Origin: Takakia lepidozioides
Lineage: Eukaryota; Plantae; Bryophyta
Assembly: GCA_030704615.1 (NCBI GenBank)
Contig: CM060734.1
Coordinates: 42,718,001 to 42,782,000, forward strand
Reading direction: 5' to 3'
Length of the DNA stretch: 64,000 bases
Below are positions 1 through 64,000 of the stretch, in pieces (positions within the stretch are counted from its first letter, which is position 1; the number at the start of each line of letters is the position of its first letter). Both the position numbers and the translations under genes were made by a program. The notes under the pieces were generated by a model, which saw nothing but the letters and a program-made list of their open reading frames with translations, did not search any database and had not been told where the DNA came from.

Positions 1-158
1 CTTTATCAGGAAGTTTGACTTAAGGAAGTTTGACTTAAGGCTCTCAAGTCAAACCTCTAAGATATTCATATTATGGAGAGTAAGTACCTAGTTATTCTGG
101 AAATTTCTAGGGAACTTTCCTCCTCTATCTAGAACCTTCTAGATTCTACCTTGTTACA
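1..158 (-). repeat. 3' LTR (partial) of chromovirus 1
   Basis: Matches the distal part of 4993-5410 (…ctagaaccttctagattctaccttgttaca). Minus-strand PPT GAAAGAGGGGATGAT lies at about 159-173. Confidence 0.9.
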
Positions 159-169
159 ATCATCCCCTC

Positions 170-3100
170 TTTCAAGAAGCAACATCCTCGTTGTTCGAAT
201 TTTCAAAAGCTTGAATTGCCAATTGAGCATTTGCGAGATTTTGCACCGGTTCCCAGGTAGCTTCATATAATGGAAATCCTTTTCATAAAACCAAATACTC
301 CAACACCTCATGTCGCCCTCGTTTGTATGTGCGTTTTTTCAGAACACGGTCGACCTCCCACTCTTCATTTCCGTCTATCAACTCTGGTAAAGGTTGTGGT
401 TCTTGATTATCTTTGAATATTGATGGTCGAGGTTCGTAACGACGTAGTAGAGAAACGTGAAACACCGGGTGGATCTTCATATGTGGTGGTAACTCCAGCT
501 TGTATGTTACTGCTCCAATGCGTTTAATGATCGAAAAAAGACCAATGAACCATACCCCTAGTTTTCGCGATCCAATGATGTGTAAATTGGTTGTAGACAA
601 CTACACTTGATTCCCAACTACAAATCCCGTCAACGTGCATTTGCATACTGCTTTTGGCGATTTTGGGCAACCATCAGCTTTTCTTTAGCTTGACGTACTC
701 CCCGTCGAATTTGTTGCACAAACGCGTTAGTCGCGGCTATCTTGGATAACTCCTCTTTTGGTAAATTGAACTTCGTAAGAGTTGTTGGCACATTTGGGTG
801 TTCACCATACATCAAAAAGAAAGGAGTTTATTTCGTTGACGCGTTGATCGAGTTATTGTATGAAAATTCTACCAATGGTAATAACCAATCCCACTCTTCT
901 TGTTCTTCTAAAGTAAAGGCCTGCAACATGTCTTCAATTGTACGATTTGCTCGCTCTGTTTGTCCATATGACTCCGGATGATAAGCTGTTGACATAACTA
1001 ATGTGGTTTTAAAAAGATCAAATAAGCATTTCCAAAACAAGCTAGTAAATTGGGTATCCCTATCAGTAATGAGAACTTTAGATAGCCCATGATGAGAATA
1101 GACCGCTTCCAGATATAGTCGAGCTAGTTCAGGTGCAGTGACAAATTTTCTAGTGGGACGGATGTGTATCATCTTACTCAATTTGTCTACAAAGACCATT
1201 ATAGTGTCGTATCCCGATGAGGTTTGAGGTAACTCACAAACTAAATCCATGCTCATATGTTCCCAACGTCTGTTTGGTACTGGTAGTGGTTGTAAAAGAC
1301 CTGCTGGCTTGCAGTTTGTTGACTTGTTTTGTTGACATCTCATGCAACTTCGAACGTACGTCTCCACCTCGTCTCGCATCCGTGGCCAATAGAATGTTTG
1401 TTTAAGTTGTTCGAATGTTTTTTCAACTCCAACATGTCCTGCTATTGCCGTATCATGAGCTTCAAACAAGACTTCTGTCTTCAATGCAGGTTCATCAGGG
1501 ATCCAAAGTTTACCTTCCTTGAATACCAACCCTCGAACTTCTGTCACTTTGCCCTTCTTTTTAGCGTCCACGATCTCCCCATCATCTTTAGAAGCTGTCG
1601 CTATCTTATTCCACCAATCGGGTTGAATGTTGATTTCTGTCAATGTGTTCATGCGCGACATCTTTGTCATTGCATCTGCCAATTGCCGTTTTCCCTCCAC
1701 ATAGACGATCTTCATATTAAATTGTTGTTGCCACTCCGCCCAACGAATCTGTCTCTTCGATAGATCTTTTTGTGTCTCTAAGTACACCAACGGTTTATGG
1801 TCTATTTCAACTATGAACTATTTGTCTTCAAGATAGTGTTTCCAATGTTTTGTACCCAAAATAATAGCCAATTCTTCTCGTTTGGTTGTATGGTAATTTT
1901 GTTCCGCAGGTAACAATTTGCGAGAAAAATATGCCACTGGGTGCCATCCGTCTTCTCATTCTTGTTGTAATACCCCACCCATTGCTGAGCTTGACGCATC
2001 TACCGAGAGCTTGATTAGTCTTGTCGGATCATACCATTTCAAGATCGGGGCATGAAGCAACGCATCCTTCAAGGCCTGAAATGCTAACTCCTCTTCTGTA
2101 CCCCACTTCCATTTAATTCTTTTGCCCAAAAGATTTGTCAATGGTTGGGCAATCTTTGAGAATACCCGTACAAATCGTCTGTAAAATCCGGTAAGGCCAA
2201 GAAAACTCCTTAATTGGGTAATGTCTTTAGGGGCTATCCACTGCTGAATAACTTCTATTTTCTCACTCATTACCTCAATTCCCTTCCTACTCACGCGATG
2301 CCCAAGATAATCTACTTCTTGTTTTCCAAACTCACATTTAGATGCTTTGGCATATAGCTGATTCTCACGGAGAACTTGTAATACTTGTTTGAGGTGGTTT
2401 CTATGCTCGACAAGGCTGTTACTATAGATCATAATATCATCTAAAAAGACTATCACAAATCTATCTAAGAATGAGCGAAATATATCATTCATGAGGCCCA
2501 TGAATGTGGCTGGGGCATTGGTGAGACCAAATGGCATAACCATGTATTCAAAATGTCCATACATAGTGCGGAAAGCGGTCTTATATACATCTTCATCAGC
2601 GACTCAAATTTGGTTGTATCCACTCCTCAGATCAAGCTTCGTAAAGTATTTTGCTCTTCGCAGTTGGTCAAATAGATTGTCCATGCGTGGTAACGGGTAC
2701 TTGTTCTTCATTGTCTACTGGTTGAGTGCTCGATAATCAATGCACATGCGCATTGCTCCATCTTTTTTCTTCACAAACAACACCGACGCTCCATACGAGG
2801 ATACACTTGGTCTTATAAAGCCTTTTGATAGTAGGTCCTCGATTTGAGCCTTACATTCTTCTAACTCGTTTGGTGCTAATCGATAAGGGACTTTACAAGA
2901 ATGAGTACTACTTGGAACAACCTCAATCTTATGATCTACTATTCTCTTTGGCGGGAGCTGTGCTGGTAGGTCATCTGAAAAGACATCTTTGAACTCTTTC
3001 AATATATTCTGTAATTCTATAGGGACCTCACTCATGTCTTTTTTCGGATTTTTCACGTCTCTTATTAAACCTACAAATAATAAGTTTTTTTTACATATAG

Positions 3101-3620
3101 CTGTAGTACCTATAACAAATGATGGTAGATTTCGATATGGTGTCCTCACTGGATCTCCCCATATTTTCCAATTCTGGATTTTGACTATCTTTCTACGTCA
3201 ATCAACATCAGGGTTGTGAGATTCCATCCAAGGCATGTCTAATATTACGTCATATCGAGCCAGTCTGACCACTCGCCATTCTAAGGTTTCTCTATATTTA
3301 CCAATCGACAACTCTATATTTTTATGTAGTGTCTCAATGGCATCTGTATGTCCATTTGACATTTCTACTTCCTCTCTTTCATCATTTTCTAAGGGGAGTC
3401 CTAGTTTCAAGACAGCCTTTCTAGATAAGAAGTTTTCTGTTGCCCCAGGGCCTATTAACACTCTCACATGAATACATTCCAAGGTTCCATCTGCCACAAT
3501 TAACTGCGTCTCTATCTTGCCCGCATGATTCATTTGTCTCTTCTCCTTGTATGGCCTCTCGCCTCTCTTCTTCTTTGTAGAACCAGTAAGACAGCGAGGT
3601 CTACTTACTGGTTGTCCTCG
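170..3620 (-). pseudogene. pol: pol (PR-RT-RH-IN-chromodomain) of chromovirus 1, disrupted
   Basis: ORFs 3198-3533, 2715-3149, 1956-2564, 828-1790, 630-815 and 283-600 give the domains in order. Confidence 0.92.
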
Positions 3621-3626
3621 TTTTCC
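3555..3626 (-). promoter_or_regulatory. Putative -1 ribosomal frameshift signal at the gag/pol junction
   Basis: Slippery-like G GAA AAC (3626-3620), a 6-nt spacer, then a perfect 10-bp stem AACCAGTAAG/CTTACTGGTT. pol lies in the -1 frame. Confidence 0.7.
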
Positions 3627-4357
3627 TGCTCATTGTGATATTCGTTATCTTCTCTTCTCCTTAAACTGTTAAGAGGTTTTCGATAAGTTTGTCGATTGTA
3701 CCTTCCACTTCGGCAGTTGGCTGCAAGATGTCCGTATTTTCCACAGTTGTAACATTGTCGAGTTTCCCTTTGTCCTTCTGTTCGTGAGAATGTTGAGGAG
3801 GTAACATCATTGTCATTCAATTTCATTCGCCGCTGTGTATTATCTTCCCCATATCTGATTCTCGGCCTATTTCTTTGAGAGTATTGGAAGTTATCCCGTC
3901 TTCGAAGATTTCCAAGCTTCATAGGCGTTGGTCCGTATTGGTTCAATGGAACGTGTATACCTTCGTCATATTTTGGTAGCGTCTCTTCAATCTTTTGGGC
4001 CAATGAAATTGCTTCGTGGACATCAATCGGGTTGTGTAAAATTACCTCTCATTGAATTTTCTTCTTCAATCCTCTTTTGAAGTTGTCTAAAGCTTCTGCA
4101 GGACTCATGTCTTCGATTTGGACCTGAAGATATGTCTTGATCATCTTTTGCAGCAACGTATCCGACCCATCAGCAACCAGTCCCCGGGCGGTTGATTGTC
4201 TCACTTGTTTAAGCTCCTCCATCAACACGTTGTTTTGTTGTTGGGTCGTGACAAGAACATTCTACAATTTGTGTAAGCGCTCCATTATCCACACCGTCTG
4301 ATCATTGGCTTGATGAGTAGTGTGTGCGTTGTCCACCACTTCTTCATTGTCCGCCAT
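3605..4357 (-). pseudogene. gag: gag of chromovirus 1, with in-frame stops and an apparent internal deletion
   Basis: ATG at 4357 is in frame with ORF 3605-4003, which contains the zinc knuckle. The capsid region is short. Confidence 0.75.
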
Positions 4358-4978
4358 CTTGCTCCACTACTCCTTCCTTCGTGGTGTTTGTCTTCTAAAA
4401 TTAATGTATACTATCTCTATTCTCTTATCTTATTACAGTATGTAAATAGTGCAATCCCAAACCATCCCGTACGTGACTATTGGTAATACAAAAGGGACGT
4501 TTGAACTCATGACAAGGTTCATGAATTCTACCCCAAATTCTGCAATTAAAAATCTCACAAGATGATGCTTGTCGATGGCGCGCACATTCACTAAATACAT
4601 TTGGCAGTGGAAAATTAGGCAGAAAATGTCTACTTCGATCCATGAGCTATGTATACCTTCCAATTTCTAATTATAGGAAAGACGACAGGTCGTGGGTTTT
4701 GTAACACTTCTTGATATTGTTCCTCTCCAAATCTCTGTACTATCATATCTTTAATTTCTGCTTTACGACGACATATAATTTTAAACTCACACTCCGAAGG
4801 AAAATCACGGAAAGGGGATTGATTTAAGTCCATAAAATTTTTATACTATCGTTATGGCGCACTATCACTACTATCTATTCAACACTTAAAAATATTAACA
4901 ACAAGAATCTCTTAAAAAAAAACATCTTAATCGAATCCTCCTAAAGAAGGTATTCACTCCCAACTTTAAGAAAGACTA

Positions 4979-4991
4979 GGCTTTGATACCA
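4979..4991 (-). promoter_or_regulatory. Primer-binding site (tRNA-iMet type)
   Basis: Minus strand TGGTATCAAAGCC immediately inside the 5' LTR. Confidence 0.85.
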
Positions 4992-4992
4992 T

Positions 4993-5410
4993 TGTAACAC
5001 CCAAGATCTACACAAACTAGAATAGAAGTACTTCTCAATTTTTTCCCAAAACAACTCGATGCCTTCTAGGCTTTCATTGCAGGTTTATATACCCTTCACA
5101 ATATGATTATTTTAAAGGTTTGACTTGAGAGTCTCAAGTCAAAGCCTCCTAAAGTCAACCTTACTAGGTTTGATATATTCTCCACAATACGACTTTATCA
5201 AAGATACTTGCTAAAGTCAACCTTCATAGGTTTGACATATTCTCTACAATATTTACCAAAGATTTGACCTGAACTCCATAATATGAATATCTTAGAGGTT
5301 TGACTTGAGAGCCTCAAGTCAAACTTCTTAGGTTCATTCCTAGTTATTCTGGAAACTTCTAGGGAACTTTCATCCTTTATCTAGAACCTTCTAGATTCTA
5401 CCTTGTTACA
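4993..5410 (-). repeat. 5' LTR of chromovirus 1
   Basis: TGTAAC...GTTACA termini. Contains internal ttgacttgag/ctcaagtcaa palindromes. Confidence 0.9.
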
Positions 5411-8343
5411 CATGGTGAAGATCATGATTCATCCACTTCAGTTTTGTATGGAGAAAGAAAATTTAATGGACCACCATTTAAATTCAATAAGAAGCTCATA
5501 CTGGCCCTAATTTTAATACTGGTCATAATTTTTCCAATGGTCCAAGAAAATCAGTAATTAGATGCTTTTATTGCAACTTGGTAGGTTACCACATACAAAA
5601 CTGTTAATTAAAAAAAATTGTAGGAAGAAAATGTCGGCTGAAAGGAGAAATGGTCATATTCATACCAATAGTTCCGTTTCCCAAGAAACCAAATTATTTG
5701 TAACTTCATTATCTGCTGAAATTGCGGAAGATTCATGGTATATAGATGCAAGTGCTTCACAACACATGAGAGCCAACCAAGCATGTTTTATCATATTTCA
5801 AAGACTAGATCCTATACAACAAGTGTATTTAGGCGACAATTCTAGCCATCCCATTCATGGTTAGGGTACCATTAAGCTTATGCTATCCACATGAGATGAA
5901 AAGTCAATTGATAATGTGCTATTTGTACCTGGGTTCAGGAAAAATTTAATTTCTGCTAGTCAGGCCTTAGATGCCAAATACAACTTTAGTTTTTTCCCAA
6001 TTCATTGTATGGTCCAGCATAATAAAATAGCTGTTATTTGTCTCAGAGATGGTAAACTCTATAGAATTGGTAAATCAATATGTCAAAATACCCTAGATAA
6101 CTTTGAAGCAAATGCTATACAACATACCATAGTCAACGAATCTGAGTTATGGCACATACGCTTGGGGCATGTAGGCATAAGGAAATTAAAATTGCTTCAC
6201 ACACGTCCATATGTGCACAAAATAAATTTAACACACAATCCTCATATTAATCTATGTTCTAGTTGCTTTTATGGAAAACAAATTAGAAATAAATTTCCTT
6301 CACAAGGAGGACATAGAGGTGAACAAGTCTTAGAATTAATTCATAGCGATATCTGTGGTCCTATGTCAGTCCCCTCACATTGTGGGTACATTTATATTTT
6401 AATATTTATAGATGATGCGTTGAGATGGACAAATTTTTTTTTTTCTCTAAAGAGTGAAACTTTTGGATGTTTTCAAATATTTAGAACCTTTGCTGAAGTA
6501 TATATGTCCAAGAAGCTAAAGACTCTCCGTACAGATGGCGGGGGGAGTATATTTCTAGTTAATGTAAACATTACTGTAGAGATAATGGTATTTCACGTGA
6601 CCGACACTCCTCAAACGTTTGCGGAAGCTATGACAAGTCAAGATGCTGACTAATGGATGGATGCAATTCAAGATGAGTACAATTCTTTAATGACCAATAA
6701 AACTTGGACTCTTACAAAATTACCTGAAGGAAGACATGCAATCGGATGCAAATGGTTATTTCGAATTAAAACTAAATCTTATGGATCTATAGACCACTAT
6801 ACAGCGCGTCTGATGGCAAAAGGTTATACCCAAATTTTTGGAGTGGATTTTGAAGATACCTTCTCTCCCGTAGTAAAAATGACTTCACTTCGGATGCTAC
6901 TAGCATTCGTGCTCATTATTATTTGGAAATAATACAAATGGACGTAAAAACCGCGTTTCTACATGGTGATCTTCATGAAGAGTTATATATGCAGCAATCA
7001 AAAGGGTTCATCAATAAGGGAAAAGAATATTTAGTATATGCATAAGTCTATTTATGGTTTAAAACATGCGTCTAGATCATGGAATATGATATTTACTAGA
7101 AACTGATTTCCCAAAAATGTATAACAGATGGTAACGTCTATATTAAGAGAGATGGGGACAGTTATCTAATTATAGCTCTATATGTGATGATTTATTTATA
7201 TTTACCAATGAGCCTAAGGGATTATTAATTGAAGTAAAATAATGGTTATGCAAAATTCCAACTGACATATAAGACTGAACTAAGTTATGGACTTGGAAAA
7301 GAGGTGAATAGAGAAAGAGAACGGAACACAACTCACTTGAGTCAATCTAAGTATATTAGTGATATTCTGAAGAGATTTAATATGGAACATAGTAAACCTG
7401 TAAGTACTCTAGAAGCTGGGTTGAAGTTATCTAAAGAACAAAGTCCAAAGTCAAAAGTAGAAATCGTATAAAGAAGCAGTAGGAAGCCTAGTTTTTGCTA
7501 TGACATGTACACGGCCGGATATTGCCTATGCCGTTACAAATGTTTCTCAACACTTAAATAATCCAGGACCACTGCATTGGTCAGCAGTTAAAAAAAAAAT
7601 CGTTATTTAAAAGGTACTATTAAAACTGATATCAAATATATTAAAGATGAAAATCAACAAGATTTAATGATCTTGGGGTATACCGATGCCGATTGGGCAG
7701 GAGACCCTGATGAAAGAAGATCTACTACTGGATACGTCTTTGTAGTTGCAGGGGGGCCGTAAGTTGGGCCAGTAAAAGGCAGACCTCTACGGTTTATATC
7801 TACAACCGAGGCTCAGTATATTGCCTCTCCTTTAGCGGCAAAAGAAGCCATTTGGCTTAGGAGATTAATGGCAGGTTTAGGCCGTGCACCTCAAACAGCT
7901 ACTATTATTAAGTGTGATAATCAAAGCGCAATTGCGTTGACAACGAATCCAAAATATCATTCAAAATCAAAACATGTTGAAATACAATTCCATTATATAA
8001 GAGAAAAAATACTTAGTGGAGAATTAAAATTAGAATATTGCACTAGTGAGGAAATGGCTTCAGATTTTCTTACGAAAAGCGTATCTAGATAAAAACATTT
8101 ATATTGTATGCAGATGTTAAGTGTAACACTTCATGGGAGTGTTAAGATTATGAAGTGTTAGTACTATCCTAGATATTATGAGTACCATTAGTCATGACCA
8201 TTAATATCATAAATAGGAAGAGTTACATTACTCAGTATATGTAGACCTTTTTATAAACATAAACACACGCAGCTTTTATCTAGATTTGTTTGAATGTCTT
8301 CTCTTCTAGTCCTCGTCTTTGATGCTTGATCATAAACTTATCA
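5411..8343 (+). mobile_element. Ty1/Copia retrotransposon remnant (3' part), host of chromovirus 1
   Basis: gag knuckle (CFYCNLVGYHIQNC, about 5563), protease WYIDASASQHM, GAG-pre-integrase WHIRLGH, integrase HSDICGP/TDGGG (rest deleted near 6597), RT (AIGCKW, MDVKTAF) and RNase H (DADWAG, CDNQSAI). PPT near 8133. Probable 3' LTR 8139-8343 (TG...CA). Confidence 0.9.
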
Positions 8344-9859
8344 TGGCAATCCCTGGGGCTGGCCCTTAGAGAACAAGCCCACCAAGACAAACGTGCAACA
8401 ACCCTCCCATTCCCTGAGCTTGTATGAAATACAGACTGCACCTTGAAGGCTAACTTGGACAAACTAAAAGTAAACCTACATAGTATATCACAATTGTACA
8501 ACGAAACAAACCTAACAACCATTCAAAAAATGCAAAAGAAGACCACCATCCTTGACTAATGTTCAATATTTCTGAAACATGAGAAGGTATCATCCAAGTG
8601 GGACAGTCCTCCTCGCCGATTCCAAGTTTAACTTGAGTTGGAAAACAAAAACTGAAGTAACACCGGACAGAGTTCCAAACAGAGGATAGGGGGTTTCTTG
8701 TAGACCTGAATTTTTAAGTAGTTGCATCATATCGAAGAAACCAGAAGCTACTAGGAAAGAAGTGCAAGAGCTTTAGGAGTTGCGAGAATATTTTTTATTC
8801 TACCACTCTGCCTAAACTCAGGCTTGTAATGGCAAATGCAGCGACTAGATTATCATGTGAGACATCGTAGCTCTAGATCTTCTTAACTCCCTTACAGCTA
8901 CGTCTGAAGCTTTATGACAGGCGGAAAGACAAAAAAACCACCTACACGACAGGCTGGGTCGAAATCCTGCATGCTGCAAGAAACACCCATAAACAGAACA
9001 AAGAAAAACACATGCACACAGATAGCAAATTATATTGACCTCTGATGTGGCACGTCGATCGCTTGGCATTGTGAGCCGAGACGTTGGTCCACCGCCATGT
9101 GACATCTTCCCGAGTAGGAGAACTGGATTAAAAGAGTGTAAAAGTAAAAGATAGTCGGCACGAGGTTGACACTGCTGATCTCTTGTCCACGTCCAGTGCT
9201 CCTCCTCAACAGTCCTTCCGTGGACACACAGTACTTTGCAGCAAAGGCAACATTTCAGGGTGGTGAGAAAGTTCTCTAAAGTACAGATTCTTCCCAACAT
9301 GGTCCAGTATTTGGTCTCATGCTAAATAAATAGGTGCAGGGCATCCTGCGTAACCGCAGATCTACCAAGTTGTCATTTTCTTATTGGATCATAACCAGGG
9401 TTCATAGTGCATAATATGCATTATGGATTGTGTTTGGAACAATTTGACTTCCTTGCAACATCTTGCTCAAGGTGCATGCATGTCAGGCGATCAATTATCG
9501 TACAATTTGAAAGGATCTGATTCATATATGGTTTGGACAGGAGTGGAAGCTGAGAGCCCGAACAGCCAGCAACATAGCTGTCTGGGGCCCAACGTGGAGC
9601 TGAAGAGAGAAGAGCGACAGCGAAAGCAGGCCAGCCCCCGAGGAACAAGAAGCTAGTCATCAAAACTGAGCCTGGTGGAGTGCTTCCCACTTATGTGCTT
9701 CCAATCAACTTCCCTTTCGAACTCAGGTAAGTCATGGAAGTGTTGTTGAGGACCCCTGCCAGCCGAGAGGGGATGCCCCGCTTGATGACGAAGATGACGA
9801 AGCGCAGTTGCATAGGATGTCGTCCTTCCCAGGTGTCTTGGAATTTGCGGAGGAGCTGT

Positions 9860-10480
9860 TTGAACGAGAGGCCAAGTTTTCATGGGGATGGAGCAGTAGA
9901 GTAGACAGTACTCCAACGATTCGGAGACCCCTAGGTGGCAACATTTACATATTATTGCCTCTGTGAAATTCAGCCAAGCCCCCACTTTGAGTACTCTGAT
10001 TGCAAGCTGCCAGAGGAAGGCGGCAATCTTGGATGGCCTGAGCTTGTTCCAAATGGTCACCCATATGAGATCCCACTTGGCTTGATGGAGATTGTGGCCA
10101 GCCCATTTTGAGTTCCATTTTTCTAAAAATTGTTGTGGCTGGATCAGAGTTCGGTAGGCCACTTTGGCAGAGTAGTTGAAGAATGGTGGTTGAGAGTTTT
10201 GAAATTCCATGACCACTCCTTCGGATCTATTGTCAGCCCCATCAGTGGGCTGCCCTCGACCCAGAGAAACATGTGGCGGGACAGCCAAGATGCAAGGATT
10301 TGGTCAGGCGGGGCCACAGGGTTCATATCTTTATCTGGAGAAGACCACTGACATATTCTGCCAGGGGTAAACTGCCCCCTAGAGATTGTGATTGGGATCA
10401 TTGAGTCCAGGGGGAGAACGTTTGAGAGTATGGGCTTGCTGAGTGGCATCCCCCTGGAGTTGTCAGTCTGAGTAGAAGTG
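9860..10480 (-). mobile_element. LINE (L1-like) ORF2 3' fragment with zf-RVT domain
   Basis: WDLIWVTIWNKLRPSKIAAFLWQL...CKCC....ESLEYCLLYC matches the plant LINE zinc-binding region. Confidence 0.75.
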
Positions 10481-11590
10481 ATGTAGATGACTCTGTTGGG
10501 TGCCCCTTCTAAAATTGTTAAAAGAAGAAGAAAGAAAAACACTACTAGGGCCTAATCTCTGCTCCCCTCTTACTCCCTATTTCTCTTCATTGTTTGTGCC
10601 CTACAAAACTCTAGTTTGATCCGAGGCGAGGCTTGCAAAGTCTGAGACCAGACAGAAGCGAAAGAGAAAGAGAGTGCAAATACTACCTAGGTTGATGACA
10701 CCAGTACAGCCATTGCACCCCATTTAGAAGCTTCAATCACTCTCACTGCATGAACTTGGCCCATTCTGCAACGCGATGAACTTCTCCTTCTCACCTCCAC
10801 CTCCAGTGTACCTGCTCCCGTAGTTAGCAACTATTTTCTTGTGTGAATGGCATGGACACCAGTTGATACAGACAAGATGTGAATGCAGGGGCATGTTGGC
10901 CCTGTTCTACTCTTCCAGCTGCACAGGCATACTACATGCGTAGAAAAGAATCGTTTGCTGAAACAGGTGCTTTGGTTAGTGCCACAGCCATTGTTTAGCA
11001 AGGGCAGCGATTCCCATGCTTCCTGCCCACAACCGAGGCAATGCTACATTGCTGTGGCTTGCTAATTGAGTTACAGTTATAGATCACTATGTCCACAGAG
11101 ATGGTATTACAAACTGATACAGATGGGGAGGGAAAGAAATAGAAGTTTGAGTTCCCAGAGGCTGACAGGCTACGAAGAGGAAAAAGATGGAAGAGAAAGA
11201 ATGGCCGACGGTTTGTCACCGCTGGTAGTCTTGTAAGCATCTGCTGATCATCGACTGCAGCAGCAGGGGACCAAACAAAAACAATAAACGAACGGATACA
11301 GAAACACTGATGGGAAAGAAACCAAGATAAGAGAGAGGGACCCTCAAACCCTAAACCCAGACTTTAGCAAGGACTTCAGGACTAAGGATTTACATCTGCA
11401 ACGGGTTTACTGATCTGAGATAGGGTGCATCCTCATGTGTAGGTGAGTCTCCTTTACTGTGATGGCACGCTGAAAGTATAGAATGCATGAGAAAGTGTAA
11501 CCTGGGGTGTTTTTCCATTGCCCATGTTCGAATTACAGTGCTTTGAACCGGACGCCAAGAAGTGGGTTCTAGAAATCCGGCAGGAAACAG

Positions 11591-14146
11591 ATGGGGGCAT
11601 CCGACTGGCACGATCTGGTGTGGCTGGCAGCAATTGCAACATGTTTGAAGGTGAAACTCGTACCCACATACCACAGTACAGACTTTGAGGTTCACCGGCA
11701 CTGGCTTGCGATAACCCACTCTCTCCCTCTCCAGAGTTGGTACAGTGACGAATCCAGTGAATGGACTCTGGATTACCCCCCTTTCTTCGCTTTCTTCGAG
11801 CGATTCCTCTCTCTATTTGCAGGCGTTGTGGACCCTCAGCTTGTTGAGCTAATCGAAGGACAAAACTACGCCAGTGATCGTGCTGTCTTATTTCAGCGGG
11901 CCATAGTTCTGGCAGCTGATGTGGTCCTCTACTGGGGTCTCTTGGAGATCTGTCGAAATTTGTCAGTTGAAAAGCGTAGGCTGGTTTATGTGGCTGTGAT
12001 ATTCTCACCAGGACGGGAGAAACTCGGAACTCAAATACGTCGAGTAGCATCAAACAGTTTTGGCATCGGTGGCCTCAGAATGGGGTTGCAGGGCCAGTGT
12101 ACTTTGTGTATCTGCTAAGGCATTACTGCAGGGGCCCAATGAAGATTTCAAGGTTTCTCAGACTGGCAGGGGCTGTTCTTGGTATTGTGGCAATTGCATT
12201 TGGGCCATTTGCCTATTATGGTCAGGTGATTATCCGCGTTTTGCTTGCACTGTCACAATCAGTTCTTGATTCACCTTCAGAACCTTTAAACAATATACAT
12301 GGTGTGTATGGTAGTGCAGTGGAGTAAGAGTATCAATTGGCTCAGGGATGTGAAGAGCTCAGTATGCCTAGTTCAGAGATTGTACTGAGGCTCAAGCACA
12401 CTGTACAATAGCCAACATTAGAAGATGCAGTGTGGTCTATGGCACCATCTCCATACCTGCTTCCTACCTACATTGATTGGGCCAATGTCTAGATTGCAAA
12501 GCAAGAAAGGCTTGCTCACTTACTCTTGCATTTGGACTTACAGAGTAGCAAGCTCACTAGTGTGATCTGATTTGGTGTAGGTTGTGTTGTCCATGTGTCT
12601 GCCGTTCATGGGTCACGCCAGATTGGCCAAGTGATGAAGCGGCTCTTCCCTTTCGGAAGGGGTCTCTGCCATGCTTACTGGGCCCCTAACCTCTGGGCTC
12701 TGTACAATGCGGCGGATAAATTGATCGCATTTTTGCATGACAAGAGGTCTGGTAGGCGATTTCACTCCATGTGCAGTGCTCCCACAGGTTAGTGCCTTGC
12801 TGTGAATCCTCTTCACTCACAGTTCTTCTACCATATTGTTGCATGCATGGTGCTCAATATACCAATCAAGAATCATTGACGTCCTTTCTGTAGTGATCCT
12901 TCGGGGATGGGTGTAGCAAGAGGGGAGACGCACAGGGTGCAAACTGGTCTCTAACACATGGGCTGTTTACACTGCATGTTCTGAGCTGCAGGCTCCAATT
13001 TGGTCTAACTAAGCTGTTTAGCCTTGTGTCCAGTCTTGTGTCCAGTGCATCTGCTTTAAGTCTTCATGGGCGCTCAGGTGGAGATGATGGAAGCTGACAT
13101 GATGTAAGCGGCTTGTGTCACTGTGCTCCAGATCACACCATCGGTATCAGCAGGTCTGGTCCTATTCTCAATGCTGCCATGTCTTGTGCAAATCTGGAGA
13201 CGGCCAAGGCAGGGAAGCATCATTGGATTTGTAGCATACGCATATGCTTGCGGGTTTATGTATGGATGGCATGTCCATGAGAAGGCATCCCTTCACATCG
13301 TCATCCCTTTGAGCCTTGTTGCAGTCGAGAGTCTGGAAGATGCCAAGAGGCAGAGTTCATGTTTCTACTTGTCTGGCAAACTGATTTCCCAGGCTTACTT
13401 TGAAAATTAGAATGACCTGCTCCTGCGACAGAGATCCACAAGGAATAGAACATCTCTGTGGATGATTTCAGGGTGCTGGTTACAGGAGTCTGAAAGAGAA
13501 TTTTTGAATAGCATTCTAGAGACCAGTTATTCTATCAGTCTGTCTGCATACTTCTCGGACTTGACCTGGCTCCTCTCTTGGCCCCGGGGGCAGGGGATCC
13601 AACTCTTTTTACAGTTCCGTGTCATGCTGAGCCTCAATACTGGTTTGTTCACCAGATCAACTTCATATCGTGCCCAACTAACACTATTCTCTGATCTGTA
13701 CTGCAGTTTCATACTACTCGCTCTTCCCCCTCCTTTTTGAAACAAAAGAGTACCCCATCAAAGTTGTCCTTCTTCTGCTACATACTTTGCTGTTGTGGGT
13801 CAGCTTCTCAGCAAGTTTCTGCATCTCTGGCCGACAGGCCACAAAGGAGCCTGACGAAAACAGGAGAGCTGATCACAGTCCTCAGAAAAGTATGGATCCA
13901 GCTGCCAACCTTCATCATGGGGCAGAAGTGAAGAGAGACACCAAAAGAGAAGGGGAGCTGCTAGGGAGATGTAAGCAAACATACCTAGTGGGTCTAATAT
14001 TTATAGAAGTCTATGGTCAGTTTTTGCACCCATTTCTGCTCAGAGGTAGGCTTCCCTTTCTTCCCTTGATGCTTATTTCAGTGTACTGTGGGTTAGGGAT
14101 GCTGTACTTCTGGGCAGGTCAATTGTTTCACATTATTTTTCACTAG
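11591..14146 (+). pseudogene. ALG8: Dolichyl-P-Glc:Glc1Man9GlcNAc2-PP-Dol alpha-1,3-glucosyltransferase (ALG8), multi-exon, probably damaged
   Basis: Motifs [75 protein letters not shown] and LPFLPLMLISVYC. The segment with DHIHFQYNG...FKH is missing at about 12014-12084 and the frame is broken there. Confidence 0.85.
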
Positions 14147-14369
14147 AGCTGTTGTTTTTTGGAGAGCAGTGTGTAGACCCCAGTTCAAGGATTTTGTTTC
14201 CAAATTCTCAAACAGAATGAGAAGGGGCAGATGCTTTCGAACAGAACATAGTTCCTCAACAGGTTTGGTCATTGGTCATTTGTTCATTCTACCAAGAAAG
14301 CATCATCCCCTGTGGGAAGGACACTTTAAACTTTGAATCTTCATCTGTGTCAATGAGACCATCGGTGGT

Positions 14370-15000
14370 AAAACCCCTGCTTTGGTTCTTTTTGGGCTCA
14401 TCAGTAGATCTGTCTCCTCCTTGGACTTGCCTGTTGGGTTTCAATGTCTTGTTTTAAATGCATGTCTTACCCCAGAAAAGAAAATTCAATCGTCACTGAG
14501 GTGACATATTAATCAATCTTTCTCTCTATCCTCAACCACGGCTCATATGTACACACGTCTACTCCAACTGAAAGAGTAGGGCCCTAATCTGTGCCCTAAT
14601 CTGTGCCTGTGGGTGTCTCGGCTCCCCTCTTACTCCCGGTTTCTCTTATTTGTTTGCGCCCTAGAGAATTCTAAGTTTACATAGTATTTGCACTCTATTT
14701 CTCTTTTGCTTCTATCTGGTCTTGGATGTGCAAGCCTTGCAGTTGAGTGATTGTGAGTACAGTTCAGCAAGGTGCAAGCTGTTTCTTCGTGTTTTTGTCT
14801 TTTGGTTTCATTAGTAGATCTGTCTTTTCTCCTCAGACTTGCCTGCTGGATTTCTGTCTTGTTTTAAATGCATGTCCTTATCCCAGAAAATTCTAGAGTC
14901 ACTGCCTCAGTCATGGGCCATGGCTCATAAGTACGACTACAAGACTAGGCCCTAATCTGTGTGTGTCTCTGCTCTCCTCTCACTCTCTGTTTCTCTTCTT
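14370..15000. repeat. Diverged local duplication downstream of ALG8; part of the unit recurs at about 10545-10615
   Basis: The blocks 'agtagatctgtct...tttaaatgcatgtc...cccagaaaa' and 'ggccctaatct...gctcccctcttactc' each occur 2-3 times. Confidence 0.6.
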
Positions 15001-15439
15001 AGTTCATAGCCACATATGTGAATATTGGGTGTCCCATTATAGCCAACTTAGCTGTAAAGGTGAACACTAGTGTGAATACTTGGGGTTTAGTGCACTCCAC
15101 ATTATGGTGATAATTGCAAAAGTTAGCAAGGTGTTGGATTGGCAAGCAATGTGAATTCTCCCCATCACGAATAAGCCAGAACTAGGCATAGAACGAGTTG
15201 CATATAGCAATAGAAGATTTAATAGTTTATCTTTATATTTTAATCATTTAAGTTATTTTTAGTATTCATCTTTTTAGTCATAACCTAAATTAGAATCATT
15301 AGAAGTTATATTACTGTACGAATTAAATGAACACATGTTTATTATTTAAAAAAATAAAAATAAAATTTAAAATTTAACTTTTATACAACACAATGCTCTT
15401 AAACATGTAACTGGTCGCAGGCTCTGCGGAGCCTGCGGA

Positions 15440-16450
15440 AAAAAACTTACTTAGATGACATTGGACACTTGGGCCAACAGTAGGGGCTACCTTAGAGGTC
15501 GCATTTGGGCCTCGACATACTTTGATACATAGGGGATTGCACTTGGACTTAGATGACACTGGACACATGGGCCAACGGCACAGGCTACCCTAGAGGTCGC
15601 ATTTGGGCCTCGACATAGGAGATGCACTTTGATACATACTTGGACTTAGATGACACTCGACACTTGGGCCAATGGCACAGGTTACCCTAGAGGTCGCACT
15701 GGGGCCTCAACATAGGAGACATAGGAGACGCACTTGGATACATAGGAGATTGCACTTGGACTTAGATTTTAATTCTTCACACATGGGCCAACGGCGTAGG
15801 CTACAGTAGAGGTCGCACTTGGGCCTCAACGCATTGGAAACATAAGAAATTGCACTTGGTCTTAGATTTCCAATTCTCACACTTGGACTTAGATGACACT
15901 TGACACTTGAGCCCACGACACATGCTACCCTAGAGTTCGAATTTGGGCCTCTACATAGGACATAGGAGACGCATTGGGATACATCGAGGATTTTACACTT
16001 GGACTTAGTTGACACGTGACACTAGGGCCAAAGGCACAAGCTACCCTAGTGCAATATATGAAGCGCGACGTTTGTTTTGTTTTGTCACATTGAGATGTCC
16101 CAATCCGCAGGGGCCTGGCGCTGGTGCTTGGTACCGTTGGAAAGCCCTCGACAAGGAGGGGTGCACGGGCTTGGTCTCATGATTTTTGGACCTGCGGTGT
16201 GGGAGATGTGGAATTCCAAGTACTTTTGGTCGCTGAAAATTCACAAAAGATAGAAAAAATGGCGAAGTGGGCATTCCTGGGACAATGGTTGGAGCCTCCA
16301 CATGAGAGAGAGATATAAAGGGAAAGGTCTCTGGTTCAAATCTGGTCATAGGCTCTATGGAAAAAAAAAAACTTACTTAGATGACATTGGACACTTGGGC
16401 AAAGGCTACCCTAGAGGTTGCATTTGGGCCTGGACATACTTGGATAGGGA
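15440..16450. repeat. Minisatellite of about 95-120 bp units, possibly Helitron-associated
   Basis: About 7 copies of acttggacttagatgacac...gggcca..ggcacaggctaccctagaggtcgca.ttgggcctc. The main array ends ...ctaccCTAG-T at about 16050. Confidence 0.7.
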
Positions 16451-17214
16451 AAGGTCTACGGTTCAAATCTGGAAAAATATGTTAAGGTTTATCTTCTTGG
16501 TCATGGTTGACCGATTTGTTTTCTCGATCTATGAAATCCTTAGAGCGGCTTAGAACGGCTCTAAGATCCTTACAACGAACGTAAATAGCAATTTAGTTTT
16601 TTCTATTTTTTCAATTTAAGAGATCCTTACATTGGCTTTAAGGGATCATTAGAATAAATGTAAAAAATATGTTATGGTTTTTCTTCTTGGTCATGGTTGA
16701 CTGTTGAGGCCGTATGGCACCCTTTGAGACTCTTCTTCCCCTTCAATAATTCAACTATTAACAATATAGTTATTTGGCTAAAAATAATGTGATTTTTTGG
16801 CTAAACTATATTATGGTTTAGCCAGAACTTGTCGACGTGGCCTTCCGTCTTGCCGAGAAACAAAAACTTGGCACTAGCTGGTATCACTCAGAGGATTTCA
16901 GAGCAGCACTTGTGGTTGCAGGCTCATAAAGAGAGAAATGAAATGGTGCTTTATATCGTCCGGAAGCTCATAGAGCTTATGGGACAAAATGGAAGAAAAC
17001 ATGAGGGAGGAAACAAAAATAACTAGCATTTTCAACAGTGCACATACAACATTATTTTGCGAGTTTGCTCATTCAAGAGGAACCGTACATATTGGATTGA
17101 ATGTGGGCAGTTTGGTTGATAGTAACTTAAAAGCCCTCCGGCCGGATATAACAAATCTCTTTCATTCACGCAGCTTATTCTACAATCGAGAGAGAAGGCA
17201 GTAGACAGACTTGC

Positions 17215-17305
17215 CGGGGCCCCCTGCAGCCACACCAGCACTGGCACAGCGGTGGTGTTTGCTACTTTGGTGTTGCTGTGATAGAACCACCACAACATGT
17301 GTGCC
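17215..17305 (-). pseudogene. Orphan exon of a serine carboxypeptidase-like gene
   Basis: (G)AHMLWWFY...PVLVWLQG(G)P, flanked by an AG acceptor and a GC donor. One base is missing in the GGP codons. Confidence 0.55.
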
Positions 17306-18407
17306 CTATTGATCAGCAGCTCAGCTCCACCTCTCCAAAAACAAGTAGATAGAGGAGAGGACGCACTAGGAACAAGAGATGAGACACTCTGGACAGAAGG
17401 ACACGGATATCACACTGTCACAAATGAAGGGATTTGAAGCACGCACAGGCAACACACAGAAAGGTCTTTTGCTTTTGATTTTCCTGGGGGATCTGCAAAT
17501 GAAGATTGCCACACTGAAGGGAACTACAAGAGCCATACCCCAACGACTGACATAGCCCAGAATGTAATTTGTACTTGGGGCTTAGCCTCAAGATTTCAGG
17601 ACATTTATGGGTTCATAGATTGCAAGGACTTAATCTGATAGCTGTGCATAGGCACCTTAATCTTCTCAAATCCTCGACCAAAAAAGGACACTGAACTTCA
17701 CGAACTAGCGAGTCCCATGCTTGGTCGTAATCCCCATGTGCAATGCAAACCGAGCAATTTTTACAAGTTGGGTTTTTATGGTGGAGTGAGTTCAGTTAGA
17801 AGACCTGCCTTTCGTCTCTAATTGCATGGTCATTGTCTCCATAGTGCTCACACTAAAGTCTCAAACGGTCACATGGACACCACACTTCAAACAACAGAAT
17901 TAAAATCACATTTTATCCTACATACAGGCAAAGTTTCAGGTACGCGTGTAGTACAATCGTCTTCCTCTTTCTCTCTCTTTCTCTCTTACTATGAGATCCA
18001 TGGGAGATTCCACTGTCTATTCGTGGAACCCAATCTCTCACTGAACTCATAGTCATAGTCTGAACTCATAGTCTTTCACTATGAAGATCAGAAATGCCTG
18101 GCAGCTTACCTGCACGAGGCACTCACCCTTAGACAATCACTCGAACAATAGTTTTTATCTCCGATCACGTTTCCACAAACAAAACAAGTACGGAGATTTC
18201 TGAAGGCAATGCATGTAAGAGATTATCGCTGATCGATTATCTCACCCATGACTGTAAAAAAGGTTTCAACTTTAATGGGACTGTAGAATACAATTTGACA
18301 TATAATTTATACATACAGCAACTTTGCTGTGAAGATTCTACAGTAACTTGACCTCCCATGATGCATAGAACTGCTGATCAAGTATGTACAGTTCCACAAT
18401 GAGCCAA

Positions 18408-19269
18408 CTAGTTAGCAAAATCATTGTGCATGAGCTCGCGTGTGTACAATCCAGTATGATTCGGTGTATCATACGGATCCTTATTGTTGCGCTTATGAAC
18501 TCGCACCTTCCGAAGAGATGCTTCCAACTGTGCCTCTAGCCCCTCCAGATCAGGAGGCTCCAATCCCCATAGCTCGTCGCCTGAAAGGATCCGTGAGTAT
18601 CGTTGCGACAGGTCGAGATCTTCCTCAAGCTTCTGGATTCTGTCCTCCAGCACGAGGTTTAGAGTTGTCGCATCAAGATTTCTCTCATCGATACTGGTCT
18701 CATCAAGAGCCAATGTATCTTGCTCAGCCATATCGACGCCCTCGAATTCAGCATACATGTCTATGAGGGCATTCACCAAATTGATGTCTGGTAGAATCCC
18801 TGCTTCCACAATGTCAACATGTACCTTCTTGCCCATTTTCAGGTCCCCCAGACCGGTGCACGCTTTGAGAACGAGGATAAAATCGTCGGAGCCTGGCTGC
18901 TGAAGATTGTCGTAGTGGTCCACAACGTCTTTCCATTCCGCACGCTGGTTCACGTAATTGGCCTCGTATGTGTACTCTTGATCTAACTCTTGATGCTCGC
19001 TTGGCAACTCATGATAGCATCTCATCATGGTATTTGTCACGTTCCTCCTGGGGAATCTCCGCATATCGAGCAATCACATCTTCCATACATGTATTGCAAA
19101 ACTTAATCAGGTCTCCTTCAGGGCTGAACATGATGACGGCCACATCAACATTGCAAAGAGTTGACAACTCCATCGCTTTCTTGACTAATCCTTTCGATCT
19201 CTTGAGGTAGATAGCTTTCCTACATTCAGATCTCTCTATAAGTTGCATGGGCAGCTTACGCCGACCCAT
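18408..19269 (-). pseudogene. Intronless MADS-box / PPR-fragment / K-box chimeric gene with one frameshift
   Basis: MADS domain MGRRKL...KRSKGLVKKAMELSTLCNVDVAVIMFSP (19009-19269, MIKC*-like). Then PPR motifs VLKACTGLGDLKMGKKVH...NALIDMYA and K-box-like RILSGDELWGLEPPDLEGLEAQLEASLRKVR in ORF 18408-19073. Confidence 0.8.
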
Positions 19270-20214
19270 GACCCTTTCCCGCTGTGTGATCTTCTATACG
19301 TGGATTAGAACTAGCTATACTGCTTGTCCTCCTCCTCCGTAGCAAAATAAATACCTGGGATGCACCTCTTCTTGTCAACTGGTCTCCCTCGCCTGATCGA
19401 TCTATACAGCTCCCTCCTCCGTTCCAATGGCAAGCAAAGCTCTCCTTCGCAGCCGCAGAAACAGCAATTTATACGCGCTTGTAAAGTTTTCCCGCTTGTC
19501 TCGTTTTTCTATTATTATCTTTTCTCAACTTTTGGTCTGTATTTGCTTTTGCTATTTCCGACTTCGGATTTCCTGATGCGTGCAGGAATGTCCCGGGCAG
19601 TAACCCGGGTCTTGAAATCCAGGATTGTATGGACTCCAGAGTGATAGACCTGGATTTCAGAGAGACATGCAGGGACCAATTTGATTATATCACTTTCTCC
19701 CACAAGAGTTTCAGTTATTTGGGAGCATCTCTCTTGTAATGCAGCTAAGTCTTCCTAAGCTCTGGTTTTAAGTTGGCTTGAATAGTAGAATGCTAGTTGT
19801 TGAGACTTTCTCTTTCCCCCACCCTCCGCAACAAATGGAGAGTATTGCAAGCATGTCAGGTTAGGGTATGTTTGGTTCTTGGTTGGTTTTTTCTCGCTTG
19901 TCCTAGTGCGGAAATCGGACTTTTCGATTTGAATGTGATCAAAGGGAAAATGTGAGTGACTCCAGAGTTGCAGGACGGTTAATGTGTGTGCTTGAAACCA
20001 GCGAGGGTGCCGCTGAGGTAGGCTCACAGCGATTATGTTCGTTGAGCAGATTTCACCGCTCAATTACACATCAAGTCTCTACTTACCTTGATGGAGAAAG
20101 AAAGCGAGGAATGGTTCTTTGACCGTGATTATCGACCTTCTACTGATCTGATGACAGCGGCTTCGACTCGATTCCTCTCCACTTCGGACGGGCCCGGCTT
20201 TAGCCAACAACAGT

Positions 20215-22600
20215 ATATTATCCAAGCTGTTTCCATGTTCTCTGATCTATCTTACACCGAAGCATAACGATGGTACAATAAAAAGAATCTTCAAACTGCC
20301 TCACGATCTTGCCAAGAGACTGCAGGAAGACACGGACTTCATCTCCTGTGTATCATCTCTCACCGATGGCACACTTGGATAGGCATACCACAAATTCCAA
20401 CTGCAGGCGGTAGACACAAGGGAATCAACGCATGGGATGCATACGAGCCCTGCCTTGTTGGGCTGGAACCCCGCAGCTCAGAACGTCTTCTGTAGACCAA
20501 ATCACAATCCTCTCTTGTTCGCGGTTTCAGGTTTTGATACAGTAGAAATCAGCTCACGGTGGGTGAGAAGTGAGAACGTATTGCGGCCACTACAGTACGA
20601 CATGTTTGGAAATATGTTAGAGGTGTGGGAGGTCTGTCCCTTCCGAGGGCCTTCAGAATCGTCCATTTTGCTGAATTATCCTGAAAGGATATTTTGTCAT
20701 GTTTTACCATAGGTTTGGGTTCTCTGTTCAGCAGACAGAGTTCAGTGTTGGGCACCAAAAGGGTTGACACAAGGTTCTGGTTCTTGAAAAGCAGTATCAA
20801 TTCATAACTTGCAGTAACTTATTTGCTCCTGACTTCAGATATTCACAGCATTGGAGCATAATTTTGGAAAGAGATTTTGTTACGACATGTCTGGACAGTC
20901 TTCTTGACAGAGTAACGTTATAACTTGTAACCAACCACAAGGCGACTCATTTCGACCCACCAACCAGGTAGTTAGCTGTAGCAAGTACATAGCCAAGTTG
21001 TGTCGGTATCTCACTCTCTCTTTGATGCCGCTAGATGTGATTAGCATATTTTGCAAGTAGCTTGGAAGTTGCTCAGCATGTGCTGACATGAGGAGTAGAT
21101 TGCTTGGTTGTAGCTTTTGGGTTGGATGCCAAACGGGCCATAGCAGGAACTAGAAAAATCTACCAGGCCAGAGCTGCTAGCAGGGAGTGGGACAGGCCGA
21201 AGGCAAACCCCACAAAGAAGGAAGCAAAGGAGCTCCAAAAAGAGCTGTGAAGTCTATTAAAGAAGACAGCTGCTACCAGTTGTGGTTGTTATGTAGTTTT
21301 TTCAGTTACACAGCATTGATGCAGGCTTTTTGATGGAAGGAAAAGAGGCGAGGAGGCGTTGAGCAGAGTCAGTTGCTTGCATACAAATTACAACCCGCAC
21401 ATAGTTCCTAGAAAATTTAGTAGGTACGGTGAATAGTGACTACCCTTACAGAAGGCTCCCTTGAAGGAGGACTTGCCTTTCTATGTACAGATTCCAGCTC
21501 TAAATCACCTGGGCTTTCACTGTTCTACCCACTGCATTTCCACTGGATTTATAACTGGACTGGTGGTTGGTATTTTTCTCGTCCTCAACATCTTTGTGAT
21601 GTTATTGGGCCAGCTCTATCCGGATTGATTGAATGGTGATGGCAGTATCATCTTTCTCCTTGCTTTTGGGCACAAGACTGACCAGGATGCTCGGCTCCTT
21701 CTCAAGCCCAAGCTGCTTCAGCTTTGAGCTGATGCCTACCTCGAAGGAATGATCACGGCTAGGAGTATGTTCTAGGGAATTTCCAACAGTCCGAGAGGGA
21801 TAGAAAGCGCCTGCATATTCGGTACAGCTCAAGGGTGTATGCTCATCCGCCTGGGGCAAATTTAAAAACAAGACAAACCCTACTAGTTTACCTGATGGTA
21901 TCTTTATGCCTTCAATGGCAAGGACCTCTTCTTGAAATCCTGGTTGCTTCGTGGTTTGAATGATAATGGGCACTGGCCTTGAGATGTGAGCCTGGAAAAC
22001 TGCGCCAGTAAGAGTAATGTTTCTACTATGCAAAATTTCTGGTCCTCGTGTAGCGATCAAATCACAATCCTTAGTTGTTCGCTCTGTCTGCCAGGAAGGG
22101 ACGATGAACCTTGCAAGCTTGGCTATGCCGCTCATGAGTTGCTCCCAAAACTCTGGAGCACAGTCTGAAGACACTGAAACTGAAGCTGGTTTGGTGCTCA
22201 GAGGGGTAGAATTGAACGAGAGCCAGTCATTCTCTACCTCTTCGTACTTATAGCGAAGTTTTTCCATATCAAGAGAGTCTGCTACCTGTACAAATCAGCA
22301 AGGGTCTTCACTGTCACTTGTCCATTCCAAATTTTGACGAAAGTTGTGAACTTGCACTTTGTAGACGTAGATGCACGTATTAACAGTTTCAGAGAGGGAA
22401 GGCGAGATATGAAAACCAACCTTCACACGAACAAGATCAGCGTTTTCATCGTAGAAGAGAAACTCCGTGTTGAGCCAGTCGGGGTCAGTAAAGTCGCCAC
22501 GTTGACCTCCTGGCAGGTTCTTCCAGAGATCCCAGAAACGGTCCACATTGGTGTGATGTACAAAGAAAAGGGGATCTCTTGCTGACAAATAGCATGGGCC
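20215..22600. repeat. Segmental duplication unit A (PPO 3' half plus downstream flank)
   Basis: Collinear with 26243-27231 plus 33001-34135. A third short copy of the flank lies at about 25737-25920. Confidence 0.85.
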
Positions 22601-24735
22601 CAAGTCCTCAGGCACCGGGGACCTCTCATCTCCTGCCCCCAAATGACACAGAAATCAAGTAAATCGTGGCCACTACAACCGATTGCACTATATCCTCTTA
22701 TTGTGTATCACCGTCATTGCATTTGTTACGGCCCTCAGAGGAAGAGGTTACTCTGAAAATCTAGGATCTCGAAACAAAGTGCATGGACGCCTTCCAAAGC
22801 TAACAAACAATAACTCTCCTTCCTTTAGACGTTGATTGCATGTGACGCCAAAGACTCCAACCTGACAAAAGCAGAGGATTCCAGATTACAAACTGCAGAG
22901 ATTACATTGCCTTCTATACTCGCAACTCAACTCACATTTAGCGTAGATGTTTGTTGATGAACTCGTAAACTAGGAGCAAGGAATTCACAGATGGTTTGCA
23001 GTAAACGACTGTAAGGAACCTGTCCAATAGTGGATGCTGCCATGAGGGTTAACCTCGAAGATGGTAGGGTTCACTACTGGGGCTTCGCCGCCGCGGAAGG
23101 GCTGCCCCAGAAACAGGAGCGGGAGGGAAGCGTCCACTACGGAGGTGTACACCACGTTTCTATTGATCGCCCGCTGGTCCTCCGGGCTGACCGTCGGGTC
23201 GTCAGTGCCCAGGTTAGGAGAGGTCGACAATGGCAGGGGGCTGATGAATCGGGCTGCGTTTCTCGTCGAACAGCCCGCCGTTTCGGCGGTCGACGTACAT
23301 GGAGGGGAGCACGTTGAAGGGCGGGTGGACGTCGGCCTGGTTGTCCCACTGCCAGAAGGGCAGCGCGAAGGTGTCGTCGTCCAACAGCCTCGCGAGTATG
23401 CGCTCGTGAAAGTAGACGTACCAGCGATGGAAGGGCATCGTCAGCCAGTTGGCGTGCATTTCTAACGTCTCCGTGGAGTTCACTTGTCTGAAGGAGTCGG
23501 ATCCAGTGTTAGATAATTTAAAGTCACTTGATCCCAACAAGTCGTGGCTGGTAGTGTAGCAGGGTAACCTAAATGATGTTACGTGGAGAGACGATGCATA
23601 GCCCAAATCTTCTTGAGCTGCACTTATCTTTGAAACTAACTCCTTCTTGTTAAATGAGAAGCTAACGTGCTTACAATCGAGTGCTTACAATCGAGTACGT
23701 AAAAGAGGACAGGACAGGAGAATGGGGGAGAAGCGTATTCCACCAACTCTGTGATGGTAGATCGCACAAGGAGAAAGTACGAAAGGTTTGAAGCTGAGCC
23801 CCATGAAGGAACTAAAAATATGTGCACGCGCAACCCATACATATCGAAATTTCAAAGGTATCGTATCACATGGACGTCCTTGATCTTGTGTAAGTAGCAT
23901 CTGGATTGGTGTTACCGATCAAGTGAGACGGCACGTTCACGAGTATACAAGTTCTCCTAGACGGACATCAGACAAACGAAGAAGGAAAGCCCATGACTAG
24001 GACGAGTATATTTCTACATGTATTTGAATCAGTTCATACTCTGAACGAAACAGCCAGACATTGTCAAATGAGATTTTGAGGAGTTGAACTACAATGCCAC
24101 GAGGATAGCGGGACAATGAGAGATAAGGTTCTTTCGACTTCCACATCCTTTCCATATGATGTACATCGTACTACGATTATACTAGATCAACCAGATCAGG
24201 AGATTGCGCCAACAAGAGGATAGAAGAGTGGGACTCAACACTACAATTAACTATCAGGGTCGAGACGACTGCTTCAGAGAAATGCGTTGAATAAATAGAG
24301 GACTAGGTAATGCCAGGGGGAAGTTTTAAAGATGCTCGCCTGTAAACTGAGGTACAGTAGGCACAGTGCAATTTGTGCTGACGAAGGAACGATCGGGGGT
24401 CATCATCTGGAAGTGCTTTCATCAGTTCGTATGCTCGATTGAGCTTCTCTATGTTCGCCTGATCCAGCTTGTGCGTGGGTCGCCTTACCCGCATAGGCAA
24501 GTCTGTGCTGAATTTGAAGTTGATTGCGGGTCTCTTGTTGGGCAGAAAGCAGCAGTCGTGGACGATCGTTGACAAACACAGCTTGGCAGGTGTTCAAGTC
24601 CGGGCCTAGCACCGGAGCGGCATGCACAGTGTGTAGCTTCCTACTACACCACGCCATAGACACTAGCATAATGGCCCACAACAATTTCTGTGTGCCCAAT
24701 CCACATCCTGCAGGATGCAGTCCTTCCATACCCAT
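21602..24735 (-). pseudogene. PPO: Polyphenol oxidase (catechol oxidase), 4 exons, N-terminal signal peptide, two frameshifts
   Basis: CuA HKLHCAYC...HANWLTMPFHRWYVYFHERIL; CuB HGSIHYWTG...ARDPLFFVHHTNVDRFW; DWL domain [15 protein letters not shown]; C-terminal EEVLAIEGI. Exons are about 24735-24340, 23487-23020, 22632-22421 and 22285-21602. Frameshifts lie near 24565 and 23220. Confidence 0.92.
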
Positions 24736-25318
24736 AGTTGTTGCCCACCAATCCAGAAACCAACAAAGAAATTAGCTGGACTCTGCGAGAGAGAAACCAA
24801 CTGACTTCTTATAGAGAACAATGCCTCAAGCGAAGGCTGCTCCTGAAGCTGCAAAAGCTTCGGAAACGTCCAGCGATGTTTCTGCAGCACCGTACTGTCT
24901 GCCCTTTCCGCACTTGATATTTAAGCCCTCAAAGACACAACTCATTTTTCATCCATCCGTAACTCCGTTAGATGAAGTCGGATGAATACAGTGTCAGAAC
25001 GAAAATGGTAGCGCTGCAATAACACTGCCGTCAGTAATTTTTCTCGTACGTAAAACCCTTCAGAATTTTTGGCTTTGTTAAAATTAGGGCTTCCCTGACA
25101 GGAATTCTCCTTGGCACTTGATTACAGGTTTTTGCCCCGGGACGACGGCTGTAATCCCAGATTATGAAATCTGTCCCCTGGCAGGCTGGCATATTTTATG
25201 GATCTATTATTCGTAATATTGGGCAGACGATGTTCAAACATGTGACAATGAAACCCTAGTGGCAACGCAGAGGAGAAACGGGCAATATAAAAAACGGGCA
25301 GATTCGTTTTTTGCGAAC

Positions 25319-25415
25319 GGTAATGCCCTCGCCCTTGGACTTTCCTGGATTTTTGACCCCTGCCCTCGGGACAGGCGCCTCAAATCCAGGAAAGTCCTGG
25401 GGCCAGGGCTTTACC
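25319..25415. repeat. 97-bp foldback (34-bp arms), MITE-like or hairpin RNA candidate
   Basis: The left arm GGTAATGCCCTCGCCCTTGGACTTTCCTGGATTT matches the reverse complement of the right arm with 4 mismatches. Confidence 0.75.
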
Positions 25416-27231
25416 TCTTACATACAGGCTACAGCGCGGTATGGTGACATCTGCTCGGCTGTGACAGAATGAGCAGGTGTTGGGACACTGTTGGTGGTTG
25501 GGGCATTTAATGCACAAGCCATGTTGTCCTAACATCAAGAGTACCTGGCAGCTAATGTGTGATACAGGAGTAAAGTAATCTCCATAGTCAATGAAGGCAG
25601 CCCATCTGCCAGTCTTGACTACTCTATATTTCAATATAAAAGCCGGGTGGCTGAGCCCAAAGGCACGACGATGAGTGGATGTGCAGCTGGTGATGCTCTT
25701 GTTTGTCTCATGATAGGTCTAAGTACTCAGTACTGTGAAGGCTCACGTGCTTAAAGTGGGACTTGCCTTTCTATTTACGGATTTCAGCTCTAGCTAAAAC
25801 ACTTGGGTGGAATTCAGTGTTCTACCCACTGAATTTCCATTGAATTTCCACTGAATTTCTACCGGGACTGATGGACTGATGGGTGGTAATTTTCTAGTCC
25901 TCAACGTCTGTGGGATGTTATTGGGTCTATCACACATACTTACGGAGATCACTCATCATGACCAACTACATAGCTGCCACACTTCAATGGAAGCGCAGAC
26001 AGAATTTTAATGCTGTGGCAATTTTTCAAGTCATGGCCCATGGGCAGAGGTCGCCCGTGGGAATAGCATATCCCTTCTTCCATATTTTAGCTCGCGAGCG
26101 CATGTAATCAAATTGGCGGAGGAGTCAGACAACTCAGATTGGACAGACGGTCCCCTTTCAAGGGCTTTTATGAGGAGATTACCGTTGTCGGGCAATCCAA
26201 TGGAGGATTCTAGTAGCCTGGTGTAACACTATACTAACACTATATTATCCAAGCTGTTTCCTTGTTCTCTGATCTATTTTACACCGAAGCATAACGATGG
26301 TACAATAAAAATAATCTCCAAACTGCCTCACGATGATACTGACTTCATCTCTTGTGTATCATCTCACCCATGTCACACTTGGATAGGGATACCACAAATT
26401 CCAACTGCAGGCGCTAGACACAAGGGAATCAACGCATGGGATGCATACGAGCCCTGCCCTATTGGGCTGGAACCCCGCAGCTCAGAGACCATATTCTGTA
26501 GCCATCCTCTTGTGGCGATCAAATCACAATCCTTTCTTGTTCACGGTTTCAGGTTTTGATACGGTAGAAATCAGCTCACGGTGGGTGAGAAGTGAGAACG
26601 TATGGCGGCCACTACCACTACACATGTGCAATACGACATGTTGGGAAATTTGTTAGACTAGGTGTGGGAGGTCTGTCCCCTCTGAGCGCCTTCAAAAACG
26701 TCCATTTTGCACTTCTGAATTAACAGGAAAGGATACTTTGTCATGTTTTCCCGTAGGTTTGGGTTCTGTGGTCAGCAGACAGAGTTCAGTGTTGGGCACC
26801 AAAAGGGTTGACACAAGGTTCTGGTTCTTGAAAAACTATTAATTCATAACTTGCAGTATTTCTCTTTCGCATTTGACTCGGGATGATGTACGAGAGTTGC
26901 ACTCCACTTTTGGTCTATTGTGAACTTTAGAATTGGTTTCGTTAAAGTTCCTGCTAAATATTACATATGGAAACTGTACCCCGCATTTACACTTAGCCTA
27001 TCAAGTGACTTTGTTTCTAAAAATGGGAAGGGGTGTATTGCGCTGATATATCAACAGCTTGTTATGTAGTTTCAGTTACACAGCATTGTTGCAGGCTCTT
27101 GGTGGAAGGAACAGGAGGCAAAAGAGAGGAGGCGCTGAGCAGAGTCGGTTGCTTGCATACAAATTACAACCCGCACATAGTTCCTAGAGAATTTAGTAGG
27201 TACAGTGACTACCCTTACAGAAGGCTCCCGT

Positions 27232-30200
27232 TATAACGTCCCTGTGAACTCGAACCTGCGACAGGCTTGGCAGGACGTTGAACAGTTCAGCAATCGTCGA
27301 CGGCTGTCTGGGTGAGGTGATGGGGATGTCACGTGGAACAGCTGGTGGTGGCGATGTGTTGGCAGGATTCCGTTGATCAAGACCAAAAGCAAGAATGATG
27401 ATGTTGAGAAGTGTACAGGGAGGAGAGTGGGGGACTTGACTCTCTTCTTCTGGTTTTTGGTTCCCTAGAGAGAAGAGCTTGTAGATGTTGGCCGTACAGA
27501 GTGTGGAAGACAAGACGGCCATGGCGAATAGTGTCTACGAACAGGGAAGAGAGAGATAATACAGAAAATGATGCATGGTGTGGCGGTTGGGAGGACTGGT
27601 TGTGTTCCAGTACCATGTACAATTCTAGGATTGGGTGCTAGTTCCTGTTGAGTCAAGAATTATTGTGACTTGAAGGATCTGTACATAAAGCAAATGGTGG
27701 TGTTTGGCCATTATGTGGAATAAGACAAGAGGATTGTAAGATCTTGGTATTAGAGCAGATTTCGACCTTTTGGGATTTGTGGTTTATGAGCCAATTGACA
27801 TTCGGCTCTGGAAGCTCGTTGCTTCAGTGGGATATAATCTTTAAAGGTAGATGTAGTACATCTCCAGAGTCGATGGAAGGCGAGACAAGCCATACACAGG
27901 CTGCAAATTGTTGTACCAGAAGAACTTATCACTATGAAAGCGGGAGATCTAGCACAGGTCATTCGCGAGGCGGTGGCGAGTGGGGTGAAGGAGGGCATAG
28001 CCGCTGTTGGCAAGAGACCTACAACAAATTCAACTCCACCAGTGGTGCCACCCGACCAGCAAGCAGTAGACCAACCAGTAAGTGTTCCCCATAATGATCT
28101 GCGTACAAGAACTAGGACAAAAAGAAAAGAGGCTAGAGGTGGATCTGCCTCTGGTGCATCCTCACAGGATAGCCGCTCCATGATGGCAAGGGATTCTAAG
28201 AGAAGGACGGTTGACAAGGAAATTAGTAAGATGACGCATCTTCCTGAATTCCATGGTCGCCCAAATGTGCCTTGCACAGAGGTGCTGTCTTTTCTAGAGA
28301 CTCTGGAAGAGTTCTTCAGTGAGGACTATACGGATGCAGATAAGATCCGCACAGCCTCATTGCAAATGAGAGGCAAATCTAAAGAATGGTGGATTAGAAT
28401 GAAAGAGAAGCCAGGTCTGGAAGGGAGAGTGGACCTGATTACCACATGGGCTAAGTTCAAACGGGTCTTCAAAGAACAGTACATGCCAGAGGACTATGCG
28501 CACAGGATGAAAATGGGTTTGATGGAACTTAGCCAGGGAAGAATGAGTGTGGCAGACTACAAGGTGAAGTTTGACGAACACGCTTCATACTTCTATTCCT
28601 TGAAGGAGTCTGACAGGGTGGATTTCTTCCTGACTGGACTAGATAAGGCTATCAGATTTTTGGTTCAAGCATATGAGCCGAAGACAGAGGCTGATGCATA
28701 TAGACTAGCTATCAATTTTGAGAGCCAGCACAGAGCACATCTGGGTGCAAGTGCACCTATTGATAGGGATTTCAAGCCGAAGTCATTCCCTTTTGGTGGA
28801 GGTCAGAAGAGAAAGAATTGGAAAAGGTTCAATAAGAAGACAACAAAGACTGAGCCTAGAGATAATCAGAAGTTTGGAGCTTCAGCGACCAAACGCCTAT
28901 CAGAGAAGGAACAGGAAGAACACCGGCGCTTGGGTCAATGTTTTATCTGTCATGAGAGAAACCATAGGGCGTTCGAGTGTCCCAAACGCGTACAACGCGC
29001 AGCTGCAGCTGTGATTGTGCAAGAGGTTGAGGATAAAATGGATGTGGATGCACCTGGGACGAGCAAGGGTAAACAACTGAGGATCTCAGTGGCTGTGATG
29101 GGTAAAGAGATAGACCATAATCCCACAGTCATACGATTAAATGGTCAGGTGGGAAGAGAAACCACGACTGTTTTGATTGACCCAGGAAGCAGCCATAACT
29201 TCATGTCTCAAAATTTTGCAAACAAGTGCAAGCTGCAGTTGAAGGAGGTTGGCACCAGTACCATTCTGTTGCCCAATGGAGATACAAGATCTACCAACAA
29301 CAGAAGTTTGGAGATCCCTGTCACAATGCAAGGGATCACCACTGAGGTAGATTTTGAGGTCTGGGATGGCGTGAGGTACGACATCATTTTGGGAATGCAG
29401 TGGCTGGCAGTTGTGGACGCTCAAGTGGCATGCCGAAATTGTGCAGTGGAGGGGGAGTTGCCTGGTGGTAAGCGATTCAAGCTTACAGGTACGAGAGCCC
29501 TACCCAATGTTCCTTTGTTGTCAGCCCTTCAAACGAAGCGATGCATACGGAAGACAGCCGGTCAGCTGTTCTTCGTAAGCATTCATCAGAATGATGACGA
29601 AGACATTGAAGTGAAGTTGAACAATCTCAACAGAACAGATAAGATCCTGTCTGAATTTTCAGACGTGTTTCCCAGTGATCTGCCTGGACTACCTCCCGAA
29701 AGGGATGTAGATCATGCCATTGAGTTAGTTCCTGAAGCGATTCCTGTCTCTAGGATTCCTTATAGGCATTCTTTGGTGGAGAATGAAGAATTGGAGAGAC
29801 AGCTGGCTGATTTGCTAGAGAAAGGTTATATTAAGCCTAGCAAGTCTCCCTGGGGAGCACCAGTGTTGTTTAAGAAAAAGAAAGACGGAGCTTTAAGATT
29901 GTGTGCGGACTACAGATGGTTGAATAAACTAACCGTAAAGAACAAGTTTCCACTTCCTAGGATAGATGACTTATTTGATTACTTGCATGGTGCGCAAGTA
30001 TTTTCAAAGATAGACCTACGAAGTAGATACCATCAGATCCGTGTCAAAGACTCGGACACGTTTAAGACGGCCTTCAGAACTAGATTTGGCCACTATGAAT
30101 ATACAGTGATGTCTTTTGGACTCACAAATGCACCAGCCACTTTCATGTGCTTAATGAATACCTTATTCAGAAAGTATCTGGGGAAATTTGTGTTAGTCTT

Positions 30201-33000
30201 CATGGATGACATCTTAATCTATTCCAAGTCTGAAGAAGAACACATAGAACACTTGAAAAGTGTCCTTGAGATTTTGAGAGAGAATAAACTCTATGCTAAG
30301 AAGAGCAAATGTGAGTTTTTTGTTTCCCAGATGGAATACTTGGGATTTATAGTGTCAAAAGATGGCATGTTAGTTGATCCCAAGAAGGTAAAGACTGTGG
30401 CAGAATGGCCTGTCCCGAAGGATAGAACAGATGTGAGAGCATTCTTAGGACTTGCAAGTTTTTATAGAAGATTTATAAAGGCATTCTCCAAGATTGCAGC
30501 CCCTCTCACTAGCCTGCTGAAAGGCTTAGGAGCGATTACCTGGACCGAAGATTGTAATGAGAGCTTTGAAAAGCTTAAAGATATGTTAACACATGCTCCT
30601 GTCTTGAAATTAATGGATTACAAGACAGGTGGTCTAGTACTTTGCACAGATGCGAGTGACCTGGCCATAGGAGCTGTGTTAATGCAACACGGACAGGTAA
30701 TAGCTTATGAGTCTAGAAAACTAAGCCCAGCAGAGCTGAACTACCCAGTGCATGAAAAAGAATTGCTAGCCATCATACATGCCTTAAAGGTTTGGCGGCA
30801 TTATCTACTGGGAAGGGAATTTAAGATTGAGACAGACCATGAAAGCTTGAAGTATCTGGCCACACAACCCAACCTCAGTCGCAGACAGTGTCGTTGGGTA
30901 GAGTTCCTCTAGCAGTTCTTCTTTGAATTGCATTATGTGAAGGGGAAAGAGAACGTGGTGGCAGATGCATTGTCCAGAAGAAAATGGGCAACTGCTATTT
31001 CAGTGATAAGAAGCACTGTGATAGAAGAGATAAGAGGTCAGTATGCTAAAGACGCATATTTTGCTGGCCCGTTTGAAAGCCTGTCTCGTGGGGTCAAGGC
31101 TCCTGATGAAATTGGCAAATATCTAGCTTATCTGTTAAAGGATGGGTTATTATACTGTGATGGGCGTCTATGCATCCCTCAGGTTGCAGACTATAGACTA
31201 AAGATCATGTATGACTGTCATAACATACCCATTGCAGGCCGTCCTGGCTTTCAGAAAACGTATCTTGCAATTAGGAAACAATTTTTCTGGCCTAGGATGA
31301 AAAAGAATATACGAGAATATGTTGAAAGGTGTTACCCTTGTCAGGTAACCAAAACAGAACAGATCAAGACTCCTGGACTTTTCCAACCTCTGAATGTGCC
31401 TAGGGCAAAGTGGGAATCTATAAGTATGGATTTCATTGTCTCATTGCCTAAGACAAGAAATGGACATGATGCCATCTTTGTGGAAGTCAACCGCTTGTCA
31501 AAACAAGCGCATTTCATACCCACAAAGATGAGTGCAACTGCTATAGACACAGCTAATCTCTTTGTAAAAGAGACATACAGACTGCATGGATTGCCAAGAG
31601 AAATTGTGTCTGACAGGGATTCGAAGTTTACGAGTGGATTTTGGACTGCTTTGTTCAAAGCTTTGAATACCAGATTATGTTTTAGCAGTGCTTACCACCC
31701 AGAATCTGATGCTCAGACAGAGAGGACAAATAGAACCTTAGAAGACATGCTCCGAATGTATGTGGGGCAAAGGCAAAGCTCTTGGGAACAATATTTGCAT
31801 TTTTGTGAGTTTGCCTATAATAAGAACATGCATACAGCTATTGGGGTAAGCCCATTTGAAGCTGTTTACGGACAAGATTGCTTGACACCAGCATCTTGGC
31901 ATGTTTCTAATACTAAGGTCGAAAGTGTCAATCAGATGATAGCAAGGATGCAACAAGAGATGGACCTAATGAAGGATAGCATGAGGAGAGCTCAAGAAAG
32001 GGCAAAGACCTATGCTGATCAGAAAAGGTCTTTTAGAGAATTTGAGATTGGAGATCAAGTATTTTTGAAAGTGATCCCTAAGAAGAGCCAGTTGAGCCTA
32101 GGAAAGTGTTATAAGCTTTCCCCAAGGTACTGTGGACCTTTCAAGATTATCAAAAAGATTGGCAAAGTCGCCTACAAGCTGGAACTGCCTGTTAGGTGGA
32201 AGATACATGATGTATTTCGTGTGAGCCTCTTAAGGAAATATGTTTCAGATCCCAGCCATATTCTCCCAGACTTGCCGAAAGTCACAACCGAAGGAGAAAT
32301 TGTGGCAGAACCAGAAGAGATTCTTAAGGTAGAGATGAAAACCTTGAGATCTCGTTCTTGGAATGAATTCTTGATCAAGTGGAAGAATTACCCTATAGAA
32401 GAATCTACATGGGAGAGAGAAGATGCTCTTCGTAAGAATTTTCCCCAGTTCAGTATTGAGGACAATACTCCCTTATAAGAGGGGGGGTAATATAACGTCC
32501 CTGTGAACTCGAACCTGCGACAGGCTTGGCAGGACGTTGAACAGTTCAGCAATCGTCGACGGCTGTCTGGGTGAGGTGATGGGGATGTCACGTGGAACAG
32601 CTGGTGGTGGCGATGTGTTGGCAGGATTCCGTTGATCAAGACCAAAAGCAAGAATGATGATGTTGAGAAGTGTACAGGGAGGAGAGTGGGGGACTTGACT
32701 CTCTTCTTCTGGTTTTTGGTTCCCTAGATAGAAGAGCTCGTAGATGTTGGCCGTATAGAGTGTGGAAGACAAGACGGCCATGGTGAATAGTGCCTACGAA
32801 CAGGGAAGAGAGAGATAATACAGAAAATGATGCATGGTGTGGCGGTTGGGAGGACTGGTTGTGTTCCAGTACCATGTACAATTCTAGGATTGGGTGCTAG
32901 TTCCTGTTGAGTCAAGAATTATTGTGACTTGAAGGATCTGTACATAAAGCAAATGGTGGTGTTTGGCCATTATGTGGAATAAGACAAGAGGATTGTAAGA
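27232..33000 (+). mobile_element. Full-length young Ty3/Gypsy chromovirus with 5-bp TSD CCCGT
   Basis: 510-bp LTRs at 27232-27741 and 32491-33000 (5 mismatches counted). PBS TGGTATTAGAGC at 27745-27756, PPT at about 32477-32487. TSD at 27227-27231 and 33001-33005. Confidence 0.97.
27934..32478 (+). CDS. Single-frame Gag-Pol polyprotein (gag-CCHC-PR-RT-RH-IN-chromodomain) interrupted by one TAG at 30910-30912
   Basis: [33 protein letters not shown] and GPF motifs, plus chromodomain [16 protein letters not shown]. The two ORFs are in the same frame. Confidence 0.93.
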
Positions 33001-33159
33001 CCCGTGCTTGAAGTAGGACTTGCATTTCTATGTACAGATTTTAGCCCTATATCACCGTGGTGGCATTTAGTGTTCTACCCACTGAATTTCCACTGAATTT
33101 CTACCTGGATATATGAACTGATGGATGGTATTTTTCTAGTCCATAACGTCTTTGTGATG

Positions 33160-34135
33160 TTATTTGGCCAGATTGATTGAATGATGATGGCAGTATCATC
33201 CCTCTCCTTGCTTTTGGGCAGAAGACTGACCAGGATGCTGGGTTCCTTCGCAAACCCAAGCTGCTTCAGCTTTGAGCTGATGCCTACCTTGAAGGAATGA
33301 TCATGGCTAGGAGTATGTTCCAGGGAATTTCCAACAGTCCGAGAGGGAAGGGAGAGGGATAGAAAGCGCCTGCATATTCGGTACAGCTCAAGGGTGTATG
33401 CTCATCCACCTGGGGCAAATTCAAAAACAAGACAAACCCTACTAGTCTACCTGATGGTATCTTTTATGCCTTCAATGGCAAGGACCTCTTCTTGAAATCC
33501 TGGTACTGGGAACTGGCCTTGAGATGTGAGCCTGGAAAACTGCGCCAGTAAGAGTAATGTTTCTACAATGCAAAAATTTTGGTCCTCGTGTGGCGATCAA
33601 ACAATCCTTTTCGCTTTGTCTGCCATGAAGGGACGATGAACCTTGCAGCAAGCTTGGCTATGCCGCTCATGAGTTGCTCCCAAAACTCTGGAGCGGAATG
33701 TGAAGACACTGGAGCTGGCTTGGTGCTCAGAGAGGTAGCTGAATTCCACGAGAGCCAGTCATTCTCTACCTCTTCGTACTTATAGCGAAATTTTTCCATA
33801 TCAAGAGAGTCTATACAAATCAGCGCGCAAGTATCTTCACTGTCACTTGACCGTTCCAAATTTTGACGAAAGTTTGTGAGCTCGCACTTTGTAGACGTAG
33901 ATGCACGTATTAACAGTTTCAGAGAGGGAAGGCGAGATATGAAAACCAACCTTCACACGAACAAGATCAGCGTTTTCATCGTAGAAGAGAAACTCCGTGT
34001 TGAGCCAGTCGGGGTCAGTAAGGTCGCCACGTTGACCGCCTGGCAGGTTCTTCCAGAGATCCCACAAACGGTCCCACATTGGTGTGAAGTGCAAAGAAAA
34101 GGGGATCTCTTGTTGACAAATAGCATGAGCCCAAG
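33160..34135 (-). pseudogene. PPO: Second PPO copy, 5'-truncated and degenerate
   Basis: Paralogous to exons 3-4 of the first PPO ([34 protein letters not shown]), with indels. Confidence 0.88.
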
Positions 34136-34290
34136 TCTTACATCACATTGGTCAATGTTTGCAGATTGATTGACATAATTACCCCAAAAAACTTGCCTGG
34201 GCATAGGATTGAAGATTTGCTTCATCCATATTAGTTTTCGCCTTCCCTGCCTCTTTAACACTTATTCACTTTTTACTTGATCTTGTAGTA

Positions 34291-34440
34291 TTTTTTTCTC
34301 GAGGGCATGGTCACTTCACCACAAGGGCTACTACCTTCCAGCTGGAAGGTGGACACCTTCATGACACACCAGACCGTGGTTTGAACCCACAACCGCATCT
34401 ACCGTGGTATGTGCCCATTACCACTGGGCTACAGGTTGGT
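34291..34440 (-). mobile_element. tRNA-derived SINE
   Basis: Minus strand A box TAGCCCAGTGG (34431-34421), B box GGTTCAAACC (34387-34378), an unrelated tail and a short poly(A). No clear TSD. Confidence 0.6.
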
Positions 34441-34467
34441 TGTCAACCGTATTGACATAAATCCACT

Positions 34468-34655
34468 GTGGACTAGGGCTTCGCGTTGCTTTGCACTACT
34501 AGCCACGACTTATGAGAAGGACGTCCGGACGGATGGGCCATACTCGAAGATCATGAGTGAGAGTGGACTAGGGCTTCGCGTTGTTTTGCACTACTAGCCA
34601 CGACTTATGAGAAGGACGTCCGGACGGATGGGCCATACTCGAGGATCATGAGAGA
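34468..34655. repeat. Tandem duplication of a ~95-bp unit
   Basis: gtggactagggcttcgcgttg...ggccatactcga.gatcatgag occurs twice, nearly identical. Confidence 0.85.
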
Positions 34656-35583
34656 GAGTACGGATCATGCAGTGTGCCAAAATGTTGGTCACGCAGTTCC
34701 GATTGGTGGGGGGGGGAGGGAGTTGGAGGGGTTTTCCATAGGTAGTCTTGGTACAACAAGTAGATTTGGACTATGATAAATCAATATATTTTTATTTTCT
34801 GTTGTGAGCATGCATTGGGACAAAATATAGACTTTTTGAAGAGGAGAAGGAGGATGGTCTTTATAAAATATGGCGGCCCTTACATGGAACGTTTAGATGT
34901 GTCTAATTTAAGCTCTACCAAGCTATGCTTTTGCTCCAGTTGTCGTCATTCGACTCTTTCTCCTATCGTGCTTTGGCCAAGAGATTGATCCCTTTTAGTT
35001 GGAATGAAAGCCCGTGTTTCTTGTGACGGAAATTCATCTAGTATCGGATGTTACACTTGACTGCAACGTACGGATTCTCCATCCATTTTTTGGCCATTTG
35101 CATTAAGGACTTCTATTGTATTGTACATCTCGTCGTTGTTTGTTTTTTGACGTTTGTTGTTACCGGGCGTCGAGCCAGAGTTGTTTGCGTTAGTTTTTAG
35201 GAGCTTTTTCGTGAAGCTCATGTTGTTTCCACCCATCCACATCATGTCCTCGCCTCTCCTCCTCCAATTATCGAACCATTCTGTATTGTATTTGTGTAGT
35301 CGAACAAGAAATGGCTGTCTTCTATCAATATTGTGATTTTTGCATCTTCTAGTTCTTCGGCAAAAGTCACGAATCTGTAATTCCCGGTTTTGCCAAGGTA
35401 GGGGAATTTTATAATACCTACTAAGATTGCTATTTCTTCACCATGATGGTCATTGGACATGAAATTGTCGTATATTACGTTTGTCATGTCTTAGTGGGTT
35501 ATTTCCTGGATTTGTTGGTCCGTTACAGTGTCTATTGTGTCGGCTATTTCCGACGTTGACAACGTTGTTTGTATGTATGGTGT

Positions 35584-35611
<28 letters not shown>
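35584..35611. repeat. (GA)n microsatellite
   Basis: Direct observation. Confidence 0.9.
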
Positions 35612-35617
<6 letters not shown>

Positions 35618-35989
35618 GGGCAGATAAAAGTATATATCGGTGGATTTTTTAGGAGAATTAAACCCTAAGAGTGCGACTTTTAAATTAATCATGCTAATCT
35701 ATAGAATTATGGCTTTCTCTCTCAGACCGAGGTTGATGCTACACCGCTTTGCTGGGAAGTTAGGTGCAAAATGCGATGTAACAGTATGTTATATTCCTCT
35801 GCTTCACATGTACGTGGAAGCATCATTTGATTAGGGACCCTCTCACAATCGGTTATTTTTTTAGAAGCAACACCTAGTGAAGACGAAAGGCCTAGTCCAT
35901 TGATGTTTGATTCAGGCCCAGCTATGCTGATTGAGGAATTCCAATAGGAGATGGCCCTTCACTTCCTGCTCACAATTGTTTTGTTCATG

Positions 35990-37890
35990 TCATAAAACCA
36001 GAGAACCTTACATCAGAACGTATAGGCTTACAAATACATACAGATCCATCTGCACTTTTTCAGTGCTCAAAGACTGGCACAGGCATCGGAATACACATGA
36101 GGTTCACCTACCAGGCATCACCCATTCACAATCTCCAAAGCCTCCCTGCCACACCCAGTACATCAACAGAGTACACATAAGTTCCTTGCTTTGCATCCTC
36201 AATGCACCCATATTGGGCATACATGTCCACCAGGCCAGAGTTCAGAATGACATCTGGTACAATTCCAGCTTTGACAATGTCACCATAGACCTCTTTTGAC
36301 CTTTTCCAGGGCTGCCAGGCTTGCACAAGCATTGCAATCACACAAAAACATGATGTGGTTGGGCCTCACCCCTTCCCCCATAATTTGATCATAGGTCTCC
36401 AAATCCACCAATCCCACGTCTCTGCTGTGCATACCCTGCGATGCTTGTGAGTGTGTGCACCTACTTTCCAGCTTCCAGACCTTTCTTGGTGTGAATCCAC
36501 ATCAGAGTTTGTTGGCACTAGGAAAGGGTTGAGACTGAGCTGCTCAACTACTCCCTGGTCTTACTGGGCTTACATAGTGTGCCAAGCACAACATCTAGTG
36601 CCAAAGCCTCCATCCAGTGCTGTTGTGCATACCCTGCAAGCATCGAGTTCCACGACACCACATCTCGTTCAGCCATATTGTTCCCTTCATACATGTCCAC
36701 GAGGGTATTGTTCAGAATGACATGTGGTACAATTGCAGCTCTGACAATGTCGCCATGGACCTCTTTGCCCTTCTCCAGAGCTGTCAGGCTTGCACACGCA
36801 TTGCAAACTATCAAAGGTTCACTCAACCAGTAACTTGCAGAAATCAACATGAAAATTTAAGGACGATTTCTATAAGAGGGGAAAACAGGGTGAAAATGTT
36901 TTGAAGAAGGTGCCTTCATTAGCAGTGCCCGATTTTATGAATTGTGCCACTGCTGCTGAATCTGGACCCACACTTTTCCTTTTTCCAGGGCTGCTAGGCT
37001 TGCACAAGCATTGCCAACGCACACTAACGTGATGTGGTTGCACTTCACCTTTTTCCCCATCATTTGTTCATAGGTCTCCAAGGCCTCCATCCTGCGCCCC
37101 TGCTGGCATATCCTGCAAACATGAACACTCCCTCCGCATCCTCAATGCTCCCACATTTGGCATCCATGTCCATGAGGGTATTGTTCATAATCACATCTGG
37201 TACAATTCCAGCTTTGGCAATGCAACCATGCACCTCTTTGCCCTTCTCCAGGGCTGTCAGGCTTGCACACGCACTGCAAACGCACACAAACCTGATCAAA
37301 ACCAATGGCCAGCTTCTCACTGTGGTGGCAAAGAGAAAATTCCTTTTCTCCTTCCCCACATTATGAAATACAAAGCGCGTGTCACCCCGCCTCCTTTCAT
37401 TTGCCCAGACAATCTTCTCAGCTCAGCATGGATTTCCTTGATTCTGGGATGCAACCTGTCATCTACAGCGAAGGTGTGCACCCTATTGCAAATCTCAATG
37501 CAGCAGCGACTTTCTAACCCCTCTGACCTTCATCATTCTTCTCACCAACTCCTGCTTTTACGATGCAACCATGCACTCCTTCGCTCATTTCCAGGGCTGT
37601 CAGGCTTGCAAACACACAGACGTGATGTGGTCGAGCTTTACCCCTTCCCCCATCATTTGCTCATAGGTCTCCAGAGCCTCCATCCCACGCCCCTGCTGTG
37701 CATACCCTGCAAGCATCGCATTCCACGACACCACATTTCATTCAACGATATAGTTGAACATTGCCTTCGCATCCTCAATGCTCCCACATTTGGCATACAT
37801 ATCCACGAGGGCATTGTTCAGCATTACATCGGATACAATTCCAGCTTTCACGATGTCACCATGGACCACTTTCCCCTTTTCCAGGGCTCC
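35990..37890 (-). pseudogene. Degenerate PLS-class pentatricopeptide repeat (PPR) gene remnants
   Basis: Repeated ACASLTALEKGKEVH, NALVDMYAKCGSIEDA and ERDVVSWNSMLAGYAQ motifs with many frameshifts. Confidence 0.85.
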
Positions 37891-38209
37891 CAAGCTAATC
37901 GACTGCTGGTTAAGGTTAGTGAAACAAAACAACTGTATTATCTCAACGAATGATACACAAATGTCTTGCTGGCAACTATTGGATGAACGTATCAAACATA
38001 ACTTTTGTGCACTGGATGAACGTATGAATGAATGATAATGCAAACGCTGAGCTGACAACAATTGGATGAACTGATAGTGAAACTCATTTAAAGATTTATT
38101 TTGGATGAATGGATGAAATTAAGATGGCCAAAAAATGGAAAAACAAATGAATGGATGGATGTATTGATGGAAAACCCAAAATCCATCCATCTATCGAGGA
38201 TCTAATTTA

Positions 38210-38450
38210 CATTAGAAGAATTCTATAGATTTTTGGTCAGGTCCAAAAAAACTAAACCTCTGGCAAGTAGATTTCCCCTTTCTGCAGCTATCCCCCCAAA
38301 AACTGCGTCAAACGGAGCTCATTTGACAAAGATATGACCAACCAAGCTCTTTAAGCATAACACCCTTTAAAAAAAAAAACAAATACAAGGAAAAATCTAT
38401 TTTCAATAACTTGTCTTGGTTCCCTGTTCCCTGGTTCCCTAAGAATTTCC
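38210..38450. repeat. Dispersed ~240-bp repeat, copy 1
   Basis: Shares 'gtagatttcccctttct.cagctatccc..caaaaactg.gtcaaac.gag..catttgacaaagatatgaccaacca.gctctttaa.cataacacc' with 51498-51750. Confidence 0.8.
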
Positions 38451-39949
38451 CAGACTCATGCCTGGCTCATATCTGAAAAATAACGATCTTAGATTCTTAA
38501 CTCAATCGCTCCACAGTGGAATTACCATGATAAAGGTAATGTCTTCTCATCCATCCAGTCATGAGTAGAGGGGACTTAGCGTTTTTTTGTCTCCCCTGCC
38601 ATCTGTTTGTTTTCTTTGTGTCGAGTTTGATCGTGAAGGAACGACAATCAGGACGGAGCTGTGTTTGCTTTCTTTTAGTGTCGAGTCTGATCATGAGAGA
38701 CGTCGAACAGGGCGGAGCTATGTTTGTTTTGTTTTAGGGTCGAGTCTGATCATGAGAGACGACGAGCGGAGCTGGTGGGATAGGGGGCAGACAGGGACTC
38801 AAACCCTAGAATCGGGGCATGAAGAAATCCGTCCTGTGCGAAATCATTTCCAGCTCGGCATGATGCGAGGCCTCTCGTATGAGCCAAGCGAGAGGACAGG
38901 GCCTTGCGTATGGAGTGGGTGTGCAGGAGCGTATGCCTTGTGCAAATGTGTGAATTTTGCTTTGTTTGCCCCTGTTTTCTCTCACTGAAGTCGGAAGCAG
39001 GTTTGCTTGTCACAAGTTGCAGTAAAGGAGTTGGGTTGCTGATTTGTGTGACATTGAACTTGTTACATCTGCCGTTTTGTTGGCTCTTTGCAAGAAAAAT
39101 CCTATGGTCTCTTCTTTTGAACCCACTGGTGCCTTCAGGGATGCCATTCAAATTAGGTGATTACACGAAACACATAGGCTTATTGTGTATGTTTGACATG
39201 TTCCAATGTTCCTCATTGTGTAGAATCTAATGGAGCCCAAAGTGACTTGCAATGAATGTTGTTGAAAGAGCACTATGACTCCTACAGAAGGGAATTTGTC
39301 AAAATATTGATGTTGTCGAATTTTGGGCACAAAGGTCTACTGTAGATCATGGAGCAGAGCTGGCACAAGTTTTCTAAAGATCCTCATCAATGGTGGGACA
39401 AAAGCAATTGCAAGGTGTGACTTTCTTAATGTACAATGCAGAGAAATTTGTCCATCCTGCAAATGTGGCCGGTTCTTACTGTTAGTATCATGATTTGGTA
39501 TCTTTCCTATTGTTCACAAGGTCCTTGGGAGGGTCAGGTTGGTCTTAGAAGCTTGAGTTTTGGCTTAAATCCGGACTAAACTTAATATATATTTGTATTA
39601 AATTTAATTGAAATATTAATAATATCATGGTGTAATGTGTGATTGAACTTTGTGAAATTTCAGGTGATGTCATACTTGTTTCAAAATGTGTCATAGAAGA
39701 GGTCCATTTGACATTGAAGTGCTCAATGTGACGTAGCAGTATTGAACAATTCATTGAACGTCCACTTGGAAGTCGAATAAAGTAATATTCCATTGCAGGT
39801 CATCATGATAAACAAATGGGTCGCATCGAACATGGGCCAAACTCGTACTCTACCATACTCGATACAAGTTGCTAGTAATTTTTTGTTCACATACCACGCC
39901 ATTGGAATGAATCATGTTTTGGATGTGACAAGGGCGGTAAAATATTAGA

Positions 39950-41560
39950 ATAGCATGAAACATTCGGAAGAGGTACTAGGGTAGTACAATAAGGTTTGGG
40001 GTGTAACTAGAGAGAAGTGTAATAAGGTTTGGGTTTACAGTAAGGGTAAGGGTTTAGGGTTTGGATTTAGGGTACAAAAAGACAAACAAATATGATGGAC
40101 TCACACTCGGTAGAATTAAGAAATGGTTGAGGAATTTGATATCCCTGTAATCATTCTATCATACCTTATCCAGCAAAAGAAAATATTAAAAGAGCATGAA
40201 ACATTGAGAAGATGTAACATGGTAGTACAATAAGGTTTGGAGAGTATAACTAGGGTAGTACACTAAAGTTATTGGTTTATGGTAAGATTAATGTTTTAGG
40301 GGTGATGGTAAAGGTAGGGTTTTCGGTTTGGGTTTAAGAACACTATTGGACAAACAAATATGGAAGACTCACAGTCGCTAGAACTTGGTGTGTGTTAGAA
40401 GGATAAAAAATAAAATAAAAAATGGAGAAACAAATATTATGGAAGAGTCATTGGGCCGGAGAAGTATTTAGATTGAGGATTCGTACTTGGAACCTGGTAT
40501 TAAGATACATATGGTTATGGTATGGATACTTCATTCTCATTTGCAAAGGAAAGGTAAGGGTTTAGACGTAACAATGGCGTAGGGTTTTGTTTAGGGTTCC
40601 CGACGAGGGTTTAGGGTTTGGGTTGAAGGCAGAAATGGTGAGCATATATGCCGGAAGACTCGCACTCGCTACAACTTAGTGTTATTAGTAAGGTAGTACT
40701 AAGCAAAATAAAAATGAAGAACCTAATATTATGGAAGTGTAGTCATTGCATCGGACAAATATTTAAATGAAAGACTCGTCCTTGGAACTTGGTATTAAGA
40801 TACATAGAAAGCAAAGTTCGATAAAAAAAGGTAAGTGCATGTCAATCCAAACCAAAGGCAAAACCTTGCGCAAGGTGAAGGGCGAAGAGATTTGAATAAC
40901 CATAAATAGTTATGGTTATGGTATGGATACTTCATTCCTAGTTGCAAGGGAAGGGTAAGGGTTTAGACGTAACAATGGCGTAGGGTTTTCGACGAGGGTT
41001 TAGGGCTTGGATTGAAGGCAGAAATGGTGAGCATACATGCCGGAAGACTCGCACTCGCTACAACTTAGTGTGTGTTAGTATGGTACAAAATGGAAATTTG
41101 GTTATATTGAAGAGATTTGGATAACCAAAATGGTTATAATTATGGTATGGATAGTTGATTCCCATTTGCAAAGGGAAGGGAAAGGGTTCTGGGGTATTGG
41201 GTTAAGGGTAAATGTTTAGGGTTTTCTAGTAAGGGTTTAGGGTTTTTGTTTTAAGTTACAAAATAGACAAACACTAAGTCTTATGGAAAACTCCAGACTT
41301 CGCTAGAACTTAGCGTTGTTAGTAAGGTACTAGTAAGCAAAACAAAAATAAAAAACCTAATATTATGGACAAGTATTTAAATGAAAGACTCGTTGTTGGA
41401 ACCTGGACCTAGTATTAAGATGTAACATAGAAAGCAAACTGTAATATGCCTAAATGCATGTCAATCCAAAACAAAGGAAAAAGCTAGCGCAAATGTGAAG
41501 GGAGAAGACATTTCAATAACCATAATGGTTATGGTTATGGCTATGGTTATGGTATGAATA
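39950..41560. repeat. Degenerate tandem duplications with scattered TTTAGGG-like motifs
   Basis: Recurrent blocks 'gactcgcactcgctacaacttagtg', 'ggttatggtatggatacttcattc' and 'gggtttagggttt'. Confidence 0.7.
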
Positions 41561-42299
41561 GATTTGGAAAGAAAATGGCGTTATATAACGACTTTTGGGA
41601 AGCGCCTGGATCTCATGGGAGAAAATGGATATGAAGAAAACATGAGAGAGGATAAAAAGTCAGACCACCAAATAAAAACTATGAGAAATAAAAATTGATT
41701 AAAATTTGAACAACGGAAAATGACATGTGAAATTCCCTCTTAAACCAGGGCCAAAGATGAGAAGTATGAAAATGAAATGAAATGAAAATTTGGTGAAGAA
41801 AAGTCGTAGAGCTTAGAGGGAAAATGGAGGAAAACCTCATAGAAAAAACTTGAGGACTGGCAAATTGAAAAACTGTATGTAACAACGATTGAGTAAGGCT
41901 CCTCCTAGTGGGAGACTTCAGTGGGAGAATTGGTTATGCGAAAAGCAAGTTCAATGTTTCAGAGAAGGACTGGAAATGGGCTATTTTCTTCCGTTGTTAA
42001 AAACCTCTTTGACCGAATTTGAAGACTCCAGTGGTCGTGCCCGCCCATTTTGTTTTTGTGATCTATATGTTATGTAGGCGAAACTCCCCCACAGGGTCAT
42101 CTTTGTTGACCAGGACGTACAGCAGGCTAGCATCCAGCAAACCAGAAACAAAGGACGAGAACGTCCACTGGACATTCGAGGTTCAGTGCGACATAAGAAG
42201 ATAACAAAAATGATCCCCCAACGCAAACAAGAAGGGCCATATAGAGAAGAAAAATTTATTTCTTAAATCGAAGTACTGGAGTTGACCTCAACAATATGT

Positions 42300-44973
42300 C
42301 TTTGGTCTGGAACTCGCTCGCACGACTCGTTTTCTGACTAACGATTAGCCTCCTCCAAATTAGGGTCCAAATTAGGGTCCAACCCTAAACCACCCTTTCT
42401 CGGTCTCCACCACTCCACCTTCACCTTCTTAAAATTAGGATCCTCCCTTTCGCGGATCACGCCAGATATTGTCACCCCCATGCAGACCGGGCATGTACTT
42501 GGGTCATAAGGGCGAACGAGCACAAAAAACCTTGAACGGATTCAAGGATATTCTTGGTCGCTCACACCTCGGGCCACATTAAGGTTCTAGGATTCCTCCT
42601 CTTTTTTCATATCTGGCAATATATGTGGATGGATTCCATCTCTGTCACTACAGCAAATGGGGGGGGGGGGGGGGGGGGGGGGGGTTTGCGACGCCACGCC
42701 CCCACGTCCTGCGCGACGCCGAGCCCACGGCGTTTTTTTGCGACGCCTCGGCGTTGCAATCCCCCGCTGCGACACCATTACGACGCCCAGCCGTCGTAAG
42801 GTGGCATGAAGGGGGAAAGAGGACCCTCGCTGCGACGGATTTTTTTTTCTTGCGACGCCCCGGCGTCGGAAATCCAAATATATATATATATATATATATA
42901 TACATATTAGACATTGCGACGCCTCGGCGTCGCAAAAGCGTCACTAAGGGCGCCCCAGCGCCTCTGTGACGTCAGGGCGTCGCAACAACATCACCACAAT
43001 GAGATTTTTTTTTATTTTTTTTATTTTTTTCGGGCTTTGCGGCCCTCAACTTCACAAAAGCGTCGTTGGGGGCGCCCCGCGCTAGGACACCTAACGTTGC
43101 GACGTCAGGGGGTCGCAACGGCGTCGCCACAGGGGGTCGCAATGATGTTGTGGTCAGCTTAGGTCCACACAATGACGTCGCTTGGGGCATCTGGTGGTGG
43201 GGGGGTACAACAATGGCGATGATGCTGGGGCTGGGGCTGGGGCTGGGGCTGGGCACTAAGGCTGTGGAGGTTGCAACTCCCCGGCGTCACAAGAGAGACC
43301 CCCTTAGAAAGAACTTGAAGGAACTTGAAGGAAATCTTTATATGTATATATATAAATTTAGATTGTTTTTGTGATACATAGATAAAGCGTAGGTGTGTTG
43401 GTTAGTTTGTAGTGTCTTAGAAATGTTATAAAGTGGAGGTCTTAGGTTCAATTATGCGTTGCATGATATATGTAGAACAATGAACATATCGCCATTAGAC
43501 AGAACCGGAGTCAATGGTCAACAAGTTTTTGAAATTCAAATTTTCTCGCCTAAATTCAAATGTACCCCCTTAAATTGTGACGTCTGGGCGTCGCACTTTG
43601 CGACCCTCGGACGGTGCTAATTCTGCATTGCATAAATTTTTATTTTTTTATTTTTTTTTCGACGCCCGGGCGTCGCAAACCGCAGTTTCGCGATTTTTTT
43701 TTGGCGACGCCCTTACGACGGGCTTGCAACGCCCGGGCGTCGCAAATTTGGTTTTTTTCCCGACCCGAAAAGGGCTATTTTACGACTCTGCGGCGTGGCC
43801 GTGGCGTCGAAAACCCCCCATTTTCCTGTAGTGTGTAATGATTCTTGGACCAATTTGTTTTCGGCCAGAATCCCTCAAGAAGCTGAAGACGGTCGGGAGC
43901 TTTTGGAATTGGCTTATCCAGCTCGGCGAGAATGTTTCCCCAGTACTGGTCGTATTGTTCCATTCGACCTCTGTAATGATCGTCAAGCATCATTCCTTTC
44001 GTCCAAAAATCCATGTATTTTTTTTTTATTCCATTCTTAATGAATGACTATTTTTCGGAGGAGTCGTCCCGACTCCCCAGATAGGTCTCATTGGAACGGC
44101 GTCTGGGTCTCCTTCAGGGAGCTTCAGAGTCCCGTCAGAATTGGACTTCCACATCTTCACGCTATTGTTTGTTGGAAGCCAATCCGAATCAGTAGCGGAC
44201 TTTACGGGCCAGCCCTCCGCATCCTTAAAAAAACGAAAGACGTGCATCTCCGAAATCCCGACCAACGCCTCCTTTCCATCTAGATTACAGCCTTTGACAA
44301 AATTCTTGAAGTCGGGAACCTCTTGAATAATCTGTGGAATGAACTGCAGATCTTGCGAGGTCATAAAAAACCTCATCAAATCAGAAAGAATGTAGGTGCT
44401 TCGTTCCTTCAGCTTCTTCGATAGGTAGCTGAAGAACTCGTCGATGTCCTCATGGGTGTGTCCGACCATTAGGAACCCTAGCTGGATTTCTTCAAAAACA
44501 TCTTTGGCGGTCAGGAGGGATAGAAAAGCAAGCATCCATCTGTTCTTATTGTCCTTCACAGAGTTGTCCATTTGCAAGTACAGTCTTCTCGGAAGTGGAC
44601 GAGCACCACGTTTGTCTTCCGGCCTGCAGGGTTTAAGAGCATCCAAACATCTCGATTTACCTCTGATTCGAAAAACTTGTTTTGAAGTCGATAATCGAAA
44701 ATGTTCATAGACTCGTGACATGTTGGCTTCTCCAGCTGGCGCAGGCAACGTGCCAAAGAACCAATTGTAAAGTTTGAATTTCCCTTCCAGAACTCAAGAG
44801 AATACTGTCCGTAAGCTCCATCACCGTATCCGTGCGTGACCATTCTCGTTAGTGAAACTGGAAGCTGACCCAATCCAGAAATCATCTTATTTGGAGTCTG
44901 TAGCCTTGGAACAACTGATTTCCTATGATCCATTTTGTCGTGAATAATACAGAGAAACTCCTCCGGAATCATA
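42300..44973 (-). mobile_element. Sola/DUF7869-like DDD transposase gene remnant, split by two insertions
   Basis: IIHDKMD...GSNFTI...LPRRLYLQMDNSVKDNKN...FLMVGHTHEDIDEFFS. The C-terminal part (EGFWPKTNW, VLVRPYD...VEWWRP) continues on both sides of the CACTA insert. The 5' end is lost at the Gypsy insertion. Confidence 0.75.
42646..43833. mobile_element. Non-autonomous CACTA (En/Spm) element
   Basis: TIRs CACTACAGCAAATGGGGGG and CACTACAGGAAAATGGGGGG. 3-bp TSD TGT at 42643-42645 and 43834-43836. Dense GCGACGCC subterminal repeats in both orientations. Confidence 0.93.
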
Positions 44974-45501
44974 TGTCGTGCGCATACATATCGCTACACA
45001 ACTACATCGCTGTCCAAACCACACCACACATATATGCACAATAAAGTAGTCTGCCACAATGATAAGAAAACTAGAAAACATACTGCTCACACCAGAAACA
45101 ACATGAATCCATCGCTATCACTCTTTAAAACAGAACTCGAGCCAGGGGCACCCCAAGCTATGGGGACTCCACCCCACAACAACCTACACTCCCATCATAA
45201 GCACACTCAAATCTAAACGCATGAAGGAGCTCGGTCGCGCAGGCTCAACTCGAGAGAGATGAGCTGCGCGACTGCCGCTCTCGTGAAGATAAGACGGACC
45301 AGGTGTCAAACTAAACTTGACACCTGATTTAACACTTGACCTAAATCCAAGTGTTAAATACAAATAACTAGTTTTATTCTAGCTGTTTTCACACTGTGCT
45401 TATTTAACTTGACAGCTGTCGTGCGCATACATATCGCTACACAACTACATCGCTGTCCAAACCACACCACACATATATGCACAATAAAGTAGTCTGCCAC
45501 A
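44974..45501 (-). repeat. 3' LTR of the DNMT-Gypsy with an 85-bp direct repeat at both of its ends
   Basis: 44974-45058 equals 45417-45501 (TGTCGTG...GCCACA). The PPT abuts 45501. Confidence 0.8.
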
Positions 45502-45760
45502 ATCGCCCCCTAGCTGGTGGATAGGTCCCTCTACCTCCAGATAGCTACAAGATGTAATAGCCACAGCCGTACTAAGTCCTCTATCACTGTCCCTATTGTA
45601 CTCAAACTCTATAGACCAAGGGGCCGGGTACAAGAGTAGCCCCATCGTTAGTCGCCGTCTTGCAATCTGTGAACTTGAGCCAGGATCTCGTGTGTTCAAG
45701 GTCTCCTAGTAGCTGGGCCTTGCGTTTCTTGTTAGCCTTCCATGGTTGTATCCACTCCCA

Positions 45761-48732
45761 CTATCCAATGCAATGTGGACATAACCAATCCCCATCTGGA
45801 ACCATCTCAAGAGGTGGAGTCAAGCATCCCATATGCCAACCTCTAGAGCATCGATCGCACACCAGCATGGTGGCTGCCCCTTTAGCAGACCCACACAACA
45901 TGCACCTCAAACCTGCAGATACCACTGCCAGGTTTGGGTCAATCCTGCCATCGACATTCGGAAGGTGACATGGCGCACAATTACGCACATGGTCCTTCCA
46001 AGTTATGCCATCCCGACCCTCCAAGACCAAGACGCCTGAGGGCAAGACCTCTCGAACCCTCAGAATAACACGTCCTGCAGTCACATCCAAGGTCGTAGGA
46101 GCAGTTTGCTGCAGATAGACATAGTCACCAGGGTTGAATCTCCGAACCCCAGGACGATAGCCCCCACCACGTATGGTAGCATACCTCAACGTATCACGGT
46201 GTTGTGCAATGGCAAGGTTCTCGAAAGCCATGGGCATGACTCTCTTGAACAACTCTGCACGCTGCTCACATGCACGTGCCCACACGTCCGGATCGTCAAG
46301 GTTAAGAACTGTAGCAACTTCTCTGCGAATGGATGTAGGCAAATCCGGCTCTCGGCCAAAGAGAAGAAAGTATGGTGAGAAGGAGGCAAGTGACGCTTGC
46401 TTGCTGAACCTGTAGCCCATGGCTAACCAGGGTAACTGAAGGTCCCAATCTCCTAGGTGTCCCTTCTGCAAGCCATACTTGCACAAACCCCTCTTTACTG
46501 TCTGAACAACTCTCTCTGCCAAGCCATCGGCCTCAGGATGATCCCGAGAAGTGGTGTGGTGGTCTATCAAGGCCTTGTCACACAAAGCCTGAAACTCCCC
46601 CAAGAACTCTCTCCCTTGGTCCGTGAGTACCTCAGCTGGAGCACCGAATCGGCTAAGCACACAATCCAGGAATGCATACGCAGCTCCCACACTAGCCTTA
46701 TCAGGCAATGGAACCAATTCAATCCACTTGGAGAAGTGCTCCACCATCACCAACACATATCTGAGGTGGTGCATAGTCAGTGGCAACGGTCCTGCGAAGT
46801 CAAGATTCCACCTGTAGCCCAATCCCATGATCGGAAGAGGATGCAACTGGGGTGTAGGGGCCTTGAATGAAGCACGCTCCCTGTCACATACCATGCACCT
46901 AGCCACGAACCGTTGCACCTCTGTGTGTATACCACGCCCTCCAATACTGCCCCTGCAGTAGACTGTGAGTGCGTCGCACTCCAAAATGCCCCAACTCCTC
47001 ATGGGCATGCCGCACTAACCGTGCCCGCTGTGTTGGGTGAGGCACAATCCTCACTCGACCATCCTCCCACACTCGGAGCAGGTGTGTCCCCTCCCACCTG
47101 AACCTCTTGGCTCGTTGTAGGATCCGATCCCTCTCCTTGGCAGTCACAGTGGCTGCCGTGTCTCCAGTGCGGAGGTAGTCCAATACAACTGAATCCTCAT
47201 GTATATCTTTGGCGCCACCTTGCTCATTGCTGGCCTCAGGGTCCTCAGACACTTGATCTACAGTTATCCCTGTTGCAGGTCCAACCTGGCCTTCCGCTGC
47301 CAAGATACACAGAAATGCAGATGCAAGCGATCCGGGCACCATCTCCTCGTCCGTCTCACCATGCCACCGAGCTCCAGTGTCATCCTGTTGGCTCGTGCAT
47401 GGATTGCGACTCAACCCATCTGCATTGCGATTGACCAAACCCGGTCGATGCACCACTTGAAAATCATACTCTTGAAGGATGAGTGCCCACCGTGCAAGCT
47501 TCCCCGTAAGCTTGTCTGACTCCATCAACCACTTGAGTGGTTGGTGATCCGTGACAAAGGTGAAGAGATTGCCGTATAGATAGCACCTAAAGTGTGCCAC
47601 GGCCCACACTGCAGCTAAGCATTCTCCCTCATATGAGCTATACTTAGACTCTGCAGCATTGTTCGAGCGGCTAGCATAAGCCACTACAAACTCTCTCCCC
47701 TCATCATCCACCTGTGTGAGCACCGCTCCAAGCCCCAGCATGCTCCAATCTGTATGCAGCTGAAAAGAACGCCCCCTGATAGGTCGTCTCAAGATGGGCG
47801 CCGAGGTCAACCTCGCCTTGAGCTCTTGAAAAGCTTGTTCTTGCTCATCTTCCCACTGCCACTCCTGGTCCACCTTGGTCAGCTTGGTTAGAGCCTTTGC
47901 AATGGCACTAAATCCTTTAACAAACCGTCTGTAATAGTTTGCTAACCCCATGAAAGCTCAAACTCGGCTCACATCCGTGGGGCGTGGAACCTGTGCAATG
48001 GACTCTACCTTAGTCTGCTGTACCCCCAATCCTCCAGGATATATCATGTGACCCAGATACTCAATCTGGTTGTGGAAAAACTTGCACTTGCCCGGATGTA
48101 ACTTCAATCCGTGCGTCCTTAAGCGCTCAAATACCCCCTGAAGGTGTCTCTCATGCTCTTCCACCGTAGCACTAAAGATGATGATGTCATCTATGTAGCA
48201 CCGAGCAAACTCCACCCCTGCTAGAATCCTGTCCATGACTCTTTGAAACTCAGCGGGAGCGTTTTTAACCCCAAATGGTAAGAACCGCCACTGGTATAGG
48301 CAATCCTTCCCGTGCTCATTGATCCCCCAGAATGCTGTCTTTTGCTTATCCGCCTCCTTGATCGGCAACTGGTGATATCCGGATCGTAAATCCAACGTGC
48401 TAAAGACCTTGGAATGCCCAATGGCATCAAAGATCTCCTCTGGTGTCGGCATGGCATACCTATCGGACTTGGTCTGACGATTTACAGGCCGGTAATCACA
48501 TACGTCTCTCCGTCCAATTGCCATAGACATCCTTCTTAGATGACATCACTGTGGCTGAAGCATACTCTCCACCAGAGAGCTCCACCAAACCTGCCTCCCA
48601 AAGATCTTGAGTCCTCATCTGAATCAAAGACCTCTCCATGTCACTGTATCTATAAGGTCTCCGAAAGATTGGCGTGTCAGTGGCCAACTCAATACGGATC
48701 TCTTGACCCTTCAGTGCTCCCAAGTCCTTCAA
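45761..48732 (-). pseudogene. pol: RT-RNase H-integrase-PHD portion of pol, disrupted
   Basis: ORFs 48496-48732, 47958-48530, 46899-47951 and 45761-47008. The C-terminal CMLC...CDRC...WHMGC...WLCPHC is a C4HC3 PHD finger. Confidence 0.93.
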
Positions 48733-49189
48733 ACTGAAGGCAAAGCAATTCTTGTAAGCCCTCCGGAACCGTCGTATACGTCGTCTCTCTCCTCCGGTGA
48801 CAATGGGTCCAATGTCAGGCTCCCAATTGTCCTCCGTAACTGCAACCTTAAGTCCAGTGGGCTTAGAGGTAGAGGACGCATCCCGTGGTTGCTATGCTGC
48901 AACCTCTTGAGCAGTACTCCCTTCCTGCTCCGTCAATGACAAGGCCTCATCCTGCCCCATCATCTCATCATTGAGAACCTCCTCAACCCGAGAAGAATCC
49001 CCAACCTCATCCATCACAGCTGCCTTGGCTGCCAACTCCCTCTGGACCTCGAGCACCTCCCACGTGTGCCATGGATGTCTACACCCCGTGGTCCTCACCA
49101 GCTCGCCCCCACTCGCTGCCTGTACCGTCTCGGTAGGCAGAGAGACCGTCAAGGGAAGTGCGCTCCGCACTCTACGTTGCTCAGCCATA

Positions 49190-50140
49190 GCCAAGCTGAT
49201 AATCCAGGTCAAGCAATTGAGATCCATTGCTTGCCCCAACACCTGACGACGTGATGCCTCAGAAAGAGAAGGCACCGCCGTGGTCCCAGTGGAAAACCCC
49301 ATAGCCCGCTCTCGCTCGTCGGCATTAGGCTCCACTAACTGTTGCAATTGAACCCACAGGAGGCCAGGTCCACCATCCCGAAAAGCATGGGATCCTGGGA
49401 AGCTGAGCAGTGTAGGTAATGCTGCTCGTGGTTGACCCACCCTGTTGACCACTGCTAAAGGCGAACGGTCATCGTGTCTCACTTGTTGAGACTGCCTTCC
49501 TGTGTCCAAAATGCCATCCACGGTGAGGTGTGCTGGCCGATGCACCCCATCAAATGCACGCTTGAGCAGTGCGGGTGGCATCAAGTTAGTCCACCATAGT
49601 CGTGGACGATGAGCCCGTGACCCCACTGCAGCTGCATCCAGCAACACTGCTGACCCAAGCCACGACCGGACTTGATGCACACTGGCCATCACCCTGGCCC
49701 GAGAATCACCCATCTACGGCTCATTCTCCAAGATGTATGCCGGAGATACAGCTTGATGAAGCTGCAAGTGGCGCAAAATCCGCACCATCTCCCAAAACAG
49801 ACCCGTCCTCGAGTCTAGCAATCTATTGCCATGCCCGGCTGATGAATGCCCTTGGCAGGGCCAACCTGCCACTACCAGATCAATGGAGCCAACCCGCTCC
49901 AAATCCTGCCACCCCAGCAACGCAATGTCTGCTGGCAAGGCCTGCTGATATCCACGAACTGCAGACACCGGCAACAACTCAGGGTACTGCTGCAGCATCT
50001 GAGCAACATGGCGCAGTGAGACGCGTCGTGCAGTCTCATCCTTCTCCACATACAGGTAACGTCGAACTCGTATACCTGCCTGCAGCACTGCAGCCAATCC
50101 AGTGCTGATCCCGCCAAATAAGTCCAGAAGGCATATGCCT
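49190..50140 (-). pseudogene. DNMT3-like cytosine-5 methyltransferase domain within pol
   Basis: Motif I LLDLFGGISTG, II YVEKD, IV AGWPCQGHS, VI ILENEP, VIII AHRPRLWWTN, IX ERERAMGF and X RRQVLGQAMD. One in-frame TAG at 49714-49716. Confidence 0.92.
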
Positions 50141-51497
50141 TCATCCGGGCACTGCCACACAAGAGGTGTGGTGTCCAATGGTGACAACTGAGGTGGTCCT
50201 GGTGCAATCACCGCACTCTCCTCCTCTCCTGACGGTACGAAAGCTTCTACCCAAGCTTGTTGCACCCGTCCATCAGCAGCCTGCTGCAAATTCTTGCTCG
50301 TACCCCACAATGGAGTGTGAGCAACCATGGCAGATAACTCCATGGCAGATAACTCTAGGATTGACCGGTGATCAAATCCGGCCTAATCCCTATGAAAGCA
50401 AGCGCCCACACAAAACCAACATGGCGCACAGTCAAGCATGCAGGTGTTGGGGGGGATCCAAACACAAGAAATCAAAACATCAACACCCCCACACCAAAAT
50501 CCAGCTGCAATGCTGATCCTGCAGAATAGCCCAGCCCAAAACCCCGGACTGACTGGCCTCCACCAAGAGAGGCTTTGGCAACTACAAGTACATGGTAATG
50601 AAAATAGTACAGAGATGGAGGGGAAGAATAGAAGCCCGCCCAAGCAAGATCTAATCCTGATCTATGCTATCAACTTCCAGACTTCTCTCAAAGTGCCTCG
50701 CTCTGCATGATGGTAAGGTGTAGGAGGTATATCTATGTCCAGAAACCTGCCACTAACCTTGTCCCAAGCTACAGTAGCTCGCTCTAACCAACCCTCCTCC
50801 TCTTTCTGCCAGGTAGAGACAAAGCAACACTCTGCTATCTCCCGCTCACTGAACACTAAAGAAAACAAAGGTAGGGTCTGATAGCCTCTCAACTCGAAAG
50901 CTTTGAGACGGTTGCGGGTGTCCTCATTGCGAATGACTGCATCTCCTTCACGCACAACAAACATATCATTGCTAATGAACCTCCGCTCGTGGTTGCCCTG
51001 TGCAGAGCGTATCCGGCTGCAACCATGTCTGATTGCACAAACTTGTGTAGCTCCTGCTCCTCTGCTCCAGTACACCACGGCCTTGTTGCTGAACACCTTG
51101 GTCCCCGGGGCTGTCTTTGGCTGTGTTCCAAGCCTAGCTTTCACCCACTTTGGTATTTCACCTACAGCTACAGAATTGCTGGCTCCAACAGAGTTCTGAC
51201 TGTCCAAGGCGATATTGAGGCCCTCAATGCCAATTACAGCAGCTTGTTGTCTACTGCTAATGCCTGACTCCCAGTATGCAATCAACTCGTCCAACTGTTC
51301 TCCACTCAAATCAGTCTGAGTTCCTTGGGAAACATAAATCCTGTCCCCTTGTGTGCACAGGCTAAGAGAAGAGTCCTGCCCTTCAATTACGTCCTCATTT
51401 CCCCCAGCCATACAAGGAGTACATCCACAGATTTGTCTCTCATATAGACCAGCACAGGTTCTAGAAACAGAATTGTGGATCTTTCATGGCACACTCA

Positions 51498-51750
51498 CAC
51501 TCTAAAAATTCCATAGATTTTTAGCAGAGTCCTAAAAACAAAAACCAGGTCTAGATTGGTAGATTTCCCCTTTCTACAGCTATCCCCTCAAAAACTGGGT
51601 CAAACAGAGTCCATTTGACAAAGATATGACCAACCAGGCTCTTTAAACATAACACCTTTTTCTTTTTTCTTTTTTTCTTTTTTTAAAATTTTTTAACACC
51701 AAAACGTTCTCGCCATTACAACCTGTTCCCAGGTTATCTACGGGTTCCCG
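51498..51750. repeat. Dispersed ~240-bp repeat, copy 2
   Basis: Homologous to 38210-38450. Lies next to the point where the DNMT-Gypsy is truncated. Confidence 0.8.
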
Positions 51751-52907
51751 AGGCCATTCCCCCCCACAGGACTTCGCCAGTGAGATTCATAGTCCCTTGG
51801 GAGGCATTGAACAGTCTTTAACCAGCCAAGGGATAGATCCGGCACGGACTGTCAACTCAGCCTCTTCAGTGTAGGTGATTAGAGGATCTGTTGTAGCTGT
51901 CATGGAGGTGACAGAGGAGACTCAAGGAGCAGATGGAGTAAAAGAACAGGTGAGTGTATCACGAGCATCTGCAGATGGCGTGGTTATGGACTCTCACCAT
52001 CAGTTTGACCATTCTGGAAGTTCTGGGAGTTCTCGGCACAACATAAGGATGTATTGAGATAGACTTATGTAGGTTCCTCCCCTGCGTTGATTTTTTGTTC
52101 TGTCAGTATAAAAAGAACGGGCGTAGGAATGCACAAGGTGGCCAAAGATGGTTCTGAGACCATCGTTGACATCTGTAAGAGGCCAAGGAGACATAATCCA
52201 GTAAGCATCAACGAAGCAAAAAACCAAGACGAATCACTGGTTGTATCGAAAACAAAAACCTTCAAGAAGAGATCTGAGAATCAAATATCAGATGTGGGCT
52301 CTGACGTGCGAACCTTCATAAATCCGGGCACTGACGAATCAATGTTCGAGGGAGTTATTCGACGGGAGACAACGGAGGAAACAGAGTAAGAGAAAGATGA
52401 AAGTGATGAGTGTAATCTTAAGTCTGATTCAGATAATGACATTTCTGTAGGAGATAGTGATCAGTACCCGGGATCCGTCCTTCCGTCCTCTCCAGGATAC
52501 ACTCCTCACTCTCCTTAGTATGCAGTCCTTGTAAATTCTCCAGAATATGTCCCTGAAAATTCTCCTCAGTACGTCCCTGGAGATTCTCCCAGAATACATC
52601 TCTGGAGATTCTTCGACATATACCCCTAGAGAGTACTCCCCTGAAACCTTGAGGATGATTCGAGAGAGCCTCCTGTAGTTATTGTAGATACAAGAAAATG
52701 AAAATATGAAACTCATCTTACAAAAGAATATCGATTTCTTGTAGAAATTATATATTCGTTATAGGAACAATTTTGAGACCGCATGATGTATGGAATGGCG
52801 AGACGAGCCTTCTCTGAATAAATGTATTATTCTTCTTATAAGTGAAATCATTTTTTCCTCCTGAATTGAACTCTTTTATCTGTCATCTATGAGCGTGTGA
52901 ATTGTTG

Positions 52908-52931
52908 AACCTCCACTGGACAGTGGAGGTT
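52908..52931. repeat. Perfect copy of the dispersed 24-bp palindrome AACCTCCACTG-NN-CAGTGGAGGTT
   Basis: Other copies start at 56384 (perfect), 59960, 57898, 57488, 58931, 61078, 42160, 62732, 39757 and 54019 (half site). Confidence 0.9.
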
Positions 52932-53403
52932 ACTGTCCTGGGAATCTTGTATGGTTGTCATGATATGTCTCTGACGACCGAGGTGGTTTGTTCTATGGAC
53001 AACAACATTACCCCGAGGGATTGTATTGTTGGAATGTGCAAACCTATCTGTGGTTCATTTGTTTCTTGAAAATCTCCGAATTTCAAAAATGATCACCTGG
53101 CAATTTTTTAGCCGAACCCGGAGATCACAGAATGGGGCATTGTACCCGTTGGCACACCTCCGGACCATAAGTTCCGGTTCCAATACAAGATTGGTGCAGA
53201 GGTCGCCAAGCTCAAATATACAGTCGACGTAGAGCTAGAGATGGATGTGGAATTTCCGATGTTGGTAATGTTCATGATAGAAGATGGTAGATTTCCCAGA
53301 ACGTTTGGCTTCAAACTGGAGATACGAATTCTAAGGAAGGCCATGATGAGAGAGTCCATCAGGGCGGGGTTCACATACTCAATTTACAGATGAAGGTTTT
53401 TGC

Positions 53404-54349
53404 ATGGCTTGGGGTATTTTCTTGGATGTGCTTTACTTAAAGGGTAAGAAGATTGCAAAGACGCGGGAGGAGGAGGCTGCAAGAGCGAAGCCAAAGACGG
53501 GAAAAACGAAATCCATTGACGCCGGTGGTGATGACAATGAAGCCGGTACATCAGGGGGAAAGAAGAAACAAAAGGAGGAGATGGATCCTGCCTTCATGAC
53601 AGATATCAAGAAACCCAAGGCTTCAGACATATTCGACAAAGACAAGTGTGAGAAGATGCTGGAGATAGAGAGGCTGGAGCAAGACTACAAGGACATGTTT
53701 CCTTTTGGGTTTGAGGCGACCCAGGACGTCAAAGTTTCCATGATGGAGCTTGCTCCCAGGGATATGGTGTACAGGCCCCTAAATGTGAAGCACAAAGACG
53801 AAGTCAAAGCGCGTCTTTACCAGCTCCGGGTGTTCGACTCCAAACATCCACTTTATTTGATTCCCGCAAACCCCGAGAAGCCTATGGAGGTTTCTAGTTC
53901 GAAACATCAAAACTGGAAGGAGGTGGAAAATTCCAGATTCTTCGTCATCGGTGGACAACACACGATCGTTGCTGCCAAGGTAAATTTCCCGACAAAATCC
54001 AATTTTTGTAACAACATGAACCTCCACTGTTCATGAACTTTAAACAACATGCTTGTTAGGTCGATATCATTTCTGACCTTATTCATTTCTGTGGCAGGAA
54101 CTTGTGCAAGACGTGGACGACGACAATCTTAAGAAGTATTACACTGACTGGCCCTCAAAGATTATATGGTCAAAGGATCTGATGAGGCTCGTGAAGCTAT
54201 CGAAGCTCCTAAACGACCCGAATAAGGAGCAAAAATTTGACACAACATTTACCGAGAAAGTTGCACATGCCTGAAATTTCTTCGAGCTGAGGGGGAGGCC
54301 GAAAAAGTACAACGATCACACAACGAAGTCGGAGACTAGACAATGGAAG
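53404..54349 (+). CDS. ParB/Srx-fold-like domain exons
   Basis: VYRPLN..H...LYLIP....FFVIGGQHTIVAAK resembles the ParB-like (D/G)GxHR motif context. The next exon has an in-frame TGA. Confidence 0.5.
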
Positions 54350-57300
54350 GTAAATGATTCATTGTGTTTTCCGTTCCTTTTGCTAGAGAACCAAAATATT
54401 TTCAAGCTCGGATTTAATGTGATGAACGGAGACCGCATTACGAAGCAGGAGACACTACAAAAATAGCTTCATAAGGGAGGGTGTTACAATGAACGAGCGG
54501 GATGGTTCAGCATTCGGAAATTTGACATGATGGGGTCTTTTGTAATGTATCTTGTTTGGTAATGAGGTGCTTGTCCAGCTCTTATTTTCCCAATCTATTT
54601 ATGTTCTCCACCTGTAACAGTTCCGCAAATGTGCCGCAAAAATACTTGAAACATCATATGATCATAAAAACGTGATGTTGCGGAGAACACTTCCAAAACT
54701 ATTCATGCTCATTGGGTTTTTCAAGGATTTTCTAGGTACACTCTTGGAACTGTTCCTAGTAGAGAACATGAACAAATTGGACAAATTTGACTTGGAAGAT
54801 CACCGCATTCCGAAGCAGGAGACACTACAGAAAGAGCTTCAAATTACAAGGCACAACAAGATGGACGGAGATGAATTGACAATCGAATCATCACTTGATG
54901 TATAGTATAATTGACATGATAGTTGTGACTATTGTTTCATCTCAAAATTAATATCAAATATCGAATGAAATGTCTAACTTTGGCCCTGATAATTTTCGTA
55001 GGAATTTATGCAAGCATGTCAACTCATACTGGAGATGAGTAGCGTGAAGAAGGCCATGGTTCTGGTTCTCTGTGACGAAGATGTATGGAACCTGTGGGAG
55101 GAGGTTTTCAAACAGTGGGAACAATTGAAGCTTATTGATATTTTCGGGATTCAGTGCAAGGGTGAACAACTACCGCTGAATAAAACCGCTATCGCAAAAC
55201 TGCAAGGACTTAATAGCAGGCAGTTGAAAAGAGTGGCGGAGAAAATCCTAAACAGAGATATTTGCATTCGGGGAACGAAATTCAAGGGCGCGGACAAATC
55301 CAAAAACACAATGAGCGCGTATATTGACCAAATGAAATTGCGACGGTTTATTATCGACGATGTAATGGAAGTCTTAGGGTGGCCTCGGAGGAGCAAACAG
55401 AACCCGGAACCGTATACCAAACAGGAGTGGCGTGATGTTAAAAAAAAATACAACTTCAACAAAGTTGAGTTTGAAACATTTCGAGATAGGCTCGGGAACG
55501 ACTACATTGTTAGCAAACAGAAGATGAATATGGAGACGCAGCCAATGACTGATGTCTTCAAGAAGTATGTCTTGTCGTGCAAGCAGACCTTCGAGGATAA
55601 CCAGAATGCCCTGGCGATTCTACGCACGAGCTTGAGGTCCCATTACACACAGCTGGGGGGGAACCAGAAATTTGCTGATGCCAAATCACGGTTGGGACTT
55701 GCACCAAAGAATCGGTTCGACGACATGTCCATGGTGTTCGTCAATACAGTTTGTGATGATGACTATGTTGTCTTTGAGGCAAAGGACTACTCAAATATCC
55801 TGGATGCTTTTGTGGCTCGGAAGCTCATGTCCAGTGCTTTTGTGTTTTTCTCGACACAAGAATCATCGGGAAATCTTGTGTCATACATCTGGAATGGCTG
55901 GATCAAAATCGTTTATTATCCGAAAGGGTTATTACATTCCCGGCGAGTTTGAATCACCTTACAAGAGCTGCACGACTATTTTCTCCCGGACGGTCCTCTG
56001 CCTCGACTACGTATTTCCGGCAACAACTAAGGAGATGGTGAATCCGGACGACCACATTCAAACTGTTTTGTTATCGCCAGACCCAATTAATCCCGTTATC
56101 CAAGGACCAGATGTAGACCCGACCTCGCAGGAGAAGGAGTGTAGGACTTACAATCATGAGCTGAGGCCGGACACCTACGATTACCTGGTTTTTTTTTTTT
56201 TGCAGGGACGGAATGTCTTGCGTGAACATTTTCGGAGGACTGGCAATGACATACGTTCTGCTTGTAAGTGGATTGTGCATCTTGGAATTGTCTGTGTTTT
56301 CAGTTTTCCCGGATTTAACTCTCGTATTATTGACGTTGTCGGAATAGCGTGTTTAACATGTGTCTGATTGTTTCCATTTTGTTAACCTCCACTGGGCAGT
56401 GGAGGTTCATGTTATTGGAGTTGTGGGTGTTTTGGGTGTTTGTTATTCTGCAGTTTGGTGTGTTTAATAGTTGTCTCAAAAGAAAGCCTATCCCTTTCAA
56501 TCTTTCGATGGTTGGTGTTCGTCGGATTTATTTTGATATCATTGTTTGGTTACATTGCAGGAAAGAAATATTCGTGTGCTCGACATAAACTTTATAACGA
56601 ATTTTTTTTTTTTGTAGAAGACTCACTGCAGGATGACGAAGTGGACAAAGAAGATGATGACGAAGGACACGACAAGGATCAGGACGAGGAAATGGAGGAG
56701 AAACTAGGAGAGGACGAGGAGGAGGAGAAAGACAAAGATAAGAACATGGAAATCGTCAACGGAGACCAGGGGCAGATGCGGCTAACGTGGGAAAGGGAAA
56801 GAGATGGCCAGGAAATTTCCCGGTTGGATAATCTAGGTAGTACTCCAAATACCCAAGAAGGCGTTGCGCCACAAGATGTACACAATCTGGACAGCTCTTC
56901 CCCCAGTTCTGATAACACCACGAATAAGAATCCGGCTTCTCCAGGGGGACAGGAAGCGACATCAAGGGAGTTAGTTGAAACCCTCGGTCAAGGGTTCACA
57001 CCTGTGGAAGGTGACGATCCATTGATTATGTCACCGGATCCCGTTAACAATCGTCGTGAGCTGGTATCCCAGAATGTCACCCAGGAAGTGGTTCTAGATG
57101 TAGGTAACGAATGACAATTAGTGAATGTTTATTCGTACACACTTCTGAATACAATATGACAATATTGTAATTATACATACTTGTGAGTGGAATAATCGGA
57201 ATGTTTTTTCCATATGACAATATTATAATTATATATAATCCCAATGTTTTTCCCATATCCGTCTTTCTGGACTTCCGAATAAAACATATTTCCACCTGGA

Positions 57301-57838
57301 TACATATTTCCATTCGCACACCTTTGTGGACAGCCACTAACCGATTTGGATAACTTTTCTTGTAGATCCAAGAATCCAATTCGGAGGGAATGACACACAC
57401 AAGAAAATGATCAAATGAGACTCAAATGGTGAAGAGACACGTGGATTTGACAGTGAGGGCCAGGTCACATGAGCCAGTTCCGCAAGTAACCTCCACTGTC
57501 CAGTCGACGTTGCCATCAAGGGACACATGGATTGAGTCGGAGAATCCTCCTACTCGAGGGGAAGGAGAAGAGACAGAGCACCACAATCGCATAATCCAAC
57601 AACAGATCCCGATTCGGATAAAACATTGGCTTTTATTCTTATTACTCTTATTATTGGTCTTTCAGTCTCATTTTCGGTATTGCTCAATTCGGTATTGCTC
57701 AATTCGGTAATTTTGTCAGATTATTTTGGACCACCATAGTCGTCATCCGTGGGATTTTTCATTAATTTCCTGTAGATTCGTGAGACGACGTCTGAGGAGA
57801 TCAAACACACGAGGACCGACTCCATCGACACTGAGACG

Positions 57839-58918
57839 GTGAAGAGAAGAGTGGATCAAACAATTACTGTCGCTCTATCTGAGCCGGTCATACAAGTAAC
57901 CTCCACTGGACAGTCGAGGTTGCCATCTGGCTCCACAGAGAAGGACGATAACGTTGGACGTAGAGATGGAAAAGAGGAGGAGCAGCCTGCCCAGGGATCT
58001 CAGCAGCTGACTCCAAGAACAATAATGATTTCAACTCCATTCTTCCGTTTGTCTACTTTGGGATTTCTCAAATTGAAATTAATAATGAACTCTTCTGTTA
58101 TTCCACATGACAACATGCATTACCCTCCAGTCGACTATTCCCTTTCTTTCAATCCAAACAATCTGCATTCCCTTCCTTGGGGACCGAACGGATGCCGGCC
58201 AGGATACTACGTCCTGGTTCTGGACATCGGTTACCTTTGTGAGGTTTTCCTAAAGGATGGAAAGAAAACACCTCCTGCCACCCAGCCTTGTATCTCCGCA
58301 GGGAAATTCAAGTTAGCTACGCGAAACGGTCTTGACGAATTCATTAAGTGGGCTGTCAAAAAGTTTGCCGTTTGTTTTTGGAACACTGGACCTGAAATGA
58401 ACGTCGAGACTATCGCCAAGGCCGTGTTCGGGAAGTACTATTCCCAGGTCAGAACTTACAGCAGTGAGAATTCCGTCATGCATAGATCGACATTCAACGA
58501 AAAATGGCCCAAAGCTCCCAAAAATCCCATCTACTTTAAATGTCTTTACGACATTTTCGCTGAGGAAGACCCGACAGCTTACAAATCCAATACTCTCATC
58601 ATCGACACTGTAGACAATATGTACAAGTCCTACTTGAACCCGTTAGGGCATACCATCTTCCTTCCAAAATATAAGGCGCGCGTAGACCCTGACAGGGATA
58701 AATTTCTATTGGAAGAGCTCAAGCCTCATCTTAACATGTTCCGGTTATCGGGGATGGATGTCATGCTGTTCAACAACCTACATCCTTTCAGCGTTTCGAA
58801 GGATTTCTTCGAGGATGACCCAACGGTCAAATTTCTTAGAGACTTTGATTATAGGTGGCAGAAGTTCCTTAGCAATCTCGAGTTGCGTGCTGCTGCATTG
58901 GGAAATAAAATATTTTAA
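57839..58918 (+). CDS. FCP1/NIF-like HAD domain 1 (divergent)
   Basis: VLVLDIGYLC...RNGLDEFIKW...FAVCFWNT...SNTLIID...KSYLNP. Confidence 0.65.
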   Translation: MKRRVDQTITVALSEPVIQVTSTGQSRLPSGSTEKDDNVGRRDGKEEEQPAQGSQQLTPRTIMISTPFFRLSTLGFLKLKLIMNSSVIPHDNMHYPPVDYSLSFNPNNLHSLPWGPNGCRPGYYVLVLDIGYLCEVFLKDGKKTPPATQPCISAGKFKLATRNGLDEFIKWAVKKFAVCFWNTGPEMNVETIAKAVFGKYYSQVRTYSSENSVMHRSTFNEKWPKAPKNPIYFKCLYDIFAEEDPTAYKSNTLIIDTVDNMYKSYLNPLGHTIFLPKYKARVDPDRDKFLLEELKPHLNMFRLSGMDVMLFNNLHPFSVSKDFFEDDPTVKFLRDFDYRWQKFLSNLELRAAALGNKIF

Positions 58919-59023
58919 CTGAGTTTGGTGAACCTCGGCTGTCCAGTGGACGTTCTTGTTCACTTGCCTGGTGTCGTTTTTTCCAATGCATTGTACTGTT
59001 CCCTTTTATCATCCAAAGTATGA

Positions 59024-59761
59024 ATGACTCTCTGGCAGATTGGAGCACCTGTTTCTCCTCCTGCGCAAGGGTTGCGTGACGTGAATGGAGTCTTGTGCAA
59101 AATCTTGAAGCACAAGAAGAGCTACAATGTCCCCCGGTTTTCAGAATCAGACTACAGAATTCCAGCTCTTGTCGGATTCCGACTTGTCTTTAGACAGGAG
59201 AAATATCGCGAAGTGTGGACAGAGTTGCACAAACACTACCGGTTAGGGATAATTTGGAGCTCTATGATGTACAAGAACTTGCAGCCCATCTTGGATTTTT
59301 TGCTTCATGGTCTACCTCAACCGGCCTTCGTTAGGTCTCAAGAGGATTGTATTTCATGCCCTACTTCGGTTCACCCTCAATTCAAATCAGGATTGGACCC
59401 TCCTCATTTGTTTTTGAAGCCACTGGTCAAGGTCTGGAAAGGATTTGGTGGGCAATACACCAAGAGTAACACTCTGCTCATTGATGACACCGCCATGAAG
59501 TGTGTATTGAACCCGCCTGACTCATGTCTTGTTCTCAAACCGTTCCAGACCGTTGAGACTGATGGTTGCTATCTTCTCAAGGTTCTTCAGACCTATTTGC
59601 TTGGAATGAGGAAACATCCCACTGTTTCAAGCTATCTTAGGAAAAAAAGGATAGGGTTGAGTCTTTTTCCCAATGTTTCAAATGATCCCAAGTTTAGCCC
59701 ACTCTGGGATTTTATTGAGGACAACGATTTTAAGAATCTCAGATATGATGCTTCAAAATAA
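59024..59761 (+). CDS. FCP1/NIF-like HAD domain 2
   Basis: DVNGVLC...IIWSS...FLKPLVKVW...NTLLIDDTAMKCVLNP. Confidence 0.75.
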   Translation: MTLWQIGAPVSPPAQGLRDVNGVLCKILKHKKSYNVPRFSESDYRIPALVGFRLVFRQEKYREVWTELHKHYRLGIIWSSMMYKNLQPILDFLLHGLPQPAFVRSQEDCISCPTSVHPQFKSGLDPPHLFLKPLVKVWKGFGGQYTKSNTLLIDDTAMKCVLNPPDSCLVLKPFQTVETDGCYLLKVLQTYLLGMRKHPTVSSYLRKKRIGLSLFPNVSNDPKFSPLWDFIEDNDFKNLRYDASK

Positions 59762-61311
59762 ATTATTTTTTATCAATCCCATCTCACTCGAGCTATTGAA
59801 TATCTTCATGGTTTCTCTTTTTCATTTCCTTGTAATCACACACGTGAAAGATATGGTACTCTCATTTTGACTCATTTTCAGTTGAATTCTTGACGCACAT
59901 TCCGGGCAATCCCAAGACTCTGATACAGGCCTTCATATGGGGACATGACTATATCTAGTGACCTCCACTGTTCAGTGGAGGTTCGCATTCGTGCATTCCC
60001 GGATTTATGATTATGTCTCTTTGGCAGGTTCAAGGAGATGCTGACAACGTCATCGGTTCCTCAAGTCCCCTAAAGTAACCCTCCGGATCAGCTGTGAGTC
60101 GGAGTATTGAAGGCTTTCCGAGGGTTCACGATGGTGCTCAAATTGAGGATGGATCCTCTGTCAGACCCTTGTCCTCCCGGGAAGCGGGCGACACTCTTCT
60201 CCTCTCGGGTCCTCCTGGGGGTAAAGTCCAAGGTGCAGGTGAAGAACACAAATATCCCGGAGACTTTATCGACCTTTCCCAACATTCCTCACCCTCCCTA
60301 TTCAGTACGCAGGGTCTGGTCTATCCAACCCGCAGGGCAACCATCGGGGACTCGGCTACGGCTCCACTGCATCTGCTTCCGTCTCTTCCTCGCATATCTC
60401 CCCAGCACGAGGGTTGGATAGCCCAAATCCGCAGGAGTCAGGTGACTTAAATTCATTTCTCGCTCGTTGCTTATTCTCCTAGTTTCACTTAGTTTGGGGT
60501 CTGATATTCATCTGTCGCTCCAGGTAAGAAAATCTGCAGATTATAACCTTCCTGTCAAACGACGTCTGCATTGGAATGCAGTTCCGAGGTAAATTATTCC
60601 TTCGTTGCGTTTTCATTCCATCCAGGATGTCGACTGCTCAAGGGACAATTTTTTGTGCTTGCCTGTTATTGCCCCTCCACTTCTCCTGTCGTTCAATGGC
60701 AAAACATCGACACAGCGTGACCCTGAACTGCTCGCACAATGTTCTGCACCAAAGAGGCGAAAAAGAGCCCCCGAGCCATTTACTTCCTCTGCAGGGAATC
60801 ATTCCAAAGGACAAAAGGCTGACAAGAAAAAAAGAGCGGACTCCAAACACTTGAGGACTCCCTCGGATGTTGTGGCGCCTCGTCAATCCAAGCCCGCGGG
60901 AATCCATTGTTCTTCTGTAAGACATTCCAATAAGGCTTCAATGGTACATTTCAAAACAATTCTCCACTTTCGTTTGCAGTTTGTTTTTCTGTCCCAAACT
61001 AACTTCATAATTTCTATACAAGCGAGTATGGAGCCGCATAACTTCTTGAATACGCCTCCCGACAAGGTGCGTCCACTAACCTCCACTTGACAGTCGACGT
61101 TCATCTTTTCGTGATCTCGAACTCTTCGATATATGGTCTACTCTTGGTCCTTTACAATAGTCCATTGTCGGGACACTTATGTCTCTGAAAACGGTCACTT
61201 TGAAACTAAGAAACACTACATCGTGTTGTTTCTGACGGCGGGAACACTTAAATTGCGCAGGATGGTATCGTCCATCAACCTTCATTTGCCACATCGGGGA
61301 AGAGGAAACGG

Positions 61312-61989
61312 ATGCTGTTAATATTGAGTGTCAACGGTCTCCTTTGCTACCGGCCACCTCCAACCAGCGGTGAATTGTTTAAGGAGAGATTTCGTTTCAG
61401 GAAAGTTACAGTTCATGTTCCCGAAAGACCTTTTGTGGTTCCCCGGCCCGGAGTCTTGGAGTTTCTCAACCTTGCGTTCATGCATTTTCACGTGGCGATC
61501 TGGTCATGTGCTGAAAGACATGTTCTTTGTAGGATGCTCGAGTGCTTAGTTCCTACGAAAATTACGAAGAAGTTTTGCTTCATCTGGTCAGCTGAGGATT
61601 GCAAAGACACTACCGGTTACATCATGCCTGGGATGAAATATCTCGTTAAGGATATTCGCACTGTTCTTGCCAAGTACCCTGGTACACCCTTTGCAACTCA
61701 GGGACAAATACTGCTTGTTGATGATGAGCCATCAAAGGGCCTCCGAAACCCACCAAATACTAGATTCTTCCCTATTTCATACAAGCCATCACCAAAGGGA
61801 TTGGTTGACCAGGATGATATGACAAAAGTTGTGTGGCCATATATATTGAAAATGGCTGCAGATTCAACAATCGTAGATTACATCAGCGAGAACCCTGCCA
61901 AGTGTTCTCGGAAGCCTATTGGTCGTGACCATGCCTATTGGGCTTGGTATGGAAGATATGTTGATCCTCGTGTTTGGATCCCACAATAA
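61312..61989 (+). CDS. FCP1/NIF-like HAD domain 3
   Basis: LLILSVNGLLC...RPGVLEFL...FHVAIWS...FIWSAEDC...ILLVDDEPSKGLRNP. Confidence 0.8.
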   Translation: MLLILSVNGLLCYRPPPTSGELFKERFRFRKVTVHVPERPFVVPRPGVLEFLNLAFMHFHVAIWSCAERHVLCRMLECLVPTKITKKFCFIWSAEDCKDTTGYIMPGMKYLVKDIRTVLAKYPGTPFATQGQILLVDDEPSKGLRNPPNTRFFPISYKPSPKGLVDQDDMTKVVWPYILKMAADSTIVDYISENPAKCSRKPIGRDHAYWAWYGRYVDPRVWIPQ

Positions 61990-62934
61990 AAGGAACCTGA
62001 TTACCTTGGTATGTACTTATCCCACTATTTGTTGTTTATGGATAATTTGATCTTGAAAGTGTCTTTCACTTGCACTTTTACTTTATCATTTTTTCTACAA
62101 ATGTTCCACATTTCAGCTGACATTTGTCATATGAAAAATTGTTTTGCCCCGTCACATTCAAGGAGCGAATTCGAAAAGAAGAAGAAGAGCTTCGTGATTG
62201 GCAAGAATGGCGGGCTTCCCGGCAGGCTTCAAGGGCATCAAGAGATTCACAAGTAGAGTTCCAAGTAACATTTCGGATGATAATGTTACTACTAGGTTCG
62301 AGTTCTCCGAAAGTATTTCCGTTTTATCTGGTGCGGAGACCGTTGCAAGTGGTTGTGGTAACCGAAGGCGTCTTCGAACACATGCCTTGACTGCGAGCCG
62401 TTTGGGAGGAGGCTCTGTAATATTAATGGGTTAGTGTAAGCCGTTGTATGGCTTCGAGCCGCTGGATAACATTAAGTCCAACGGATGTACAATTGACGTT
62501 ACATTATGTCTGACTGCAACGCCAAAGTTACAATCTCTAATAAAATATGAATGTTTATCATCAATGTATGCGGACACATTCTTTCATATCATCCTCTTCA
62601 TCACATGCCATGATTGTTCTATGTTTGGTTTTGTATGTCATCTGATATGGCAACCATTTTTTTGCAAAAAGTTTTATATATCCGACCTTACATCATGGTG
62701 TAATTTATTGCATCCTCCCATTTTTTTCGTGAACTTCAACTTGGCAGTGGATGTTCTTCTAAAACCACAATACATACTTATATTGTCTCCAAAAAATGTT
62801 TGGAGGATTATATTGTGTATAAAATAACCAAAATAATCATATATATTGCTTTATTTCAATAATAAATTTTGTTTATTCATATTTCTCATATTATTTCTGG
62901 ACCAAACAAAAGTCCAAAATTAGTTAAAATAGTG

Positions 62935-63969
62935 TTTCCATGGTTGAAAGAAAAGCTAGCTGCCATGACACGAGGTCAAGGACAAAGTGATAACGGCTCA
63001 TTCTTTAGCACATTTCAGCCTGTTTTGCCCTCTTATCAGAGTCGACCCTTGATTTCCATGTTGAATTCTACAAGTTAGCTTGTTGGGTTGATCTATGGCG
63101 GTCTAAATTTTTCTGGCATTACTGCCAATGTGGCGACAGGAAAGTATCCAAGAACATATAGGGATGAGGAGAAGTTGTGGAAGGAATATTTTTCCGACCC
63201 CAGTCAATGGTGGGACGATCGAGGAAAAAAGGTGAATGCCTGTTACAATCCATAGAGAAGCAGACGTCATTCAGCATAGGAACTAGTGTGTTATGAGTAG
63301 GGTTGGGGTGTTTGCTAGAACAAATCTAGGCCGTCATTGTCAGCCGTTCGAAGCAAGGCGAGGATGTATGCGTGATGTGTGTAGAGGCTGGGATAGCTGA
63401 AGGAGCAATGATAGAGTGTGGGTCCAGATTCATCCAATAGGGCACGATATCAAGCACAAGATTACGTATGATTCCCAGTGGATTAGAGCTACAAGAAACT
63501 TGGGCACCTTCTTCTTCGACCTATTTCAGCTTGTTTTGCCCTCTCACCAGACTTGGCCCTGAGATGCATATTGAATGCTGTAAGTTAGCTCGTTGCTCGT
63601 TGATAAGTACGGTCGGGGGTGTTTGCTGGAACAATTCTAGGCTGTCATTGTCAGATGCTAGCAGGAAGGCAAAGATGTATGCTTGTTTTTTGCAGTGTCA
63701 TAGAGAGCTGAAGGAGCAGGGATAGAGTGTGTGTCCAGATTCATCCAAAAGGGCCGGATTTCAAGCTCCACGTTACCTATGATTCCCTATGGAAGGATAG
63801 ATACAAGAAACCTACATGGATAGATGGTCAACTGGAAGCCGCAGCAGCAGCGGCACAATGGATAAAATCAGGCACTGCTAATGAAGGCACCTTCTTCAAC
63901 ACATTTCACCCTGTTTTCCCCTCTTATCAGAATCGGCCCTCAATTTTCATGTCGAATTCTGCAAGTTAG
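62935..63969 (+). pseudogene. Tandem exons encoding PDF motifs (OSB organellar ssDNA-binding protein-like)
   Basis: EEKLWKEYFSDPSQWWDDRGKK (exon about 63140-63231) plus IHPKGPDFKLHVTYDSLW...PTWIDGQL (about 63740-63840). A degenerate duplicate lies near 63430, and the flanking blocks repeat. Confidence 0.7.
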
Positions 63970-64000
63970 ATGTTGAGTGAATGTACTTGGGAGTGACTTT

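Follow-up and report, generated by a model that had tools for sequence, protein, structure and literature searches.

A Ty3/Gypsy retrotransposon family of bryophytes with a DNMT3-type methyltransferase ahead of a conserved, putatively leaky stop codon and with split terminal repeats

The element described here lies in a stretch of 64,000 nucleotides of Takakia lepidozioides DNA (GCA_030704615.1, contig CM060734.1, positions 42,718,001 to 42,782,000), referred to as the window, and is a Ty3/Gypsy copy on the minus strand that encodes a DNMT3-type methyltransferase (DNMT), a reverse transcriptase (RT), an RNase H (RH), an integrase and a PHD finger. This copy is dead and truncated, gag and protease (PR) being gone, and the family to which it belongs is real, ancient and abundant, liverworts and peat moss harbouring close relatives. 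In our judgement it is probable that this abundant Ty3/Gypsy family, with the order gag-protease-DNMT3-stop-RT-RNase H-integrase-PHD and repeats arranged as A...B-A-B, likely shares its descent with KnitGypsy-Dnmt3 of Klebsormidium nitens, packs its DNMT at Gag levels and likely methylates its own new cDNA. This reading builds on features observed directly, namely the domain content, the existence of a family, purifying selection on the DNMT, a conserved stop in frame, the arrangement of the repeats, TG...CA termini and target duplications of 4 bp. The coding features of the window copy are as follows.

50662..51411, minus strand: orphan open reading frame (ORF) of 249 amino acids in the place of gag and protease; 0 of 2000 shuffles yielded a stop-free frame of this length
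50167..50373, minus strand: remnant of the protease-to-DNMT linker; tblastn matches of relatives start at 50373-50289, and the X9 contig diverges at 50341
49144..50166, minus strand: DNMT3-type C5 cytosine methyltransferase, non-permuted; frame residues 440-780, catalytic PC at ~49860-49855, stop at 49716-49714
48886..48894, minus strand: in-frame UAG followed by CAA CCA (CARYYA), the predicted read-through stop between Gag-PR-DNMT and RT-RH-integrase-PHD
47958..48850, minus strand: Ty3/Gypsy reverse transcriptase (Pfam RVT_1, E 2.5e-33), in this copy frameshifted near 48496 and interrupted by a TGA at 47960-47958
47466..47771, minus strand: RNase H (Pfam RT_RNaseH, E 1.7e-35)
45905..47040, minus strand: integrase (Pfam Integrase_H2C2 and rve); a frameshift near 46939 divides the HHCC finger, which is followed by the DDE core and a C-terminal region
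45761..45904, minus strand: C4HC3 PHD finger at the end of the ORF (PF00628, E 1.9e-10)

The original prediction had described a complete, non-permuted C5 methyltransferase that resembles DNMT3 rather than DRM, and both statements held. Motifs I to X follow one another linearly at 50166-49144, and the domain matches Pfam PF00145 with an E value of 1.3e-10. DNMT3A was the best match by sequence among PDB entries (E 2e-10, compared with 3e-6 to 4e-5 for DRM-type enzymes), by profile comparison (5e-27, compared with 2e-15 to 2e-12 for DRM-type enzymes and 5e-9 for HhaI) and by fold, where the structure predicted from a 75-row alignment reached a pLDDT of 95.5 and returned DNMT3A as the top Foldseek match (E 1e-19, TM 0.70/0.83). 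An origin from a plant DRM was ruled out by the linear motif order and by the fact that DRM2 matches query residues 9-133 only. Among 60 non-redundant copies, the catalytic cysteine is kept in 56, and motif VI likewise reads ENV in 56, whereas it is ENE in the window copy. The domain is intronless, and no match to DUF3444 was found beside it. Nine candidate stretches from viral contigs yielded a single weak DNMT match (33%; L001).

Between 51483 and 48496 the minus strand forms one frame that is open but for four TAG codons. The earlier claim of a single frame at 51411-48496, interrupted by in-frame stops alone, was therefore correct with regard to the continuity of the frame, but a frameshift occurs near 48496 before the RT runs on, and the ~370 first codons (51483-50383) do not encode gag, protease or pol. 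Correspondingly, the DNMT does reside in the same frame upstream of the RT, as had been proposed, but it is not plainly a part of pol, since the conserved stop at 48894-48892 separates the two. The copy is inactive, in line with the original prediction, as indicated by the ENE in motif VI, the stops in the DNMT and the RT and the frameshifts near 48496 and 46939; the frameshifts are not common to contigs of other sequencing runs. In contrast, the interpretation of all four TAG codons as decay had to be abandoned, because the one at 48894-48892 is kept in relatives across the family. The earlier reading had missed that gag and protease are lost, that one stop is of a programmed type and that the repeats are split. 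Homology to the family begins near 50373 (tblastn), with gag and protease missing upstream, and the RT-RH part shows 81% identity to the Marchantia protein P0011. Misassembled junctions were ruled out, as the X9 contig, which derives from another organism, covers 45497-50341 in one piece with ~94% identity, and the X7 contig bridges the DNMT, the stop and the RT.

Among 7995 scored proteins, 63 relatives were found at E<=1e-10, including 17 from Marchantia and one each from Calypogeia, Sphagnum fallax, Klebsormidium and Closterium. Furthermore, 80 of 166 confirmed metagenome stretches were retained and analysed; since these loci were picked via the DNMT, family members without DNMT are not countable from them, and several represent the same insertion in different samples. 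Gag and protease precede the DNMT in 32 of the 36 loci with enough upstream DNA, and the 32 loci that extend far enough downstream contain the RT in all cases, RNase H in 30, the integrase in 28 and the PHD finger in 25. Summed contig depth in run X1, which may stem from the source sample and does not give a copy number, amounts to 0.7-1.2 million over 45170-50513 versus 4-16 thousand in the outer flanks, and is roughly level over the DNMT and the RT. A HMMER search returned 247 clusters (50% identity) at E<=1e-30. The order RT-RH-DNMT-integrase-PHD was observed in 31 of the 146 further proteins listed, one of them from Scenedesmus; judged by these protein sequences, RNase H precedes and the integrase follows the DNMT in the chlorophyte relatives. 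Among 20 proteins looked up in clusters, a taxon was assigned to 1. Since elements of this type occur in liverworts and in peat moss, and chlorophytes have related ones, the kind is probably old and common. As Marchantia carries the family, the role of a transposon-borne DNMT can be addressed in a model plant for which methylation mutants exist.

The DNMT is under purifying selection between lineages. Comparison of the window copy with 59 non-redundant loci gave a median dN of 0.24, while synonymous sites were almost saturated (pS 0.74), and omega for the DNMT was 0.09 in 37 unsaturated pairs with the window and ~0.09-0.19 between lineages (0.032/0.259 for the pair L025-L028), which does not agree with neutral evolution across copies. 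At shallow divergence, the median omega of the DNMT (0.54-0.68) exceeds that of the RT (0.32-0.50) and is similar to that of gag and protease; dead copies inflate both DNMT and RT values in this range. A one-off capture was ruled out by this selection together with the same layout in Marchantia, Sphagnum, Klebsormidium and the metagenome loci.

As originally predicted, a PHD finger takes the place of a chromodomain behind the integrase. The absence of a Chromo match in the ORFs of the window and in the intact locus L028 likewise ruled out a chromovirus. The best PDB matches of the PHD finger are CHD4, PHF12, PHD1 of KDM5B/5A, ATXR5, DPF3 and PHF21A, several of which bind H3 tails unmethylated at K4. 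In the finger of the element, the aromatic-cage tryptophan of K4me3 readers is missing, but so is an acidic residue immediately ahead of the first cysteine, and a preference for H3K4me0 is accordingly no more than a prediction. Judged by these PHD classes, there is an even chance that the finger anchors the integrase on H3 tails without K4 methylation, away from active promoters. PHD fingers as such are described as widespread or common in retrotransposons (PMC6673714, PMC8557442).

The stop behind the DNMT is kept in 57 of the 58 loci that can be aligned across the site (43 TAG, 14 TAA), nearly always followed by CAA CCC. This context, which is that of the dominant metagenome family, where an ATG follows two codons on, deviates by one base from the CARYYA consensus. 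The exact consensus is present in the window and in L007, L025, L028 and L043, loci whose DNMT shares ~50-67% identity with that of the window, and these four divergent loci spell it through different codons. In L028, two clean ORFs comprising a gag-like region-PR-DNMT (1369 amino acids) and RT-RH-integrase-PHD (1047 amino acids) are parted by the stop codon alone, and many database relatives terminate ~50-140 residues beyond the DNMT. The stop is absent, and the DNMT runs straight into the RT, in proteins from the Klebsormidium side and in several distant ones (P0046, P0047 and P0077); its absence from P0046 and P0047 on the Klebsormidium side marks it as a feature of one clade. UAG-CARYYA is the read-through signal of tobacco mosaic virus and is active in plants (PMC2754532, PMC7026636). 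Given a conserved in-frame TAG in the CARYYA context, the DNMT closes the Gag-protease ORF, and we infer that it is produced at the level of Gag, with RT-integrase likely made by read-through. Very probably, most ribosomes would halt at UAG-CARYYA and few would read through, resulting in plentiful Gag-PR-DNMT and scarce RT and integrase. In this manner, the context of the stop predicts the stoichiometry of the enzymes.

As to the function of the enzyme, we lean slightly towards a sequence of events in which the protease would free the DNMT within the particle and the DNMT would methylate the cDNA in cis, so that a new copy would arrive pre-marked. Alternatively, in the broader sense of the original prediction, the DNMT could act in trans or, together with the PHD finger, at the insertion site, altering host methylation in the manner of a chromatin writer-reader. 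The DNMT3-type fold and the catalytic motifs, intact across the family, would suit such a role, as would expression at the level of Gag, which provides far more enzyme than the RT needs, and the position of the DNMT directly before integrase-PHD in the chlorophyte-type relatives. However, in the clade of the window the stop and the protease would part the DNMT from integrase-PHD, and the methylome of Klebsormidium is plant-like despite the DNMT-bearing elements in its genome (PMC5890265). We therefore regard host-directed editing as unlikely, and favour methylation of the element's own cDNA.

Read-through itself has to be weighed against the possibility that the conserved TAG is part of a splice acceptor or a site of stop and restart, such that splicing or re-initiation gives rise to RT-integrase. 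In some families, pyrimidine-rich bases upstream of the stop would be compatible with splicing and, in the dominant family, the ATG two codons past the stop with restart; moreover, all four sequences examined lack a stimulatory RNA structure 3′ of the stop (z -0.3 to -1.0). On the other hand, CARYYA read-through works without downstream structure (PMC2754532), the stop is in frame with the RT in every lineage with intact spacing, and the consensus is matched by five divergent sequences through different codons. Splicing or restart consequently appears somewhat less plausible still than editing of host methylation, and read-through is the preferred explanation.

A single origin of the DNMTs of land-plant and Klebsormidium elements can be called no more than likely, since the trees contain no host outgroup. 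With FastTree, the DNMT and RT topologies of 59 elements agree inside the PR-DNMT-RT group, and an 11-row DNMT set grouped the window with Klebsormidium with a support of 98, both trees being unrooted and devoid of host DNMT3s. In a larger quick IQ-TREE analysis of the DNMT, the window grouped with liverwort and metagenome copies (97-99) and the Klebsormidium clade did not join them; in the RT tree, an unrelated chromovirus falls on the same side. That land-plant elements took a host DNMT3 separately from those of Klebsormidium, the shared layout being convergent, is highly improbable: DNMT identity to the Klebsormidium protein P0052 of only ~45%, deep branches that do not resolve in the larger tree and published cases of recurrent DNMT capture by retroelements (PMC5890265) would allow for it, but the DNMT follows the protease in both, both have the same unusual DIRS-like repeats, the grouping is supported at 98, and hundreds of related element-borne DNMTs exist (the above-mentioned clusters).

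Although originally designated an LTR retrotransposon at 44974..51450, the element has no 5′ LTR, and its sole repeat is an identical 87-bp pair with both copies at the 3′ side. The features of this region are given below.

45504..45511, minus strand: G run resembling a polypurine tract (PPT), adjoining repeat B and found in the same place in relatives including the distant L028 and L043
45417..45503, minus strand: repeat B, first copy, with CA end; ~77-80% identity to B of metagenome relatives
45411..45420, minus strand: palindromic internal junction (end of B, 2 nt, start of A), predicted to contain both integrase attachment ends
45061..45414, minus strand: repeat A, 3′ copy, with TG start; assigned from its position, the 5′ partner being missing in this copy
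44974..45060, minus strand: repeat B, terminal copy, whose CA end is the 3′ end of the element; 87/87 identical to the first B, with contig depth dropping to flank level past that bin

The identical B copies are too short to date the insertion. Repeat A is found at the 5′ end as well in L016, L047, L070, L074 and L078, and full-length relatives of ~9.1-9.2 kb, complete in L047, L070, L074 and L078, read A(~340)-internal-PPT-B(~115)-nn-A-B. No tRNA primer site (TGG) was found after the 5′ A in the four loci read, which together with the split A...B-A-B arrangement sets the family apart from canonical elements with two full LTRs and a primer site. All seven loci with both ends, corresponding to six insertions, are flanked by target duplications of 4 bp and none by 5 bp, and their termini are TG/CA or forms decayed by one base. 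A 4-bp duplication combined with TG...CA termini is what a DDE integrase typically leaves behind. In line with this, a DIRS element was ruled out by the rve integrase and by the lack of a tyrosine recombinase match in the ORFs of the window or in intact L028.

The internal B-A junction reproduces both termini with a spacer of 2 nt in 8/8 junctions, and it is present in the window, L028 and L043. With a plus-strand start at the PPT, the unit that is repeated would be B-nn-A, and the attachment sites would come to lie inside. It is fairly probable that with this unit, which holds the attachment ends inside, the integrase would make a cut with a 2-nt stagger at the internal or circle junction, with no trimming of blunt ends. 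Cleavage at the B-nn-A junction, whether of a circle or of linear cDNA with extended ends, would then yield the integrated form. A symmetric two-repeat circle that is cut at random should also give rise to a mirror form, in which the 5′ end bears the junction, and the absence of this form from all 20 5′ ends speaks against the simplest circle model. Junction cleavage is known as a side reaction in retroviruses. Approximately 14 loci stop after only one B, and a target duplication is present in three of these; such ends could stem from one-repeat circles, B-B recombination or assembly collapse. In vitro, retroviral integrases are able to cleave two-LTR junctions that are palindromic (PMC1905944). 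The split repeats thus predict an unusual integrase reaction, and they suggest why tools that search for paired LTRs could miss the family. Tentatively, we envisage an old Ty3/Gypsy clade of chlorophytes, charophytes and bryophytes with a working DNMT3-type enzyme that has shifted within the polyprotein; its land-plant branch would express the enzyme at the level of Gag via the leaky stop, replicate without a tRNA and use a DDE integrase that cuts the internal CA-nn-TG junction as the normal route.

The closest known system is KnitGypsy-Dnmt3, which, according to de Mendoza et al. (2018, PMC5890265), carries a Dnmt3 domain in Pol, has DIRS-like repeats and was acquired in the K. nitens lineage. 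Shared features are the Ty3/Gypsy domains, an intronless, non-permuted Dnmt3-like domain before the RT, the DIRS-like repeats and purifying selection (PMC5890265), and the Klebsormidium protein P0052 (KFL_009030040) reads PR-DNMT-RT-RH-integrase. Differences are the land-plant host and the conserved stop that parts the DNMT from the RT, which occupy the same ORF in PMC5890265; on account of this stop, the window family is a variant of the KnitGypsy-Dnmt3 type and not a plain member. The accessible part of that text does not mention a C-terminal PHD finger, which may nevertheless be shared, as P0052 is partial and ends before its position, nor does it contain the target duplications or the internal attachment junction. 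When tested in yeast, the KnitGypsy DNMT gave no methylation, a result the authors considered inconclusive, whereas the enzymes of SymbioDIRS-Dnmt3 of Symbiodinium methylate CG de novo in yeast (PMC5890265). The latter elements share the Dnmt3-type domain and the A...B-A-B repeats with the window family, but employ a tyrosine recombinase and a DIRS RT in place of a DDE integrase with 4-bp target duplications (PMC5890265). EpiLTRs of Cymbomonas and Euglena are likewise LTR elements with a DNA methyltransferase as writer and a histone reader; they contain DAM, a DNMT4-sister enzyme and a chromodomain (bioRxiv 10.64898/2026.05.21.726589), while the enzyme of the window family is of the DNMT3 type and its reader a PHD finger, with no DAM seen. 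In Chlamydomonas, REM1 and CR1 possess a PHD finger as an accessory domain with a presumed role in chromatin targeting, but the accessible texts report no DNMT in these elements (PMC6673714, PMC8557442). Host DNMT3s of non-flowering plants such as PpDNMT3b have a similar non-permuted DNMT3-type catalytic domain (Yaari et al. 2019, PMC6453930); these host enzymes, however, contain a C-terminal DUF3444 (PMC6453930), unlike the DNMT of the element, which is encoded inside a retroelement.

The notion that the DNMT plus PHD architecture is uncharacterised in land plants holds in so far as a literature search, with most subscription papers outside its reach, found no description of a DNMT3 Gypsy element in a land plant, and no account of the stop context or the internal attachment junction for this family. 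The accessible parts of PMC6453930, PMC11982613 and PMC10952607 make no mention of a DNMT-bearing Gypsy element. DNMT-bearing retroelements in 'streptophytes' are mentioned in PMC12344493 and bioRxiv 10.64898/2026.05.21.726589, whose supplementary trees may include land plants. As KnitGypsy-Dnmt3 has the same architecture and PHD fingers are common in retrotransposons, the list of domains is less novel than first claimed, and the predicted translation and integration are of greater interest.

The DNA of the orphan ORF in the place of gag and protease is highly repeated in run X1, and no relatives were found in Pfam, in the protein database (0/360 candidates, near lengths only), in the Atlas or in 81 loci; it may mark a non-autonomous subfamily or belong to a neighbouring repeat. 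A polyphenol-oxidase remnant, a PPR remnant and a chromovirus are located in the neighbourhood of the element, as would be expected of a land plant; the polyphenol-oxidase fragment matched none of 902 candidates. CpG depletion, which is not diagnostic here, is no stronger in the element (0.54) than in this neighbouring, DNMT-less chromovirus (0.41).

The DNA on either side of the DNMT element, a dead Ty3/Gypsy copy, contains the following features:

44026-44793, minus strand: DUF7869 ORF, directly past the 3′ end of the element
51504-51660 and 38216-38368: pair of 158-bp repeats, 84% identical

The DUF7869 ORF is itself repeated, as indicated by a depth of >10,000 in the sequencing run X1 (summed contig depth, a sign of repetition rather than a copy number), and its CpG observed/expected ratio of 1.09 reveals no CpG depletion. 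This ORF is probably part of another transposon, the target into which the DNMT element inserted. The 158-bp repeat copy at 51504-51660 is unrelated sequence and borders the high-depth block on its 5′ side.

In the algal-type database relatives (P0037, P0040-P0043, P0082, and others), the DNMT is placed between RNase H and integrase. The catalytic cysteine is kept in all of them (88/88), motif IV reads EC, not PC, in 44 of the 88, and motif VI is ENT or ENA in many. A natural, apparently unbroken relative is located at L028:976-8226, a locus matching the DNMT, where a conserved stop is the sole separator of two ORFs; this relative is the top candidate for enzyme assays. The viral contig L001 yielded a weak DNMT-like match (10001-10345, 33%), and a Pfam scan of two long ORFs on it gave no match.

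The window harbors further repeats and ORFs:

828-4048, minus strand: fragments of a further Ty3 element
5895-6653, plus strand: Copia-like element fragments
21460-22606 and 33007-34137, minus strand: two polyphenol-oxidase-like copies, both broken
27232-33000, plus strand: chromovirus-type Ty3 element (gag, protease, RT, RH, INT, SH3, chromodomain)
36150-37950, minus strand: decayed PPR-like repeats, judged by eye
53350-61989, plus strand: ORF series that includes three ORFs for NIF/FCP1-like phosphatases, along with a short motif that recurs (families D7, D13)

The PPR-like repeats are presumably of the long/short alternating type, and related stretches occur near 18713 and 63842. The region harboring the phosphatase ORFs is possibly a large DNA transposon; a Pfam scan of this run returned no match for a series of its ORFs. 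The chromovirus, with 510-bp LTRs that are 99% identical and a single in-frame stop (30910-30912), is a young insertion. It splits a local duplication to which the polyphenol-oxidase-like pair, 87% identical to each other, belongs.
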